Shown here: positions 1-64,000 of the stretch, in pieces
How positions within the stretch are numbered: position 1 is the stretch's first letter
Layout: every line of letters begins with the position of its first letter
Origin: an uncultured Clostridia bacterium
GTDB taxonomy: Bacteria > Bacillota > Clostridia > TANB77 > CAG-508
Reading direction: 5' to 3'
Assembly (NCBI GenBank): GCA_947590905.1
Contig: CANQCU010000004.1
Span: 16,591-80,590 of the forward strand
DNA: 64,000 nucleotides
Notes under the pieces: generated by a model
Told to the model about the DNA's origin: nothing
The model's database searches: none
What the model saw: the letters and a program-made list of their open reading frames with translations, nothing else
Program-made: the position numbers and the translations under genes

Positions 1-90
1 TGAATTTAACTACTTTTCCTTATATTACCTTTGATTTAAGTTTGCTTTTATGTTAACATATATTTATATAATATAATAACATAGTGTGAA

Positions 91-354
91 ATGGAGGTTT
101 TTATATTGGAAAATCTAATTAATACTATTAAAAATTTTGATGTGAAGATTAAAAAAATATTAACAAAAGGTTTATATTTTTCATTTTTTATAGCAATCAT
201 TGCTACTTTAATTTTAATTTATTACATAGCTTTTTATCCTTCTAATTTTATCTTTTACATAGGCATTAAAGTAATGCATCTTGCACTTTCCTTTGCAGTG
301 TATTTTTTTGTATCTGCTCTTGCTATTGATAAAATTAAAAGAGATTTAGAATAA
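91..354 (+). CDS. small hydrophobic hypothetical protein (87 aa, 2-3 predicted TM segments)
   Basis: ORF-track translation is hydrophobic. An intrinsic terminator hairpin follows at 471-510. No recognisable family. Confidence 0.3.
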   Translation: MEVFILENLINTIKNFDVKIKKILTKGLYFSFFIAIIATLILIYYIAFYPSNFIFYIGIKVMHLALSFAVYFFVSALAIDKIKRDLE

Positions 355-470
355 TTAATTTTTGAGTCAAAAACTTAACTCCTTATATTACATAAAATCC
401 TATGCTTTTTTTGTTTTCATGCTAAGAAAAAATTTAACCATCAATTTCAATAAAGTTTAGGGCTTTGTAA

Positions 471-510
471 CTAGAAAAAGAACCTAATTTTTATTAGGTT
501 CTTTTTCTAG
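471..510. terminator. bidirectional intrinsic terminator hairpin (ctagaaaaagaacctaa-tttttat-taggttctttttctag)
   Basis: Near-perfect 17-bp inverted repeat with flanking T/A runs, lying between the convergent ORF 91-354 (+) and the SSB-like gene (-). Confidence 0.6.
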
Positions 511-542
511 TTTTTTATGTTAAGGATGATATATTCTTCTTT

Positions 543-1253
543 TTATACAGCTTCTGCTGTTTCTGCCACAGTTTCTTTATCTTCCATTTCTCCATCTTTT
601 TCGTCTATAACTTCTAGACTTGATATTGAAACTTCATAAGCAACTCTTTCTACTACTGTTCCATCTTCATATTTCTTTTCATATTTTCTAGATTGTACTC
701 TTCCTACTGCTTTAACTTGTGCTCCTACTTCTAATCTATCACAGAATCTTGCATTTCTTCCCCAAGCTATTGCTGGTATGTAATCTGATTTGCTATATGC
801 TCTATTTACTGCAAGTAAAAGATCTGCAATTTCACGTCCAAATGGTGTCTTTCTATAAATTGGCTTTTTACAAATATGTCCAATTAATACAACTTCATTT
901 GAAACTTCTAAATTAACTTCTTCATCTTCTTTTGCTCTTTCTTCGATATCTCCTTCATATATGATATCTTTAGCAAATACTGTTAAGATAAGTTTGTTTT
1001 TTTCATTTTCATAACTGTTGTATGATCTAAATTGTCCTTTTACAACTATTTTTTTACCTATTTGTAATTCTTCATCATTTATTAGTCTTTCTGATATTGT
1101 TATTGGTATGATGTCAAAGGTTTCACTTAAACGAGGCACCTCCAAATCAAATATGTAAAAACTTTCTCCATAGATTTCATGACTAAATCTTTTTTCGCTT
1201 GTGATTTTTCCCACTAATACTAAATGGTTATTATCCAAATAATTTGTGTTCAA
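543..1253 (-). CDS. SSB-like single-stranded DNA-binding protein with two tandem OB folds and an acidic C-terminal tail
   Basis: The second half (…VLIGHICKKP…AIAWGRNARF…GAQVKAVGRVQSRKYEKKYEDGTVVERVAYEVSISSLEVID) matches the SSB OB-fold signature (W-x-R…F…G-x-V-x-V-x-GR-x-Q-x-R). The N-terminal half is a second OB-like module and the tail is acidic (DGEMEDKETVAETAEAV). Confidence 0.5.
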   Translation of the reverse strand: MNTNYLDNNHLVLVGKITSEKRFSHEIYGESFYIFDLEVPRLSETFDIIPITISERLINDEELQIGKKIVVKGQFRSYNSYENEKNKLILTVFAKDIIYEGDIEERAKEDEEVNLEVSNEVVLIGHICKKPIYRKTPFGREIADLLLAVNRAYSKSDYIPAIAWGRNARFCDRLEVGAQVKAVGRVQSRKYEKKYEDGTVVERVAYEVSISSLEVIDEKDGEMEDKETVAETAEAV

Positions 1254-1439
1254 TTTCTTTTCCTCCCTATCTTTTTACGTAGGAAACTTTTAATTCTTCC
1301 TTATGTTAGTAATAATTTCTTACGTATCTTTTTCTTCTTTTAATATAAGATTTTTTGTTTGTCTATTGTTTCTTACGCTTATCTACACATTTATTATACT
1401 ACATAATTTTGGATTTGTCTACATAAAATGTTAAATTTT

Positions 1440-1970
1440 TTAGAAAATTATTTCTTTTTTCCCATAAACTAGAAGGATTGACGCAATTCCCATTAAATTA
1501 TGGGGACTACTAAGCAATTTTTTATTTCTAATTGTAGCTGATATTTCTTGTGGCTCTAAGATATTTTGTTTTACATCTATAATTTTTCTTTGCAAACAAA
1601 GTAAAAGGTTCTCTTCTATACTTGATGCTGTAATTGTTGCTTTTTGATTAAACCCAAAGGTTATAACGTTCAATTTCATATTATTTATTATTTCTAAACC
1701 TTCATAATTCATATCTATATTTATAATTAAATATTTTGTATTTTTGAATATTTCATGTATTATTTCTTTTCCTTCTGTTATTTCTTCTAAGTTCATAACT
1801 AATATTGTTTCAAATCTAATGTTTCTTATATTATCTATACTCTTATCATTAATTATTATTACTGTATGTTCCTTATTTACTCTATTCAAATTACATTCTA
1901 GTATTCTTTTTATTTGCATCTCGTTTTTACTTTCAGCAATAATTCCGATAAATGCCATTTTATCCCCCAT
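1440..1970 (-). CDS. hypothetical protein (176 aa)
   Basis: Intact ORF with host-like AT-rich codon usage. No recognisable motif. Confidence 0.35.
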   Translation of the reverse strand: MGDKMAFIGIIAESKNEMQIKRILECNLNRVNKEHTVIIINDKSIDNIRNIRFETILVMNLEEITEGKEIIHEIFKNTKYLIINIDMNYEGLEIINNMKLNVITFGFNQKATITASSIEENLLLCLQRKIIDVKQNILEPQEISATIRNKKLLSSPHNLMGIASILLVYGKKEIIF

Positions 1971-2085
1971 TACAAATAGATATACCTTTTTATTTTATCC
2001 TGGAATTATTATTTTATTCATATTAAATTTTTGTTTTGCTTTATTTTCACTTTATTATTTACTTTTATTTAATCCTAATTTAAAT

Positions 2086-2874
2086 TTATTCATTTGTCAT
2101 TTTCTTTAAAGTTTGAACTCCTTCTGGGCTTATTTCATAATTTTCTTTATATATTAGATCTGATAATTTTACTATATTGTATCCACGTTTTTGTATATTC
2201 TTTATTATTTCTTCTAAACTATTTGCTGTATTTTCAGTTCCATTATGGAATAAAATTATTGCTCCTGCTTTTAAATCTTTAGCTATAATATCCCACATTT
2301 GGCTTGCATCTAGTCCTTCATAATCCAAAGTATCTATTGAATATTCTACTGGTATATATCCATTATCTATTGCTGAATTTAGAACTATATCATTATATTC
2401 TCCAAACGGTGCCCTATATATTTTTACTTCTTTTTGTATTATTTTTTGTATTTTTTTACTACAATTCAATATTTCTTGTGTGCTTTGCTCATAACTTAAA
2501 TCTTGCATATGTATATGTTTATCTGAATGATTCGCAACTTCATGCCCCTTTTCTACTATTTTTTTTAATTCCTTTGAATGTTGTTCAGCCCATTCTCCCG
2601 TAGCAAAAAATGTAGTTTTAACATTACATTTATCAAGTGCTTTTAATATTTTATCAATATCTTCCGCATTATCTTCTAAGTTTATACTTAGGGATATTTG
2701 TTTTTTAGTTGTATCTACACTATATACTGGAATTAATTTTGAAACTCCCGAGGTTGTTTGCATTATATCTATATTATTATTTGTGAAAAAAAATGAAAGA
2801 ATAAATAAAATAACTACTGTGCTTGCCGCAACTAAATATGAATATATTTTTTGTTTATTGAATACAAAGAACAT
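2086..2874 (-). CDS. polysaccharide deacetylase (NodB-homology domain; PdaB-like sporulation or peptidoglycan deacetylase)
   Basis: N-terminal TM helix followed by the NodB motifs (TFFATGEWAE…, HSDKH, ILFHNG). Confidence 0.7.
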   Translation of the reverse strand: MFFVFNKQKIYSYLVAASTVVILFILSFFFTNNNIDIMQTTSGVSKLIPVYSVDTTKKQISLSINLEDNAEDIDKILKALDKCNVKTTFFATGEWAEQHSKELKKIVEKGHEVANHSDKHIHMQDLSYEQSTQEILNCSKKIQKIIQKEVKIYRAPFGEYNDIVLNSAIDNGYIPVEYSIDTLDYEGLDASQMWDIIAKDLKAGAIILFHNGTENTANSLEEIIKNIQKRGYNIVKLSDLIYKENYEISPEGVQTLKKMTNE

Positions 2875-2954
2875 AAAGTACCTCCTAAAACAAGTTAATA
2901 AATTTTATTCTTGTTTTAGGAGGAATATGCAACTAAAAATATGTATAAGTATTT

Positions 2955-5162
2955 TTAGTCTATTTGTAAATTATTAGCTTCTTCCCTTTGTAGATTTCTT
3001 TCAATTATTACTGAAGTTTCTGCATAATCTACTCCATTTACAGGATTTTCTCCTGTAAATATGCTTTTGCCAAGTTCTTTAATTGTAATTGGTCTTCTTG
3101 CTATTTTATCTTCAAGCTCTACTTTTATTTCTGGATTTTCTTCTATCAATTTACTATTTACTTGATATCTTGTTAAATAAATACCTCTATCTTCTTCTGG
3201 TATAACTAGTTCTATTAATGCCTCTGCTTTTTCTCCTTGCATAGCCTCATTATCTTTTATTTTTTGAAAACATCTAAGCATTATTTTTTCTTCTTCTGTA
3301 CGTTCTTTTTCAGGTTTTGCTTCAATTCCAGAAAGTCTTTCTGCTGCTACTATAAGCCCACCAAATAGGTTTATATTTTCTATCCATGTATTTGCATCTA
3401 ATGTTCCATCTGCTAAGCGAAATTCTATTGTATTTTTTGCATTTCCTAAATTTTGAAAATTAATTCCAAAATACCTTGATTCTTGTTGTGATCTTTTTGC
3501 AAAATTTCTCATAGCTTCTATACTATCAAGTTGTATTGTTCCACTATTTAACATTTGCAAAAAATTGCCTGAAATCGGACTTGCATATTTTAAAATACTA
3601 TCACGTGGAATTTTTCCTGCTCTATTACTAATAATATAAAATATTTCTTCAGCATTTCCCCATATTTCAATTAAATTCATCCATGCTTCACTAGTAGTTA
3701 AATAATCTGAGCCAATGTGGATGTGACCACCACATTTATCTGAAACTACCTGTTTAAACTTTCCAAGTATATAACAAATCTTCTTTATTGATAAGGAAGA
3801 TTTGTCTGTATCACCTGTTAATATTGGAGAGATCATTTCTACGCCATATGTTAAGCTTCTATCATCTTCACATTTCCAATCTTTTATAACTCCATATTTT
3901 TTTATTTGTGTACTGCATGGTCCTTCTGATTCTATTTCTACTCCTATTGTCATATTCTTAGGTAATTTAATCTTTTTTTTATCATCTTCAAAATCACTAT
4001 CTTCAATTTTAAAACCAGCTAATAATTTTAAGTATGCCACATCACCTTCACTTAGGCCTAATTCTTCTATCTTTTTAGGAGTTAAATAGCTTTCTATATT
4101 TCCTGTCGCTCTTATTAAGTTTACTATATCCGATAAGTCCAAGCCTAATTCTGCTATTTTTTCTGGTGTTAAATAACCTTCTATATCTCCTGTACCTTTT
4201 ATTACGTTTGCAATATTCAATCTTAAAGCTTTATCCTCTTTATCTTGCCAGTCGAATAGGTATTTTTCTGGATTTACTGTTGCTTTTACTAACCTTGTTA
4301 TATCAATATTATTTAAATTAAATGCTACTACTTTTTCTGGTGTTAAATAGCTATCTATATCTCCTGTTGCCTTTATCAGATTTGCCATATTAAATACTAA
4401 GTTTGTTTGCCATTTAAATTTGTATTTTTCGGCATTTCCCGTTTCTTTTACTAAACTTGATATATCTTCTTCATTTAGACCAAATTCTGCCATTTTTTCT
4501 GGAGTTAAATACTTTTCTATATCTCCAGTCTTCTTTATCAAAAATGGTATAACGGCTTTATATAAATTAAGCTCACGTATTTTTTCTAATGTTAAGTATC
4601 TTTCTACGTGCCCTGTTGCTATTATCAAATCTATTATATTGTTTATCCTTAAATGAAACTTTTCTATATTTTCTGGAGTTAGATAGCTTTCTATATTTCC
4701 ACCTTCCGCTTTTATTACATTTCCTATACTAAATACTAAAACTCCGTTTTCTTTGTCTTGCCAGTCAAATAGGTATTTTTTTGGAATTCCTATTGCTTTT
4801 ATTAAACCTGTTATGGCATACTGGTCTAGACCAAACCTTAGTACTCTTTCTGTGGTTAAATAACTCTCTATATCTCCACATTTTGCTTTTATTACGTTTC
4901 CTATATTAAATACTAAAGTTTCGTCTTCTTTGTTTTGCCAGTCAAATAAATATTCTTGAACATCTCCTGTTGCTTTTATTAGAGCTGTTATAGCATATTT
5001 ATCCAAACCCAACTCTACTATTATTTCTGGTGTTAAATACTCTTTTATAAGTTGTTTAAGATTTTCCGGATTACTTACATATTTATTTATGGTTTCTATA
5101 TCGCCTTCTAGATATGCTTTGAATAATTCATTAACTTCTTCTTTATTCATTCGTATCAACAC
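2955..5162 (-). CDS. large repeat protein (about 12 x 35-40 aa repeats 'LTPEKIxELGL…LIKATGDIExYL') with a C-terminal glutamine-synthetase-like amidoligase domain
   Basis: Internal peptide repeats are visible in the translation. The C-terminal about 300 aa carry amidoligase (GS-like) signatures: IGVEIESEG and CGGHIHIG. Confidence 0.5.
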   Translation of the reverse strand: MLIRMNKEEVNELFKAYLEGDIETINKYVSNPENLKQLIKEYLTPEIIVELGLDKYAITALIKATGDVQEYLFDWQNKEDETLVFNIGNVIKAKCGDIESYLTTERVLRFGLDQYAITGLIKAIGIPKKYLFDWQDKENGVLVFSIGNVIKAEGGNIESYLTPENIEKFHLRINNIIDLIIATGHVERYLTLEKIRELNLYKAVIPFLIKKTGDIEKYLTPEKMAEFGLNEEDISSLVKETGNAEKYKFKWQTNLVFNMANLIKATGDIDSYLTPEKVVAFNLNNIDITRLVKATVNPEKYLFDWQDKEDKALRLNIANVIKGTGDIEGYLTPEKIAELGLDLSDIVNLIRATGNIESYLTPKKIEELGLSEGDVAYLKLLAGFKIEDSDFEDDKKKIKLPKNMTIGVEIESEGPCSTQIKKYGVIKDWKCEDDRSLTYGVEMISPILTGDTDKSSLSIKKICYILGKFKQVVSDKCGGHIHIGSDYLTTSEAWMNLIEIWGNAEEIFYIISNRAGKIPRDSILKYASPISGNFLQMLNSGTIQLDSIEAMRNFAKRSQQESRYFGINFQNLGNAKNTIEFRLADGTLDANTWIENINLFGGLIVAAERLSGIEAKPEKERTEEEKIMLRCFQKIKDNEAMQGEKAEALIELVIPEEDRGIYLTRYQVNSKLIEENPEIKVELEDKIARRPITIKELGKSIFTGENPVNGVDYAETSVIIERNLQREEANNLQID

Positions 5163-5617
5163 TAATTCCTTCTAAATAATTTTATTATTTTTTTTATTAA
5201 TTTTATAAAAAATTTTTCATTTTTATGTTCTACCATTTTTGTTTCTTCTTTTTTAGATAACCCCTTCGAATTATCTTCTAATTTTTTCTTTTCAAATAAA
5301 TCATTTAGATTATATTGCAATTTTTTTTCTTCTTCTTTTTTCAAAATGTCGTTTTTGAATTTTTCTTCTATTTTTACTTTTTCTTTTTCTGTTCCTAGAT
5401 AATTCAAATATACATAAGCTAAAATTGTTTTCGTTTCTTGCAAAAGTTCTTGACTTTCAAAATCATTATTAAGTTCAAAATCATATTCTTGATTCATATT
5501 ATTTTTTAGCATATTTATAAATGATTTTGGAATTAATTCAAAATCAGATTTAGAAAGGTTTTGTAAAATTACATAAACTTCTTTATATGCATTTGGATAA
5601 TTTTCTACTCTTATCAT
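5162..5617 (-). CDS. hypothetical protein (151 aa, K/E-rich C-terminus)
   Basis: Translationally coupled to the downstream amidoligase-repeat gene through a 1-nt overlap at 5162. No family recognised. Confidence 0.35.
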   Translation of the reverse strand: MIRVENYPNAYKEVYVILQNLSKSDFELIPKSFINMLKNNMNQEYDFELNNDFESQELLQETKTILAYVYLNYLGTEKEKVKIEEKFKNDILKKEEEKKLQYNLNDLFEKKKLEDNSKGLSKKEETKMVEHKNEKFFIKLIKKIIKLFRRN

Positions 5618-5675
5618 ACAAATCCTCTTTTTTTAAGAATAAGATTGATAATATATTTCAGAAAGCAGTCAATAC

Positions 5676-6863
5676 TTATTCTCCACCTTTCATATGTTTT
5701 CTTGTCATTTCTAAAAGGTTAAGTTTAGAAAAACCTACTATCTGTGTCTTTGACCTATCTTGTTTTAAATTATCTTCTAGTACTTTTATTATTTCTTTTT
5801 TATGTGTTTCATCTGTCATATCTATATAGTCTATTATTATTATTCCACCAATATCTCTTAATCTCAATTGCTTAGCAATTTCAACACTTGCTTCATTATT
5901 TACTTTAAATACAGTCTGTTCTAGGTTTTTATTTCCTATATATTTGCCTGAATTTACATCTATTGCTGTTAATGCTTCTGTTTTATCTATTGTGATAAAT
6001 CCTCCACATTTTAACCATATTTTTCTTTGGCTTGCTTTTTCTAATTGTTCTTCTATATCATATTCTTTAAATATGTCTTCTTCTTTTAACTCTAGATTAA
6101 TTTCATTTTCTTCTAATTTTTCTATTACTCTTTTTGCTTCTTTATAATCTTTTTTATTATTTACTACTATTCTTTTTATATCTTTATCTACTAAATCTAT
6201 TAATAGTTTTTCTATGAATGTTTGTCCATTATATATAACCATTGGAGCTTTTGCATCTTCGCTATTTGCAACTTTTTCTATTCGATCCCATTCTGCTATT
6301 GAACTGTCTAAGTCTTTTTTTAATTCTTCTTTTGTCTTGTCTAAAGCTGAAGTTCTTACTATTACTCCATATCCTTTTGGCAATATTTCATTTACTATTT
6401 CTGTTAATCTATCTTTTTCTTTTTGATTTTCTATTTTTTGTGATATAGTTTTTATTTCTACTTTTGGCATCAATACAAAATATCTACTTGGAATGCTTAT
6501 GTGTGTTGATACTTTTGCACCTTTTATATTTGTTGCATCTCTTTTAACTTGTATTAATATTTTGTCTCCAACTTTAACTAGTTTCTTTATATTACTTTCT
6601 TCTACTTGCTTTTCTTTTACTATATCTACTTTTGGCAAAATATCTTTTAAATGTATAAATGTATTTCTTTCTTCTCCAATGTCAATAAATGCTGCTTGCA
6701 TTCCTTGAAGTACATTTTGCACTTTTCCTAAATATATTTTCCCTTCTAATCTTTTCTTTCTATCATCTTCTTCATATTTTTCGACTAAGTTTCCGTTTTC
6801 TACAAGTACAATTCTTGATATATTATCTTTTTTATTTATAAATATTTCTTTCACTAAAAACAC
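5676..6863 (-). CDS. rng: ribonuclease G/E-family endoribonuclease (short form, 395 aa)
   Basis: N-terminal S1 domain and the RNase E/G catalytic-core motifs (MFLVKEIFINKK…RIVLVENGNLVE…AAFIDIGEERNTFIHL). It ends before the Zn-link and small domain found in long forms. Confidence 0.65.
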   Translation of the reverse strand: MFLVKEIFINKKDNISRIVLVENGNLVEKYEEDDRKKRLEGKIYLGKVQNVLQGMQAAFIDIGEERNTFIHLKDILPKVDIVKEKQVEESNIKKLVKVGDKILIQVKRDATNIKGAKVSTHISIPSRYFVLMPKVEIKTISQKIENQKEKDRLTEIVNEILPKGYGVIVRTSALDKTKEELKKDLDSSIAEWDRIEKVANSEDAKAPMVIYNGQTFIEKLLIDLVDKDIKRIVVNNKKDYKEAKRVIEKLEENEINLELKEEDIFKEYDIEEQLEKASQRKIWLKCGGFITIDKTEALTAIDVNSGKYIGNKNLEQTVFKVNNEASVEIAKQLRLRDIGGIIIIDYIDMTDETHKKEIIKVLEDNLKQDRSKTQIVGFSKLNLLEMTRKHMKGGE

Positions 6864-6875
6864 CCCTCTTGCAAA

Positions 6876-7434
6876 CTAATTAAATTTGTTCATTGCTATA
6901 TCAATGCCATTTTTTAGTATTTCTTCTACTGCAGATGCAGCCTTATTTATTCCTTGATCTATTATCTTTCTATCTTCTTCATTTATCTTTTCCAATACAA
7001 AATCTTTTAAATCTACTTCTTCATCTGGCTTTCCGTATTCCTATTCTTATTCTAGAAAAATCTTTGCCATTTAATTCATGTACTATTGACTTCATTCCAT
7101 TATGTGTTCCTGCTCCACCTGTTTTTCTTACCTTTATTGTTCCTTCTTCTATATCTATATCATCATGTATTATTATTATTTTTTCGCCTTCTATTTTGAA
7201 GAAATCCTTGAAGCTTCTTACAGCAGTTCCACTCAAATTCATGAATGTTTGTGGTTTTAGAAGCAGTACTTTTTCATTTTCTATTATTCCTTGACCGTAT
7301 AGTGAATTATACTTATTTCTATTAACTTCTATTTCATTTCTTTTTGCAATTTCATTTATTGTATCGAATCCTACATTATGTCTTGTATTTGCATATTCCG
7401 TTTCTGGATTTCCGAGACCTACTATTAAATACAA
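6876..7434 (-). CDS. pth: peptidyl-tRNA hydrolase; reading frame broken by a 1-nt insertion near 7035 (apparent pseudogene or sequence error)
   Basis: MYLIVGLGNPETEYANTRHNVGF… is a canonical Pth. The frame ends at …SRIRIGIRKAR*, while the +1 frame continues GKPDEEVDLKDFVLEK…FN*. Deleting the C in 'ata[c]ggaaag' restores …RIGIGKPDEEVDL…. Confidence 0.75.
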
Positions 7435-7546
7435 CTGTTTTTCCTCCTACATGAATAATTTTTATTGCATAAAATTTTTTTAATATTTTTATCTTATATA
7501 TTTTATATTGTTTTTTTTATTTTTACAAGTAGTTTTTGTCTAAATA

Positions 7547-7575
7547 TTGATATTTTTGACTGAAATGTGTATAAT
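7547..7575 (+). promoter_or_regulatory. sigma-A type promoter for pflB (TTGATA -35, 17-nt spacer, TATAAT -10)
   Basis: Consensus hexamers with 17-bp spacing, followed by an AAGGAGG ribosome-binding site 8 nt before the pflB ATG. Confidence 0.5.
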
Positions 7576-7610
7576 ATTTAAGGATTATTTAATTTTTAAG
7601 GAGGTATTTT

Positions 7611-9850
7611 ATGAAATTTGATGAATGGAATGGTTTTCAAAGTGGTAAATGGCAAAATGAAATTGATGTTAGAAATTTTATTCAAGCTAATTATACTCCA
7701 TATGAAGGAGATTCTTCTTTCTTAGCTGGACCTACTGAGAAAACTAAAAAGTTATGGAATGAAGTTTTAGATTTGTACTCAAAAGAAAAAAATTCTGAAG
7801 GAGGAGTTTTAGATATTGATACTAAAACAATCTCTACTATCTCTTCTCATAAAGCTGGATATATTGATAAAGAACTTGAACAAATTGTAGGTCTTCAAAC
7901 AGATGCACCTTTAAAAAGAGCTATTATGCCTTTTGGTGGTATAAGAATTGTTGAAAAATCTTGTGAAGCTTACGGTAAAAAGGTAGATCCTGAAACAGAA
8001 GCAATTTTCCACGGAGTTAGAAAAACGCATAACGACGGTGTTTTTGATGCATATACTCCGGATATCCGTGCTGCAAGAAGTTCACATTTAATTACAGGCC
8101 TTCCTGATGGTTATGGTCGTGGAAGAATTATTGGAGATTACAGACGTATTCCTCTTTATGGTGTAGATAGCTTGATTGAAGAAAGAAAACACGTTTTAGA
8201 TTTATTAGATAGAGATGAATTTACAGAAGAATTAGTTAGAGAAAGAGAAGAATTTGCAGAGCAAATTAGAGCTTTAGAAGCATTAAAAGTTATGGCTTCT
8301 AAGTATGATTTTGATATCTCTAAACCAGCAAGTAATGCTAGAGAAGCTGTTCAATGGTTATACTTTGGATATCTTGCAGCTATAAAAGATCAAAACGGTG
8401 CTGCAATGAGTCTTGGTAGAACTTCTACTTTCTTAGATATTTATTTTGAAAGAGATTTAAAAAATGGTGTTTTAACTGAGGAAGAAGTTCAAGAAATAGT
8501 TGATCACTTTATTATGAAATTAAGAATGGTTAGATTTTTAAGAACTCCTGAATATAACGAGTTATTTAGTGGAGACCCAGTTTGGGTAACTGAAAGTATT
8601 GGTGGTATGGGAATTGATGGTAGAACATTAGTTACAAAGAATTCATTTAGAGTTCTTCATACTCTTGAAAATTTAGGTCCTGCACCTGAGCCAAATTTAA
8701 CTGTCCTTTGGTCAACAAGATTACCTAGAGGATTTAAAGAATATACTACAAATCTTTCTATCAAAACTTCTTCTATACAATATGAGAATGACGATTTAAT
8801 GAGAAGGTTCTGGGGAGATGATTACGGAATTGCTTGCTGTGTATCTGCTATGCGTATTGGTAAACAAATGCAATTCTTTGGTGCTCGTGCAAATCTCGCT
8901 AAAACACTTCTTTATGCAATTAATGGTGGTAGAGATGAAAAGAGTGGAAAACAAATAACACCTAAGTTTGCACCTATTACTTCTGAATACTTAGATTATA
9001 ACGAAGTTATGGACAAGTTTGACAATATGATGAACTATGTCGCAAAAATTTATATTAAAGCTTTAAATGCTATTCACTTTATGCATGATAAATATTCTTA
9101 TGAAGCAATCGAAATGGCTCTTCATGATGAAGATATTTTAAGAACTATGGCTTGTGGTATAGCTGGTCTTTCTGTTGTTGCAGATTCACTTTCAGCTATT
9201 AAATATGCCAAAGTTAAGGTTATTCGTGACGAAACAGGTCTTGCTGTTGATTATAAAATTGAAGGTGATTTTCCAAAGTACGGTAATGATGATGATAGAG
9301 TTGACCAAATTGCTGTTGATATAATTAAATCTTTTATTGGTAAATTACAAAAACATCAAACTTACAAACATTCTAAACAGACTTTATCAATTCTTACTAT
9401 AACTTCTAATGTTGTTTATGGTAAGGCAACTGGAAGCACTCCTGATGGAAGGAAAGCTGGAGAACCTTTTGGTCCTGGTGCTAACCCTCTTCATGGAAGA
9501 GATACTAATGGTGCTCTTGCTGTTATGAATACTATTGCAAAGCTTCCTTATGAATATGCACAAGATGGTATTTCATATACTTTCTCAATAACACCTAAGG
9601 CTCTTGGTAAAGATGATTCTTCAAGAGTTAATAACTTAGTAAGTATGCTTGACCGGTTTCTTTGCACAAGACCGGACATCATATAAATGTAAATGTTTTT
9701 GATAGAAGTTTATTATTAGATGCTATGGAGCATCCTGAGAAATATCCTCAACTTACTATAAGAGTTTCTGGATATGCTGTAAATTTTGTTAAGTTAACTC
9801 GTGAGCAACAACTTGATGTTATTAATAGAACTATTCATGAGAAAATATAA
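7611..9850 (+). CDS. pflB: formate C-acetyltransferase (pyruvate formate-lyase); glycyl-radical domain displaced to another frame by two 1-nt insertions at about 9653 and 9672
   Basis: A 691-aa PFL body is followed by a 62-aa ORF carrying the glycyl-radical motif RVSGYAV. Removing the C in 'gac[c]ggtttc' and in 'gac[c]ggacat' gives the continuous …[17 protein letters not shown]…. Confidence 0.85.
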
Positions 9851-9866
9851 AAATATATCTTAATAA

Positions 9867-9992
9867 AGTGTATATATCTCTAATTTTTTTCGCACCTTGT
9901 TGTCGCAACCGAAAAAATTTTCAAAGTAGGTTGCTCCATTCGCGCTTCGCTTGATCGCTACGCGGTGCTATAAAAATTAGAGATAATACACT
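9867..9992. repeat. GC-rich palindromic intergenic element (24-bp AT-rich terminal inverted repeats around a nested GCACC…GGTGC / GCAACC…GGTTGC core); first copy of a two-copy family (second copy at 41090-41170)
   Basis: aaagtgtatatatctctaattttt … aaaaattagagataatacacttt flank a core that shares GTTGCTCCAT-TCGC-CTTCGCT…TGATCGCTACGC with 41108-41160. Confidence 0.6.
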
Positions 9993-10056
9993 TTTAGTTA
10001 ATACTTAAAATAATATATTGTTTTTCTATCTCATTAAATGAAAGGAATGTTTCTAT

Positions 10057-10884
10057 ATGGATGCAAATGATAGTTTAAGAGTTCATTCTTTTGAAAGTTT
10101 TGGTACTGTTGATGGTCCTGGTATAAGATATGTTATATTTCTTCAGGGATGTCATCTAAGATGCAAGTATTGCCAAAATAGGGATACTTGGGAAGAAAAT
10201 ACTGGAAATATTATTCCTATATCCGAAGTTGTTCAAACTATTTTGAAGTATCAAAGTTATATTAAGCCTTCTGGCGGAGGTGTTACTGTTTCTGGTGGAG
10301 AACCTTTGCTTCAAACTAGAGCTTTGATTTCTCTATTTAAGGAATTAAAAAAGTATGATATTAATACTGCAATAGATACTTCTGGTATGTTTAGTTTGAC
10401 TGATGAAGTAAAGGAATTAATTGATTTAACTGATTTGTTTTTACTTGATATTAAACATATTGTTCCTGCTAAGTCAAAGGAGCTTGTTGGCTTTTCGAAT
10501 GAGCTTGAAATTGAATTTGCAAAATATTTAAGTGATATAGGAAAACCTATGTGGATAAGGCAGGTCTTAGTTCCAGGATATACTGATTCCGAAGAAGATT
10601 TGCTTAAGTTAAAGGATTTTCTTTCTACTTTAAAGACTGTTCAAAAGGTAGAAATTTTACCTTATCATGATTTAGGTAAATTTAAATGGGAAAATTTAGG
10701 TCTTAAATATCCTTTATTTGATACAAGAACTGCTACTCAGGAAGATTTTGAAAGAGCTAAAAATATTTTACGGAATTTAATGTATAGATATAATCTTGAA
10801 ATTTTATGTATACTGTGTTATAATAGGTTTCAACCTATTGTAGGTTTTAAACCATTTTTCATTTATAGGAATTGGTTATTTTAA
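10057..10884 (+). CDS. pflA: pyruvate formate-lyase activating enzyme (radical SAM); the native last 3 codons are replaced by a 37-residue tail read from inserted DNA
   Basis: CxxxCxxC radical-SAM motif (CHLRCKYCQN) and the GGGVTVSGGEPLLQ motif. The native 3' end (…AKNILRNLGLD*) survives as a displaced copy at 11473-11601. Confidence 0.85.
   Translation: MDANDSLRVHSFESFGTVDGPGIRYVIFLQGCHLRCKYCQNRDTWEENTGNIIPISEVVQTILKYQSYIKPSGGGVTVSGGEPLLQTRALISLFKELKKYDINTAIDTSGMFSLTDEVKELIDLTDLFLLDIKHIVPAKSKELVGFSNELEIEFAKYLSDIGKPMWIRQVLVPGYTDSEEDLLKLKDFLSTLKTVQKVEILPYHDLGKFKWENLGLKYPLFDTRTATQEDFERAKNILRNLMYRYNLEILCILCYNRFQPIVGFKPFFIYRNWLF
10663..10779. repeat. 117-bp direct repeat, copy 1 (3' end of pflA); copy 2 at 11473-11589, about 91 % identical
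   Basis: Sequence alignment of tatcatgatttaggtaaat…aatattttacggaattta. The two copies bracket a 693-bp higher-GC insert. Confidence 0.8.
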
Positions 10885-10920
10885 GTCCCAAAGTTAGCAA
10901 AAAAAGATTGGAGGAAACTT

Positions 10921-11325
10921 TTGATGTTCAAGTATTACCTTAGAAGTTCATTTCCAACTTATGCGGGTCCGAGATCTAATAATATGTTTATTCGCTACAA
11001 GCGGATAGACCCAAATGACATTCCGCGCGATGTAACTTCCGGCGTTGCAAACCCCGAAATAGCTAGGGTTCTCTCTAATATTTTGGGCTTTGAGGTTCAC
11101 GCAGAACGGCTCGTAATAGCTCCTAGCAATGATAGCATTGTCTATGTAGCTAAATATACTGGGCCTAAAATTCCTAAGGGTGCAACTGCTGTTCCTTCTA
11201 GTGGTTATTTTGAATTCTTTGAAGTAACCACCAGAAAAGTCCATTGCTACAATTGTGGTGATTTTCCCACTCACTGCACTAACTGTAGTCATAGGCGGTG
11301 GTTTGCTGGGCAGAATCCTAACTAA
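10921..11325 (+). CDS. hypothetical Cys-rich protein (CxxC-x7-CxxC) encoded on a higher-GC foreign cassette
   Basis: A GGAGG ribosome-binding site precedes TTG/ATG, and an intrinsic terminator follows at 11355-11400. GC is about 45 % against about 27 % nearby. No family recognised. Confidence 0.3.
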   Translation: MMFKYYLRSSFPTYAGPRSNNMFIRYKRIDPNDIPRDVTSGVANPEIARVLSNILGFEVHAERLVIAPSNDSIVYVAKYTGPKIPKGATAVPSSGYFEFFEVTTRKVHCYNCGDFPTHCTNCSHRRWFAGQNPN

Positions 11326-11354
11326 TAGGCAAGAATCTTTACTAACTTTGGGCA

Positions 11355-11400
11355 AAATGAACCTACTTTGAGAAAATCAAAGTGGGTTCATTTTTTGTGT
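11355..11400 (+). terminator. intrinsic terminator (gaacctactttga-gaaaat-caaagtgggttc followed by TTTTTT)
   Basis: Hairpin with a T-tract immediately downstream of ORF 10921-11325. Confidence 0.5.
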
Positions 11401-11402
11401 AA

Positions 11403-11473
11403 TAGTAAATAATTAGATTTAATGCAAACATAGCAGTTATAATATAAATCCATTTTGATATTTTAATATCTTT
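11403..11473. repeat. 71-bp exact copy of an internal coding segment (21806-21876) of the GT-C membrane protein gene
   Basis: tagtaaataattagatttaatgcaaacatagcagttataatataaatccattttgatattttaatatcttt is identical at both loci. Confidence 0.85.
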
Positions 11474-11589
11474 ATCATGATTTAGGTAAATTCAATTGGA
11501 AAAATTTAGATCTTAAATATCCTTTATTTGATACAAGAACTGCAACTCAAGAGGGTTTTGAAAGGGCTAAAAATATTTTACGGAATTTA
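11473..11589. repeat. 117-bp direct repeat, copy 2 (displaced native pflA 3' end; the stop codon lies at 11599-11601)
   Basis: See the copy at 10663-10779. Confidence 0.8.
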
Positions 11590-11654
11590 GGATTAGATTA
11601 ATATGATTAGAATAATAAATTCTTATTATTCTTTGCTTATTTTAGATATAAAAC

Positions 11655-11686
11655 TGCCCCCTCTTGAATAAAGTCAAGAGGGGGTA
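11655..11686. terminator. strong GC-stem intrinsic terminator (ctgccccctcttga-ataaag-tcaagagggggtag)
   Basis: 13-bp perfect stem lying downstream of hisS (-) and of the pflA remnant (+). Confidence 0.7.
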
Positions 11687-11739
11687 GTTTGTTGAAGCCA
11701 CACAATTCGAGTAACTTCTAGATTCCCAGTAAAGTGCTA

Positions 11740-13059
11740 TCATAAATTGATAAATTTTCTTATACCTTCGTAATCAGTAAGGCAGAACTTGTACACATTT
11801 CCAGTATACATATTTTTCAATTGAATGGTATTACTCTGAAGCTCGTTTTCACCGATTACAATGACATATGGAATATTCATCTTATTAGCAAAATTCATGC
11901 TTTTTTTCAACTTCTGAACCCTTTTTTCCATCTCCGTTATCACTCCAACAGCTCTCATATTGGATACGAACTTAAACGTTTCAGCCTCTGTATTCATAGG
12001 AATTACATATAAGTCGACAGTAGCTACTTTTTTGTTGGATTCCTTTAAGATCAGAACTTCATAAATGACATCCAAACCAAATGACATTCCAACGGCAGGA
12101 TACTCATTTCCATCATCAACAAAACTTGTGATAATTTTATCGTATCTACCACCGCCACCGATACTCAAATTGAATTCCTGACTTCCAACTTTTCTGTCTT
12201 TGAGAAAAATTTCCCAGACAGTTCCTGTATAGATGTCAATACCTCTTGCTAAGTACGGTGCGAATCTCATACATGCGAGAGCCTCTGTTCCTTCGAGATA
12301 CCGATAAAGTTCATCTACTTCAGCCAGTCCTTCATTTACCAGTTCATTATCGTAGGATGCCATCTTTTCTCTAAGAGCCGTATAATCCAAACTTAAAATC
12401 TCTTTCAAAATTTTAACTTTAGACTTTTCAATTCCAATTGCCTCAAACTCTGTCAACAGCTCATCCTCTGTAAGTTTAGCAAACTTGTCAATCAACATAA
12501 TTGATTTCCTTAAAATATTTTCAGGAATTTCGCCAAAAACGCAGAAGATAATACCGCTTAAGAGTTTTCTGTTGTTGAACTCAATTTCAATGTCCAACCC
12601 AAGTTTCTTATAGACATCGTTTGTCATCATCATGTATTCAGCCTCAGCTAGAATACTTTTTACTCCAACAACATCAACATCACATTGCGTGAATTCCCTG
12701 TTTCTACCTACTTTAACTGGTCCATCTCTGAATACCTTGCCTATTTCATACCGTTTGAAAGGTAGGATAATATTAGGATTTGAGCTAATCAATTTTGAAA
12801 AAGTGATTGTCAAATCATATCTTAGTCCTAACTCTCTTCTCCCCTGATCGCTCAACTTGTAAGTTTCATTGAGAATATCAGCACCCTCTGAATATTTAGA
12901 TGCTAACAAGTCAAACTTACAGAGAATTGGCGTTTCCACAGGTGCAAAGCCGTATTTTATAAACTCGCTTTGCAAAACTGTTTTGATTCTTTCCCGAATA
13001 ATCTGTTTTTCGGGCAAGTAATCATATGTGCCTTTTAGGTTTTCAAAGTTTCTGCCCAT
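11740..13059 (-). CDS. hisS: histidine--tRNA ligase (class IIa) with C-terminal anticodon-binding domain
   Basis: HisRS motifs 1-3 (…GTYDYLPEKQ…, FKRYEIGKVFRDGPVKVGRNREFTQCD, GGGGRYD) plus the anticodon-binding domain. GC is about 38 %, higher than the flanks. Confidence 0.85.
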   Translation of the reverse strand: MGRNFENLKGTYDYLPEKQIIRERIKTVLQSEFIKYGFAPVETPILCKFDLLASKYSEGADILNETYKLSDQGRRELGLRYDLTITFSKLISSNPNIILPFKRYEIGKVFRDGPVKVGRNREFTQCDVDVVGVKSILAEAEYMMMTNDVYKKLGLDIEIEFNNRKLLSGIIFCVFGEIPENILRKSIMLIDKFAKLTEDELLTEFEAIGIEKSKVKILKEILSLDYTALREKMASYDNELVNEGLAEVDELYRYLEGTEALACMRFAPYLARGIDIYTGTVWEIFLKDRKVGSQEFNLSIGGGGRYDKIITSFVDDGNEYPAVGMSFGLDVIYEVLILKESNKKVATVDLYVIPMNTEAETFKFVSNMRAVGVITEMEKRVQKLKKSMNFANKMNIPYVIVIGENELQSNTIQLKNMYTGNVYKFCLTDYEGIRKFINL

Positions 13060-13134
13060 GATTATTACTCCTTTCTGAAAATCTTGAGAAATTTTATTAA
13101 AATTTCTCTATGTTATGAACAGCCTTACGCCCAT

Positions 13135-13163
13135 ATTATACAGCATTTCGAGGTTTCTGTCAA
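13135..13163 (-). promoter_or_regulatory. consensus sigma-A promoter of hisS (TTGACA, 17-nt spacer, TATAAT); no T-box leader present
   Basis: The reverse complement reads ttgacagaaacctcgaaatgctgtataat. Only about 100 nt of leader lie before the start codon, and there is no T-box (AATTAGGGTGGNACCGCG) motif. Confidence 0.55.
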
Positions 13164-13202
13164 TCTTATTTACATAATTTGTTGTCTAAAGATGTTGTAT
13201 TT

Positions 13203-14489
13203 TTACAAAACAATTGAATTTATATCATTTCTAAAATATAGATCATTCATATCTATGATATTAAAGTCATCTATAAGTTGTTTCTTTATATCTTCAAAAT
13301 TAGAACCGATTCTTCTTAATTCAAAAACTCTACCTCCAGATGGATATAATCTACCCTCTCGTTCTACTATATGTTCGCCTATAATTTCAGTATCTTGTGC
13401 TATTTTTTCTAAATTCATAATAGGTTCATTATAAATCTTTCTTTCTGTTTCTGGATATCCTGACGAAAAACCGCACATAGCAATAGATATTTTGTCTTTC
13501 ATCCAAAAATCCTGTATTTCATCAATATTGTTATAAAATGAATTAAACACTTCTATTAAAGGTATATCTAATAGGCCTAATAAAGCTATCCATTCTGGAT
13601 TTCCTGTTCTAGTATTATATTCCAAAACATATGGTTTGCCTTCTTCTGTAATCATTACTCCTATATATAATATATAATTATATTCAATTTGTTCATTTTC
13701 AAAGCCCTTTATTGTTGGTTCTATAATATCGTTCTTTAATCTTTTTAATAGTTTAGCAGGATATTTTTTAGATTCTGCAACCGATGCTGTACCAGCTGTC
13801 ATCGGTCCTTCATCATTAGGATATTTTCTTTTATAATCTTGTACCATTGGCATAATACTATATTTATTATTATTTATAAGTACATGTAGTGAAAGTTCAT
13901 GTCCTTTTATTTTTTCTTCTATTATAAGTTTAGCATTTGGCGTAGAATTAAATAATCTATAAATACTATTCTTTGCATCCTCTAAATCTTTCGGTACTGC
14001 TGTTCTTGCATATGAATTTTTTGAAAATTGCTCTACTTTTAATACATATCCATTTTTAGTCTTATTCCAATTTTTACTAATAAATCTAATTGCTTGTTCT
14101 TCATTTTGGGCAACATAATAATCAGGAGTAGGAATATTGTTTCTTTTCATAAATGCTTTTGAATATTCTTTGCTTGTTTCTAATCTTGCAACATCTTTTG
14201 AAATTCCAAAGACTTTATATCCTTTTGCTCTAAATAGTTCTGTTGCTCCTTTAGCAAGATCTGCTCTGTTACTTATAATTACTAAATCTGGTTTAAATGA
14301 GTTTGCGAATTTTATTGCTTCTTCAATATTTCTTACTCTATATACATTGTTATATTGTTTTTCCATTAAGGCATTTTCATTTTGTATTAATGAGCAAATT
14401 TCTATGTTAGGAGATTTCATTAGAGCTACATGATTTGCATGATCTCTTCCATTTCCTAATCCATATAATAATATTTTTTTATGTTTCAT
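13203..14489 (-). CDS. PurD-like ATP-grasp ligase (divergent phosphoribosylamine--glycine ligase homologue)
   Basis: Collinear with PurD: LLYGLGNGRDHANHVALMKSP against [21 protein letters not shown]; …FRAKGYKVFGISKDVARLETSKEYSKAFMKRNNIPTP; EYNTRTGNPE; SGGRVFEL. Key PurD substrate-loop residues diverge. It lies outside any pur operon. Confidence 0.6.
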   Translation of the reverse strand: MKHKKILLYGLGNGRDHANHVALMKSPNIEICSLIQNENALMEKQYNNVYRVRNIEEAIKFANSFKPDLVIISNRADLAKGATELFRAKGYKVFGISKDVARLETSKEYSKAFMKRNNIPTPDYYVAQNEEQAIRFISKNWNKTKNGYVLKVEQFSKNSYARTAVPKDLEDAKNSIYRLFNSTPNAKLIIEEKIKGHELSLHVLINNNKYSIMPMVQDYKRKYPNDEGPMTAGTASVAESKKYPAKLLKRLKNDIIEPTIKGFENEQIEYNYILYIGVMITEEGKPYVLEYNTRTGNPEWIALLGLLDIPLIEVFNSFYNNIDEIQDFWMKDKISIAMCGFSSGYPETERKIYNEPIMNLEKIAQDTEIIGEHIVEREGRLYPSGGRVFELRRIGSNFEDIKKQLIDDFNIIDMNDLYFRNDINSIVL

Positions 14490-14491
14490 TA

Positions 14492-15439
14492 TTAGTTCTC
14501 CTTTATAAAAGGTGGATATTCCTCATCTAACCATATAACTGGTGGTCCGTTTTTTAATTCTTCCTCATTTCTAATATATAAACCATCAAAATATCTTTTC
14601 TTTCCATCTGTTAAATCAATATGAAAAATTATTGGTAATGTTATTTCCTCTGGTTCAATAAAATCAGTAGGTTTTGCTATTTTTATGTATTCTACTTTAA
14701 AATATTTTAATGGCTCTTTTGTCAAACTTTTTTCAATCACTTCTTTGACTTTCTTTGCATTAGTCTCTCCAGATAATATTGCCTTTCTTCCTTCTTCACA
14801 TGCATCACTTAATCTTCTAAATTCTTTTATCTTCTTTTCTGGTAAATTCATTAATCTTGAGGATATTGCAATTCCACTTTTATACCTTACAGTTGGAACT
14901 TCTCTTACTATAATATCATCTTGAAACAAGTCCTTCAATGCTCGTTCAACCAAGATTACTTGTCCTATGTCTTTTAATCCCCAATAAGTCCTTGTTGGTC
15001 TTGTAAATAATATCCATCGAACACTCATTGTGATCATCCCCTTAAATAAATAAGGAACAGCAACTCCATTAAGTCTTTGATAGCATTCCCCTTGATCTAA
15101 ATATGTTCTAAAATCTTCTGGATATATTTCTTCTGTTTTAGGGCATATAATGTGAGTTGCTCCATGCTCTTCTGCAAATTTACAATCCTTATTAATATCA
15201 TATTCATAAGTTGAACCTGGAGCTAATTGAGCTACATTTGGATATATACTAATTACTGTACAATCATTTTCTTTTGCAGATAGTTCTATTAATTTGCCAT
15301 GTCCAATATGTAATGCACCCAAAGTATGTATAGAACCAATTGTTTTTCCTTGTTTGTGTAATTCTTTTAATCCTTCTTTAGCCTCTTCTAAAGAATTCCA
15401 TATAATTGCTGACATAATAATTTCACCTTTCTTCTTCAT
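14492..15439 (-). CDS. PanC-like ligase (pantoate--beta-alanine ligase family, divergent, with C-terminal extension)
   Basis: HIGH-type nucleotidyltransferase motif TLGALHIGHGKL, plus VISIYPNVAQL and IAISSR like PanC. The strongly conserved PanC segment GHFRGV…FGEKDxQQ is replaced. Confidence 0.55.
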   Translation of the reverse strand: MKKKGEIIMSAIIWNSLEEAKEGLKELHKQGKTIGSIHTLGALHIGHGKLIELSAKENDCTVISIYPNVAQLAPGSTYEYDINKDCKFAEEHGATHIICPKTEEIYPEDFRTYLDQGECYQRLNGVAVPYLFKGMITMSVRWILFTRPTRTYWGLKDIGQVILVERALKDLFQDDIIVREVPTVRYKSGIAISSRLMNLPEKKIKEFRRLSDACEEGRKAILSGETNAKKVKEVIEKSLTKEPLKYFKVEYIKIAKPTDFIEPEEITLPIIFHIDLTDGKKRYFDGLYIRNEEELKNGPPVIWLDEEYPPFIKEN

Positions 15440-16700
15440 CTTTTTCTGGATTTACATATATTCTTTTGTTCGGAGACCCTATTATTATGTTATCACTTGA
15501 ATTCAATGACTTAATTTTTATATCTTGTCCATTTTCTTCATTGCATCCTAATATTACTATATGTGTATAATCATCTTTTATCTTTTTTATTGCTTTTCCA
15601 ATATTTTTTATATTTCCTTTATATGCTACATTTTCTCCCATATTCTCTAACGCTTTTATAACTTTCAATACAAAATTTGGTGAGGCATCTATATTACATA
15701 TAGCAATTTTCCTTTTTATATCTTCTGTTAGTTTTAGTGGACTATTTCTTTCTATCGCTTCTACTCCTGATGCAACACTCCAAAAATTTTTTATTTTTTC
15801 ATTCCATCTTCTTGCATATCTTGTATATTCTCCTCCATCTCCTAAAGCAATTCCATCTAAAGTTCTAAATCGTAAAAGATATGTATCTATTGTTTCGATA
15901 CTATGTAAGTCTGTTGGATCAAAATATATATCAACACCTGTAATATAATTCAAACCTTCAGCCATTTTATATAATTTCATATATTCTTCTGGTAAATTCA
16001 GATTATTTTCTTTTTTATATTTAAGACTTATTATTCTTGGTTCTTGACTAAATAAATCTATTAATTCATTACATCTTCCTTCATCTTTTATTAATTGTTG
16101 AAATATTTGTATTCGTTCATCCCTTGAAGAAAATTGTAGTGTATGCAATAATTGTGCCAACTCATTTTCAGATACATATTTACTCAAAATATTTCTTAAA
16201 GCGCCATAATCATTAATATGTATTTTGGTTTTTATACCATTTGCGTCAAATAAATCTGTCATAGATTTTGCAAGCTGTATTAGATTAATATCTAAACTTT
16301 CATCCTCAGACGGTTTTTCATTAATAATTGAATACCCCAATTGTGTAAAATGTCTCGAATGACTATTTCTGTATCTAAATAATGGTGCTACAAATGCTAT
16401 CCTCTGTGATTCACCATTGCTATTTGTTACATAATTTCTAAATACAGATGGTGTTGAATCACATGATAGAATAAGTGCTTTTCCAGATTTGCTATTTAAA
16501 GTATAAACCTTATCTTTTGCTGTATTTGCCCCTCTAATAAATGTTGAACTATATCCAAGTGGAGAATATTTTTTTAATGTGCATCCTATTTTTTCTCCAC
16601 ATTTAGCATGAAAATCTAATATTCTTCTTTCTCTCTTTATCCATTCTTCTTCTCTGTCATACATTCCATGAGGTAATCGCAAATATTCTTCATAACTCAT
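15423..16700 (-). CDS. HisRS-catalytic-core-like protein (class II aaRS / HisZ-like paralog, no anticodon-binding domain)
   Basis: Motif-2-like FVAPLFRYRNSHSRHFTQLG and motif-3-like GDGGEYTRY. It lacks the HisRS C-terminal domain. Confidence 0.5.
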   Translation of the reverse strand: MSYEEYLRLPHGMYDREEEWIKRERRILDFHAKCGEKIGCTLKKYSPLGYSSTFIRGANTAKDKVYTLNSKSGKALILSCDSTPSVFRNYVTNSNGESQRIAFVAPLFRYRNSHSRHFTQLGYSIINEKPSEDESLDINLIQLAKSMTDLFDANGIKTKIHINDYGALRNILSKYVSENELAQLLHTLQFSSRDERIQIFQQLIKDEGRCNELIDLFSQEPRIISLKYKKENNLNLPEEYMKLYKMAEGLNYITGVDIYFDPTDLHSIETIDTYLLRFRTLDGIALGDGGEYTRYARRWNEKIKNFWSVASGVEAIERNSPLKLTEDIKRKIAICNIDASPNFVLKVIKALENMGENVAYKGNIKNIGKAIKKIKDDYTHIVILGCNEENGQDIKIKSLNSSDNIIIGSPNKRIYVNPEKDEEER

Positions 16701-16721
16701 TTATTTTCCTCTTTTCTCTAT

Positions 16722-17753
16722 TTAGGCATTTACCTCTATTGTTGATTTTTTTTCTTGTTCATTGCCATCAGATTTTCCATTTCTTTTTTGTATGTAAGAC
16801 ATTATAATTGCTACAATTATACATGCTCCTGCAACATATTTTCTCATATTTCCCATTGTCGTCCACAATCCCATAACACCCATAGGAATAACCCAATTCC
16901 ATACTGCAATAGCCAAAAGTGAAATAATTGTTCCCCACTTTTTATTAGCAATTTTTTGAATACTTACTATTGCAGCATCTGCTGTTGATAGAGCAACACA
17001 TAAAACAACAAAAATTAATATTGCATTCATTATTCCATTAAACTTAAACTTTGCAAGAACTCCTATGAAAGCCATATAAATAGCAAATAGCACTCCTGCT
17101 AAATAATGTGCTTTCATTTTTTTCTCTTTCTTTAACTTTTCTGCCATCTGCCAATTTTGTATACACATAATTGGTCCTGAAAATAGTATAAAGCATGAAT
17201 TTAAAGCCCAGAATATCTCACTTTGGTTCGTATAATTCACAATATCATATGTTTCTACATTTCCAACAAAACCACATATTATCAAAATAATAAGTAATAA
17301 ATAGCATAAAATCCATAGAGGATTATCTATAAAAATACTTTTTATTAGTCCATTCTTATATAATGCCACTGTCATAAAGAATATAATAGTAACTGATACA
17401 ATTTTAGATGCTATTTCTGTCATAAATGATAAATTGCATAAATATTGATATATAGCATTTAGTTGAATCCATAGACAAAATATACTAACTATAGTTGTAA
17501 AAATCATAACAATTTTGGAATTTACTACCCTTTCTAAATTCGGTATTCTATAGGCTATAAAACCAAATAATGGTATTGCTAATGAATTTGCTAATGCCCA
17601 GATTACAAATGGTATTATTCCTTTGGTTTGCATTGTTTCCATTCCTACTACTAAAGACGTTCCCCAAGCCCAACTAGCAGCTAGAGACATTGCATAAAAT
17701 AAAGTTGAATTTTTCTTTAACATGTTTTTCATAATTTCTATCATTCCTTCCAT
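16722..17753 (-). CDS. polytopic membrane transporter (about 10 TM), family unassigned
   Basis: Hydrophobicity pattern of the 343-aa translation. Confidence 0.4.
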   Translation of the reverse strand: MEGMIEIMKNMLKKNSTLFYAMSLAASWAWGTSLVVGMETMQTKGIIPFVIWALANSLAIPLFGFIAYRIPNLERVVNSKIVMIFTTIVSIFCLWIQLNAIYQYLCNLSFMTEIASKIVSVTIIFFMTVALYKNGLIKSIFIDNPLWILCYLLLIILIICGFVGNVETYDIVNYTNQSEIFWALNSCFILFSGPIMCIQNWQMAEKLKKEKKMKAHYLAGVLFAIYMAFIGVLAKFKFNGIMNAILIFVVLCVALSTADAAIVSIQKIANKKWGTIISLLAIAVWNWVIPMGVMGLWTTMGNMRKYVAGACIIVAIIMSYIQKRNGKSDGNEQEKKSTIEVNA

Positions 17754-17761
17754 TTTTTTAA

Positions 17762-18760
17762 TTAATTTTTAATATTTATAGAAATTTTTTTATCATTTGC
17801 AATTATATTAGCCTCTCCTCCTATCGGAAAAGTAAAAATCGGAGTAGTATGACCAATATCAGCATTAATTATAATTGGAATATTTTTTAATTGTTTTTTT
17901 GTATCAATGATTTCCTTCCATTTTTCTTTATTCATTTCTGAAATACTTTCTGCTCTTCCTATTACTATTCCATTTATTTTCTTACCTTTTGCAGAATGTA
18001 ATAACGATTGAAGATTTCTATCAAATTCATTTATGAATACTTTATCCGTTTCCCCATCATCTTCTATAAATAATATTGAATTACTTAAATCAGGCATATA
18101 TTCAGTTCCTTGTAGCAAATTTAATGTGCAAAGATTTCCACCTATAATTTTTCCAGTTCCACTTCCATACTGTATTGCTTCCATTCCTTTATTATTTATA
18201 AATTTTCTATCTTCCTGATTTTTCATCCATTTATCATTACTCCATAATTTTGAAGATTTAATTTCTATTTTTTCTTCTTCTATAAAAATTTTCTTAAAAT
18301 ATTCTATTGTATATTCTAAACCATATTTCATACCAAAACTAAAAAATTGTGGACCCGAATATGTTATTAAACCAGTTTTAGAATATATCGCATTAACTAA
18401 GGCTGTGTTATCAGAAAATCCACATATAATTTTAGGATTATTTTTAATCAAGTCATAATCAATGTAATCTAACAATTGATTTACATTATATCCACCAATA
18501 GCAGTAAGTATTGCTTTAACGCTTCTATCTTTAAAAGCATCATGCAAATCTTCTATTCTTTCATTTATAGTTGCACATTTTAAATCATTATTCGAAATTT
18601 TTAATGAATTTTTCCCAAATGTAACTTTAAATCCTATTTCTTCCAATCTTGCTTTTGCTAAATTAACTATATCATCTTTCAGAATAGCCATGCTTCTTGA
18701 TGGAGCAATAATTCTAATTTCATCACCTTTATTTAATTTTGATGGAATTATCTTTTTCAT
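17762..18760 (-). CDS. S66-family serine peptidase (LD-carboxypeptidase LdcA / microcin-C immunity MccF family)
   Basis: Nucleophile motif GFSDNTAL and C-terminal GHTTPIFTFPIGG. LdcA and MccF cannot be told apart from sequence alone. Confidence 0.65.
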   Translation of the reverse strand: MKKIIPSKLNKGDEIRIIAPSRSMAILKDDIVNLAKARLEEIGFKVTFGKNSLKISNNDLKCATINERIEDLHDAFKDRSVKAILTAIGGYNVNQLLDYIDYDLIKNNPKIICGFSDNTALVNAIYSKTGLITYSGPQFFSFGMKYGLEYTIEYFKKIFIEEEKIEIKSSKLWSNDKWMKNQEDRKFINNKGMEAIQYGSGTGKIIGGNLCTLNLLQGTEYMPDLSNSILFIEDDGETDKVFINEFDRNLQSLLHSAKGKKINGIVIGRAESISEMNKEKWKEIIDTKKQLKNIPIIINADIGHTTPIFTFPIGGEANIIANDKKISINIKN

Positions 18761-18905
18761 TTTTCAACAATTCCTTTCGTTTAATATAAAAACATTTATA
18801 TTATATCACCACTTCTTCTTTTATGTCAACTTTTTAGTCGAATATGTTGTGATTTTGCCTCATTTTTATAAATTCACATTAGCCTCATTTTTTATAAATT
18901 TACTA

Positions 18906-18957
18906 TTGTATGTATTATATATTTGTGATATAATGTGTCAAATGCTAGACAGCATTT
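18906..18957 (+). promoter_or_regulatory. promoter (TTGTAT, 17-nt spacer, TATAAT) with an operator-like perfect palindrome AAATGCT-agac-AGCATTT abutting the -10, upstream of the GNAT gene
   Basis: Hexamers at 18906-18911 and 18929-18934. The 7-4-7 inverted repeat sits at 18940-18957. Confidence 0.4.
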
Positions 18958-18982
18958 AATCTTTATGAAAGGACAGATTACA

Positions 18983-19507
18983 ATGAAAAACCAGCAAAAC
19001 ATTCGGCCGTCTGTGAGTTTTGAAGATTTTGCGAAAATTTTCAAAGTTTTTGAATCTTTTCCATTCTTTGAATCTTGGACAGACAAAGAAATTTTGGAAG
19101 AGTATAACTCTTTCCAAAATGGTGGAATTATCTTTGGATATTTCACCGATGAGGGTAAGTGTGTAGGAATCCTGACCATGAAGCCTTATGAGCCTGGCAA
19201 ACACCCTGTAGAATATCCTAGCGATGCTAAGGTTATGTACCTCTCTGATGTCGCTACTCTTTTTGAGTATCGGAATATGGGCATTGCAACTAGTTTGTTC
19301 GAATATGCTATTCGACATTTCCAGGTCCTGGGATATGATTATATCTATCTTAGGACCAATGAAAAAAACTCTATGTCCTATGACATAGCTAAAAAGTGTG
19401 GCTTTGTCCGTCTTTACGATATTATTCAGGAAGTGGAGAGAAAAAGAGCTAATGGTACAATTACGAAGGACGCTAGAATCTTCATGGAGAAGAAATTATC
19501 AAAATAA
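18983..19507 (+). CDS. GNAT-family N-acetyltransferase, higher-GC gene
   Basis: Acetyl-CoA binding motif YRNMGIATSLF. GC is about 40 %. The start is chosen at MKNQQNIRP, which has an upstream ribosome-binding site. Confidence 0.6.
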   Translation: MKNQQNIRPSVSFEDFAKIFKVFESFPFFESWTDKEILEEYNSFQNGGIIFGYFTDEGKCVGILTMKPYEPGKHPVEYPSDAKVMYLSDVATLFEYRNMGIATSLFEYAIRHFQVLGYDYIYLRTNEKNSMSYDIAKKCGFVRLYDIIQEVERKRANGTITKDARIFMEKKLSK

Positions 19508-19550
19508 TCTGCTCAGTTTCATTACTGCGCTTAAGCAGTATATGGACATC

Positions 19551-19583
19551 TTAAAAGGTCATTTTAGAGAATTCTAAAATGAC
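19551..19583. terminator. bidirectional intrinsic terminator (aggtcattttagag-aattctaaaatgacct)
   Basis: Inverted repeat between the convergent GNAT and pepD genes. Confidence 0.55.
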
Positions 19584-19586
19584 CTA

Positions 19587-21014
19587 CTATTTTATACATT
19601 CTAATAATTTAATTATAAAATTCCACATTTTATTAGCTGATTTTATAGACATTCTCTCACTTGGACTATGTGCATCATAGATATTAGGAGCAATAGCAAT
19701 AAATTGCAAATTAGGTATTTTATCAGCAAAATATCCACATTCTAAGCAAGCTTGAACTCTTACTTTTTTTATTTTTTTATTAAATACTTTTAGATATAAA
19801 CTATCACATGTTCTTATTAATTTTGTATTTTCGTTTTGTTCATATCCTAAAATATATGTATAATCAACAACTTTAACATTACATTGATTCATAAGATTTT
19901 GTATATTTTTTTCTAACTGTTCTCCTAAACTATTTGAATTATATCTAATAGAATATATTAAATATATAGTATTTCCAACTGTTTCAACTGCTGCAAAGTT
20001 TCCTGATAAAATTATATTACCATACTGGTCACTTTCAATTGCTCCATTTTGAAATTCATTAATAAATTTTAATATATTCTGCGTAGTGTGTTTATTATAA
20101 CAGTTTGTTATATTATCTACTTTGTTAAATACTATATCTGCTGTTGGAAATTGTTTTCGTATTTTATTGAGTTCATCTTTTAAAAAAAGTATTTTTTTGT
20201 TTTCATAGTTATTGATAGAAAAAGTTATTTCACAGTTTCTTGGAATAATATTTACTTTACTTCCACCTATAAAATTTGATATGTATATATCTGAAAAATT
20301 ACTTAGCAATTTAGCTATTATCTTTATTGGATTTCCCCTTTTTTTATCGCCTATGTTTAATCCTGAATGTCCACCTTTAAAATGGGATAATTTTAATGAA
20401 TAGCTAGAAATTTTTTCATCATTTAACTCAATTTTTTCATCATTTATTGCTGATTTCCATTCTTTTGCAGTAGCAGAAGATATCCACATTTCATCTTCTC
20501 TAAAATTGTCAAAAGATATTATCTTTTTAGATTTTAAGACTCTTTCGTCAATAGAACTTGCCCCATTCATTGTTGTTTCTTCTTGTGTAGTAAATATACA
20601 TTCTAAAGCAGGTGATTTTATTTTTTCTGAATCAAGAATTGCTAAAATATATGCAATTCCTATTCCGTTATCTGCTCCTAAAGTTGTATTTTCAGCTTTT
20701 ATAAAATCTCCATCTATATTTAAATAAATTGGCTCTTTAGAGAAATCGTGTTCTGAATTTTTTCTCTTTTCACATATCATATCTATATGACATTGTAGTC
20801 CTAATATTTCTTTATATTCGTATCCTTCACTCGCATCTTTCCATATTATTACATTGTGCATTTTGTCTGTATAATATTTCAAGTTTTTATTAATTGCAAA
20901 ATCAATCAAGTACTTAGCAATTTTTTCTTCTTCTCCTGATTTTCTTGGTATTTTACTTATTTCTATAAAATATTTCCAAAATTCCTCATTTAGTAATTTC
21001 ATTTTATCCTCCAA
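19587..21014 (-). CDS. pepD: aminoacyl-histidine (Xaa-His) dipeptidase, M20 family
   Basis: HDFSKEPI, GADNGIGIA, LKGGHSG and CLECGY are collinear with PepD. Confidence 0.7.
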   Translation of the reverse strand: MEDKMKLLNEEFWKYFIEISKIPRKSGEEEKIAKYLIDFAINKNLKYYTDKMHNVIIWKDASEGYEYKEILGLQCHIDMICEKRKNSEHDFSKEPIYLNIDGDFIKAENTTLGADNGIGIAYILAILDSEKIKSPALECIFTTQEETTMNGASSIDERVLKSKKIISFDNFREDEMWISSATAKEWKSAINDEKIELNDEKISSYSLKLSHFKGGHSGLNIGDKKRGNPIKIIAKLLSNFSDIYISNFIGGSKVNIIPRNCEITFSINNYENKKILFLKDELNKIRKQFPTADIVFNKVDNITNCYNKHTTQNILKFINEFQNGAIESDQYGNIILSGNFAAVETVGNTIYLIYSIRYNSNSLGEQLEKNIQNLMNQCNVKVVDYTYILGYEQNENTKLIRTCDSLYLKVFNKKIKKVRVQACLECGYFADKIPNLQFIAIAPNIYDAHSPSERMSIKSANKMWNFIIKLLECIK

Positions 21015-21242
21015 AATAGTATCCTGCTTTTTTCTAAAATAAAAAATGTAAGTTTCTATAACCTACATTTTATTGTTATCACAATATTTTGTAGGCACAC
21101 ATTTAACACTTGTACCTACGATTAAACTTAGGTAACAAGTGTATATTAATGGTGATGTAATTTTAATATTGTGATTAATATCATTTTCTTACCTCTAATA
21201 TATTGTTATTATATTATATTATTTTTATACAGTCAATACTTT

Positions 21243-22943
21243 TTATTGTTTTGGAATAATATGTACCTTCTCTTGTGTCTCATCACTTACATACACATCT
21301 ATTGTTTCCAATCCAATATCTACTTTTTTTGCTCCTTCTATTTTTCCTCCAAAATCTTTTCTTACAATGATTGCTGTGTTTGCTTGTTCTAACTCCAATT
21401 CCTCTTCTTCATAATATTTTTTATAATCACAACTCAATATTCCAAAGAAATAATAATCTTCTAGGGCATAAGCATATACTTTGCTATAATCTCTTTTTAA
21501 GAAATTTGCAAGTTTAATATAATCTGGCATTTTCTTTGTTCCTTGTGCCACTGAGTTAGATAAATATAATGGTTGTGCTAAATTAAATGGCATTATAATT
21601 ATTAGACTTGTAATTAGTATTACTATAAAAGATCCTAATTTTTTTACTACTTTTCCTTCTCTTTTTAAATCTAACCACACTAAAATAATCCCAAACATTA
21701 AAACTATTAGCTTTGTTCCAGCTCCATTTAGTTTCATATTTAATGTTAGTATTGTAAGATATAGATAAGCATCTATTCCGGTTATTTTAGGAGTTGCTTT
21801 TATATAGTAAATAATTAGATTTAATGCAAACATAGCAGTTATAATATAAATCCATTTTGATATTTTAATATCTTTTTCTTCTAATTTTAAAAACATTAGT
21901 ATATATGGAATTGCAAATATTGATAGGTATCTTACACATATTTTGCCTGGAAACATATTGCCTGTTTCCTCTGGGATATAAACTATTGCAGACACTTCAA
22001 TTACTGTAAAAATCATACTTAAAGTTACAAACTTTAAAAATTCTCTATCTTCTTTTTCATACTCTTTGTAATTAAATAAAGGTATTAAAACTGGCAAGAC
22101 CCCAAATGCAGAAATTGAGAATACTAGATATTCAACTATACCATATAGAAAATATCCTATTTTACTGATATTTAATGGAAATATACTCATTATTTGTCTA
22201 TCATAATGATTTACTCCATTTTGAAAATTATTAATTATGTATATTATAAAATATCCTAAAAATATCAAGCTTATAAATGCTATCCCTTGATAAAATATTT
22301 TTTGAATTTCTTTTGAGTTCTTGTCCTTCAAATTTTTAACAAATACACATATGAAATACGCAAATGCAATTACTATTGTATATGATTTTGTGAAAAACAA
22401 TATTGCAAATGCTATTATTATTAATATGTCTCGTTTTATATTCTCTTTTTTTGTGAATTTATTATAAACAAGATATGCTATCCATAGAAAAATTGGATAA
22501 CTAAAATTTTCTTGAATTAGATATGCTCCTGATACCATATCTGGAATTATAAGCATTAATGCTGATATTCCAAGAGCTTTTATTTTGCTTTTAAGTATGT
22601 CCTTTGATAACAGATAAACTGGAATTATGCTTGAGGCCATTGCTATTACGCCAATCATTCTCATTATAAATAAGATATTCTCTGGATTATAGAAAAAATA
22701 TGCTAGCGATAAAATTACTGAATATATTATACAACTGTAATTTAGCACTTGGTATTCTCTTGAAAAATTTCCATTATAAAAAAAAGATCTTGCCATGTTA
22801 ACATATAGGTCTTCATCATTACTTTCATAAATTGGAACTGTCATTCTTCTTGCAATATTTCCATATATCAATATACATAATATGAATAACAGTATAAGGC
22901 ATAGTTTTGTATGTCTTTCTAAGAAATTCTTAATTTGTTTCAT
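21243..22943 (-). CDS. polytopic membrane protein, GT-C-type glycosyltransferase-like (ArnT/PMT-like), putative
   Basis: About 14 TM segments, an N-terminal loop with acidic and aromatic residues, and a C-terminal soluble domain. The assignment is tentative. Confidence 0.4.
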   Translation of the reverse strand: MKQIKNFLERHTKLCLILLFILCILIYGNIARRMTVPIYESNDEDLYVNMARSFFYNGNFSREYQVLNYSCIIYSVILSLAYFFYNPENILFIMRMIGVIAMASSIIPVYLLSKDILKSKIKALGISALMLIIPDMVSGAYLIQENFSYPIFLWIAYLVYNKFTKKENIKRDILIIIAFAILFFTKSYTIVIAFAYFICVFVKNLKDKNSKEIQKIFYQGIAFISLIFLGYFIIYIINNFQNGVNHYDRQIMSIFPLNISKIGYFLYGIVEYLVFSISAFGVLPVLIPLFNYKEYEKEDREFLKFVTLSMIFTVIEVSAIVYIPEETGNMFPGKICVRYLSIFAIPYILMFLKLEEKDIKISKWIYIITAMFALNLIIYYIKATPKITGIDAYLYLTILTLNMKLNGAGTKLIVLMFGIILVWLDLKREGKVVKKLGSFIVILITSLIIIMPFNLAQPLYLSNSVAQGTKKMPDYIKLANFLKRDYSKVYAYALEDYYFFGILSCDYKKYYEEEELELEQANTAIIVRKDFGGKIEGAKKVDIGLETIDVYVSDETQEKVHIIPKQ

Positions 22944-23011
22944 TTGTTATTCCACCTTTAAACAAACAAAACCTATATGGTAATTCATATAGGTTTTAAG
23001 TTCACTCTTCT

Positions 23012-24271
23012 TTATTTTTTATTCCATCCTTCTTTATTTGTCTGTCTTTCTCTTGCAATACTTAATGAATCTTTTGGAACATCATCTGTTATTGTAGAAC
23101 CAGCAGCAATTAGAGTGTTATCTCCTACTGTGACTGGTGCTATAAAGTTAACATTTGAACCTACAAATGAATTGTTTCCTATTATTGTTTTACTCTTTTT
23201 AAATCCATCATAGTTACATGTAATAGTTCCACAACCAATATTGGTATGACTTCCTATTTCACAATCTCCCATGTATGAAAGATGTGGTACTTTTGTTCCT
23301 TCCCCTATTATTGCCTTTTTTAATTCTACAAAGCTTCCGATTTTAACATTATCTGCTATTTTGCATCCTTCTCTTATATATGCATTTGGTCCTATTTCGC
23401 AATTTTCTCCAATTACAACTCCTGATTTTATTGTTGTATTTGGATGTATTACTGTATCTGGTCCTATTTCTACATCATCATAAATGTATGTGTTATTTGT
23501 ATCTTCTATTGTAACTCCATTTTCCATGTGTTTCTGATTTATTCTTATTCTTAATATTCTTGTTAGCATTTCGAGTTGCATTCTATCGTTTACACCTAAT
23601 GTTTCTGTGTTGTCTTCTACTACAATTGTACCTGTCTTTAATCCTTTTTCATTCATTATTTTAATAACATCTGTTAAGTAATACTCTCCTTGTGCATTAT
23701 GATTATCTAGTTTTTCTAATGCAAGTATTAGTTCTTCTATATCAAAGCAATATACTCCTGCATTTATTTCTTTTATCTTCTTTTGTTCTTCGTTAGCATC
23801 TTTTTCTTCTACTATTTCTTTTACATTTCCACTAGCATCTCTTATTATTCTTCCGTATCCTGTTGGGTTATCATATATTGCTGTTAATACTGTTGCATAC
23901 TCTTTATCAAGCACACTTTTTGCAATTATCTTTTTTATGGTTTCTGGTCTTATTATTGGGACATCACCATAAAGCACTACAACTTTTCCTTTTCTTCCTT
24001 TTAAAAAAGGAATTGCTTGCATTGCTGTATGTCCTGTTCCAAGTAGTTCTTCCTGATATGCATATGTTACACTATCTCCTAATACTTTCTCTACTTCTTC
24101 TCTTTTATGTCCAACAACTGTTATAATATCTTTTATTCCTGCCTTATATGCAGTCTCAACAACTCTTACAACTAATTCTTTTCCATATATCTTATGTAAA
24201 ACTTTTGCTTTGTTAGTTTTCATTCTTGTGCCTTTTCCAGCTGCCATTACAACTGCAATTACGTCTTCCAC
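23012..24271 (-). CDS. glmU: bifunctional UDP-N-acetylglucosamine pyrophosphorylase / glucosamine-1-phosphate N-acetyltransferase
   Basis: AVVMAAGKGTRM nucleotidyltransferase motif, a left-handed beta-helix hexapeptide region, and a C-terminal …KEGWNKK. Confidence 0.85.
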   Translation of the reverse strand: MEDVIAVVMAAGKGTRMKTNKAKVLHKIYGKELVVRVVETAYKAGIKDIITVVGHKREEVEKVLGDSVTYAYQEELLGTGHTAMQAIPFLKGRKGKVVVLYGDVPIIRPETIKKIIAKSVLDKEYATVLTAIYDNPTGYGRIIRDASGNVKEIVEEKDANEEQKKIKEINAGVYCFDIEELILALEKLDNHNAQGEYYLTDVIKIMNEKGLKTGTIVVEDNTETLGVNDRMQLEMLTRILRIRINQKHMENGVTIEDTNNTYIYDDVEIGPDTVIHPNTTIKSGVVIGENCEIGPNAYIREGCKIADNVKIGSFVELKKAIIGEGTKVPHLSYMGDCEIGSHTNIGCGTITCNYDGFKKSKTIIGNNSFVGSNVNFIAPVTVGDNTLIAAGSTITDDVPKDSLSIARERQTNKEGWNKK

Positions 24272-24455
24272 TTTTCTTCCTCCATTCCTAGAACAAAGCC
24301 TTTCTTACAATTTCTTTGTTCTTACCAATTTGAGTTTGCACTTAAATAAAACAAAACTCATAGGTTAAGCTCAAACCATTTCATTTTCTTATAAATTAAT
24401 AATTTTTAGGGAAATAAAACAGTCATTATAGTATATGAATTATTTATTATTATGT

Positions 24456-24788
24456 TTACTTTTCATTCCATCTAGCAATTTTTATATTTCTATAAATATC
24501 AAGAATTTTCGTGTACTTCTGATATTCATCTTCCCATAACATTCCTGGAACCTTATCGAAAGCATTAAATACCTTCTCAGCTTCCATTAAAAAAACTATT
24601 TGTTGATTTGTTGACATTTTTTCGTACTTTTTAGATACTTCATAAAGATTATCTAAAATTTGGTTTGCTTGTATGAAATCAAAGAAATCTTTTATTTTCA
24701 TACCTGCTTGCCTTATTTGCATTATTGCAAATGCGATTAAACCAACTATTATTAAAATTAATAAAACTATTATATGTAATATTTCCAC
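24456..24788 (-). CDS. small membrane-anchored hypothetical protein (110 aa)
   Basis: N-terminal TM helix. No family recognised. Confidence 0.3.
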   Translation of the reverse strand: MEILHIIVLLILIIVGLIAFAIMQIRQAGMKIKDFFDFIQANQILDNLYEVSKKYEKMSTNQQIVFLMEAEKVFNAFDKVPGMLWEDEYQKYTKILDIYRNIKIARWNEK

Positions 24789-24955
24789 TTTTGTTCTCTC
24801 CTATATTTTTGCATTTGTATTGTAGCATAATTCTATTTTTTTTGCAACTTTCTATATTTTCCTTGAATTTAGATTTACTTTGCAAAAGCTTTTAAAAGTA
24901 ACAGTTAATTCCTTATGTCTTTTTTAGTTTACTGTACAAATTAAAATATATTAAT

Positions 24956-26120
24956 CTACTTTAATATTTTGAAATCTTTTAAATTATTTTCACATTCTTT
25001 AATGAAAAATTTATCTGTTTGTCCTGAAATATAATCTATTACTATTCTTCTTATATCTGTATTATCCTTGTATTCCTCTGTTTTATTATTTATAAATCTG
25101 AATAGTGATTTTTCACTTGGTGTCATGCTATCATCTATTTCTATAGACTTTCTATAATTTGCTTTTTTTAAATAAAAATAGAATAACTCATTAAAAGCTT
25201 TTTCTAAAATATCTAAATTCATTTGTGCCTCTTTTGATGTGTATATATTTTCATAATTCCATTCTTTAAGTTTTAAAAGGCTTTCAAATATTTCATCTGA
25301 AAATTGAAGATATGGTTTATCTATACTATTTTCTATAACATCCATTATTAATGTATTTACAATTTGAGCATTCGTATTTCCTAAATTTTTTGTTATTTCT
25401 TCTGGTAAATCTTCTCTTTTTATCGAACCCACTATTATAGCGTCTTCTATGTCACGTCCAATGTATGCTATTATATCTGATAATCTTACAACGCATCCTT
25501 CTAAGGTCATTGGTCTTATTTTTTTGCTATAATTTTCTACTGAAAATACTTTTTTTAGTTCTTCTAAAAATTGTTCTTTTGTTTTAGTTCTATCAGGTTC
25601 ATACTTATTTAAAAGTAATTCTCCATTGTGTGAAAGTATTCCGGTCCATTGTTTGTACAGTTAAATTTAGGTTTTCTATATCTTTTAGCATTTTTACACT
25701 TTGAGCATTATGGCAAAAGTATCCTATTCCTTCTTTTCTTGTAAGATTATCTAAGAATCTTTCTCCCGCATGTCCAAAAGGAGCATGACCTACATCATGT
25801 CCAAGTGCAATTGCCTCTATTAAATCCTCATTCAATCTTAATGCTCTTCCTATTGTTCTGGCTTCCTTTGCAACTAATTGAACATGAAGTACCCTGTGTG
25901 TAATATGATCATTTTTTATAAATGCATAAACCTGAGTTTTATCTATGTATCTAGTATAACTTTGTGAGTGTATTATTTTATCTATGTCTCTAAAAAATAT
26001 TGGCCTAATATCAGGTTCCTCTTCATTTAGTTTTATTCCTTCTTCTGCCTTACAGGCATCTTTTGAAAATGATTTTTCATTTGTAAGCATTACTTTTCTT
26101 AAATCCTTTGATCTTGCCAA
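24956..26120 (-). CDS. dgt: HD-domain dGTP triphosphohydrolase-like protein; frame broken by a 1-nt insertion near 25643
   Basis: HD motif HDVGHAPFGHAGE. The upstream frame ends …NLTVQTMDRNTFTQWRITFK*. Deleting the C in 'gac[c]ggaata' gives NLTVQTMDGILSHNGELLLNKYEPDRTKTKEQF… continuous into ORF 24956-25510. Confidence 0.7.
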
Positions 26121-26124
26121 ATCT

Positions 26125-26811
26125 TTACTCTCCTTCTTCTATTGATTCTTCTTTTGCTATATCTTCTTGTAGTTCTGCTGTAGATTTGTCTTTTGTACTG
26201 TTATCTAATTCTTCTATACCATTTTGTTTTAATTTATTTTCTTGTACATCTTGTTCTTCTAATAAATCATCTATAACTATTTGTCTATTTTCATCTACCC
26301 TATATTTTGGAAGCTCTGGTAAGTCTTCTAATGTGTTAAGTCCAAATTTTTTTAAGAAGTTTTCTGTTGTTTTATATGACATTGGTTTCCCTGGAAGATC
26401 CAATTTTCCCGCTTCTTCTATTAAATTATGTTCTAATAATCTATATAGAGAAGCATCTGAGCCAACACCTCTAATATTATCTATCTCTGCTCTTGTAATT
26501 CTTGGATTATATGCAATTATTGCAAGTACTTCAAGTGCTGCTTGTGATAGATTAGGCTTAGCTCTTTTATCTATTATATTATATATGTATTCATGATATT
26601 CTCTTTTACTCGAAATTGTATATCCTTTATTTACACATACAATCTCTATTCCTCTTGATTCTTCTTTTCCTTCTTTTATCATTTCTTCTATAATTTCTGA
26701 AATTTCTTTTTTATCTACTTCGAGACTTAATACAAGTTCATCTAAAGTTACAACTCTACCACTTGCAAATAGTATTGCTTCTATTATTCCCTTTATTTTT
26801 GCTCTTTCCAT
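26125..26811 (-). CDS. scpB: segregation and condensation protein B
   Basis: ILFASGRVVTLDEL… winged-helix ScpB signature. Confidence 0.8.
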   Translation of the reverse strand: MERAKIKGIIEAILFASGRVVTLDELVLSLEVDKKEISEIIEEMIKEGKEESRGIEIVCVNKGYTISSKREYHEYIYNIIDKRAKPNLSQAALEVLAIIAYNPRITRAEIDNIRGVGSDASLYRLLEHNLIEEAGKLDLPGKPMSYKTTENFLKKFGLNTLEDLPELPKYRVDENRQIVIDDLLEEQDVQENKLKQNGIEELDNSTKDKSTAELQEDIAKEESIEEGE

Positions 26812-26898
26812 TTCTCCTCCAAAATAACTGTTTTATGTATTATATCACAATCAATAATTTTTAAAAAGATAATTTATAATTTATTCATAAAAATTATA

Positions 26899-28803
26899 TT
26901 AATCAATTACATTACTAAACAAATTATTTTTTATTATTGTGTCTGATAAATATATTTCGTCTATCATTTTTTCTAATAAAGTTTTCAATTCTTCTGTTTC
27001 TTCTATTTCCTCTAAAGTATTTCTATCATAGTATTTATCATTTATGCAGTAATTCTTACTTGTTACAAATCCTAATCCCTTTATAAATGAATAATCTAAA
27101 TTAGAGAAAATTGAATTTCCTATTGAATAATTATCTTCTATCCCTAAAAGTTGTAATATTGTTGGTTTTATATCTATTTTCGATACTGCTGTTTCTATAT
27201 TCTTTTCATCTTCTATCCCTGGTATTTTTATTCCAAAAGGTACATGTACATCATTAAATAATTTATCAAATTCTGTATATTCTGTACCATTTTCTTCATA
27301 TAGTCTTTTTATATCCTTAGTATACGCAATTCCTGCCCCGTGATCGCCATACGCTATAATTATAGTATTATCCATTAATCCTGTTTCTTCCATTTTTTGT
27401 ATAAATTTTCCAAATGCATAATCCGTAAAATTACAAGCTCTAATATAGTTTCTAAAAATCCAATTATCATACCCTGATAAATCTTCTTCTGCTATTGTTA
27501 ATTTTTCTTCTAGATTTGATGCTCCATCTAATCCAAATGGTATATGTGTTGTTACTGTTACTAGTGTTGTACAGAATTTTCCTTGATATTTTTCCATCTT
27601 ATCTACTGCTTGTTCAAAGAAATCTGCATCCGAATAAAATTCTCCTACATGTTCTAAATTATCAAAAGCATTTATATCATCATATTCATCTATATTATAT
27701 CCAACATTATATACTTCTGATCTATTCCAAAATGTACTTGTATTTGGATGCATAAATGATGTGTAATATCCATTGCTTCTTAAAGTTGTATAAATATCTA
27801 GCCATGTATTGTCATAATACTTTTGAAATGCATATCCATTTTCTAATGGATACATTGAATTTTCCATTTCAAATTCTGAGTCCGCTGTACTTCCAAGTCC
27901 TTGATTATACATATTTGTGCAGTATATGTTATCTTTAAAAAATTTATTTAAGTTTGGAGTTATTTCTTTTCCATTTATTGTTTTTCCGATAATATATTGA
28001 TTCAAACTTTCTAATTGTACTATTACAACATTTTTGTCTTGTGCTATATTAGTGTATTCTTCATTTCTTTGTTTTTCATTTATATTCTTAGCATATATTT
28101 CTTTTAATTTTTCTTCATCTACATCTTCTTTTGCAAATAGACTGTATACGTAATCCTTAGCATCTTCTACTTGATAATAGTAAATTGAAGCAGTTTTTAC
28201 TATTAATGATTTATTATAAGATTTTTCATTATATATAAAATCGACACTAAGTAATACCGCTAATATGTTTAGCACTAAAATTCCTGTCTTTAGTGTTAAT
28301 TTGAATATTTTTTTAGGATAACGTGACATATTCATAATCTTTTTAGCAAATATTATACTTAAAATTGCTACTAAGACATTATCTAAGAAAAACATTAATA
28401 TATTTTTTACATTTATTAGGGTTATAAGCCCTCCACCTATTTCTTTAACATATTTTAGATTTCTTATTTGATAGAAAGATATAAAATTTGTTGAATAATC
28501 ATAATAGAGATAATTTGCATATATGATTATAGTCGCTATGAGATAAACAATATTAAGATATATTAAGCCAAATTTATTTTTGTGATTTATTGTAGGAGAC
28601 ATGATTAATAATGATGCTGTAATTGAATAAAATACAACAAATATGTTTATTTCTAAGCCTAAAACACAATTTAAAAATATTGATTTATATGTAAGTAATA
28701 ATGTTCCAATTGCAAATATTATGTTATGTCTTAATAAACTTAGTAGTCTTTCTAATTTGCTATATTTTCTTAGTGCTTCCATTTGTCCTCCAATTTTTAT
28801 CAT
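26899..28803 (-). CDS. LtaS-family polyglycerolphosphate transferase / sulfatase-domain membrane protein
   Basis: Five N-terminal TM helices followed by an extracellular alkaline-phosphatase-superfamily domain (…GLGSTADSEFE…). Confidence 0.75.
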   Translation of the reverse strand: MIKIGGQMEALRKYSKLERLLSLLRHNIIFAIGTLLLTYKSIFLNCVLGLEINIFVVFYSITASLLIMSPTINHKNKFGLIYLNIVYLIATIIIYANYLYYDYSTNFISFYQIRNLKYVKEIGGGLITLINVKNILMFFLDNVLVAILSIIFAKKIMNMSRYPKKIFKLTLKTGILVLNILAVLLSVDFIYNEKSYNKSLIVKTASIYYYQVEDAKDYVYSLFAKEDVDEEKLKEIYAKNINEKQRNEEYTNIAQDKNVVIVQLESLNQYIIGKTINGKEITPNLNKFFKDNIYCTNMYNQGLGSTADSEFEMENSMYPLENGYAFQKYYDNTWLDIYTTLRSNGYYTSFMHPNTSTFWNRSEVYNVGYNIDEYDDINAFDNLEHVGEFYSDADFFEQAVDKMEKYQGKFCTTLVTVTTHIPFGLDGASNLEEKLTIAEEDLSGYDNWIFRNYIRACNFTDYAFGKFIQKMEETGLMDNTIIIAYGDHGAGIAYTKDIKRLYEENGTEYTEFDKLFNDVHVPFGIKIPGIEDEKNIETAVSKIDIKPTILQLLGIEDNYSIGNSIFSNLDYSFIKGLGFVTSKNYCINDKYYDRNTLEEIEETEELKTLLEKMIDEIYLSDTIIKNNLFSNVID

Positions 28804-29117
28804 TTATACTGATTTTCTAATTTTTTATACTACTTTGCTTGTTTACCTCTACTTTGTTGGTTTTATTATATTTTGCATTATATCATATGTAAAATTTATT
28901 GGCAACTATTCTTTGGATATCCTATTACTGCTTAAATCTAAGTCCATTTTTTCCCTAGTTACATATTGGTAAACTATGATAATTTAAAGGAGCGATTCTA
29001 CGGCGAATCCTTGTTTAACCAATATAATCAGGGCGACTCGATTTCTCTTATATTAGTGGAAAATTTAGACAAAAATGGTCACATCCTTGAACGCACATTA
29101 GAATTGCCAGAATGAGC

Positions 29118-29156
29118 AAAAGCCCAATTATTGCTGTTTGCAATAGTTGGGCTTCT
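29118..29156 (-). terminator. intrinsic terminator hairpin (agcccaa … ttgggct) downstream of gene 29208-30713
   Basis: 7-bp GC-containing stem followed by a T-rich run on the minus strand. Confidence 0.4.
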
Positions 29157-29207
29157 GGTTAAAATATAGAATCAATAATTATAAATTTTTTGCTATTAAC
29201 TTTGTTT

Positions 29208-30713
29208 TTAATCATCATCTCTGTCTTTTCCTATTGATAAAGAGTTTCTTATTCTTTCAAATACACTATTAATATACTCTTGAGTTACATTAAATCTTTT
29301 GCAGGCAATTTTTATGCTTTTATCATCAAATGAATTTGCAGAAAAGAACTTTAATATATCTTTTTCTTTACCATCAGCAGTTAATCCACTTATAAAAACA
29401 TCTATATCGTCATCTTCTTCATATTGTTCAATTGAACTATCATTTTCACCATTTATTTTTAAATTTATATCATATGCTTGTCCTTGAATTTCACTTGATG
29501 AAAATTCTTTTATTTTTGATATTGCATAATAATATAATTTTTTATAAAAAATAGAACTATAACTATTATCATATTCGTCTGAAGTAATTTTAGGTTGTCC
29601 TTCTTCTGTAATTGGATTTCCATTACTCATCAAATACAGATAACCTTCTTGCATTAAATCATAATAAAATCCTGCTGCTACTTTAAAACCATTATTTTTC
29701 ATATACCCAATTGCTGATCTTGTTGCAATTTTAATTACTGCCATAATTTCCTTAATATTTTTCTTACAAAAAGATGTAGGTAATCCACAAGACTTATGTT
29801 CTCCAATATAAAGTCTTCTTCTATATACTCCTGGTTTTACTTCAGTTCTATTTACTATTTGTGAATAATCCTGCCTACTTCGTTGCATTACTCCTGTAAC
29901 TAAATCATATACTGAAATGTCTAGTTTTTTAGCAAGCTCTTCTAATTGTTCTAAAGAGAAATAAGTTCTAATGTTCGGGTTTATTTCTTCCATAAAATTT
30001 TCCCTTTTTGAAATTATTAGTTTTTCTTTTTCTTGTTTATATTTTTGTGAATAACATCTATTTTGTCTCCCTGCTACAAAATCATAGTATAATTGTTCAC
30101 TTTTATCTAAGACATATACCATAAAATCTCTTGGATTTATTCCATATATTTTAGAAAGTTCTTGTATTTCTGCGTATGTAAACATATAATTTCCAGTTTT
30201 TTTCATTCTTAATTGTAAAAAGCTATCTAATATTTCATTTCCTTTATCAGTTAGTATTCCTTCTTTATATTTTTTGTATTTTACTGAATAAAAATATCCA
30301 GTATCTTCTTGACTTTTAGGACTTCTTCTTAAATCTTTTATGCCTAAAACATTTCTAGCTAAGTCATTTTTATTAATTCCAAACTTTTTTTCATATTCTT
30401 CCATTTCTGCATATGAAAACTTACTTGTAAAATCATTTTTTACCTTACTTTGTAATATCTCATCCAATATTCCCGCTTCGATTTTGCTAAAATATTCTTT
30501 CTTAGCCTCCAAAAAAGCATTAGACTTGGCTTTACTATATGTTCCTCTTTTCAATTCGTAAAGCATATGCTTTTTTATTCCTAATATATCAGCTAATTCG
30601 TTTAAAGAAATTCCTAAATATTCACTTATTTCATTTAATTCTTGAATAGTAAATTTTTTTGAATCGTCATATTTTATTTTATATTTTACTATTTCATATA
30701 TTATATCGTCCAT
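29208..30713 (-). CDS. hypothetical regulator: four tandem helix-turn-helix modules (about 75 aa each) and a sigma-70 region-4-like C-terminus
   Basis: The modules share F(T/S)xxE(L/I)xElxxxxGIxxxdLaxxLGIk. The C-terminus SIKIACKRFNVTQEYINSVFERIRNSL resembles a region-4 HTH. Confidence 0.4.
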   Translation of the reverse strand: MDDIIYEIVKYKIKYDDSKKFTIQELNEISEYLGISLNELADILGIKKHMLYELKRGTYSKAKSNAFLEAKKEYFSKIEAGILDEILQSKVKNDFTSKFSYAEMEEYEKKFGINKNDLARNVLGIKDLRRSPKSQEDTGYFYSVKYKKYKEGILTDKGNEILDSFLQLRMKKTGNYMFTYAEIQELSKIYGINPRDFMVYVLDKSEQLYYDFVAGRQNRCYSQKYKQEKEKLIISKRENFMEEINPNIRTYFSLEQLEELAKKLDISVYDLVTGVMQRSRQDYSQIVNRTEVKPGVYRRRLYIGEHKSCGLPTSFCKKNIKEIMAVIKIATRSAIGYMKNNGFKVAAGFYYDLMQEGYLYLMSNGNPITEEGQPKITSDEYDNSYSSIFYKKLYYYAISKIKEFSSSEIQGQAYDINLKINGENDSSIEQYEEDDDIDVFISGLTADGKEKDILKFFSANSFDDKSIKIACKRFNVTQEYINSVFERIRNSLSIGKDRDDD

Positions 30714-30842
30714 ATAAATATTCTCTTTCTATTTTCTCCTAGTTTTTATTCATAATATTCTGTAAAGAAATTAACATAATTATTTTATCACATATTTATA
30801 TTATTCTCAAGCATATTTATTGTTTAATTTAAATACAAAGTT

Positions 30843-30871
30843 AAAAAAAACAGATAGCAAAACCATCTGTT
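30843..30871 (-). terminator. intrinsic terminator directly after tRNA-Gln
   Basis: acagatggttttgctatctgt hairpin followed by a U8 run on the minus strand. Confidence 0.6.
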
Positions 30872-30876
30872 CTTTT

Positions 30877-30951
30877 TGGCTCGGGCGGTTAGATTCGAAC
30901 TAACGCATGTCGGAGTCAGAGTCCGATGCCTTACCGCTTGGCGACGCCCGA
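30877..30951 (-). tRNA. tRNA-Gln (anticodon CTG), 75 nt with encoded CCA
   Basis: Minus-strand sequence TCGGGCGTCGCCAAGCGGTAAGGCATCGGACTCTGACTCCGACATGCGTTAGTTCGAATCTAACCGCCCGAGCCA. A 7-bp acceptor stem, the Gln-type D-loop AGCGGTAAG, a normal 7-nt anticodon loop CUCUGAC, and the T-loop GTTCGAATC. Confidence 0.85.
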
Positions 30952-31016
30952 ATATTAATTATTAATATAAATTGTAGCACAACTTCTAAAAAAGAGCAAT
31001 ACTTATAAAAATTTCA

Positions 31017-32031
31017 TTGATTTTTTTTTACATAAATGCTATTATATATTTATATACAAAGGAGAAATTTATGTTTAAACAAGATATTGAGTTTTATAGT
31101 CCAACTAATTTAAAATCTTATAATTTAGATCAGACAATGCGTTATCAATTAAATACTCTTGAAAACTTAGATCCTCTTACCAAGAAACATAGTGAAAATG
31201 TTGCTAACTTAACTTGTAGAATGTGTGAATACTTACACGAGAAAAAGGATTTTACTATACATGCAACCATTTCTGCATATTTACATGATATTGGCAAAAT
31301 ATTTATTCCTGCCGAAATTATTCATAAACCTACTAAATTAACTGATAAAGAATTCGAAATCATGAAAACTCACACTACTCTTGGATATAATTTATGTATG
31401 AAAGATTTAAAATTGAGACCTTATGCTGGTGGAGCTCTTTATCATCATGAATGTTTGGATGGTTCTGGTTATCCTAACCGGATTGACCAAAAAAGATATC
31501 CCATATTATGCCCAAATAATTCATATTGCAGATGTTTTTGACGCCATTGTTTCTAAGAGACAATATAAAACTCACGTTAATATATCTGAAACACTTAAAC
31601 TTCTTATAAAAGAAGCTCATCCTTCTATGGAGACAATTGCCTTAGATGTCTTAGCTACAGATTCAAAGTATGGAAAAATTAATCCTAAAATTTTAAATAT
31701 TTTATTTAAGGTAGTTATTGATGATACTCTTTATGAAATTAGTTGCACAATGGAATATATTCAATATCTAAAATCTCAATTAAAAAGACTTAAAAAAATT
31801 CAAAAATTTGATGATAAATTAAAAAATTCTAAAACTGAGAAGAATAAAGAATATTATAGAGATTACATTAATTTACTTTTAGAATCTGGAGAAACTCTAG
31901 ATAATTATAAAACAGTAACTTCCGATTATGAAAAGGCTTTAGAAACCAAAAAACAATTAGTAGATAAATTAGACAATGAGATTCATATTATAAAAAGGTT
32001 AAACCCTTATCAAATAGAAAATCTTATTTAA
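31017..32031 (+). CDS. stand-alone HD-GYP domain protein (putative c-di-GMP phosphodiesterase), paralog 1; frame broken by a 1-nt insertion near 31479
   Basis: HD…HDIGK and HHECLDGSGYP motifs. The ORF splits at GYPN|RIDQ…*. Deleting the C in 'aac[c]ggattg' gives GYPNGLTKKDIPYYAQIIHIADVFDAIVSKRQYK. Confidence 0.65.
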
Positions 32032-32100
32032 AAAATAGACAAATAATCTAAATTTTATTACCTAAATCAATTCTAATTTAAAAAATAAAAGGAGAAAATT

Positions 32101-33067
32101 ATGTTTAAACAAGATATTGAATTTTATGATCCTACCAATTTAAAATCATATAATTTAGAGCAAACAATGCGTTATCAATTAAATATGTTGGAGAACCTAG
32201 ATCCTTTCACTAAACAACATTCAGAAAATGTTGCAAACTTAACTTGTAGAATGTGTGAATATCTTCATGCAAAAAAGATGTTTACAATTCATGCAACTAT
32301 CTGTGCATACTTACATGATATTGGTAAATTATTTATTCCTTCTCAAATACTACAAAAGCCTGATAGACTTACTGACGAAGAATATGAAGTAATGAAAACT
32401 CATACTACTATTGGATACAATATATGTATGAAAGATTTAAAATTAAGGCCTTATGCTGGTGGTGCTCTTTATCATCATGAATGTTTGGATGGTTCTGGTT
32501 ATCCTAACCGGATTGACCAAAAAAGATATCCCATATTATGCCCAAATAATTCATATTGCAGATGTTTTTGACGCCATTGTTTCTAAGAGACAATACAAGA
32601 CTCATGTTAACATTTCTGAAACTTTAAAAGTATTATTAAAAGATGCTACTCCATCTAAGCAATCTATTGCTTTGGATGCTCTTTCTATTGATTCAAAATA
32701 TGGAAAAATAAATATTAAAGTTTTACAAGTTTTATTTAAAGTTGTTATTGATGATACTTTATATGAAATTAGCTGTATTATGGAATATGTAAGGCATTTA
32801 AAAGAACAATTAAAGCGACTTGAAAAAATAAAAAAATATGACGAAAAGTCTAAAAATTCAAGAAAAGATAAAGATCAAGAATATTATAAACAATATGCTT
32901 CTTTACTATTTGATCGTGGTGAAACTTTTGATAATTATGAGCAAGTTTTACAGGAATATAAAGAAGCTTTAGAGACAAAGGAAAATTACATTAAACAATT
33001 ATATTTGGAAATTGATATAATAAAGAAATTAAGAGAACAGAGTAAACAAAAATCAATTAAAATTTAA
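32101..33067 (+). CDS. stand-alone HD-GYP domain protein, paralog 2, with the identical 1-nt insertion near 32519
   Basis: Same motifs and the same break as paralog 1. A 120-nt tract spanning the break is 100 % identical between the paralogs. Confidence 0.65.
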
Positions 33068-33115
33068 AATTAATATTTTTAAATAAATGACCGTCTAAAG
33101 TATTTTATTTGTGCA

Positions 33116-33173
33116 AATGAGACTTTATTTACTTAACTTATTATTGTTAAGCAAATAAAAGTCTCATTTTTCT
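33116..33173. terminator. bidirectional intrinsic terminator (aatgagactttat … ataaaagtctcatt)
   Basis: 13-bp stem between the convergent HD-GYP paralog 2 and mazF. Confidence 0.55.
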
Positions 33174-33191
33174 TATTCCTCCAAACCAAAA

Positions 33192-33524
33192 CTAACTCCG
33201 AATAGCATTATTTATCTGATTTATTATCTCACTATCATCAATGTGCCCTATTTTCTCCTTTAATCTGCTCTTATCAATTGTTCTAATTTGTTCTGTAAGT
33301 ACTATTGAGTCTGATTTTAATCCATTATTTTGTGATCCTATTTCTATATGTGTTGGAAGTTTTGTCTTTCCTGTTTGTGACGTGATTGCAGCGGCAATTA
33401 CTGTTGGGCTATATTTGTTTCCAGTATCATTTTGTATTATAAGTACAGGTCTTACTCCTCCTTGCTCTGATCCAACCACAGGACTTAAATCTGCATAAAA
33501 CATATCTCCTCTTTTGATTATCAT
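33192..33524 (-). CDS. mazF: MazF/EndoA-type mRNA interferase toxin
   Basis: [33 protein letters not shown]…KLPTHIEI matches B. subtilis EndoA. The start is set at the internal Met, which has an AGGAG ribosome-binding site. Confidence 0.85.
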
Positions 33525-33592
33525 ATTACTTTTCACTCCTACTATTACATATATTTTCAGATATATTTTAACTATTAGTCTTCTTTGAGATA

Positions 33593-34207
33593 TTAATTTG
33601 CAAGTATTTCTTCTTTACTTGTTTTATTTAGTTTTATCTCTTTATATAATATGTAAACTGTTATATTTTCGTTAATATCTAAGATTTCTATTTTAATAGG
33701 TAAATTAGTCTTTTTACTTATATACAGTTTTTTGTATCTTTGATATTTGTTATTTCCATTTGTTTTTATTTTTATTATTGTTTCTTCTTCCGTTTCTTCC
33801 CTTTTTATCTCTTCACTATTTTTATATTCTTCTATGAAGCTTATTAAGCTTAACGAATTAGAACTTAAGACCTCATAATTTTCATAAGTACTTTCTAAGC
33901 CTAAACCATCATTCTTTATTATAAGATTTGTTCCATCATATATTATTGAAAATCCTTTAAAGTTTTCTGGCTCTAAAATTTCTTGCTTAAAAATGTTGGA
34001 TTCATGATATTTTTGTTTTAAAATATATTTGTTATCATTTTTATTACTAAAAATTTGAACCTCGACAGTTGCTTCATAGGAACTAATATTTAAAATGTCA
34101 TTGTCATCTGATTTAATTATATTATTGCCTGAATTTAATAATTTATAAGTAATTATTATACAAATTAGAAAAATTATTAAAAAAATTATACAAAATTTTC
34201 TTTTCAT
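33593..34207 (-). CDS. hypothetical secreted or membrane-anchored protein (204 aa, N-terminal signal/TM)
   Basis: Hydrophobic N-terminus. No family recognised. Confidence 0.35.
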
Positions 34208-34269
34208 TTAAACCTCCTAAAACAAAAAAAGAAGAATGAAAAAATCATTCTTCTAATTAATATTCATTT

Positions 34270-35241
34270 CTAATTAAAGTATTCTGTTAAAGCCTTTATA
34301 AGCTCATCTTTATTGGTTATAGAATTAATATAATTTCTAACTACACTACTATTTTCCATACCCTTTGTGTAATAAGAAATATGTTTTCTCATTTCTCTAA
34401 TTCCTGTATATTCTCCCTTTTCTTCTATTTCTAAATTTATGTGTTTTATTATTGTTTCTAATATTTCTTTTTTGGATCTTTTTCTTAGTGGCTTTCCGCT
34501 TAAATAATTTATTGTGTCCTCAAATATAAATGGATTTCCGGATTGCTCCTCTTGCTATCATTATTCCATCTGCTTTTGTATATTCTAACATTTTTAAAGC
34601 ATCTTTTTCTGATTTTATATTTCCATTTCCAATTACTGGAATTTTTAAAATTTCTTTTAATCTTTTTATTGAATCTAAGTCACAATCTCCAGAAAAATAT
34701 TCTTCTCTTGTTCTTCCGATGAAGTGTTATCGCTTTTACTCCGGACTTCTTCTAAATTCTTAGAAAGTTCCTCATAAACAATATTTTTTTGATCCCAGCC
34801 TTTTCTTAATTTTACAGTTACTGGCTTAGATACCGCTTTTACTACTTCTTTTGCTATATTAGTTGCTAAATCTATATTTAGCAAAAGCTTACTACCATCA
34901 CCATTTTTTACGACTTTTGGTGCTGGACATCCCATATTTATATCTATAATATCAGCTTTGTCTTCTAAATATTTTGCTGACGTTACCATTGCTTCTATAT
35001 CGCTTCCAAATATCTGCATTATTATTGGTCTTTTTTCTCCTTTTGTATTTAAAAGCAATTTTGTTTTTTCATCATTGTACATTAATGCCTTTGCACTTAC
35101 CATTTCTGTACATACTGCACCTGCTCCACATTCTTTGCAAATTAATCTAAAAGGCAGGTCTGTAATCCCTGCCATCGGCGCAAGTATTATATTATTTTCT
35201 AACTCTACATCTCCTATTTTTAGTTTGTGCAAAAATTCCAT
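34270..35241 (-). CDS. dus: tRNA-dihydrouridine synthase; frame broken by three 1-nt insertions at about 34743, 34718 and 34540
   Basis: N-terminus LAPMAGITDLPFR…MGCPAPKV. Removing the C from 'gtc[c]ggagta', 'cat[c]ggaaga' and 'atc[c]ggaaat' gives a continuous …EEVGVKAITLHGRTREEYFSGDCDLDSIKRLKE…IARGAIGNPFIFEDT…EYFN*. Confidence 0.75.
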
Positions 35242-35303
35242 CTTTATATGATATTTAATAAGTTAAATATCTCATACTCCTCTCTATTTTATGACATTAT
35301 AAA

Positions 35304-36429
35304 TCATTCTTTTTTAATCCATAAATAATGCTTTTTTTCTTCTTGCACTAATATTTAAAAGTAATCCTATACAAATAAAGTTTGTGATAAGTGAACTACC
35401 TCCATAACTTACAAATGGAAGTGGTACTCCTGTTATTGGCAAAAGTCCCATAGTCATTCCTATATTTTCTACCATGTGAAAAGTAAATATTCCGTGCTAT
35501 TCCTATTGCAATATATCCGTCCGAATATCATCTTTCGCTGTCTTTGCAACATATATTGATTTTGTAATCATTATTACATATAGTATAATTACAACTGCTG
35601 CAGCTATAAATCCCATCTCTTCTCCTATTACTGAGAAAATGAAATCTGTAGCTTTTGGATAAAGATATCCAAGTTGAGTTTGATTTCCCATAAGTATTCC
35701 CATTCCAAATAATTGCCCTGAACCTATTGCTATTTTTGATTGTATTAAGTTATACCCTGCTCCTCTTGGGTCTAACTCTGGGTTTAAAAATACTTCAATT
35801 CTTTCTTTTGCATGTTCTGGTAATACATAAAAATATAATAGTGGGACTAATATCACTATTAGTAATAATACTGCTATTATATATTTTTTATCTATTCCTG
35901 AAGCAAATAGCATAAATGCAATTGCAACAATGAATGCCATAACTGTTCCATAGTCTGGTTGTAAAACAATTAGTGCAACTGGTAATCCTGAAATAAGTGC
36001 AACAACTAGTAACTTCCATATTTTATTTATCTCTGTTTTACCACCTTTTTGTAAGATTGTTATTATATATGCTAAAAAAACTATTAATATTATTTTTGCA
36101 AATTCACTTGGCTGTACAGTTACATTTTCTGATATTTTAAACCAGCTACTTGCTCCATTTATAGGTTCAGTAAATAAAACTGCTACAAGCGCAATAATCG
36201 CCAGTACATAAAGTACTGGTGAAATTTTTGCTATTAAGTTATAATCTACAAGCACAACTATTAACATTATAGGGATACTTATACCTGCCCATAATATCTG
36301 CTTATCAAATTCTCCTGCCGAATTATTATCTTGCGTTGCAGAAAAAAGTGCCACTATACCTATACAAGTCAAGACTAAGCAACAAATAAGTATTCCCCAC
36401 TCAATATTTTTTAACGATTTTTTATTCAT
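35304..36429 (-). CDS. rodA: SEDS-family peptidoglycan polymerase RodA/FtsW; frame broken by three 1-nt insertions at about 35523, 35519 and 35484
   Basis: The frame ends …AKTAKDDIRTDILQ*. Removing three Cs ('att[c]gga[c]gga' and 'gca[c]gga') gives the canonical C-terminus …DDIGGYIAIGIAGIFTFHMVENIGMTMGLLPITGVPLPFVSYGGSSLITNF…. Located next to minDE. Confidence 0.75.
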
Positions 36430-36467
36430 TTATAAACCTCTTTATTTTAATTTGTTACTCTTGATGT

Positions 36468-37092
36468 CTAATCTGCATTTACAGGTTCATTTTTATCTTC
36501 TGCATGTTCTGTTACTTCATTACTATTTTTTAAGCTTTGAACTTCTCCATTATCCTCTTCTGTTTTATTCTCTTCATTTGCTTGATTATCATTTACTTGC
36601 ATTTTACCATTTGAAGAATTATTTTCTTGTGAACTATCCTTGTTTTCTTCATTATTATTTTGGGGTTGTTTCTCATCATTAGAGTTATTTTTTTGCGAGT
36701 TATTATTTTCTAATGTTTTTTTATCTTGTGAATTTCTACTTGTTTCTTTACTGCTTTCTTCTTTTTCATCTTGTTTATTTTTTTGTCTTAAAACATCATC
36801 TTTTATGCTAACTATTGGAATATTAGCGTATAATGCTGGTGCACCATTTGTTCCATCATCATTTTGTCTGTTTGTCATCCTCACATCTATTGCAGATTCA
36901 TCAACATCAATATATTTCTTTATAACTTCTATAATTTCTTGTTTCATTAAATCCAAAAAATCTGCTGATACATTTGCTCTATCTTGCATTAATACTAAAT
37001 GCAATCTTTCTTTAGCTGTATCTTTTGAATTATTACTCTTTTTATCTGTTTTTCCGTAAATTCTTAAAAAATTTGATAATATTCTCGAACAT
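36468..37092 (-). CDS. minE: cell-division topological specificity factor MinE with an unusually long low-complexity C-terminal extension; frame broken by a 1-nt insertion near 37056
   Basis: MFENIIKFFKNL then a shift. Deleting the C in 'tta[c]ggaaaa' gives …NLGKTDKKSNNSKDTAKERLHLVLMQDRANVS…. The tail of about 110 aa is N/Q/E/K/S-rich. Confidence 0.7.
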
Positions 37093-37117
37093 TTTTTATT
37101 CCACCTTCGTTTTCATT

Positions 37118-37912
37118 CTATTTTCTTTTAAATATGTTTTTTATTTTAGCAAAAAAGCCTTTTTCTCTTCCTGGTATTGTCACTTCAATATTCTCTCCTA
37201 ATATTCTTTTTGCTATTTCCCTATATGCTTTTCCAGAAGGTGCTTTTTTATTCGATATTACTGGTTCTCCTTTATTAGTCTGTGTTATTATGTATTCATC
37301 ATCAGGTACAACTCCTGTTAATTCAATTGAAAGTAGATCAACAATGTCTTCTACATCCATCATTTCACCTTTTTTAACCATATTTGGTCTAAGTCTATTT
37401 ATAACCAATTCTGAATTTTTTATTTCTGATGCTTCAAGTAATCCTATTATTCTATCTGCATCTCTTATTGCTGAAATCTCTGCTGTTGTTACTACTATTG
37501 CTCTATCTGCTCCTGCAACAGCATTTTTAAATCCTTGCTCTATTCCTGCAGGACAATCTATTAATATATAATCAAAATTTTCTTTTAATTTTTTTGTAAG
37601 CTCTCTCATTTGCTCTTCATTTACTGCACTTTTATCTCTTGTTTGAGCAGCTGGTAATAAATATAATTCATCATATCTCTTGTCTTTTATTAGGGCTTGT
37701 CTTAGTTTACATCTTTCTTCAACTACATCAACTATATCATAAACTATTCTATTTTCTAGACCCATAACAACGTCAAGATTTCTTAAACCAATATCTGTAT
37801 CTACTAATGCTACTTTTTTTCCTTCTAAAGCAAGAGATGCACCCAAGTTAGCTGTTGTTGTAGTTTTTCCAACTCCTCCTTTTCCTGATGTTATTACGAT
37901 AACTTCTCCCAT
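37118..37912 (-). CDS. minD: septum site-determining ATPase MinD
   Basis: Deviant Walker A motif GKGGVGKTT. Matches MinD along its full length. Confidence 0.9.
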   Translation of the reverse strand: MGEVIVITSGKGGVGKTTTTANLGASLALEGKKVALVDTDIGLRNLDVVMGLENRIVYDIVDVVEERCKLRQALIKDKRYDELYLLPAAQTRDKSAVNEEQMRELTKKLKENFDYILIDCPAGIEQGFKNAVAGADRAIVVTTAEISAIRDADRIIGLLEASEIKNSELVINRLRPNMVKKGEMMDVEDIVDLLSIELTGVVPDDEYIITQTNKGEPVISNKKAPSGKAYREIAKRILGENIEVTIPGREKGFFAKIKNIFKRK

Positions 37913-38115
37913 TTTTTTCCTCCATCCTTGGCCACAATGCCAAATAGCTTTTATATTTTCTTCAAAGCTATTTTAACTTATTGCAACTATTTTACTTGAA
38001 TTTTTCTACTTGATATACAAAAAAGTAAAACATACTAAAAAATATTCTGTTTTACTTTTTTTATTTTTTCTTTAGCTTATATAATATTTTTAATATATTT
38101 TACTTTTCTTTATGC

Positions 38116-38325
38116 TTAAACAGGATCATCTAAATGCTCATATATATCCTGTGCACTATCTAAATCTTTTCTATATATTTCATTAATTCTTTGCTTTGCC
38201 TGTAAAATCATTACTTGATTATTAGTATTTGTCCAATATATTCCTACTAACATTGTTAAGCAGAATATAAATGCAACTATAACAAATAATGTTATTGAGC
38301 CTTTCTCAGACTTAATTTTTTTCAT
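38116..38325 (-). CDS. small membrane protein (69 aa), hypothetical
   Basis: A single TM helix. Confidence 0.3.
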   Translation of the reverse strand: MKKIKSEKGSITLFVIVAFIFCLTMLVGIYWTNTNNQVMILQAKQRINEIYRKDLDSAQDIYEHLDDPV

Positions 38326-38402
38326 ATGTTTCCTCCAAAAAATTCTTTTGTGTTCTTATTATATCCTATATATTATATTTATTCAAGTTTTTTGAAAATT
38401 TT

Positions 38403-41005
38403 TTATGAAAAATTTTTTATATATAATTCATTATCTTTTACATCAACTACTACTTTTGAATTTGGTACGATTTCTCCTGTTAGAATCTTCCTTGCAATTA
38501 AAGTTTCAAGTTTTCTTTGTACAAACCTTTTAAGTGGTCTTGCTCCATAAATTTCATCATATCCATTATCTATTAGATAATCTTTTGCTTGCTTTGTTAG
38601 TTCTAAGTTTATTTCTTTATCTTCAAGTCTTTTTTCTAAATCTTGTATTAATAAATCTAGTATTTTTGTTATCTCTTTTTTCAAAAGTGGTTTATAGAAA
38701 ATTATTTCATCAAGACGATTCAAAAATTCTGGTCTGAAACTTTGTTTAAGTAGTGTGTTTACTTTTTCTTTTGCTTCTTCTGATATTTCTCCGTCTTTTG
38801 TAATTCCTTCTAGTATATAGTCCGAGCCTAAGTTTGAAGTTAATATAATTATTGTATTCTTGAAGTCTACTGTTCTTCCTTGTGAGTCTGTTATACGTCC
38901 ATCATCTAGAACTTGAAGTAAAATATTAAATACATCAGGATGTGCCTTTTCTATTTCATCAAATAATACAACTGAATATGGTTTCCTTCTTACCGCTTCT
39001 GTTAATTGTCCTCCTTCTTCATATCCTACATATCCTGGAGGTGCACCAATCAATCTTGATACTGAGAATTTTTCCATATATTCTGACATATCTATTCTTA
39101 TAATATTATGTTCATCATCAAATAAGCTTTCAGCAAGTGACTTTGCAAGTTCTGTTTTTCCTACACCAGTTGGTCCTAAAAACATAAATGAGCCTATTGG
39201 TCTTGCTGGATTTCCGAATTCCTGCTCTTGAACGCATTATTGCTTCTGAAACCTTTTCTACTGCTTCATCCTGTCCTATTACTCTCTTATGAAGTACTTC
39301 GTCTAAGTGTAAAATTTTTTCTCTTTCTCCTTCCATAAGTTTTGTAACTGGTATTCCCGTCCATCTTGAAATGATTTTTGTTATTTCATCTTCTGTAACT
39401 TTATTTCTTAAAAGTCCATCTTCTTTACTTTTTTCTGACAATTTTTCTTCCTCTTCCAATTGTTTTTGAAGTTCTGGAAGTTTTCCATATTTCAATTCTG
39501 CAGCCTTATTTAATTCATAGTTTCTTTCTGCTTGTTCTATTTCTGCATTTACTTTTTCAATATCTTCACGTAACTTTTGTACTTTTCCTATTGCTTCTTT
39601 TTCATTTTTCCATTTTGCAGTCATTCCATCTAGTTTCGTCTTTAATTCTGCTTTTTCTTTTTGTAACTCTGCTAGACGTTTTTTAGATATCTCGTCTTTT
39701 TCTTTACTTAATGCTGTCTCCTCTATTTCTAATTGCATTATTTTTCTTGATACTTCATCAAGTTCTGTTGGCATTGATTCCATCTCTGTCTTTATCATTG
39801 CACATGCTTCATCAACCAAGTCTATTGCTTTATCTGGTAAGAATCTATCAGTAATATATCTATGAGAGAGTGTTGCTGCTGCAATTAAGCTATTGTCTGA
39901 TATTTTTACTCCATGATATACTTCATATCTTTCTTTCAAGCCTCTTAAAATTGATATTGTATCTTCTACAGTTGGCTCATCTACCATTACTGGTTGGAAA
40001 CGTCTTTCTAGTGCTTGATCTTTTTCTATATATTGTCTGTATTCATTTAGTGTTGTTGCACCTATACAATGAAGTTCTCCTCTTGCAAGCATTGGTTTTA
40101 AAAGATTTCCTGCATCCATTGCGCCATCTGTTTTTCCTGCACCTACTATTGTATGAATTTCATCTATGAAAAGAATTATTCTTCCTTCGCTCTTCTTTAT
40201 TTCTTGTAATACTGCTTTTAATCTTTCCTCAAATTCTCCTCTATATTTTGCACCAGCAACTAGAGCTCCCATATCTAGTGAAAATATTGTACAATTTTTT
40301 AATCCTTCTGGTACATCTCCTCTTACTATTCTAAGTGCTAATCCTTCTGCTATTGCTGTTTTTCCGTACACCAGGTTCACCTATTAAACATGGGTTATTT
40401 TTTGTTTTTCTTGATAATATTCTTATTACATTTCTTATTTCTGTATCTCTTCCTATTACTGGATCTAGTTTTTGTTTTCTTGCAAGTTCCACTAAATCTT
40501 GACCATATTTTTTTAATGCATCATAAGTTTCTTCTGGATTATCTGTTGTAACTCTTGTATTTCCTCTAACTTCTAATAATACTTTTAAGAATTCATTTTT
40601 TGTTATGTTATATTTCTTAAATAAATCTTTTATTGTTTTATTGCTATTATCAAATATTGCAAGCATAATATGTTCTACTGAAACATAATCATCTTTCATA
40701 TTTTTTGCTATTGTCTCTGCATTTGCAAGTACTAAATCAACCTCTTGTGATACATATATTCCGTCATTTGGTCTTGCTCCTCCTGTAATTCTTGGCATTT
40801 TTGTAATTTTATCTTTTAACTCTTTTTCGAATTCTTCTTCATTTGTTATCTTTTTTAGAAGTTCAGTTATCAAACTATTATCTTGCTCTAAAAGTGATAA
40901 TAGTAAGTGCTCTTCTTCTATTTGCGCATTTTGATTTTGTATTGCTAAAGTTTGTGCACTTTGAATTGCTTCTAAAGATTTTTGTGTAAATTTTTGAATA
41001 TTCAT
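38403..41005 (-). CDS. clpB: ATP-dependent chaperone ClpB; split into three ORFs by two 1-nt insertions at about 40366 and 39216
   Basis: Clp N-domain, NBD1, coiled-coil M-domain and NBD2. Deleting the C in 'gta[c]ggaaaa' restores Walker [16 protein letters not shown]. Deleting the C in 'att[c]ggaaat' restores [29 protein letters not shown]. Confidence 0.85.
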
Positions 41006-41089
41006 TTCTTATCACTCCTTTACAAAAAATTGTATTTTATTTTTAAAACTAAGATACAATTTATTTTTTAATCTTTGCAGTCTGGGCTT

Positions 41090-41170
41090 ACAGATTAAAA
41101 TTCATATGTAAGTTGCTCCATATCGCCCTTCGCTTCGCTACGGTTGATCGCTTACGCAGATTAAAAAATA
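41090..41170. repeat. second copy of the GC-rich intergenic repeat family, flanked by a 10-bp direct repeat CAGATTAAAA
   Basis: GTTGCTCCATATCGCCCTTCGCTTCGCTACGGTTGATCGCTTACGC is shared with 9929-9975. Direct repeats at 41091-41100 and 41157-41166. Confidence 0.55.
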
Positions 41171-41381
41171 AATTATTCCTTAGCTTTTACTATTATATCC
41201 ATCGGCAACTTACCATATTTTCTTGCACTTTAAAAGCACATATCTTTATATAGAATGTGCTTTTTCTTTGATAATTATTATTATATTACATTATTTTAGC
41301 ACTGTCAAGTGGAGAGTGCTAATTTATAATTTTTCTTTACTTCTACTATGAAAATCCGTATAGTAAAAGACTTTTAGCATT

Positions 41382-42491
41382 TTACATTTCAATTATCTTC
41401 TCCCATGGTAAATCTTTTTTGCCGAAATGTCCATAGTTTGTTGTCTTTGCATATATTGGCTCTCTAAGTCCTAAATATTTTATTATACCATCAGGTGTTA
41501 AATCGAATTTTTCTTCTATTTTCTTTTTTATATCTTCTTCTGGGATTGTATTTGTTCCAAATGTATTTACATATATAGATATTGGTTTAGCAATACCTAT
41601 ACCATAAGAAATTTGTATTTCACATTTTTTTGCATAACCGTTTGCAACAACATTTTTTGCAATATGACGTAACATATATGCTGCGCTACGATCAACCTTT
41701 GTTGCATCTTTTCCTGAAAAAGCTCCTCCACCATGTCTTGCATATCCGCCATATGTATCTACAATTATTTTTCTTCCAGTAAGTCCTGTATCTCCAAGTG
41801 GTCCGCCTATTACGAATCTTCCTGTAGGATTTATGTAATATTTTGTATTTTCATCTAGATATTTTTTATCTACTACCTCTTTTATAACTTTTTCTATAAT
41901 ATCTTTTCTTACTGTATCTAATGAAACATTTTCATCATGTTGGTTAGAAATTAAGATAGTTTCTATTCTTTTTGGTTCATCATCTTCATATTCTACTGTT
42001 ACTTGTGTTTTTCCATCAGGTCCAAGATATGGAAGTATTCCTTCTTTTCTAACTTCTGTAAGTTTTTTAGATAATTTATGTGCAAGTGATATAGCAAATG
42101 GCATATATTCTTCTGTATCAAGATTTGCATATCCAAACATTATTCCTTGATCTCCTGCACCTCCGACATCTACTCCTTGCGCAATATCTTGACTTTGTTT
42201 TGTGATATTTATATCTATCTTGCAATTTTCATAATCTATGTCTATGCCCTTTCCTCTATAACCTATATTTCTTAATACTTCTCTTGTTATTTTTTCTATA
42301 TCTATTTTTGCATTTGTTGTAAGTTGTCCTGCAACAGTTATTTTATCATTTGATGCAAATGTTTCTACTGCAACTCTTGAAAATTTATCTTGCTTTAAGC
42401 ATTCATCTAGTATTGTATCTGATATTAAATCGCATAACTTATCTGGATGTCCTTCTGTTACGCTTTCTGATGTGAATAAATATTTGTTCAT
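41382..42491 (-). CDS. metK: S-adenosylmethionine synthase
   Basis: GHPDK, GAGDQG and GGGAFSGKD MetK signatures. Confidence 0.9.
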
Positions 42492-42592
42492 TTTTTAGTC
42501 CTCCTATACCATAAAGGAAAGTAGCTTTGCTACATGCACATTTTTTCAAATATGCACAGCTTAATGTAAGTTAAGCCTTTTTCCTATGCAAT

Positions 42593-42619
42593 AAAAAAAT
42601 TCTCTACATATGCAGAGAA
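42593..42619 (-). terminator. expression-platform terminator of the SAM riboswitch (ttctctgcatatgtagagaa followed by U7)
   Basis: Hairpin with a T-tract between the aptamer and the metK ribosome-binding site. Confidence 0.6.
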
Positions 42620-42639
42620 TAAAAGTCTATTTAAAATAC

Positions 42640-42742
42640 ACTATCATTCAAAGCATATTGCCTTGCCGGTATTAGCACCTTATCTTTCACAGGTTGCTGT
42701 GGGTTCATTAAGCCGGTTCTTTCGCCCACTCTTGATAATGTA
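42640..42742 (-). promoter_or_regulatory. SAM-I (S-box) riboswitch aptamer in the metK leader
   Basis: The minus-strand sequence reads UUAUCAAGAGUGGGCGAAAGAACCGGCUUAAUGAACCCACAGCAACC…GGUGCUAAUACCGGCAAGG…GAAUGAUAG, matching the S-box consensus blocks (UUAUCAAGAG, GGUGCUAA). Confidence 0.8.
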
Positions 42743-42776
42743 TTTATTGTATCAGTTATGTCTAATTTTGTCAATA

Positions 42777-42826
42777 TATGTGATTAAATTCTATTTTTAA
42801 TTTGTGATTAAATTCTATTTTAAATT
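42777..42826. repeat. tandem 24-bp direct repeat (TGTGATTAAATTCTATTTT[T]AA[A]TTT, two copies, one gap) upstream of the metK promoter/riboswitch
   Basis: Seen directly at 42777-42800 and 42803-42826. Confidence 0.5.
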
Positions 42827-42890
42827 TATTTCCAATAAATTATTAAGCAAATATTTTATATATTTGTAACTAAATTTTTAGTTAATAAAA

Positions 42891-43778
42891 TTATTTTATA
42901 TATAGCATTGGGTCTTGATATTCTTCGTCTTTTAATATTTCAAAATGAAGATGTGGTTCATCTAATATTTCAAATGCACCTGTATCTCCAATTGTTCCTA
43001 AGGTTTGACCTTTATCAATTTCTTCCCCAACTGTTACAAATTCAGCTGTTAAAAGATTAGCATATCTTGTTTCATATCCATTTGCATGTTTTACAATAAC
43101 TGTTGTTCCATATCTTGGATCGTTTTTTATTGCTGTAACTGTTCCAGCTTCCGCTGATTTCACTACTGTTGTCTTATCTGCTTTTATATCAACTCCCGTA
43201 TGAGTTACCCATTCTTTTAGAGTTTCTGAATATACCAAATTATCTTTTGCATATTCTTTTATTACTTCACCTTCGACTGGAAATGCAAATGTTGGGTCTT
43301 TTATTTCTTGTGTGCTATCCTTTACTTCCGTAGAAGATTTTTCATTTGTCTCATTTTTTTCTTCTGCTGAATTGTTTTCTATTTTGTCATCTGGAACACT
43401 TGCATCTTGTTCATTTACACTATTTCCATCTAATACAACACTATCAGTATTTACATCTTCTTCATTTTCCACAGAAGTTTGATTTGTTTCTTGACTTTCT
43501 TGTAATTCATTTTCTGCTTCTTCTACTGTTCTTCCAAGTCTTGCATTTGTCTCTTCCGCTGTGTTTATTTCATTTCCTACATTTGTTGGTATTTGTCCAA
43601 TTTGATCTGTTTCTAAGTCAGTATATAGTTTTTCTAGACTATTATTATATATCATTACTGTTACTAAAAACGCAATGACTCCTAATGCAATAATTGTACC
43701 TGTTATATATAAAATGTTTTTTATATTAGAATTTCTTTGTTCTAATGCTCTTCTTCTGTCTCTTCTTTCTTCTCTCAT
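42891..43778 (-). CDS. M23-family metallopeptidase with N-terminal TM anchor (SpoIIQ-like position next to spoIID)
   Basis: HxxxD (THTGVDI) and HxH (HLHFEI) M23 motifs, plus a low-complexity linker. Confidence 0.7.
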   Translation of the reverse strand: MREERRDRRRALEQRNSNIKNILYITGTIIALGVIAFLVTVMIYNNSLEKLYTDLETDQIGQIPTNVGNEINTAEETNARLGRTVEEAENELQESQETNQTSVENEEDVNTDSVVLDGNSVNEQDASVPDDKIENNSAEEKNETNEKSSTEVKDSTQEIKDPTFAFPVEGEVIKEYAKDNLVYSETLKEWVTHTGVDIKADKTTVVKSAEAGTVTAIKNDPRYGTTVIVKHANGYETRYANLLTAEFVTVGEEIDKGQTLGTIGDTGAFEILDEPHLHFEILKDEEYQDPMLYIK

Positions 43779-43844
43779 TTTTACCTCCTAAAAATCTTAT
43801 GTTTAATATAATTATTTCCTGTTTTTGGAGATTTATACAAAACT

Positions 43845-44835
43845 TTAATTAAGTTTTGTAATTTGAGTTCCCGTATAATAATGAGTTAAAATCTCGTTAT
43901 ATGAAAAGCCTTGTTTTGCAAGTGAATCTGCTCCTGTCTGACTCATCCCAACTCCATGACCATTTCCAACAACTTTAAAAATAATATTTTCACCTTCTTT
44001 TGTAATATTAAAATTTGTTGCTTTTAATCCTAAAATGCTTCTTGCTTCTACTCCGTGAAATTTCATGATTTCCAAATTTAACTTTACTCACTCTTCCACT
44101 TTCCGTATATTCTAAGATTTGTATTTCTTCATCTAAATCAAAATTAATTTGTATATCACTATATTTTGTTTTTAATTTATTTAAAAGCTCTTCTCTCGTT
44201 AATGTAACTTCTGAACTATATTGAGAATATGCATCTTCTCCTGATGTCTCAACTGATTGCAAATATGGATAATCTCCTCCACCCCATACATTATTTGGGG
44301 TCTCTGTTTTTCCACCACTATTTGAATGAAAAAATGCATTTATTATTTGCCCTTCATAAGTTACAACTTCTCCTACTGTTGAATTTACCGCTTCTACTAT
44401 CTTATTCCATTTATTTATTCCATCATCTTGCCATTTGGATATTCTATCTTCTTTAGATATCCATGCTTGACAACATGATGCACTATCGCAAATATCAGCT
44501 CCTTCATGCTTTGATCCATGAATTATTCTGTACACTGTATAAGTCCTTGCTGCAACGCTTTGTGCCTTTATTGCCTCTATGTCATAATCTACTGGAATTT
44601 CCGCTGACACGACCTGAGCTATATATTCATCCAAGTTTACTTCTTCTACTTCATTTGTAGAATTATGTAATAATTTTATTGTTTCAAAATCTGTGTAATT
44701 ATATTTTTCTATATCTAAAAGTACTGGTGGTTCTTCTATATTTTTCTTTTTAATTTTAAATTTTGTAGTAAAAAATATAGGTATAAGAAAACATATACCT
44801 ATGATTAAAAAAACATATATTACTATTTTTTTCAT
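43845..44835 (-). CDS. spoIID: stage II sporulation protein D (lytic transglycosylase); frame broken by a 1-nt insertion near 44055
   Basis: SpoIID signatures (…DICDSASCCQAW…, C-terminal GHGVGMSQTGA). Deleting the C in 'tca[c]ggagta' joins …VKFGNHEISGVEARSILGLKATNF…. Confidence 0.8.
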
Positions 44836-45559
44836 ACAACCTCCAGATTCATCCTCATCTTATCCAAAATTTTCTTTTCAATTCTTGAGACTTGAACTTG
44901 TGATATTCCTAGAAGTTCTCCTACCTCACTTTGTGTCTTGTTCTTATAAAATCTAAGAATTATTATTTGTCTCTCTTTAGGATTTAAGTTTTCAATCAGG
45001 CTATTTATCGTAAGTCTATTTACAATGTTTGATTCTTCATTTTCAATTGCTGGAATTTTGTTTATTATTTCTCGTCCATTATCGTCTTTTTGATTTTCTT
45101 CTTTGTAAATTGACTCAACTGGTCTTTTTGCTTCTAATGCTACTATTATTTCTTCCTTGCCAACGCGAAGCTCTTTTTCTAATTCTTTTAGTGAAATATT
45201 TTCTCCTGTTTTTCTTAAATGTTCTTCCTCCAATTTGCTAATTTTCATGCTTAGTTCTTTTATACTTCTACTTACTTTTATCATTCCATCATCACGTATG
45301 AATTTTTTTATTTCTCCTAGTATGTATGGTACTGCATATGTTGATAATTTTACATCATAGCTTGTATCAAATCTTTTGATTGATTTTATAAACCCTAAGC
45401 AACCTATTTGGTAAAGGTCCTCTGTCTCATAACCACGCATACAAAATCTTTTTACAATGCTCCAAATAAGTCCGTTTATTGCTCTCTACAAGCTCAGTCA
45501 TAGCCTCTTCGTCTCCGCTCTTTTGCCCTGCTTATTTTTTCTATACTATTATCATACAT
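44832..45559 (-). CDS. sigF: sporulation sigma factor F; N-terminal region disrupted by two 1-nt insertions at about 45527 and 45474
   Basis: The C-terminal 202 aa are an intact sigma-70 regions 2.2-4. The true start is MYDNSIEKISRAKE. Removing the Cs in 'gag[c]ggagac' and 'aaa[c]ggactt' gives …GDEEAMTELVESNKGLIWSIVKRFCMRGYETEDL…. Confidence 0.8.
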
Positions 45560-45577
45560 ATTCTTAAGTTTTCTCCT

Positions 45578-46097
45578 TTAGACTAGAATGTTTTCTTTTA
45601 TCTTTTTTACCATCCTTACTTTTGTTCCTAGTCCAAGTATTGATTCAACATTTAGTTCATCCATAAAGCTTTCCATTATGGTAAAGCCCATTCCGGGACC
45701 TTTCTAAATCTGCTTTTGTTGTATATAAGGGCTCTTTTGCAATGTCTACGTTTTCTATTCCTTTTCCTGTATCTGATATTTCTATAATTATTTGTTTGTC
45801 TACTATCTTACAATTTATTTTTATTATTCCTTCTCCATTCTCATACCCGTGTATTATTGAATTTGTTACAGCCTCAGATACTGCTGTCTTTATGTCTGCA
45901 ATTTCTTCTATCGTTGGATCTAGTTGTGATGCAAATGCTGCAACTGTAATTCTTGCAAATGCTTCATTGCACGATTTGCTTAAAATTTCTAAATTCATTT
46001 CGTTATCATATTTACTTTTCATTTTTTCCCTTTCTTGCCTTTGCAATTTATTTAGATAAAAATGTAAATATAAGTTTTTTGGTTTTTTATCTTGCAA
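45578..46097 (-). CDS. spoIIAB: anti-sigma F factor (serine kinase SpoIIAB); C-terminus frameshifted by a 1-nt insertion near 45695
   Basis: GHKL ATPase motifs. Deleting the C in 'tcc[c]ggaatg' gives …[41 protein letters not shown]. Confidence 0.8.
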
Positions 46098-46103
46098 AGA
46101 CTT

Positions 46104-46409
46104 TTAACTTATTTTCATTATTTTTGGAAGTCCACTCATCTCGAAAATTTTCCTAATACTTGGTTTTACATTTACCATTTCAAGATTTCCACCGATTAAC
46201 TTTACAACTTTGTATCTTCCAATTAACATTCCGATTCCTGCACTGTCCATGAAAGTAACCTTATCAAAATCAAATATAACTCTTTTAGGAATATATCTCT
46301 CAATTTCATCGTCTGCTTGCCTCCTTATCTTTTCTGACCAATGATGGTCAATTTCTTCTGTAATTTCAAAACGAAGTACTTTGCCCTCTTCTTCATAGTT
46401 TACGTTCAT
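46104..46409 (-). CDS. spoIIAA: anti-sigma F factor antagonist (STAS domain)
   Basis: STAS fold with the phospho-acceptor context DFDKVTFMDSAGIGMLIG. Confidence 0.8.
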   Translation of the reverse strand: MNVNYEEEGKVLRFEITEEIDHHWSEKIRRQADDEIERYIPKRVIFDFDKVTFMDSAGIGMLIGRYKVVKLIGGNLEMVNVKPSIRKIFEMSGLPKIMKIS

Positions 46410-46652
46410 AACTTGTCCTCCTTTTGTTTTCGTTTTGTATTATATACCATTTGGTAATTTTTTCCAATAGCAAAGTTTGGGAAGTTTTGACGAATCATGA
46501 CTTTCGTTCGACAAAAGGTGAGCAATTATTATTTTTATATATGGAAAGTAGCTTCGCCACATGTGTGGATTTGCTTTGAAAGTCGTACGAGTAAAGGTAT
46601 CTTAACCTTTTTGCTTCAAAAATTTTGCAGAAATTTTCGAAGCAATAAAAAT

Positions 46653-46683
46653 AAGTAGTAAGTTAAAAAAACTTACTACTTAT
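46653..46683. terminator. intrinsic terminator (aagtagtaagtt-aaaaaaa-cttactactt) downstream of htrA
   Basis: 10-bp stem with a T-run. Confidence 0.55.
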
Positions 46684-46743
46684 TTTTTAATAGAATTCAC
46701 TAACAGACTTATATTGGTAAATTTCAAATTTTTATAATGTTTC

Positions 46744-47943
46744 CTATGGCTGTTCTGCAAGAGTTACTTCAACATCTATATATTCACCATTTCTATATAA
46801 TTTAATTTTCAATGTATCTCCGATTTTGTGTTTATTTTTAATTTCTGTAACTTCTTTGTTGGTCTCTATTTTTTCTCCATCAATTTCTGTTATTACATCT
46901 CCTACTTTTATTCCTGCTTTTTGTGCAGCTGAGAAATCTTCTACTTCTCTAACATATGCTCCAACTACTAATTTATATTTTGTTGCTTCTTCTTCGCTTA
47001 TTGTTTGAACTGTTATTCCTATATATGGTCTTATTACTTTGTTGTATTCTATTAATTGCTTAACTACTTCTGTTGTTGAACTTATTGGTATTGCAAATCC
47101 TATTCCTTCTACTCCTGTTCCTGATAATTTCAATGTATTTATTCCTATAACTTGACCTTTACTATTAACTAAAGCTCCTCCACTATTTCCTGAATTTATA
47201 GCTGCATCTGTTTGTATAACTGTGTATTTTTCATTCTCATCTGTTATTATTTCTCTATTTACAGCACTAACTATTCCTGATGTAACGCTAGATGATAAAC
47301 CTAATGGATTTCCAACTGCCATTGCAAATTCTCCAACTTGCACGCTATTTGAATCTCCAAGTTCTGCTGGTGTAAGACCAGTTTTTTCAATCTTTATTAC
47401 TGCTAAGTCTGTTTCACTATCTGCTCCAATTATTTTTGCATCATATAATGTTTCATCATTATATAATTTAACTTTAACAGAAACCGCTTCTGTGACTTGA
47501 TAATATGAAGATGATGATTCTGTACTAACAACATGGTTATTTGTTAAAATATATCCATCTTCAGAAATAATAATTCCTGATCCTGATGCTTGCGCTGTTT
47601 GTTTTCCAAAGAATGAATTTACACTATATTCTATTTCTATTCCAACAATTGATGGCTGAACTTTAGCAGCAACTCCTATTGATGTTCCAGAATATTCTTC
47701 AAGTGAAACTGCTGTCGCATTTACTTGAGAGCTAGATGTATCAATTTGATTTTGCCATGAATTTGAAGTTTTTTCTTCTTCTCCAAATATCTTTTCTTTT
47801 ATTTTTGGGACTCCAAGACATGTACCAATTACTAAACTTGCTCCAATTATTCCTGATAAAAATGGTACTACTACTGTCTTAAAAAAACTTCCCCTAGGTT
47901 TTTTTTGATTTACGCTTTTAAAGATATCATTATTTTCTTCCAT
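46744..47943 (-). CDS. htrA: HtrA/DegP-family serine protease with PDZ domain and N-terminal TM anchor
   Basis: Catalytic triad context (…TNNHVV…, D…, GNSGGAL) and a C-terminal PDZ domain. Confidence 0.8.
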   Translation of the reverse strand: MEENNDIFKSVNQKKPRGSFFKTVVVPFLSGIIGASLVIGTCLGVPKIKEKIFGEEEKTSNSWQNQIDTSSSQVNATAVSLEEYSGTSIGVAAKVQPSIVGIEIEYSVNSFFGKQTAQASGSGIIISEDGYILTNNHVVSTESSSSYYQVTEAVSVKVKLYNDETLYDAKIIGADSETDLAVIKIEKTGLTPAELGDSNSVQVGEFAMAVGNPLGLSSSVTSGIVSAVNREIITDENEKYTVIQTDAAINSGNSGGALVNSKGQVIGINTLKLSGTGVEGIGFAIPISSTTEVVKQLIEYNKVIRPYIGITVQTISEEEATKYKLVVGAYVREVEDFSAAQKAGIKVGDVITEIDGEKIETNKEVTEIKNKHKIGDTLKIKLYRNGEYIDVEVTLAEQP

Positions 47944-48157
47944 CTTTATATCCTTCCTTTCTTTAAGTCATTTGTTTTAAGTCTTATTCTTTTTTTATTT
48001 TACTCTCCATTTGTGAACTAATTGTGAATGGTATGTAATTATTTGTTTAAAGTAATAGTTATATTAATAGTTAAATTTACTTTATTTTAACATTTTTCTG
48101 AATATATATTATTACTTTTCAAAGTAGTACCCTAAGTTTTTTAACTTAGGGTATTTT

Positions 48158-49060
48158 TTAGTTTTCTTTTTTTTCTTTTAATTTTTCTTTTACTGCATTT
48201 CTTGTTTTTGCCGTCTGTGATATATTTCTTTTTGTTATTAAATTACTTATTAATATCTTTTTAAGTGTTTCTTCTTTTACATCTGCAATTAGCACTCCAT
48301 CTTTTGCAATTGATACTTTTCCTGTTTCTTCCGAAACTACGACTGCTATTGCATCTGATTCTTTTGATATTCCTATTGCTGCTCTATGCCTCGTTCCAAG
48401 TTCTCTTGCTATGTCTTTATCTCCTGCAAGTGGAAGCATACATGCTGCTGCTTTTATTCTTCCTCCACTTATTACAACTGCTCCATCATGAAGTGGCGTT
48501 TTAGGCACAAATATATTTACTAATAATTGCGGAGATATTTCTGCATCTAGTGCAACTCCTGTTGAGATTATATCTTTTATTTCAATATCTCTTTCTAGAA
48601 CTATTAATGCTCCTGTTCTTTCTCTTGAAAGCTCAAATGCTGCTATTGCTACTTTATATATTTCTTCTTTTGTTTTTGCTTCTATATCCTTATCTAATCC
48701 AAAAAATCTTGTTAATTTGTTACTTCCTAGTTCCTCTAATGATCTTCTAAGCTCTGGTTGGAATAAGACAACTAGTACAACTCCATATGTCATAAATGAA
48801 GTTAATATATAGTTTAAAATTGTTAAATGAAGTGCTGAGCTAAGTGCCATAACAATTATTATTAATGTTATTCCTTTTAATAGTTGCCAAGCTCTTGAAT
48901 CTTTTACTATTTTAAATAGCTTGATAAATATTAATATTACTAGACTAATATCTATTATTAACAAGATAAATCTTGATGGATTTGCATATAGTTCTTGAGC
49001 ATATAATGTAATTATATCTGCTAAATTCATTGCAGGTCCATTTACAAAATTACTACCCAT
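48158..49060 (-). CDS. cdaA: diadenylate cyclase CdaA (membrane-anchored DAC domain)
   Basis: Three N-terminal TM helices and DAC motifs (…DGAVVI…, RHRAA). Confidence 0.85.
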   Translation of the reverse strand: MGSNFVNGPAMNLADIITLYAQELYANPSRFILLIIDISLVILIFIKLFKIVKDSRAWQLLKGITLIIIVMALSSALHLTILNYILTSFMTYGVVLVVLFQPELRRSLEELGSNKLTRFFGLDKDIEAKTKEEIYKVAIAAFELSRERTGALIVLERDIEIKDIISTGVALDAEISPQLLVNIFVPKTPLHDGAVVISGGRIKAAACMLPLAGDKDIARELGTRHRAAIGISKESDAIAVVVSEETGKVSIAKDGVLIADVKEETLKKILISNLITKRNISQTAKTRNAVKEKLKEKKEN

Positions 49061-49119
49061 ATTTATTCCTTAATAATATATTTAGGTTTTTTTAAGGATA
49101 CCTATAAACCTAAATATAT

Positions 49120-49272
49120 TTTACGATTGCATTAAAGCAAATATTAAAGATGCTGCAACAGATAACACCATTGCTACAACTATTACTATTATTACTATAT
49201 TTGTTATAAGTTTTCTTTTATCCATTGACTTCTTTACTTTTTGTTCTTTTTTTGCTTTCTTTTCTTTTTCCA
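49120..49272 (-). CDS. small membrane protein (about 50 aa; MEKEKKAKKEQ… followed by a TM helix)
   Basis: An AGGAGG ribosome-binding site 8 nt upstream. Not in the ORF track (shorter than 60 aa). Confidence 0.3.
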
Positions 49273-49453
49273 TTTATTTTTCCTCCTAAAGTGCATTAAG
49301 CATTTTTTCTATATTGTTATATCACAAAATATATTAAATTACAATACATATAAAATAAAATTTTGTTTACATATGAAAGAAAATTTCGTTTACATTTTCT
49401 AAGTATACTTTATTTTTACAATTCAATTTATATTTTCTATATATTATGTTTTA

Positions 49454-49490
49454 AGAAGGCCAGCCGGAAATTATTCCGCTGGCCTTCTTA
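49454..49490. terminator. GC-rich hairpin (aagaaggccagc-cggaaattattccg-ctggccttctt)
   Basis: 12-bp perfect stem at the edge of a 450-bp higher-GC patch. Confidence 0.5.
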
Positions 49491-49936
49491 ATTTTGCCTC
49501 ATTCTTCCTCTTCTTTGTCTTCAAAAGTCGAATAAATAACCTCGAAAACTGAGGCCAAGGCTGTCAGCAAAGCTGCTGAAACAGAAAGAATTTTTATTAT
49601 CCGCTCGATTGTTTTATGCATAAACGTTTTCCTCTCCAATGTTTTTTAATTAGGTGATTCTTCGTTCTTGGGTGCGAACAAAATTACAAGCATTAATGCG
49701 AGTATTTCTGCCAGACTTTGGATTGCTCTTGCGACCTTAGTTGGAAATACAATTACCAAGATTACAAGTGACATGGAAATTGCCTCGCATACCATGCCTA
49801 ATTTTTTATTCACGCGGATAACCTCCTTTCAATATTCTTCATTGAATAATTATATCATATTTTACATAATATTACAAGAAAATTAGAAATTGTGTAAAAT
49901 AAAAACCCTTTTTATAAGGGCTTTTATCTATTCTTA

Positions 49937-64000: not shown

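Follow-up and report, generated by a model that had tools for sequence, protein, structure and literature searches.

The 3′-end of pflA, the gene for the pyruvate formate-lyase activating enzyme, was found to be interrupted in an uncultured Clostridia bacterium by a small accessory gene cassette. This cassette lies within a stretch of 64,000 nucleotides of contig CANQCU010000004.1, which is called the window in this report. The product of the cassette was shown to be a homologue of the DUF1874 family (PF08960; AcrIII-1/Crn2 cyclic-tetra-adenylate ring nucleases), and what had appeared to be an orphan ORF is now placed as a member of that family. In the reading that we prefer, to which we assign a probability of about 0.6, this is a compact accessory cassette, similar to a moron, that occupies a hot spot and was joined to its surroundings by homologous recombination on one side and by illegitimate recombination on the other. 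The coordinates of all features are collected in Table 1.

Table 1. Features of the pflA region and the source of the filler, in window positions
Feature	Position	Strand	Remarks
pflA (pyruvate formate-lyase activating enzyme)	10057–10884	+	Radical_SAM and Fer4_12 matches
pflA, conserved part	to 10779		ends ..RNL
pflA, read-through	10780–10881
pflA, stop codon	10882–10884
DR1, left repeat copy	10662–10779	+	inside live pflA; allele of sister strains L002 and L003
Cassette promoter, TTGAAA-N17-TATAAT	10796–10824	+	TG extension; near-consensus by promoter scan
Panhandle 5′-UTR arm	10885–10901	+	long-range helix closing the coding region; directly upstream of RBS
RBS, GGAGG	10910–10914		9 nt before ATG at 10924
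DUF1874-like CDS, 133 aa	10924–11325	+	ORF start 10921/10924
Panhandle 3′-UTR arm	11338–11353	+
Cassette intrinsic terminator	11354–11399	+	18-bp stem, 5-nt loop, T-run
Filler, 72 nt	11402–11473	+	exact same-orientation copy of 21804–21875
Displaced pflA 3′ remnant	11472–11601	+	DR2 11472–11589, then native GLD and stop 11590–11601
Native bidirectional terminator, originally after pflA	11651–11690		homologous to the L002 post-pflA terminator
Strain-variable five-gene block, ~6 kb	11740–17753	−	between pflA remnant and S66 peptidase gene
Filler source	21804–21875	+	interior of PMT_2-like membrane glycosyltransferase gene (21243–22943, minus)

The insert is a real, self-contained cassette that extends from promoter to terminator, and the only ORFs within positions 10780–11471 are the DUF1874-like gene and its antisense shadow. 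The cassette is predicted to be transcribed from a strong sigma-70-type promoter, and the 5′- and 3′-UTRs of the resulting mRNA would pair ahead of the terminator. A helix is found at the equivalent position in the homologous cassettes of two related genomes (L091 and L012), with different arm sequences, and the spacer motif TTTTATGT of the promoter is common to homologous cassettes in other genomes. A preliminary description of this DNA had reported an intrinsic terminator, which was confirmed as a hairpin followed by a T-run, and had called the segment compositionally foreign at about 45% GC. The measured GC content is 0.40–0.46 over positions 10900–11300, compared with ~0.26–0.32 in the flanks, in agreement with that claim. 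The Cys-rich ORF that had been listed is present with its own RBS; its CDS encodes 133 residues from the ATG at 10924, and the motif is CxxC-x6-CxxC rather than CxxC-x7-CxxC. It had been suggested that the inserted segment be searched by BLAST and Rfam for phage, ICE, or ncRNA matches: blastn of the insert against phages and plasmids gave no match, and Rfam returned nothing relevant at E ≤ 1 over positions 9700–11800 or at gathering score across the window.

The family of the cassette protein was seen solely by the full HMMER scan. Taken alone, the protein reached no Pfam threshold, Pfam and PHROGs gave sub-threshold zinc-finger noise, and a word-indexed search of 5.8 billion proteins matched the protein to itself alone. 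The full HMMER search returned 259 homologues at E ≤ 1e-3 (best 1.5e-22), and 27 of the 36 aligned homologues match PF08960. The alignment profile matches PDB entries 2x4i (6e-14), 6scf (1.6e-12), 2j6b, and 2j85. Single-sequence AlphaFold gave a pLDDT of 42, and the AF2 model has a pLDDT of 87 and a pTM of 0.81. Among the ten best PDB matches of the latter in Foldseek are 6scf, 2x4i, 2j85, and 2j6b, each at a probability of 1.0, followed by Csx1-Crn2 (8y7f). The family is common on viral contigs, where a scan with a nine-sequence alignment found 177 relatives. In the cassette protein the DUF1874 fold is followed by the extra CxxC-x6-CxxC motif at the C-terminus.

Judged by its pattern of substitution, the cassette ORF is a real coding gene. 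The dN/dS ratio between the two orthologous cassettes of L012 and L091, whose products also lack the active-site histidine, is 0.17, and the sole SNP within the insert between the window and an independent assembly (L001) is synonymous. A structured RNA had been entertained, as the segment is rich in GC and has ORFs of equal length on its two strands, and it is ruled out by the protein homology and the dN/dS value. A link to PMT_2 glycosyltransferases was also considered: a PMT_2 gene is located downstream of some homologues, and a PMT_2-like gene is the source of the filler. We take this association as a coincidence because the orientations differ.

The residues required for catalysis in the family are largely replaced. 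The cassette protein carries the substitutions H47N, N8S, S11P, T50I, Q81K, R85K, and E88K. Of the side chains that contact cyclic tetra-adenylate (cA4), namely N8, S11, N13, S49, T50, R66, Q81, and R85, R66 alone is kept, and the others are S, P, T, E, I, K, and K, respectively. Histidine is found at position 47 in 236 of about 260 aligned family members. This residue is the catalytic general acid, has been described as "absolutely conserved", and its mutation to alanine lowers the activity by more than 2500-fold (10.1101/778746). The cassette protein is a divergent relative of the viral AcrIII-1 that has lost the catalytic residues and, judged from these residues, it probably keeps the dimeric fold without cleaving cA4. 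It is more likely that it binds another ligand or a protein partner. A bacterial sub-branch of AcrIII-1/Crn2 has lost the ring-nuclease active site and is yet under purifying selection, which argues that the fold has a second use.

It is very unlikely that this protein still functions as an AcrIII-1/Crn2 ring nuclease and silences the cA4 signaling of type III CRISPR, whether as the relic of an anti-CRISPR or as a regulator of the host. Its membership in the DUF1874 family and fold and the strong promoter of the cassette speak for such a role. Against it stand the substitution of His47, together with changes at eight of nine further ligand-contact or conserved positions that were examined, and the surroundings of the gene. 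PADLOC gave no Cas or CARF match among the 26 ORFs tested and nothing for the cassette protein, Rfam identified no CRISPR repeat family in the 64-kb window, and the cassette is bordered by pflA and by a HisRS-like gene, whereas genes of phages or of CRISPR systems are missing from its vicinity in the window. Elsewhere in the window, PADLOC returned generic ATPase and protease domain matches only.

In this clade of gut Clostridia, pflA and glmU are convergent, and the interval between them is a hot spot that holds different single-gene cassettes in different species. In nine related species the two genes face each other, either immediately or across a different occupant, and L017 has an unrelated small cassette there. 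In L012 and L091 pflA is followed by a terminator, then by a DUF1874 gene preceded by the same promoter, RBS, and 5′-UTR motifs, and, after a second terminator, by glmU. In the sister strains L002 and L003 pflA is intact and the cassette is missing. The insertion had been called foreign, and a comparison of the pflA neighborhood in relatives had been recommended. The condition that had been named as refuting that view, the same architecture with a conserved ORF in related genomes, applies in part: L012 and L091 have a homologous cassette at the same position, but its product is only ~40% identical, and sister strains of the same species have no cassette. We regard the cassette as having occupied this variable spot repeatedly or for a long time, and not as a one-off foreign insertion. 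The cassette protein is ~40% identical to the products of these same-locus cassettes and to a canonical homologue with the histidine at another locus (L092) as well. Since the two identities are similar, vertical descent at the spot and repeated acquisition both fit. The neighboring gene that had been named hisS is indeed HisRS-like, but it is the first of a block of five genes that is missing from L002 and L003. The products of this block are HisRS-like, GARS/PurD-like ATP-grasp, PanC-like, second HisRS-like, and membrane proteins.

These cassettes might belong to an undescribed class of recombinase-free, promoter-to-terminator micro-cassettes that are mobile in gut Clostridia with small genomes, settle at convergent terminators such as that of pflA/glmU, and carry a neofunctionalized, His-less DUF1874 paralogue with a Zn motif. 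We regard this proposal as quite unlikely. The shared marks of such a class may be the promoter motif TTGNNN-TTTTATGT-N9-TATAAT, a raised GC content, and the mRNA panhandle. A His-less DUF1874 protein may serve in such a class without cleavage of cA4; it might sequester another nucleotide signal as a sponge, or it might inhibit an enzyme of the host. Inhibition of this kind, with a lysine methyltransferase as the target, has been reported for SIRV2 gp37. An integron gene cassette, which would be a promoterless ORF with a 3′ attC beside intI/attI, was rejected: a near-consensus promoter is part of the present cassette, attC is lacking, the hairpin at the 3′ side has the T-run of a terminator, and no integrase lies nearby.

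PflA in the window has 275 residues, compared with 244, and is identical through residue 241, with 34 residues in place of the last 3. It had been stated previously that a read-through tail replaces the last three codons, which is correct, although the tail had been counted as 37 residues. A third contig (P0004) also encodes this tail. In related species the sequence of PflA beyond ..ILRN(L/I) is free to vary, with tails of 1–17 residues, and we propose that the read-through tail is tolerated because the extreme C-terminus of PflA is unconstrained. The GTDB scan covered species other than that of the window, and its best PflA match was 87–88% identical. The original 3′-end of pflA persists downstream of the insert, as had been recognized earlier.

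Direct repeats bracket the insert, and the earlier values of 117 nt and 91% identity are close to those found here, which are 118 nt and 92%, with 9 mismatches. The view that these mismatches represent later decay in situ does not hold. DR1 and the 845 nt around it have 0 differences from the sister strains, although 5 of the 9 changes between DR1 and DR2 are synonymous, and therefore DR1 and DR2 are different alleles. Relative to L002 and L003, there are 0 mismatches over positions 9686–10779, 9 in the 118 nt of DR2, and 9 in the next 109 nt. DR2 and the terminator have diverged by 8% from the sister strains, and DR2 differs by 8% from DR1 as well. Four of the 9 changes in DR2 are nonsynonymous at positions conserved in relatives, which also fits some decay of the remnant. 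The filler is an exact duplicate of part of a membrane protein gene, as had been noticed, but it comprises 72 nt copied from 21804–21875 and not 71 nt from 21806–21876. Shuffled sequences gave 0 matches for a copy of this kind. Every feature in the preliminary description was confirmed, and chance would account for none of them. The filler calls for at least one illegitimate join, earlier or simultaneous.

The insert was most likely placed by illegitimate recombination and not by an integrase. Illegitimate recombination was one of the two options offered in the preliminary description, and it fits a 72-nt filler taken from 10.4 kb away, 2–4 nt of microhomology, and the lack of a recombinase. 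In the mechanism that we propose, the incoming DNA would have consisted of a sister-strain-type pflA, the cassette, and the 72-nt piece of the glycosyltransferase gene. Through the 2–4 nt of microhomology, this DNA would have been joined to a resident pflA that was more diverged, at a point 130 nt before the end of the latter. After such a join, 118 nt would be present twice, the 3′-end and terminator of the resident gene would have been displaced, and PflA would have gained its 34-residue tail. The process would be homology-facilitated illegitimate recombination (HFIR), as defined in PMC3240628, or a close equivalent, and no site-specific recombinase would have taken part. No donor contig with the arrangement of pflA, cassette, and glycosyltransferase interior was found, and a scan of JGI metagenomes with a DR2-specific 38-mer identified no intact pflA with the DR2 allele.

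A complex rearrangement in place is unlikely, although several observations agree with it. A break or template switch (MMBIR/FoSTeS-like) in a genome that already carried the cassette would have copied 72 nt from a gene 10 kb off and re-primed 118 nt upstream in pflA, and a later exchange with a sister strain would have overwritten the left flank up to the end of the homology. The filler is templated from a nearby locus in the same orientation, there is microhomology and a short duplication, and related species already hold a homologous cassette at the spot. However, this reading needs a second event, with the right crossover in the last 24 nt of DR1 and all 9 sites converted. It also leaves unexplained why the cassette starts 16 nt upstream of the −35 box without the pflA terminator, unlike those of L012 and L091.

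The other option of the preliminary description, a scar of site-specific integration in which the 118-nt repeats are attL and attR of a decayed element, is highly improbable. The foreign DNA does lie between direct repeats where a gene ends, and a different DUF1874 homologue adjoins a duplicated tRNA gene in another organism (L004). However, neither the insert nor its immediate surroundings encode an integrase, the genes on either side have metabolic functions, and a repeat of 118 nt is not a short att core. The end of pflA was not regenerated, as PflA loses 3 codons and gains 34 unrelated residues. The filler stands between the cassette terminator and the right repeat, the two copies of the repeat come from different alleles, and the cassettes of L012 and L091 follow an intact pflA and terminator with no repeat.

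The junctions themselves were examined in other assemblies. Those between DR1 and the insert and between the insert and the filler recur in the independent assembly L001, which is 2 SNPs from the window, and the earlier opinion that an assembly artifact is unlikely was upheld. The junction between the filler and DR2 (11473/11474) was found in the window alone, and the overlap of 2–4 nt at this point was observed directly. Two Logan contigs are 100% identical to positions 11514–16059 and end in DR2 at a 33-nt stretch common to DR1. An assembly or binning chimera of co-occurring strains is scarcely credible: both haplotypes do occur in one study (L003 versus L173/L174), other assemblies break at the repeats, and the third junction is unique to the window, but the other two junctions recur, the few nucleotides shared at the third are far under the overlap used by any assembler, and breaks at a 55-mer and at the 33-nt identical stretch are what a true repeat gives.

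We thus favor the one-sided homologous and illegitimate event described above. The rearrangement as such is ordinary, and current understanding is not overturned. The window would provide a natural case, from an uncultured lineage of gut Clostridia, in which this combination of processes inserted an accessory gene at the end of a core gene.

The cassette protein resembles AcrIII-1/Crn2 (SIRV1 gp29; 6SCF, 2X4I) in homologous sequence, predicted fold, and small size, and as a stand-alone gene with a strong promoter from a family that is abundant on viral contigs. It differs in the change of His47 to Asn, in the replacement of N8, S11, T50, Q81, R85, and E88, and in its chromosomal location without phage or CRISPR neighbors. 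The C-terminal CxxC-x6-CxxC extension is shared with many bacterial homologues and is not present in the solved archaeal-virus proteins. With integrative elements that carry a replacement 3′-end, the arrangement has in common the direct repeats of the 3′-end of a target gene around foreign DNA; it departs from them in the absence of a recombinase, the unrestored end, the long repeat of two alleles, and the filler inside the right boundary. As in HFIR products, one flank is continuous with a homologous allele and the other junction is a microhomology of a few nucleotides, and the gain of foreign DNA is accompanied by a local duplication of resident sequence; here, unlike in those products, the event is deduced from sequence alone and the donor was not seen. 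The cassette is similar to the "morons" of phages in being a self-contained transcription unit of deviant GC content that lies between unrelated genes and is present or absent among close relatives. Unlike morons, it resides not in a prophage but between housekeeping genes of a bacterial chromosome, at a spot that holds different cassettes in different species.

The insert behind pflA is real. An independent, near-identical assembly (L001, two SNPs) reproduced the junctions between the left repeat copy (DR1) and the cassette and between the cassette and the filler, and ends 55 nt into the filler. The contigs L173 and L174, which match the right flank, end at a 33-nt stretch common to both repeats, the expected behavior of true repeats. 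Among the assemblies compared, the junction between the filler and the right repeat copy (DR2) was found in the window assembly only. With two of the three junctions independently reproduced and with these repeat-bound contig ends, an assembly error is unlikely, as had been argued previously. The features of the insert are collected in the table.

Coordinates of the features of the insert and of the related mRNA helices
Feature	Coordinates	Description
Direct repeat (DR1, DR2)	10662-10779 and 11472-11589	118 nt, 92% identical, 9 mismatches; 692 nt enclosed
Cassette promoter	10796-10824	near-consensus TTGAAA-17-TATAAT with TG
Cassette ORF	10924 (ATG) to 11325 (stop)	GGAGG 9 nt before ATG
Cassette terminator	11354-11399	18-bp hairpin and T-run
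Filler	11402-11473	last 72 nt of the repeat-enclosed interval; exact same-orientation copy of 21804-21875
Panhandle helix, window	10887-10901 / 11338-11352 (helix also delimited as 10885-10897 / 11342-11353)	15-nt inverted repeat
Panhandle helix, L091	265-284 / 704-723	same topological position
Panhandle helix, L012	5' arm about 2894-2921	same topological position

The preliminary description had placed direct repeats of 117 bp, one nucleotide short, around a segment of about 45% GC with its own ribosome-binding site, ORF, and intrinsic terminator. All of these elements were found, and the GC content was determined to be 0.40-0.46 across 10900-11300, versus approximately 0.26-0.32 on either side of the insert and a window-wide value of 0.29. 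The promoter starts only 16 nt past the end of the pflA homology. The filler is indeed an exact copy of a distant membrane protein gene fragment, with its limits corrected from 71 bp at 21806-21876; its source lies inside a minus-strand gene for a PMT_2-like membrane glycosyltransferase, and shuffled sequences gave zero matches of this kind. The four-Cys motif is present with a spacing of x6 rather than the CxxC-x7-CxxC first reported, and the read-through tail of PflA contains 34 residues rather than 37.

The organism belongs to an uncultured small-genome gut Clostridia lineage whose closest GTDB representatives are rabbit-gut MAGs (PflA 87-88% identical). The pflB-pflA pair of nine related species faces glmU across a variable interval that holds a terminator alone in most of them, a glycosyltransferase in L090, and an unrelated cassette in L017. 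In L012 and the Logan contig L091, this interval contains a cassette homologous to that of the window, with the promoter TTGAC-TTTTATGT-...-TATAAT, the 5'-UTR motif TTATTTTAAGT, and the ribosome-binding site ATTGGAGGAAA in common. The DUF1874 genes of these two cassettes are about 40% identical to that of the window and likewise lack the codon for the catalytic His47 (His-less); the Cys motif in the L012 protein is a decayed remnant. Outside this interval, in L092, L175, and L178, DUF1874 genes are preceded by the same promoter and UTR motifs. In the sister strains L002 and L003, an intact pflA (..RNLELD*) is followed directly by an S66 peptidase gene, and the cassette, the five-gene block, and the GNAT gene described below are all absent from their contigs. 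The spot is variable across the lineage, and the cassette is one of its occupants rather than a unique foreign insertion. The PflA sequence after ..ILRN(L/I) varies freely among species (tails of 1-17 residues), and since the insert junction falls exactly where this constraint ends, the longer tail is plausibly tolerated. The recurrent promoter-bearing micro-cassettes are a modestly new element.

Several other features were noted. The unrelated cassette in the pflA-glmU spot of the related species L017 (3686-4165) is composed of a promoter, a ribosome-binding site, a 115-aa ORF with zero matches in Pfam and PADLOC, and a terminator. Its promoter is nearly identical to that (TTGTAATATTATGTAAAATATGATATAAT) of another small cassette after rplQ (49455-49880, minus strand), which is also of higher GC and carries a ribosome-binding site, a pair of short ORFs for hydrophobic products of 55 and 46 aa, and a GC-rich terminator. 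Compared with L002 and L003, the window has a second strain-specific insertion (18837-19553), a GNAT acetyltransferase gene of higher GC, with a promoter-like TGTGATATAAT upstream (by eye), a stem-loop downstream, and TTA on both sides. The sister strains lack the five-gene block at 11740-17753 (minus strand). Its predicted products are a HisRS-like protein bearing an anticodon domain, an ATP-grasp protein of the GARS/PurD type, a ligase resembling PanC, another protein similar to HisRS/HisZ, and a membrane protein; the block resembles a gene cluster for small-molecule biosynthesis or resistance more than the housekeeping hisS. The gene pflB (7611-9686, plus an ORF at 9662-9850) is split at 9650-9680, where two insertions of a single C, separated by 21 nt, each make GACCGG; they are common to the window, L001, and L002 and absent in five related species. 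When one C is skipped at both sites, the conserved LDGFFAQDGHHIN is recovered exactly, and the 62-aa glycyl-radical piece thus lies out of frame. The gene could be a pseudogene or encode a split PFL, or it could be read with double +1 frameshifting at CGG, a rare codon. Between pflB and pflA, about 83 nt of GC-richer sequence lie inside an inverted repeat of about 24 nt (9866-9889 / 9973-9996). This feature, which L002 and L003 share without change, gave zero matches in Rfam and could be a MITE-like or structured element.

The window matches L002 and L003 without a single mismatch across 9686-10779, a stretch that takes in the whole of DR1 and 206 intergenic nt. DR2 differs from the same strains at 9 of 118 positions (5 of the 9 changes are synonymous) and the next 109 nt at another 9; the genes to the right of this region are about 98% identical. 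DR1 and DR2 thus have different histories. The right junction has an overlap of 2-4 nt (CTTT/TT), the template of the filler lies 10.4 kb distant, the insert contains no recombinase gene, and the end of pflA is not restored at the insert. Together, these features are the signature of a join made by homology at one end and illegitimately at the other, and the illegitimate recombination suggested earlier as the origin is upheld by the microhomology, the templated filler, and the lack of a recombinase. The recombination could have been anchored in either flank, and the cassette may have been joined to the filler earlier, in a donor, or within the same event. A replication template switch, followed by allelic replacement, is possible but requires one more crossover, precisely placed. 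A duplicate decaying in situ cannot account for the spotless DR1.

The cassette ORF initially resembled an orphan, since no informative hits came from Pfam, PHROGs, or Rfam, phage and plasmid DNA gave zero matches to the insert, and a word-indexed search of proteins recovered nothing but the query. Scanning 1.84 billion representatives in full with HMMER revealed 259 homologues (best 40% identity, E = 1.5e-22), and PF08960 (STIV_B116-like, DUF1874) was detected in 27 of 36 aligned homologues. The alignment profile matches SIRV1 ORF114/gp29 (2x4i, 6e-14), the AcrIII-1-cA4 complex 6scf, AFV3-109, and STIV B116; an AlphaFold model built with the homologue alignment (pLDDT 87, pTM 0.81) returned the same four structures at the top of a Foldseek search, followed by Csx1-Crn2. 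The cassette ORF is a member of the DUF1874/AcrIII-1 family, of which the protein collection contains more than 3000 members and which is common on viral contigs. The C-terminal CxxC...CxxC...W..G extension occurs in about half of the nearest bacterial homologues. Among close homologues, the most widespread are canonical 136-aa proteins that have the His and occur on dozens of contigs. Their chromosomal setting is fixed, as at L004 (5995-6065, 7360-7430, and 8001-8411): they directly follow a duplicated tRNA gene and lie upstream of a gene for a PMT_2 glycosyltransferase. The CDS is 52% GC in a 31% GC locus.

In the MFE and the centroid fold alike, the cassette mRNA forms a helix between the 5' UTR, immediately ahead of the ribosome-binding site, and the 3' UTR, immediately ahead of the terminator, with the DUF1874 coding region enclosed. 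The arms of this panhandle differ between genomes (TGGAATT/AATTCCA versus CCCAAAG/CTTTGGG), and these compensatory changes in three sequences are suggestive of covariation. The folding z-scores of -6 to -11 are owed largely to the panhandle helix and the terminator hairpin. The panhandle may be an mRNA-stabilizing or RNase III element.

The active-site residues were mapped on a 260-sequence alignment that included SIRV1 gp29. The window protein carries the substitutions N8S, S11P, G46A, H47N, T50I, N65E, Q81K, R85K, and E88K; the canonical residues are retained in about 90% of its relatives. His-less members are few and, in the cases visible, are stand-alone chromosomal genes. The cassette gene is nonetheless coding and constrained: the dN/dS between the two His-less cassettes of L012 and L091 is 0.17, and the sole SNP within the insert between the window and L001 is synonymous. 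Judged from its residues, the window protein is probably not a ring nuclease. This branch of AcrIII-1, with a Cys motif, no active site, and purifying selection, is modestly new.

The rearrangement itself is an ordinary illegitimate-recombination scar. Homology-facilitated illegitimate recombination is defined by homology on one side of the join and an illegitimate junction on the opposite side (PMC3240628), and the window insert matches both. For another DUF1874 protein, SIRV2 gp37, action through a lysine methyltransferase as protein partner has been reported (10.1101/2023.01.10.523387), a precedent for cA4-independent activity in the family. In AcrIII-1 (SIRV1 gp29), His47 is described as absolutely conserved, the H47A change lowers activity more than 2500-fold, and cA4 is contacted by R85, R66, N8, Q81, S11, T50, S49, and N13 (10.1101/778746), whereas the window protein has Asn47 and retains R66 as the only mapped active-site residue.

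Follow-up and report, generated by a model that had tools for sequence, protein, structure and literature searches.

A five-gene operon linked to an atypical histidyl-tRNA synthetase gene in gut Clostridia, a candidate locus for a modular histidyl-tRNA synthetase inhibitor

The window (the whole 64-kb stretch of DNA analyzed here) contains a conserved unit formed by a five-gene operon (13203 to 18760, minus strand), coding in this order for an S66 peptidase, a 10-TM permease, a HisRS-like protein, a PanC-like ligase, and a PurD-like ligase, together with an adjacent full-length hisS gene, here called hisS1 (Table 1). The genes of the operon are spaced by no more than 21 nt and lie behind a perfect promoter-like sequence. 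An earlier note on this DNA had described eight open reading frames, seven of them as one cluster next to hisS. All eight are present where it placed them, and its family assignments hold by Pfam and curated-model scores, but the cluster has to be narrowed: the five genes and hisS are conserved jointly in the neighborhoods of relatives, whereas the GNAT acetyltransferase and the PepD dipeptidase were not found beside the operon in any locus outside the strain of the window.

Table 1. Features of the hisS1-operon region and its flanks, in window coordinates.
Feature	Coordinates	Strand	Basis
S66 serine peptidase, MccF clade, 332 aa, operon gene 1	17762..18760	-	Pfam S66 N- and C-domains
10-TM permease, no Pfam family	16722..17753	-	hydropathy
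HisRS-like paralog, 425 aa, full HisRS fold	15423..16700	-	profile, alignment, AlphaFold model
PanC-like adenylate-forming ligase, 315 aa (longest ORF; 307 aa as called elsewhere)	14492..15439	-	
PurD-like ATP-grasp ligase, 428 aa	13203..14489	-	
hisS1, full-length catalytically complete HisRS, atypical subtype	11740..13059	-	nearest model PRK12420
Operon promoter-like site, TTGACA + 18-nt spacer + TG-extended TATAAT, 12/12	18800..18829	-	consensus scan only
Second 12/12 promoter-like site	18914..18941		consensus scan
hisS promoter, TTGACA-N17-TATAAT, 12/12	13135..13163	-	consensus scan
hisS leader hairpin, perfect 11-1-11 palindrome GAGAAATTTTA-A-TAAAATTTCTC, immediately 5' of the ribosome-binding site	13086..13108	-	
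Intrinsic-terminator-like hairpin closing the hisS transcription unit	11657..11684	-	
GNAT acetyltransferase, divergent neighbor	18935..19507	+	
PepD-type Xaa-His dipeptidase, own transcription unit	19587..21014	-	
75-nt direct repeat, left copy	11402..11476	.	
75-nt direct repeat, right copy, within a 566-aa membrane glycosyltransferase-like gene	21804..21878	.	

The GC content of hisS (0.357) and of the GNAT gene (0.368) is higher than that of the ligase genes (0.27 to 0.30) and the window average (0.29), as had been claimed, and the consensus sigma-A promoter reported for hisS is a perfect match. In this promoter scan the total of sites in the region was not above the shuffle mean, and the perfect matches fall exactly in two intergenic regions. 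The hisS leader is approximately 70 nt long. The same promoter architecture precedes the orthologous hisS in seven loci, and a hairpin with a different stem sequence is found at the equivalent leader position in six (L010, L016, L011, L028, L014, and L006).

The S66 enzyme belongs, judging from sequence comparison, to the MccF clade and not to LdcA. Its best solved relatives are the MccF-like BA_5613 of Bacillus anthracis (368 bits) and Lmo1638 of Listeria, followed by the MccF proteins of B. anthracis (160 bits) and Escherichia coli (140 bits), while LdcA-type enzymes reached only 50 to 69 bits; the score in the NF008424 LdcA model was 109 against a cutoff of 378. The protein is 60 to 83% identical across nine related loci. 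The permease has, as predicted, approximately 10 transmembrane helices by hydropathy, and it has no Pfam match, nor did a search with 38 members of its family give one. This family comprises 216 representatives among 1.84 billion proteins, with 71 to 88% identity across the Clostridia loci. The sole match of its profile is human SMVT, a multivitamin transporter (E value, 1.5e-4), in an alignment that covers the motifs GGLxxxxxTDxxQ and STxDS. The permease distantly resembles the sodium:solute symporters (LeuT fold), and an export role fits it poorly because these sole detectable relatives are importers.

Both ligases fall below the cutoffs of the curated models (PurD-like, 270 against 288 in TIGR00877; PanC-like, 142 against 213 in TIGR00018) and carry family-specific substitutions at canonically invariant positions. 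The PanC-like proteins form a distinct family (38 to 93% identity) with a gap to canonical PanC (approximately 30 to 33%). They keep the ATP site (HxGH, K-D, and SSR) and the pantoate-contacting Gln residues, within a remodeled substrate pocket in which canonically invariant positions are replaced (P38H, M40L, RPGHF to VP.LF, and SSRN to SSRL). The PurD-like protein retains the catalytic core (the ATP-grasp Lys, Glu, and Asn residues and GGR), with GDPE changed to GNPE, GPNTGGMG changed to GPMTAGTA, the Gly-rich B-loop lost, and the substrate loops altered. The two genes are invariably paired and lie outside pur and pan operons.

The third ligase-type protein, the HisRS-like paralog, is a poor match to both TIGR00442 (72 bits; cutoff, 287) and the hisZ model (49 bits; cutoff, 272), and its family is small, with 49 clusters at 90% identity among 5.8 billion proteins. 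The absence of an anticodon-binding domain reported for this protein was a mistake: the family profile aligns to residues 57 to 411 of Staphylococcus aureus HisRS, full-length HisRS and the AlphaFold model (pLDDT 80) can be superposed over approximately 430 columns, and a degenerate C-terminal anticodon-binding-like domain is present. Two arginines are lost, that of motif 3 and the catalytic one specific to HisRS (in the RGxDYYT motif), so the protein probably cannot adenylate histidine. As a guess, it would be a subunit that specifies or transfers the amino acid.

The adjacent hisS1 passes TIGR00442 (315 bits; cutoff, 287) and codes for a catalytically complete HisRS, in which the alignment shows the motif-2 loop remodeled to FRDGPVKVGRNREF instead of the canonical RGE(K/R)PQxGRYREF, and an insertion preceding motif 3. 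There is indeed no T-box leader upstream, but as a distinguishing mark of this gene the argument is weightless, because neither hisS copy in related loci carries one. A second hisS, which the earlier note had suggested looking for under T-box control, does exist in three relatives (L016, L014, and L028) as a canonical copy (412 bits in TIGR00442, 34% identical to hisS1), without the T-box; the 64-kb window itself has only one hisS. In L028, a related genome, hisS1 occurs without the operon and is still paired with the second copy, and hisS1 is commoner than the HisRS-like paralog (more than 120 clusters at 64% identity or higher versus 49). Since hisS1 is found without the operon and is more widespread, having two hisS genes may be a trait of the lineage, and the operon may simply have been inserted into a his locus.

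Two 75-nt direct repeats, 99% identical, flank a 10.4-kb segment containing hisS, the operon, the GNAT gene, and pepD, and an independent assembly contig (L001) terminates at these repeats. This shared segment fits a metabolism of histidine dipeptides or pseudopeptides, in which the ligases would make a carnosine-like histidine conjugate, PepD would hydrolyze it, and the GNAT would acetylate it. PepD is a bona fide member of the Xaa-His dipeptidase family (389 in TIGR01893; cutoff, 344), and the GNAT, whose family assignment is otherwise generic, shares 41% identity with the GNAT half of fusion proteins whose other half is histidine-racemase-like (CntK_N) and which are encoded in the his locus of relatives. 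We consider this explanation improbable. It was one of the two offered by the earlier note, and it has lost its main prop, because conservation of the operon does not extend to PepD and GNAT. Nor do the ligases differ with the amino acid type of the cluster, as the threonine-type clusters described below carry the same subfamilies. Furthermore, GNAT and pepD are separate transcription units with a bidirectional terminator between them, and the dipeptide explanation provides no role for the hisS linkage or for an MccF-type peptidase. The palindrome that had been proposed as an operator of the GNAT gene is present near its start (7-4-7, AAATGCT-AGAC-AGCATTT, at 18941 to 18958). The suggested MccE-like immunity role was not supported, as sequence comparison detected no similarity to MccE. 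Membership of the GNAT in the system is doubtful, and PepD is probably not part of it.

The five genes recur in unchanged order in approximately 10 loci from metagenome-assembled genomes of gut Clostridia, almost always next to the hisS1 type. The operon lies upstream of hisS1 in L016, L010, L015, and L011, sits between hisS1 and hisZ in L013 and L014, is together with hisS1 and away from hisZG in the window and L006, and has no adjacent hisS in L007 and L018. Its flanks are otherwise unrelated between loci, with mobile-element genes or a tRNA gene adjoining it in L016 and L010. Within this group the PanC-like protein is 80 to 95% identical, and inheritance of the operon seems fairly vertical, which could also hold for a metabolic operon.

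Beyond these loci, hisS1 and the HisRS-like gene move as a module. The pair is also found in a second, "albomycin-like" cluster type (L009 and L029) with genes for a carbamoyltransferase, methyltransferases, and dCTP-deaminase-like proteins, plus either a radical SAM enzyme or a set made up of an adenylation enzyme, a carrier protein, and a phosphopantetheinyl transferase. In turn, a wider family of clusters, spread across phyla, is built around a constant PanC-like/PurD-like pair, accompanied by PanE/ApbA, AsnB-like, SHMT-like, B12-radical SAM, and GT4 genes. Some of these clusters contain a HisRS-like paralog and a full HisRS (L019, L022, and L027) and others a ThrRS-like paralog and a full ThrRS (L024, L025, and L026), and the ligases do not segregate by amino acid type. 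The motif-3 Arg is lost in both paralog families. In L025 an S51 peptidase adjoins the ThrRS; S66 and S51 are both documented families of microcin C resistance enzymes (PMC8323819, PMC9239234). By our own rough estimate, based on approximately 20 aminoacyl-tRNA synthetase (aaRS) genes per 2,000 to 4,000 genes, a cognate aaRS would be expected within a 20-gene neighborhood in less than 1% of cases, and it was observed in at least six distinct architectures.

This synteny already largely refutes the idea that there is no system at all, only divergent but ordinary purD, panC, hisZ-like, and ldcA genes beside a housekeeping hisS by chance. Every protein does come from a superfamily of primary metabolism, and the window has a single hisS. 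Nevertheless, the gene order is kept across loci and phyla with the cognate aaRS swapped in, and the three ligase-type proteins are all below their equivalog cutoffs with substitutions at canonically invariant positions, so we regard a chance assembly as very improbable.

The explanation that we favor, with moderate confidence, is that the operon and the atypical hisS form a small biosynthetic gene cluster for a modular HisRS inhibitor of the aminoacyl-(pseudo)nucleotide kind, with immunity through a target copy and a hydrolase. A HisRS inhibitor had been the other proposal of the earlier note, and the comparative evidence favors it, although without its MccE-like GNAT and T-box argument, because a single atypical hisS type accompanies the operon across several genomic contexts, relatives hold a second, canonical hisS, a ThrRS pair takes the place of the HisRS pair in homologous clusters, and the S66 enzyme is of the MccF clade and not LdcA. 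For the product and chemistry, we infer that the PurD-like ATP-grasp and the PanC-like adenylating enzyme would build a constant amide-linked scaffold, likely a GAR-type N-acyl-ribosylamine phosphate bearing a pantoate-like hydroxy-acid. The HisRS-like paralog would give histidine specificity: it would offer histidine or His-AMP to the two ligases, or else carry out the histidyl transfer itself. The product would mimic histidyl-adenylate, that is, a histidine-bearing (pseudo)nucleotide antimetabolite against HisRS. The permease would carry the product or a precursor over the membrane. The S66 enzyme is proposed as a self-immunity or processing hydrolase, which would cut the aminoacyl amide bond of the active compound in the cytoplasm of the producer or mature a pro-form. 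Likewise, we propose hisS1 as an insensitive target copy that would keep tRNA-His charged despite the compound and, by analogy with AbmK in albomycin biosynthesis, possibly donate His-AMP. We found no description of this cluster in the literature searched; if the explanation is correct, it would encode both an undescribed antibiotic that targets histidyl-tRNA synthetase and the immunity of its producer.

The same genes could instead make a specialized metabolite or a cofactor-like molecule with no inhibitory action on an aaRS, a possibility that we judge unlikely. Here, the aaRS-like paralog would specify the amino acid, the full-length aaRS would supply aminoacyl-adenylate or aminoacyl-tRNA or just be coregulated, the permease would import a pantoate- or pantothenate-like precursor, and S66 would recycle or process the product. 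The signature motifs of the permease, common to a symporter family that includes pantothenate carriers, agree with this, as do the pantoate-contacting Gln kept in the PanC-like ligase, the PanE/ApbA genes of the larger clusters, the good conservation of the operon within the gut Clostridia clade, and the existence of hisS1 without it. Moreover, aaRS copies in clusters can have supply roles, as AbmK supplies seryl-adenylate (PMC8323819). However, a degenerate paralog is repeatedly coupled to a complete cognate aaRS, for His as well as for Thr, the clusters repeatedly hold peptidases of the families (S66 and S51) known to give immunity to microcin C, the mobile-element association and patchy cross-phylum spread are typical of toxin-plus-immunity loci, and a supply role leaves the atypical motif-2 loop of hisS1 unexplained.

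Among known systems, the cluster of albomycin (abm), a seryl-thionucleoside SerRS inhibitor, encodes an insensitive SerRS, AbmK (PMC8323819), and, like the cluster described here, has a complete extra aaRS alongside the biosynthetic genes that may double as an aminoacyl-adenylate donor. The carbamoyltransferase, methyltransferase, radical SAM, and nucleotide-modifying genes of L009 and L029 belong to the enzyme classes that modify the albomycin nucleoside/cytosine, a likeness by enzyme class (PMC8323819). The targets differ (SerRS versus the HisRS proposed here), our cluster has no siderophore part, and in place of AbmF, AbmH, and AbmD it has the PanC-like and PurD-like ligases and a degenerate aaRS paralog. 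Microcin C (MccA-F), a peptidyl-adenylate AspRS inhibitor with MccF (S66) and MccE (GNAT) immunity, shares the MccF-clade S66 encoded by the first gene of the operon, and the S51 peptidase of L025 represents the other family conferring microcin C resistance. Mimicry of an aminoacyl-nucleotide would be a further shared principle. However, the MccB/ThiF-like adenylyltransferase and the precursor-peptide gene are absent among the genes of our cluster, its GNAT is neither detectably MccE-like nor conserved, and the target-copy aaRS is absent from mcc clusters. A second, insensitive aaRS, as proposed here for hisS1, is also part of agrocin 84 (agn), a Trojan-horse LeuRS inhibitor with the resistant LeuRS AgnB2. 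The agrocin system further includes AgnC1, an aaRS-like protein with remote ProRS similarity proposed in a review as the attaching enzyme, while its enzymes and target differ and it is plasmid-borne in Rhizobium. For a noncatalytic, specificity-giving role of the HisRS-like paralog, the closest precedent by analogy would be HisZ, the HisRS paralog regulating HisG, which has the HisRS fold without adenylation capacity and lends histidine recognition to its partner enzyme. In contrast to HisZ, the paralog in the window keeps a C-terminal anticodon-binding-like domain and is encoded with the PanC-like and PurD-like ligases rather than with hisG, genuine hisZ-hisG genes being located elsewhere in relatives. 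Those two ligases, finally, share their folds with PanC (pantoate-beta-alanine ligase) and PurD (GAR synthetase) and retain the residues for nucleotide binding and catalysis.

A five-gene operon coding for an S66 peptidase, a permease, a HisRS-like paralog, a PanC-like ligase and a PurD-like ligase is found in the same order in about 10 gut Clostridia loci, including that of Clostridium sp. CAG:440. These loci were fetched and the window proteins mapped onto them, and the conserved unit consists of these five genes and hisS. The region from 11740 to 21014 of the window contains eight ORFs, with only the GNAT gene on the plus strand, and the intergenic gaps from the S66 gene to the PurD-like gene do not exceed 21 nt. 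Perfect sigma-70-type promoters precede both the S66 gene, where it is TG-extended, and hisS, in agreement with the consensus promoter noticed before; a terminator follows hisS, and the boundary between the GNAT and PepD genes is a bidirectional terminator. The GC content of hisS (0.357) is indeed above that of its neighbors (0.25 to 0.30, with 0.368 for the GNAT gene and 0.29 for the window).

The earlier note had described these genes correctly except for one domain of the HisRS-like paralog and the extent of the cluster, which was said to comprise seven genes next to hisS. Five of them are conserved together with hisS, but the GNAT and PepD genes are not conserved neighbors, and on synteny we do not count either as a cluster member, even though they share a repeat-bracketed segment of 10.4 kb with the operon. 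PepD scores as a true Xaa-His dipeptidase, as would suit a carnosine-like histidine dipeptide handled together with this enzyme; against this, the gene is near the operon only in contigs of the same strain, and we consider such a product poorly supported and improbable. Relatives of the GNAT appear in the compared loci only as the C-terminal halves of 454-aa fusions, several kilobases away. Its PDB matches include no MccE or RimL structure (the best, with an E value of ~0.008, is NAA50), and the MccE-like immunity role proposed for it finds no support in similarity or in conservation with the operon.

Features of the window and of the related loci compared with it (positions are those of the window unless a locus is named)
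Feature	Position	Strand	Remarks
hisS (hisS1)	11740-13059	-	TIGR00442 315 bits (cutoff 286.75); HGTP_anticodon domain; PRK12420 482 bits (cutoff 540)
PurD-like ligase	13203-14489	-	All three GARS domains present; TIGR00877 270 bits, under cutoff 288
PanC-like ligase	14492-15439	-	TIGR00018 142 bits, under cutoff 212.75
HisRS-like paralog	15423-16700	-	Highly divergent; TIGR00442 72 bits (cutoff 286.75); hisZ model 49 bits (cutoff 271.65)
Permease (membrane protein)	16722-17753	-	No Pfam or NCBIfam match
S66 peptidase	17762-18760	-	Both S66 Pfam domains
GNAT	18935-19507	+	Generic GNAT
PepD	19587-21014	-	TIGR01893 389 bits, over cutoff 343.75
Promoter of S66 gene	18829-18800		
Promoter of hisS	13163-13135		
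Leader hairpin of hisS1	13086-13108		
Terminator 3' of hisS	11684-11657		
End of pflA and its repeat	10662-10779; 11472-11589		118 nt, 92% identity
75-nt repeats	11402-11476; 21804-21878		99% identity
Segment between pflA repeats	10780-11401		620 bp, GC 0.373
Pyruvate formate-lyase ORF	7611-9686		
Region of its interruption	9640-9900		
tRNA-Gln(CTG) gene	30877-30951		Ordinary
SAM riboswitch	42638-42741		82 bits; ordinary
tRNA-His(GTG) gene	L010, 7679-7756		
Histidine-themed locus	L016, 13780-20995; L028, 10001-17529; L014, 5986-17563		
Split HisRS-like gene	L018, 10001-11285		ORFs of 162 and 256 aa
Long HisRS-like paralogs	L007, 10001-11750		495-503 aa
Nucleoside-type clusters	L009, 2279-12863; L029, 1-14193		

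Several hints of mobility are seen around the operon. The last 118 nt of pflA (10662-10779) are repeated at 11472-11589, and a 75-nt sequence at 11402-11476 recurs inside a membrane glycosyltransferase-like gene, with the two 75-nt copies bracketing the 10.4 kb that hold hisS, the operon, GNAT and PepD. An independently assembled contig, L001, ends at these repeats, and the arrangement would fit the whole segment, with hisS in it, having been acquired or rearranged. The island-free arrangement was sought among JGI metagenome contigs with a 27-mer from the segment between the pflA repeats, and no match was found. In front of the operon at the related locus L016 are genes for a relaxase and an IS transposase. 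The segment between the pflA repeats is higher in GC and contains overlapping ORFs of 134 and 135 aa on opposite strands, with no convincing family match. Farther away, the pyruvate formate-lyase ORF stops short of the glycyl-radical motif, with RVSGYAV resuming in another frame just downstream, so pflB is either frameshifted or misassembled here. The closest relative of the window operon, L010, has a normal-looking tRNA-His gene (G-1, own promoter and terminator) placed divergently 159 bp upstream of the S66 gene, which may be an integration site or reflect a functional association.

The HisRS-like paralog had been thought to have no anticodon-binding domain, and two results contradict this. 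Aligned to S. aureus HisRS, a profile built from 15 family members covers residues 57 to 411, the C-terminal anticodon-binding domain among them, and in this C-terminal part it also finds the corresponding domains of a further HisRS and a ThrRS. The AlphaFold model computed from the family alignment (pLDDT 80) contains a C-terminal beta-alpha-beta domain and is superposed on complete HisRS structures over ~430 columns (Foldseek E value of 1e-21), the modeled fold being that of a full-length HisRS. Degeneration sits instead in the active site. The motif-2 Arg and the Gln of RxFxQ are invariant in the family, but motif 3 reads GG(E/K/Q/N/I)Y in place of the canonical GGRYD, and RGxDYYT, with the HisRS-specific catalytic Arg, has become an invariant LHS(I/V)ET. 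The paralog is thus outside the HisRS equivalog by its score and by both of these Arg residues, with the motif-2 Arg retained. In class II synthetases the motif-3 Arg holds the ATP gamma-phosphate, and in HisRS adenylation relies on the catalytic Arg of RGLDYY; with both lost, the paralog probably does not carry out canonical histidine adenylation. In this missing capacity it would resemble HisZ, described in a review as having no adenylation activity (PMC9437257), but it differs from HisZ in its score on the hisZ model, which is under the cutoff. hisG is absent from the 64-kb window, and the genuine hisZ-hisG of relatives are genes separate from the paralog. With 49 clusters at 90% identity among 5.8 billion proteins, this is a small family, and all its members come from MAGs or metagenomes. 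The copy of one related locus, L018, is split into two ORFs, perhaps as a pseudogene or through a sequencing error. Some paralogs, seen at L007, have an extra C-terminal extension of ~80 residues, and a 79-aa ORF with no family match lies between these and the PanC-like gene.

Both ligases are as divergent as had been claimed. The PanC-like protein scores under the PanC equivalog cutoff, and it differs at ~45 of the roughly 75 columns that are nearly invariant in canonical enzymes, with the ATP-site residues kept. It preserves both nucleotide-binding motifs (HxGH and SSR), the K-D pair and the two Gln that contact pantoate in canonical PanC (M. tuberculosis enzyme), and the family-specific swaps include P38H, M40L, RPGHF to VP.LF, KL to RW, SSRN to SSRL and YPR to Y.Y. 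Its homologs form a distinct family with 38 to 93% identity, separated by a gap from canonical PanC at ~30 to 33%. A pantoate-like hydroxy-acid donor is plausible because PanE-like genes occur in larger clusters, and a plausible acceptor would be an amine other than beta-alanine. The PurD-like protein, also under the cutoff of its equivalog, keeps the ATP-grasp Lys residues, the Mg-binding E-x-N and the GGR motif, and has lost the Gly-rich B-loop, with GDPE changed to GNPE and GPNTGGMG to GPMTAGTA. Besides the B-loop loss, the shared derived changes are D16, L41, P122, N297 and G371-E372. No pur genes adjoin it in the window, in keeping with its description as a ligase outside any pur operon with replaced substrate segments.

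The hisS of the window (hisS1) codes for a HisRS by its curated score, its GGGGRYD and ARGIDIYTG motifs and its anticodon-binding domain, and its nearest subtype model is PRK12420, yet the score is below the cutoff. The motif-2 loop is FRDGPVKVGRNREF, as against RGE(K/R)PQxGRYREF in the second, canonical hisS of relatives (hisS2) and other HisRS, and an insertion lies ahead of motif 3; the catalytic motifs are complete. Orthologs 68 to 88% identical adjoin the operon in gut Clostridia in differing arrangements, with flanking genes that are otherwise unrelated. They lie downstream of the PurD-like gene in L010, L011, L015 and L016 and upstream of the S66 gene in L013 and L014, where the operon is therefore between hisS1 and hisZ; in the window and L006, hisS1 is with the operon and away from any hisZ-hisG. 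The 64-kb window contains hisS1 only. In relatives, hisS2 (412 bits on TIGR00442 and 34% identity to hisS1) is located a few kilobases off, behind hisZ-hisG-(fusion)-hisIE, and both copies are present in L016, L014 and L028. The association is not strict: L028, from a related genome, has hisS1 and hisS2 without the operon, no hisS adjoins the operon in L007 and L018, and hisS1 is more widespread than the HisRS-like paralog. The two-hisS state is therefore partly a lineage trait, and an operon-free hisS1 might serve as an orphaned immunity gene or be no more than a second isoform. That the genes stand together by pure coincidence is, set beside the gene order kept in ~10 loci, poorly supported and, in our judgment, very improbable.

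The absence of a T-box, which had been taken as atypical for hisS1, holds for the window but is not informative, because at the gathering score of RF00230 none was found in six related loci either, for either hisS copy. Likewise, the second, T-box-controlled hisS that was to be looked for exists in relatives as a canonical copy, but without the T-box. The hisS1 leader is only ~70 nt long. A hairpin is found in it directly 5' of the conserved ribosome-binding region GATTTTCAGAAAGGAG and at the same position in L010, L016, L011, L028, L014 and L006, the operon-free L028 among them. Its stems differ by locus with pairing kept (such as GAGAAAUUUU/AAAAUUUCUC, AGAGAAUUA/UAAUUCUCU and AGAAAGUUCA/UGAACUUUCU), the folding energies of its AT-rich versions are no better than those of shuffles, and it may be a small cis-regulatory element. 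Three relatives have a histidine-themed locus with the order hisS1, hisZ, hisG, 454-aa fusion, (hisIE), hisS2 and an M15 D-Ala-D-Ala-dipeptidase-like gene, encoding the first steps of histidine biosynthesis only; the fusion joins a histidine-racemase-like CntK_N domain to a GNAT.

The S66 peptidase belongs, as judged from its scores, to the MccF clade and not to LdcA, in agreement with the MccF-like immunity peptidase predicted before. Scores within the MccF clade run from 140 to 368 bits (368 for BA_5613 and 358 for Lmo1638, both solved as "MccF-like" and ~60% identical, and 140 to 160 for MccF), versus 50 to 69 for LdcA-type enzymes, and the LdcA model NF008424 gives 109 bits, under its cutoff of 378. 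No functional study of BA_5613 or Lmo1638 was found in the full-text literature searched. The permease, with ~10 TM helices, has 216 representatives in an exhaustive HMMER search, and neither it nor the 38 members scanned have a Pfam match; for a sodium:solute symporter, a Pfam SSF match and 13 to 14 TM helices would be expected. With the profile of 38 members, the sole match is the human sodium-dependent multivitamin transporter (SMVT; E value of 1.5e-4), exactly on GGLxxxxxTDxxQ and STxDS, which are signature motifs of the symporter family, and this weakly suggests a short LeuT-fold protein related to symporters. The single-sequence AlphaFold model (pLDDT 45) is too low for use. The permease may transport in either direction, but sodium:solute symporters are importers, as would fit a locus in which the permease imports a precursor for a nonantibiotic specialized metabolite or cofactor-like compound, with the aaRS genes serving supply or regulation. 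We regard this main rival as possible though rather doubtful. The reading we favor, and of which we are half persuaded, is that these few genes together would make a (pseudo)nucleotide antimetabolite that bears histidine and acts on HisRS, with hisS1, presumably insensitive, and the S66 peptidase as protection. The operon structure and its conservation, the link to hisS1, the second hisS of relatives, the exchange of His for Thr modules, the clade of the S66 peptidase and the degenerate active site of the paralog are shown by the comparison, whereas the chemistry, the product, the transport direction and the insensitivity of hisS1 are inferred. No family matches support a defense or catabolic locus.

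The PanC-like genes of other phyla lie in what are plainly clusters for biosynthesis, frequently bordered by integrases or transposases, that code for PurD-like, PanE/ApbA ketopantoate-reductase-like, AsnB-like, SHMT-like, B12-radical-SAM, GT4, sulfotransferase and pentapeptide-repeat proteins. Each contains a degenerate class II aaRS paralog and a complete cognate aaRS, and the type of the latter tracks the paralog. HisRS-like paralogs occur with HisRS in the window, L006, L009 to L016, L019, L022, L027 and L029, and ThrRS-like paralogs, with the motif-3 Arg lost (GSGLL versus GS.ER), occur with a full ThrRS in L024, L025 and L026. Neither the PanC-like nor the PurD-like sequences cluster according to amino-acid type, and the PurD-like proteins of His and Thr clusters share derived residues, from which we infer that the two ligases make the constant part of the product and the paralog sets the amino acid. 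In L025, an S51 peptidase is encoded directly 3' of ThrRS and the PurD-like gene is absent; protection against aminoacyl-nucleotides of the microcin C type has been shown for two peptidase families, S51 and S66 (PMC9239234; PMC8323819). An analogy with hydrazine synthetase (cupin and aaRS-like) for L019 and L025 was dropped, as the enzymes in question are MetRS-like and of class I.

A tentative generalization, which we would not expect to hold in full, is a modular cross-phylum family of aaRS-directed antimetabolites. The PanC-like and PurD-like ligases would build a constant pseudo-nucleotide scaffold, the degenerate class II paralog would be the exchangeable subunit specifying His or Thr by cluster, and immunity would come from the complete aaRS of the matching type and a hydrolase of the MccF or S51 type. 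The window version, from gut commensal Clostridia, would then encode the first natural HisRS inhibitor. To our knowledge, no natural product targeting HisRS is known, and none was found in the full-text literature searched, where journal coverage is partial and absence is not proof. Searches of the same literature for HisRS-like biosynthetic enzymes beyond HisZ and GCN2, or for PanC-like/PurD-like clusters, returned general reviews only, and the table of a 2022 review gives HisZ as the sole paralog and no functional HisRS duplicate. If true, there would be a new antibiotic target-compound pair with a ready-made resistance marker (hisS1), PanC and PurD chemistry put to a new use in secondary metabolism and degenerate aaRS paralogs in a new role, as interchangeable specificity modules. 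As the hosts are abundant uncultured gut Clostridia, the compound could affect how gut bacteria of animals and humans compete, and the cluster is small (~5.6 kb and hisS) and amenable to heterologous expression.

Compared with microcin C, the window operon shares a peptidase predicted to be of the MccF type, but no ThiF-like MccB was found among the genes of 11740 to 22943, and nothing MccE-like was detected in the window GNAT. A second cluster type resembles albomycin-type nucleoside clusters. In L009 and L029, a hisS1-type gene (60 to 68% identical) is beside a HisRS-like paralog (41 to 49%), surrounded by methyltransferases, a carbamoyltransferase, two to three dCTP-deaminase-like genes and a thymidylate-kinase-like gene, to which L009 adds a radical SAM enzyme and L029 an adenylation enzyme, a carrier protein, a ketoreductase and a phosphopantetheinyl transferase. 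The two genes thus act as a portable module within clusters of the nucleoside type. The cytosine of albomycin is modified by a carbamoyltransferase and a methyltransferase, and its cluster codes for AbmK, a SerRS that is insensitive and may in addition be a donor of seryl-adenylate (PMC8323819). A cluster for an aaRS inhibitor with a copy of the target, as in the albomycin, agrocin 84 and mupirocin kind, and an immunity hydrolase is of a known type, whereas the enzyme set, the logic of the degenerate paralog and the target would be new.

Follow-up and report, generated by a model that had tools for sequence, protein, structure and literature searches.

The gene hisS (positions 11740 to 13059, minus strand) of the 64-kb window, which is the whole stretch of DNA analysed here, encodes a protein of 439 residues that, judged from its motifs and model scores, is an intact histidyl-tRNA synthetase (HisRS) of a divergent, PRK12420-like type, referred to here as type-2. 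The lineage of AT-rich uncultured gut Clostridia concerned, relatives of Clostridium sp. CAG:440, appears to keep this enzyme beside a canonical hisS, as seen in the relatives. The gene looks like a self-sufficient cassette: a consensus promoter, a strong Shine-Dalgarno sequence and a terminator belong to it, and its short leader holds one conserved hairpin. Its physical linkage to putative biosynthetic genes is conserved across genomes, as would be expected of a self-resistance aminoacyl-tRNA synthetase (aaRS). It is tentatively proposed that the type-2 HisRS is an inhibitor-insensitive enzyme that stands in for a sensitive target.

The hisS product and its expression signals

The hisS product scores above the cutoff of the TIGR00442 hisS model (315.4 bits against 286.75); its best-scoring model is NF009085 (PRK12420), where its 481.7 bits lie below the cutoff of 540. 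Pfam recognizes the tRNA-synt_His and HGTP_anticodon domains, and the anticodon-binding domain (PF03129) covers residues 350-424 (E = 4.3e-10). Class II motif 2 (FRDGPVKVGRNREFTQ) and motif 3 (GGGGRYD) are kept, as are the histidine-specific HisA/HisB motifs (LRYDLT and ARGIDIYTG). Two clade-specific changes are common to the copies carried on Bacillales plasmids: the adenylate-binding motif-2 loop reads FRDGP..GRNREF versus YRGEKPQRGRYREF, and HisA reads DIYTG versus DYYTG. Histidine residues are avoided by both HisRS paralogs, and the hisS product contains none in its 439 residues. No phage or viral carriage of HisRS was found, and the PADLOC anti-phage defence models had no matches among eight proteins of the locus.

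The first-pass annotation had described a perfect promoter followed by a leader of roughly 100 nt. The promoter is exact: a sigma-A-type TTGACA-17-TATAAT at 13135 to 13163 on the minus strand matches the consensus at 12 of 12 positions. Five such perfect sites occur in the window against 0.13 expected by chance, three of them at this locus. Among the orthologs, 17 of 21 have the full 12/12 match and the remainder 11/12, and the distance from promoter to ATG stays within 66-79 nt in 19 of 21, regardless of what lies upstream. Here the -10 hexamer is 75 nt from the ATG, so that the leader should measure about 68 nt, less than had been described. This leader contains a hairpin, GAGAAAUUUUA-AUA-AAAUUUCUC (13086 to 13108, minus strand), about 12 nt upstream of the Shine-Dalgarno sequence AAAGGAG (13068 to 13074, minus strand), which lies 8 nt before the ATG and is kept in orthologs. 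The hairpin is the minimum free energy structure in 13 of 14 ortholog leaders folded singly, with z-scores from -2.6 to -5.7, and its stem covaries with pairing kept (AGAGAAUUA/UAAUUCUCU, AGAAAGUUCA/UGAACUUUCU, GGAAGAU/AUCUUCC); RNAalifold on the MAFFT alignment of leaders returned no pairs and so missed it. Elsewhere in the window the hairpin-arm motif has one match, at 20740-20766, with a non-complementary spacer. Downstream of hisS an intrinsic terminator (11657 to 11684, minus strand) consists of an 11-bp stem with seven GC pairs and a U-run. Promoter, covarying hairpin and raised GC at third codon positions (GC3) are all conserved in the orthologs.

As had been claimed, the leader carries no T-box: neither a T-box nor any other Rfam family was found there, with the whole window searched at the gathering threshold and 11300-13600 at E<=10, and no T-box was found in 20 related loci. 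The weight that had been placed on this absence is lost, because the canonical hisS genes compared, namely those of the relatives, of the Vescimonas hisS-aspS operon and of Paraclostridium, also have no T-box. Leader-peptide attenuation found no footing either, since inspection of the leader revealed no short ORF with histidine codons. With hisS organized as an autonomous cassette, control by a T-box or within a his operon is therefore not needed.

Base composition and ancestry

The GC content of hisS is raised, at 35.7 % for the coding sequence (not the 38 % or so first estimated) and 35.3 % for the full span 11740-13163. The low flanks of about 27 % reported with that estimate hold for the upstream kilobase (26.7 %), the upstream operon (27.7 %) and 11356-11739 (27.3 %); 10885-11355, where a GC-rich ORF is inserted, reaches 41.4 %, which leaves the downstream side uneven. 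The window as a whole has 29.0 % GC. The excess in hisS sits at synonymous sites: GC1 (0.42) and GC2 (0.30) are ordinary, and GC3 reaches 0.352, compared with 0.149 on average (sd 0.036, maximum 0.265) in 65 other ORFs of the window (z = 5.6), with ribosomal-protein genes at 0.09-0.16. An embedded RNA structure, sought as site-specific conservation of G or C at third positions, was rejected, the distribution being near-binomial (variance 2.3 versus 1.76). Other GC-rich inserts near hisS are the ORF at 10924-11325 and an acetyltransferase gene described below, and the 10.4-kb segment here is flanked by an exact 72-bp repeat.

The gene had also been called compositionally foreign. Recent horizontal import into this genome, with the raised GC as unameliorated foreign DNA, could account for a GC3 so far above that of the window genes, and the nearby inserts and the repeat would suit it. 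It is nonetheless very improbable and is already contradicted by the present data: orthologs of all AT-rich relatives have the same raised GC3 (0.22-0.42) and promoter, four-fold sites are near saturation between the deeper ortholog pairs, the adjoining ligase operon has native composition, and the hisS tree agrees with that of the canonical paralog. Species branch in the same way in both paralog trees, and hisS is therefore an old resident rather than a recent arrival. A gene-specific codon usage that is stable across species despite saturation of synonymous sites is an unexplained evolutionary observation in itself.

The canonical HisRS, of 436 residues and 33 % identical to the type-2 enzyme, is also present in nine related genomes or loci; it is in relatives that the second hisS asked for by the first-pass annotation is seen. 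The relatives' canonical copies are 50-54 % identical to Clostridia hisS, including 54 % to that of the Vescimonas hisS-aspS operon, versus merely 30-33 % between type-2 HisRS and canonical Clostridia hisS genes. The type-2 enzyme is 44-46 % identical to accessory PRK12420-like HisRS on Bacillales plasmids. The phylogenetic placement that had been proposed as a check resolves two deep clades, in which type-2 HisRS groups with the Bacillales plasmid enzymes and the other paralog with Clostridia hisS; the type-2 enzyme thus stands apart from the housekeeping HisRS of its lineage, as a self-resistance aaRS would. Within the lineage, identity is lower for type-2 HisRS than for the canonical paralog (87 vs 93 %, 76 vs 82 %), yet type-2 HisRS is 63 % identical to a homolog on a GC-rich Oscillospiraceae contig and the canonical copy 54 % to Vescimonas hisS. 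Faster evolution within the lineage combined with a closer distant homolog suggests lateral spread of type-2 HisRS. On a Bacillus cereus plasmid, the gene of the relative comes last in an operon that also encodes TPP-dependent enzymes and a DMT transporter, and it adjoins two tRNA-His genes. A relative in a gut Bacilli metagenome-assembled genome (MAG; 46 % identical) has a sigma factor gene on one side and tgt on the other, a housekeeping-like context, and its GC3 is native.

These data bear on the possibility that type-2 HisRS is an ordinary old duplicate, in which case the two HisRS would be isoenzymes of translation, one constitutive and the other co-transcribed with his genes, and the adjacency to the operon described below would be synteny inherited within a histidine island, with no functional coupling. 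Both paralogs are intact and free of histidine, their congruent trees indicate vertical co-inheritance, the promoter is of the class found upstream of ribosomal-protein genes (53749-53777), and the Bacilli relative fits the same picture. Type-2 HisRS could even be the sole hisS of this genome: canonical hisS and the his operon are absent from the 64-kb window, and NCBI-only records gave no candidate ortholog above 86 % identity to the closest relative's canonical copy. Three Logan candidates for the canonical copy came from other samples. Against an ordinary duplicate, the codon usage of hisS matches that of the acetyltransferase and racemase-like genes and of no core gene, and the gene's company with the operon is more durable than passive synteny would lead one to expect (see below). 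On this evidence the duplicate is unlikely to be an ordinary one.

The neighbouring operon and its linkage to hisS

Upstream of hisS, and on the same (minus) strand, lies an operon of five genes. The first (17762 to 18760) encodes an S66 serine hydrolase that scores 368 bits to the MccF-like Bacillus anthracis protein BA_5613, 160 to BaMccF and 140 to Escherichia coli MccF, versus just 50-69 bits to LdcA enzymes; by these similarities it is to be classed as MccF-like, not LdcA-like. A GFSD serine, a GHTTP histidine and a W-x4-W loop that aligns to FWSDESINW of BaMccF are present. A perfect promoter, TTGACA-18-TATAAT with TG (18800 to 18829, minus strand), precedes the gene, near-consensus promoters occur at this place in most relatives, and a second perfect promoter, TTGACA-16-TATAAT (18914 to 18941, minus strand), lies further upstream. 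The next gene (16722 to 17753) encodes a protein with about ten transmembrane helices and no Pfam or NCBIfam match. Its AlphaFold2 model (pLDDT 88, pTM 0.84) has Foldseek matches to CHT1, ApcT, LAT1, AdiC, BetP and CodB, by which it is a predicted transporter of the LeuT/APC fold.

The first-pass annotation had placed histidine-ligase paralogs beside hisS. One HisRS paralog is indeed there (15423 to 16700, 425 residues, PF13393 at 1.5e-14), and the other ligases proved to be PanC-like and PurD-like. The HisRS-like protein is divergent and full-length, with 72 bits to the hisS model and 49.2 to hisZ (TIGR00443, cutoff 271.65), both far under the cutoffs. The motif-2 arginine and an FTQ motif are retained, motif 3 is altered from GGRYD to GGEYT, the HisA arginine is replaced by histidine, and the C-terminal part is similar to an anticodon-binding domain; without the motif-3 arginine the protein may not adenylate. 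HisZ, the HisRS paralog that regulates HisG, likewise has damaged catalytic motifs. The HisRS-like protein differs from it in keeping the anticodon-binding-like C-terminal domain and in not lying beside hisG, of which the 64-kb window contains none, and true hisZ genes are found separately in relatives; an identification as HisZ was accordingly not obtained. The PanC-like adenylate-forming ligase (14492 to 15439) has 151 bits to PF02569 and 142 to TIGR00018 (cutoff 212.75) and is encoded by the best-conserved gene of the operon (85-95 % identity). The last gene (13203 to 14489; GC3 0.128) encodes a PurD-like ATP-grasp ligase with GARS_N/A/C domains and 270 bits to TIGR00877 (cutoff 288), and no terminator was found between it and the hisS promoter. 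Ordinary housekeeping panC and purD are unlikely identities for these two genes, both scoring under the curated cutoffs. Among the operon proteins no ThiF/MccB-like domain was detected, and no MccA precursor peptide was found.

Divergently transcribed from the operon, on the plus strand, is the gene of a GNAT acetyltransferase (18935 to 19507, PF00583 at 3.2e-12), whose GC3 of 0.377 is raised as in hisS. Its orthologs lie directly upstream of HisRS in three related loci (L019, L031 and L033), within one block of raised GC3. Comparison with MccE2 and with streptothricin acetyltransferases gave marginal matches only and no specific similarity. Beyond it, a PepD Xaa-His dipeptidase is encoded at 19587-21014 (TIGR01893, 389 bits); it was rejected as a conserved member of the locus, being adjacent in this genome only.

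Linkage was assessed in 19 non-redundant loci retrieved with HisRS itself and in 11 retrieved with the operon. Eight of the 19 have the ligase operon beside HisRS, composed of the MccF-like S66 hydrolase, LeuT-fold transporter, HisRS-like, PanC-like and PurD-like genes; two more have remnants of it and one the S66 gene alone. Conversely, type-2 HisRS is present in 7 of the 11. The adjacency persists over at least three gene orders and HisRS identities of 64-90 %. Where the operon has decayed or been replaced, the S66 hydrolase and HisRS are usually retained, as in L016, where the ligases are deleted, and in L014, where another enzyme set takes their place. In L015 a separate MccF-type S66 lineage adjoins HisRS. 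Such independent association, together with adjacency across rearranged gene orders, weighs against inherited synteny alone. The coupling is not obligatory: HisRS with the same promoter and no operon within 10 kb occurs in L009, L017, L019, L020 and L115, and the operon occurs without a nearby type-2 HisRS in L027 and L036. In relatives, tRNA-His genes lie beside the locus, and HisRS has hisZ-hisG, other his genes and a gene resembling a His racemase next to it.

Possible function and comparison with known systems

Three routes of immunity against aminoacyl-nucleotide toxins are documented: acetylation by a GNAT, hydrolysis by an S66 enzyme and an additional copy of the aaRS (PMC8323819; PMC5388404). 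In the tentatively preferred reading, a histidyl-adenylate-like or other HisRS-directed metabolite would block the canonical HisRS, and the type-2 enzyme would keep tRNA-His charged; alongside it, the MccF-like hydrolase would cleave the toxin and the GNAT would acetylate it. The toxin might come from the neighbouring operon, with its HisRS-like, PanC-like and PurD-like ligases and transporter, or from gut competitors. If so, hisS may be the first protective HisRS copy against a natural inhibitor; HisRS is not among the 13 aaRS targets of natural toxins in PMC5388404, and no HisRS self-resistance gene or similar cluster was found in the literature searched. A more specific version is rather doubtful: that canonical HisRS is inhibited by the product of the operon itself, which would be an aminoacyl-nucleotide mimic derived from histidine or else some other pseudopeptide, and that the producer is guarded by type-2 HisRS, MccF-like hydrolase and GNAT.

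The likeness to known self-resistance aaRS (AgnB2 LeuRS for agrocin 84, the mupirocin-cluster resistant IleRS, and second SerRS, TrpRS and MetRS) lies in a divergent, laterally spread second synthetase that adjoins small-molecule biosynthetic genes and has its own expression signals, with the canonical copy elsewhere, here in the relatives (PMC8323819, PMC5388404). It differs in that type-2 HisRS persists without the operon and in that the operon chemistry is without precedent and involves neither PKS nor NRPS nor MccB. Microcin C immunity, with the MccF S66 hydrolase, the MccE2 GNAT and, in some mcc-like clusters, an aaRS, offers a second parallel, since an MccF-branch S66, a GNAT and an aaRS occur here together the catalytic serine and histidine are present, and the tryptophan loop aligns to that of BaMccF. 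Unlike microcin C loci, this one lacks the MccA peptide, the ThiF-like adenylyltransferase MccB and the pump MccC, its GNAT has no specific MccE2 match, and histidine, not aspartate, would be the cognate amino acid.

The arrangement that the first-pass annotation had likened to self-resistance therefore stands in part. A non-canonical HisRS is coupled to an MccF-like S66 ligase operon, often with a GNAT. Counting against immunity, HisRS is retained in genomes with no operon nearby and the operon in two loci with no HisRS nearby; the predicted LeuT/APC fold of the transporter is typical of importers, exchangers and antiporters, not of antibiotic exporters; the motif-3 arginine is missing from the HisRS-like protein, and the GNAT has no specific similarity to MccE2; and the Bacilli relative has its housekeeping-like context and native GC3. 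The histidine-centred neighbourhood (hisZG, tRNA-His, racemase-like gene, PepD) would also fit a metabolic role.

Such a role could be the protection of the histidine pool or of His-tRNA for a histidine-consuming pathway, in which an extra, strongly expressed HisRS would supply translation or feed the pathway, and the operon would import or draw on histidine through the LeuT-fold transporter, a HisRS-like histidine binder and the ATP-grasp ligase. The situation would then resemble that of histidine-decarboxylase (HDC) islands, found in lactobacilli and on Tetragenococcus plasmids, which have an accessory hisS too; in the lactobacilli this hisS, a tRNA gene, an M20 peptidase and an antiporter of the APC type accompany the pathway genes (PMC5313534). 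The LeuT/APC-fold transporter and PepD at the present locus, the relatives' nearby tRNA-His, hisZ-hisG, other his and His-racemase-like genes, and the avoidance of histidine by both HisRS paralogs, as expected of enzymes made under scarce His-tRNA, are all in keeping with it. The parallel is imperfect, however: HDC-island hisS is of the bacterial type and under a His T-box, whereas hisS here is PRK12420-like with a constitutive-looking consensus promoter and no T-box, and no decarboxylase is present at the locus. Pool protection also leaves the MccF-type hydrolase association (L015, L016, L014) without an obvious role, includes no known aminoacyl-tRNA-consuming enzyme family among the operon proteins, has to accommodate the survival of HisRS where the operon has decayed or is missing, and can call on PepD in this genome only. 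It is thus considered somewhat improbable.

The closest known relatives of the enzyme remain the PRK12420/NF009085 proteins of Bacillales, second hisS genes of which some are plasmid-borne. They share 44-46 % identity, one clade, the FRDGP motif-2 loop, a (D/E/N)IYTG HisA variant and a near absence of histidine with the hisS product, which differs in falling into a Clostridia sub-clade apart from them, one that has a conserved promoter cassette of its own. In the surveys consulted, HisRS is among the aaRS with neither a natural inhibitor nor a bacterial duplicate of explained function (PMC5388404, PMC9437257). Were the operon to make an inhibitor of canonical HisRS, natural antibiotic systems aimed at HisRS would have their first example, one that needs no NRPS, PKS or MccB and is widespread in abundant uncultured gut Clostridia. 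Through the conserved pair of HisRS enzymes in this common, uncultured gut lineage, a new kind of aaRS-directed metabolite, with the determinants of resistance to it, might come to light. A metabolic role, if that reading is right, would show how gut bacteria with reduced genomes build their handling of histidine on dedicated synthetases.

The hisS gene and its product

The hisS gene (11740..13059, minus strand) encodes a histidyl-tRNA synthetase of 439 amino acids (HisRS439), and is preceded by a promoter at 13163..13135 (minus strand) that, as the first-pass annotation had stated, matches the consensus TTGACA-17-TATAAT exactly. Five perfect consensus promoters occur in the window against 0.13 expected, and three of the five lie in the hisS locus; the other two are at 41280-41308 and 53749-53777 (both minus strand), one of them upstream of a block of ribosomal-protein genes. 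The promoter matches at 12 of 12 positions in 17 of 21 orthologs and at 11 of 12 in the remaining ones. Its distance from the start codon is 66-79 nt in 19 of the 21, and this spacing holds for HisRS genes located after the PurD-like gene, ahead of the S66 gene or on their own. In the window the -10 hexamer is 75 nt from the ATG, implying that the leader is about 68 nt long, not the roughly 100 nt first proposed. Sequence conservation among ortholog leaders is slight; a hairpin at 13086-13108 is the minimum free energy structure in 13 of 14 of them (z-scores -2.6 to -5.7), and its stem varies in sequence with pairing retained. The gene ends in a good-quality terminator (11684..11657, minus strand).

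An Rfam search of the leader found neither a T-box nor any other family, in agreement with the first reading of the sequence. The absence of a T-box nevertheless carries no weight as an argument, because none is present in the canonical hisS of related genomes, in the hisS-aspS operon of Vescimonas, in hisS of Paraclostridium or in the Bacillales copies. Elsewhere in the window a SAM riboswitch is located at 42638-42741 (minus strand, 82 bits). Constitutive expression, also proposed earlier, is plausible given the conserved promoter, although the leader is not featureless and carries the conserved hairpin.

HisRS439 scores 315 bits with the curated hisS model, above the cutoff of 287; its best model is the PRK12420 HisRS, at 482 bits and below the cutoff of 540. 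The anticodon-binding domain, motif 2, motif 3, LRYDLT and the HisA motif are all present, and judged by these motifs the protein shows no sign of being a pseudo-enzyme. The motif-2 loop reads FRDGPVKVGRNREF versus YRGEKPQRGRYREF in canonical enzymes, and HisA reads RGIDIYTG versus RGLDYYTG. Both variants are common to the nearest named relatives (44-46 % identity), which are accessory 'histidine--tRNA ligases' carried by plasmids of Planococcus, Lysinibacillus and Bacillus cereus; Bacillus sp. N5-665 has a further such copy. HisRS439 contains no histidine (P ~0.0035 at the window mean of 1.28 %). Among the HisRS proteins P0001-P0240, 70 of 120 in its family and 97 of 120 in the family of the canonical paralog are histidine-free, and both paralogs thus avoid their own amino acid (window 11740-13059; 17892-19202 in L004, one of the related loci in other genomes). 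Products of hisZ and hisG mostly have one to three histidines each, and the Bacillales plasmid copies none or one.

Two HisRS paralogs and a skewed third codon position

The nearest genomes are those of Clostridium sp. CAG:440 and of uncultured gut Clostridia (MAGs from rabbit, chicken, human and others), and in them the HisRS ortholog sits within a histidine-centred region. Genes there are typically ordered as follows: the five-gene operon (S66 hydrolase, membrane protein, HisRS-like, PanC-like, PurD-like), HisRS, hisZ, hisG, a His-racemase-like/GNAT fusion, further his genes (hisH/A/F/IE, of which some genomes have part or none), a 436-aa HisRS and a VanX-like gene. Loci L003/L009 (11800-13393) have hisZ-hisG alone between two HisRS genes, and L006 (12034-15876) has hisZ-hisG and a likely hisIE; both lack hisH/A/F and are truncated his operons, unless the missing genes are located elsewhere. 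The racemase-like gene (CntK/HisR family; L004 13692-15062, L019 8463-9849, L105 9149-9985) scores 77-86 bits, far under cutoffs. It has raised GC3, is fused or adjacent to a GNAT gene within the his region, and in some genomes lies directly ahead of the canonical HisRS.

The 436-aa paralog (405 bits with the hisS model) is 33 % identical to HisRS439. With hisS of Paraclostridium, Acetoanaerobium and Vescimonas (in the last, part of a hisS-aspS operon) it shares 50-54 % identity, and HisRS439 only 30-33 %. The canonical copy is absent from the 64-kb window, and the candidates examined for it derive from other samples. HisRS439 is possibly a plain second isoenzyme, especially if this genome has lost that copy. 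In a neighbour-joining tree the two paralogs form deep clades with identical species branching, so both have long been resident in the lineage; a recent import of hisS is thereby contradicted. Within-lineage identities (87 vs 93 %, 84 vs 87 % and 76 vs 82 % for HisRS439 and the canonical copy, respectively) show that the HisRS439 copy evolves faster. Its 63 % identity, despite this rate, to a homolog on a GC-rich Oscillospiraceae contig hints at lateral spread. At L020 (CAXXFQ010000017.1, 606 kb, labelled a Thermoguttaceae MAG of 55 % GC) the homolog is 63 % identical to this Clostridia-type HisRS and its GC3 is under that of its neighbours; this is either a lateral transfer or a mislabelled bin.

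The gene had been described as compositionally foreign at 38 % GC. That value is slightly high, yet the anomaly is real: the coding sequence has 35.7 % GC, against 26.7 % in the upstream 1 kb, 27.7 % in the five-gene operon and 29.0 % in the window. The excess is almost wholly synonymous, since GC1 (0.42) and GC2 (0.30) are ordinary and GC3 is 0.352 versus 0.149±0.036 (maximum 0.265) in 65 other window ORFs (z = 5.6). Ribosomal-protein genes (52-64 kb) have a GC3 of 0.09-0.16, so high expression is not the cause. Only a GNAT gene (18935-19507, GC3 0.377) and a small ORF (10924-11325) share the anomaly. HisRS orthologs have a GC3 of 0.22-0.42 in every AT-rich relative versus 0.07-0.21 in neighbouring genes, and the canonical paralog is native (0.10-0.16); raised GC3 is thus a property of the entire orthologous group. 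Codons that end in A (ATA, TTA, CAA, AGA) are avoided without a change in T3, the G/C third positions are diffuse with no site-by-site conservation, and four-fold sites are near saturation between deeper pairs (identity 0.33-0.43). By a rough estimate, one ancient transfer plus amelioration seems too slow to explain the skew, and gene-specific codon-usage selection or recurrent exchange may be responsible. In L019, L031 and L033 the raised genes are contiguous (115-aa ORF, racemase-like gene, GNAT, HisRS), which suggests a module acquired as one unit.

The operon and its linkage to HisRS

The S66 protein is MccF-like, scoring 368 bits with B. anthracis BA_5613, 160 with BaMccF and 140 with E. 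coli MccF, versus only 50-69 with LdcA enzymes. It carries the GFSD serine, the GHTTP histidine and a Trp loop that aligns with the BaMccF loop. In E. coli MccF, the adenine of processed microcin C is stacked against a Trp (PMC8323819). The 343-aa membrane protein has no family match, and a confident structure model (pLDDT 88) shows a LeuT/APC fold. Its distant homologs (L043-L104, 27-33 % identical) are common in metagenomes from gut, termite, rumen and sludge. The genes that usually come after them encode PAPS-reductase-domain proteins and an uncharacterized 207-aa protein; in six loci a LeuRS gene comes next. The HisRS-like protein keeps the motif-2 Arg, with GGRYD changed to GGEYT and the HisA Arg to His; the PanC-like and PurD-like proteins are both under curated cutoffs. 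Several operons, among them those of L027 and L036 (both 11034-12318) and L114 (11547-12816), have a split HisRS-like gene with ORFs of ~160 aa and 230-256 aa, which is either a frameshifted pseudogene or a natural two-part form.

Linkage was counted in 19 non-redundant loci found with HisRS and in 11 operons from loci retrieved with the membrane protein. Eight of the 19 have the operon and two (L010, L016) have PurD-like remnants; L015 has just an S66 of another MccF-type lineage, immediately after HisRS. In L014 another enzyme set (NDP-sugar dehydrogenase, TIM-barrel protein, 581-aa HisRS-like protein, YgjV-hexapeptide acyltransferase, AMP-ligase) ends in the same S66 and HisRS pair. HisRS adjoins seven of the 11 operons and is absent beside L027 and L036, two of those with the split gene. 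Linkage of HisRS to the operon is therefore recurrent, and the S66-HisRS pair persists where the ligases have decayed or given way to other enzymes.

A further candidate cluster with an accessory HisRS, unrelated to the first, is L023 (3503-10004, B. cereus plasmid NZ_CP085499.1), in which two TPP-dependent decarboxylase subunits (sulfopyruvate or phosphonopyruvate decarboxylase-like), DUF6002, an unknown protein and a DMT transporter form an operon ending in a PRK12420-like HisRS, with a ParB-N-domain protein afterwards. Two tandem tRNA-His genes (3113-3186, 3247-3320) lie next to it. Other tRNA-His(GUG) genes lie at L004 4007-4084, L005 500-575, L019 3641-3717 and L031 162-238, preceding the S66 gene, HisRS or hisZ; the only tRNA gene in the window is tRNA-Gln (30877-30951).

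A 72-bp exact direct repeat (11402-11473 and 21804-21875) brackets a 10.4-kb segment holding hisS, the operon, GNAT and PepD, and its second copy sits within a gene for a 566-aa PMT_2-like protein. In public Logan contigs of this sequence, breaks occur at 21875, where the second copy ends, and at 11514, in the duplicated pflA 3' end; the repeat could reflect a genuine duplication or a join made in assembly. The pflA duplication (10662-10779 vs 11472-11589) spans 118 bp at 92 % identity, and the ~690-bp insert between the copies (10780-11471) prolongs the pflA reading frame. The insert's ORF (10924-11325, plus strand; 41 % GC) has an RBS and a hairpin of its own, matches no family and encodes a C-terminal HCYNCG..HCTNCSH motif.

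Candidate roles of the accessory HisRS

The main alternative is that HisRS439 protects the histidine pool or His-tRNA for a histidine-consuming pathway. The HisRS-specific precedent is the histidine-decarboxylase island, in which an extra hisS is accompanied by a tRNA gene, an APC antiporter and an M20 peptidase (PMC5313534); the likeness here lies in the LeuT-fold transporter, PepD and, in relatives, the neighbouring tRNA-His genes and his genes. Two surveys of aminoacyl-tRNA synthetases record no toxin of natural origin directed at HisRS and no HisRS duplicate with an explained function (PMC5388404, PMC9437257), and no counterpart of the operon's enzyme set was found in the literature or among known defence systems.

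The reading that we favour, tentatively and as possible rather than probable, is that HisRS439 is an inhibitor-insensitive HisRS. Documented immunity to aminoacyl-nucleotide toxins runs through GNAT acetylation, S66 hydrolysis or a spare synthetase (PMC8323819), and divergent synthetase paralogs beside biosynthetic genes are the classic pattern of self-resistance (PMC5388404). Together with these precedents, it is the retention of the S66-HisRS pair, the observation most specific to an inhibitor-insensitive enzyme, that argues for such a role.
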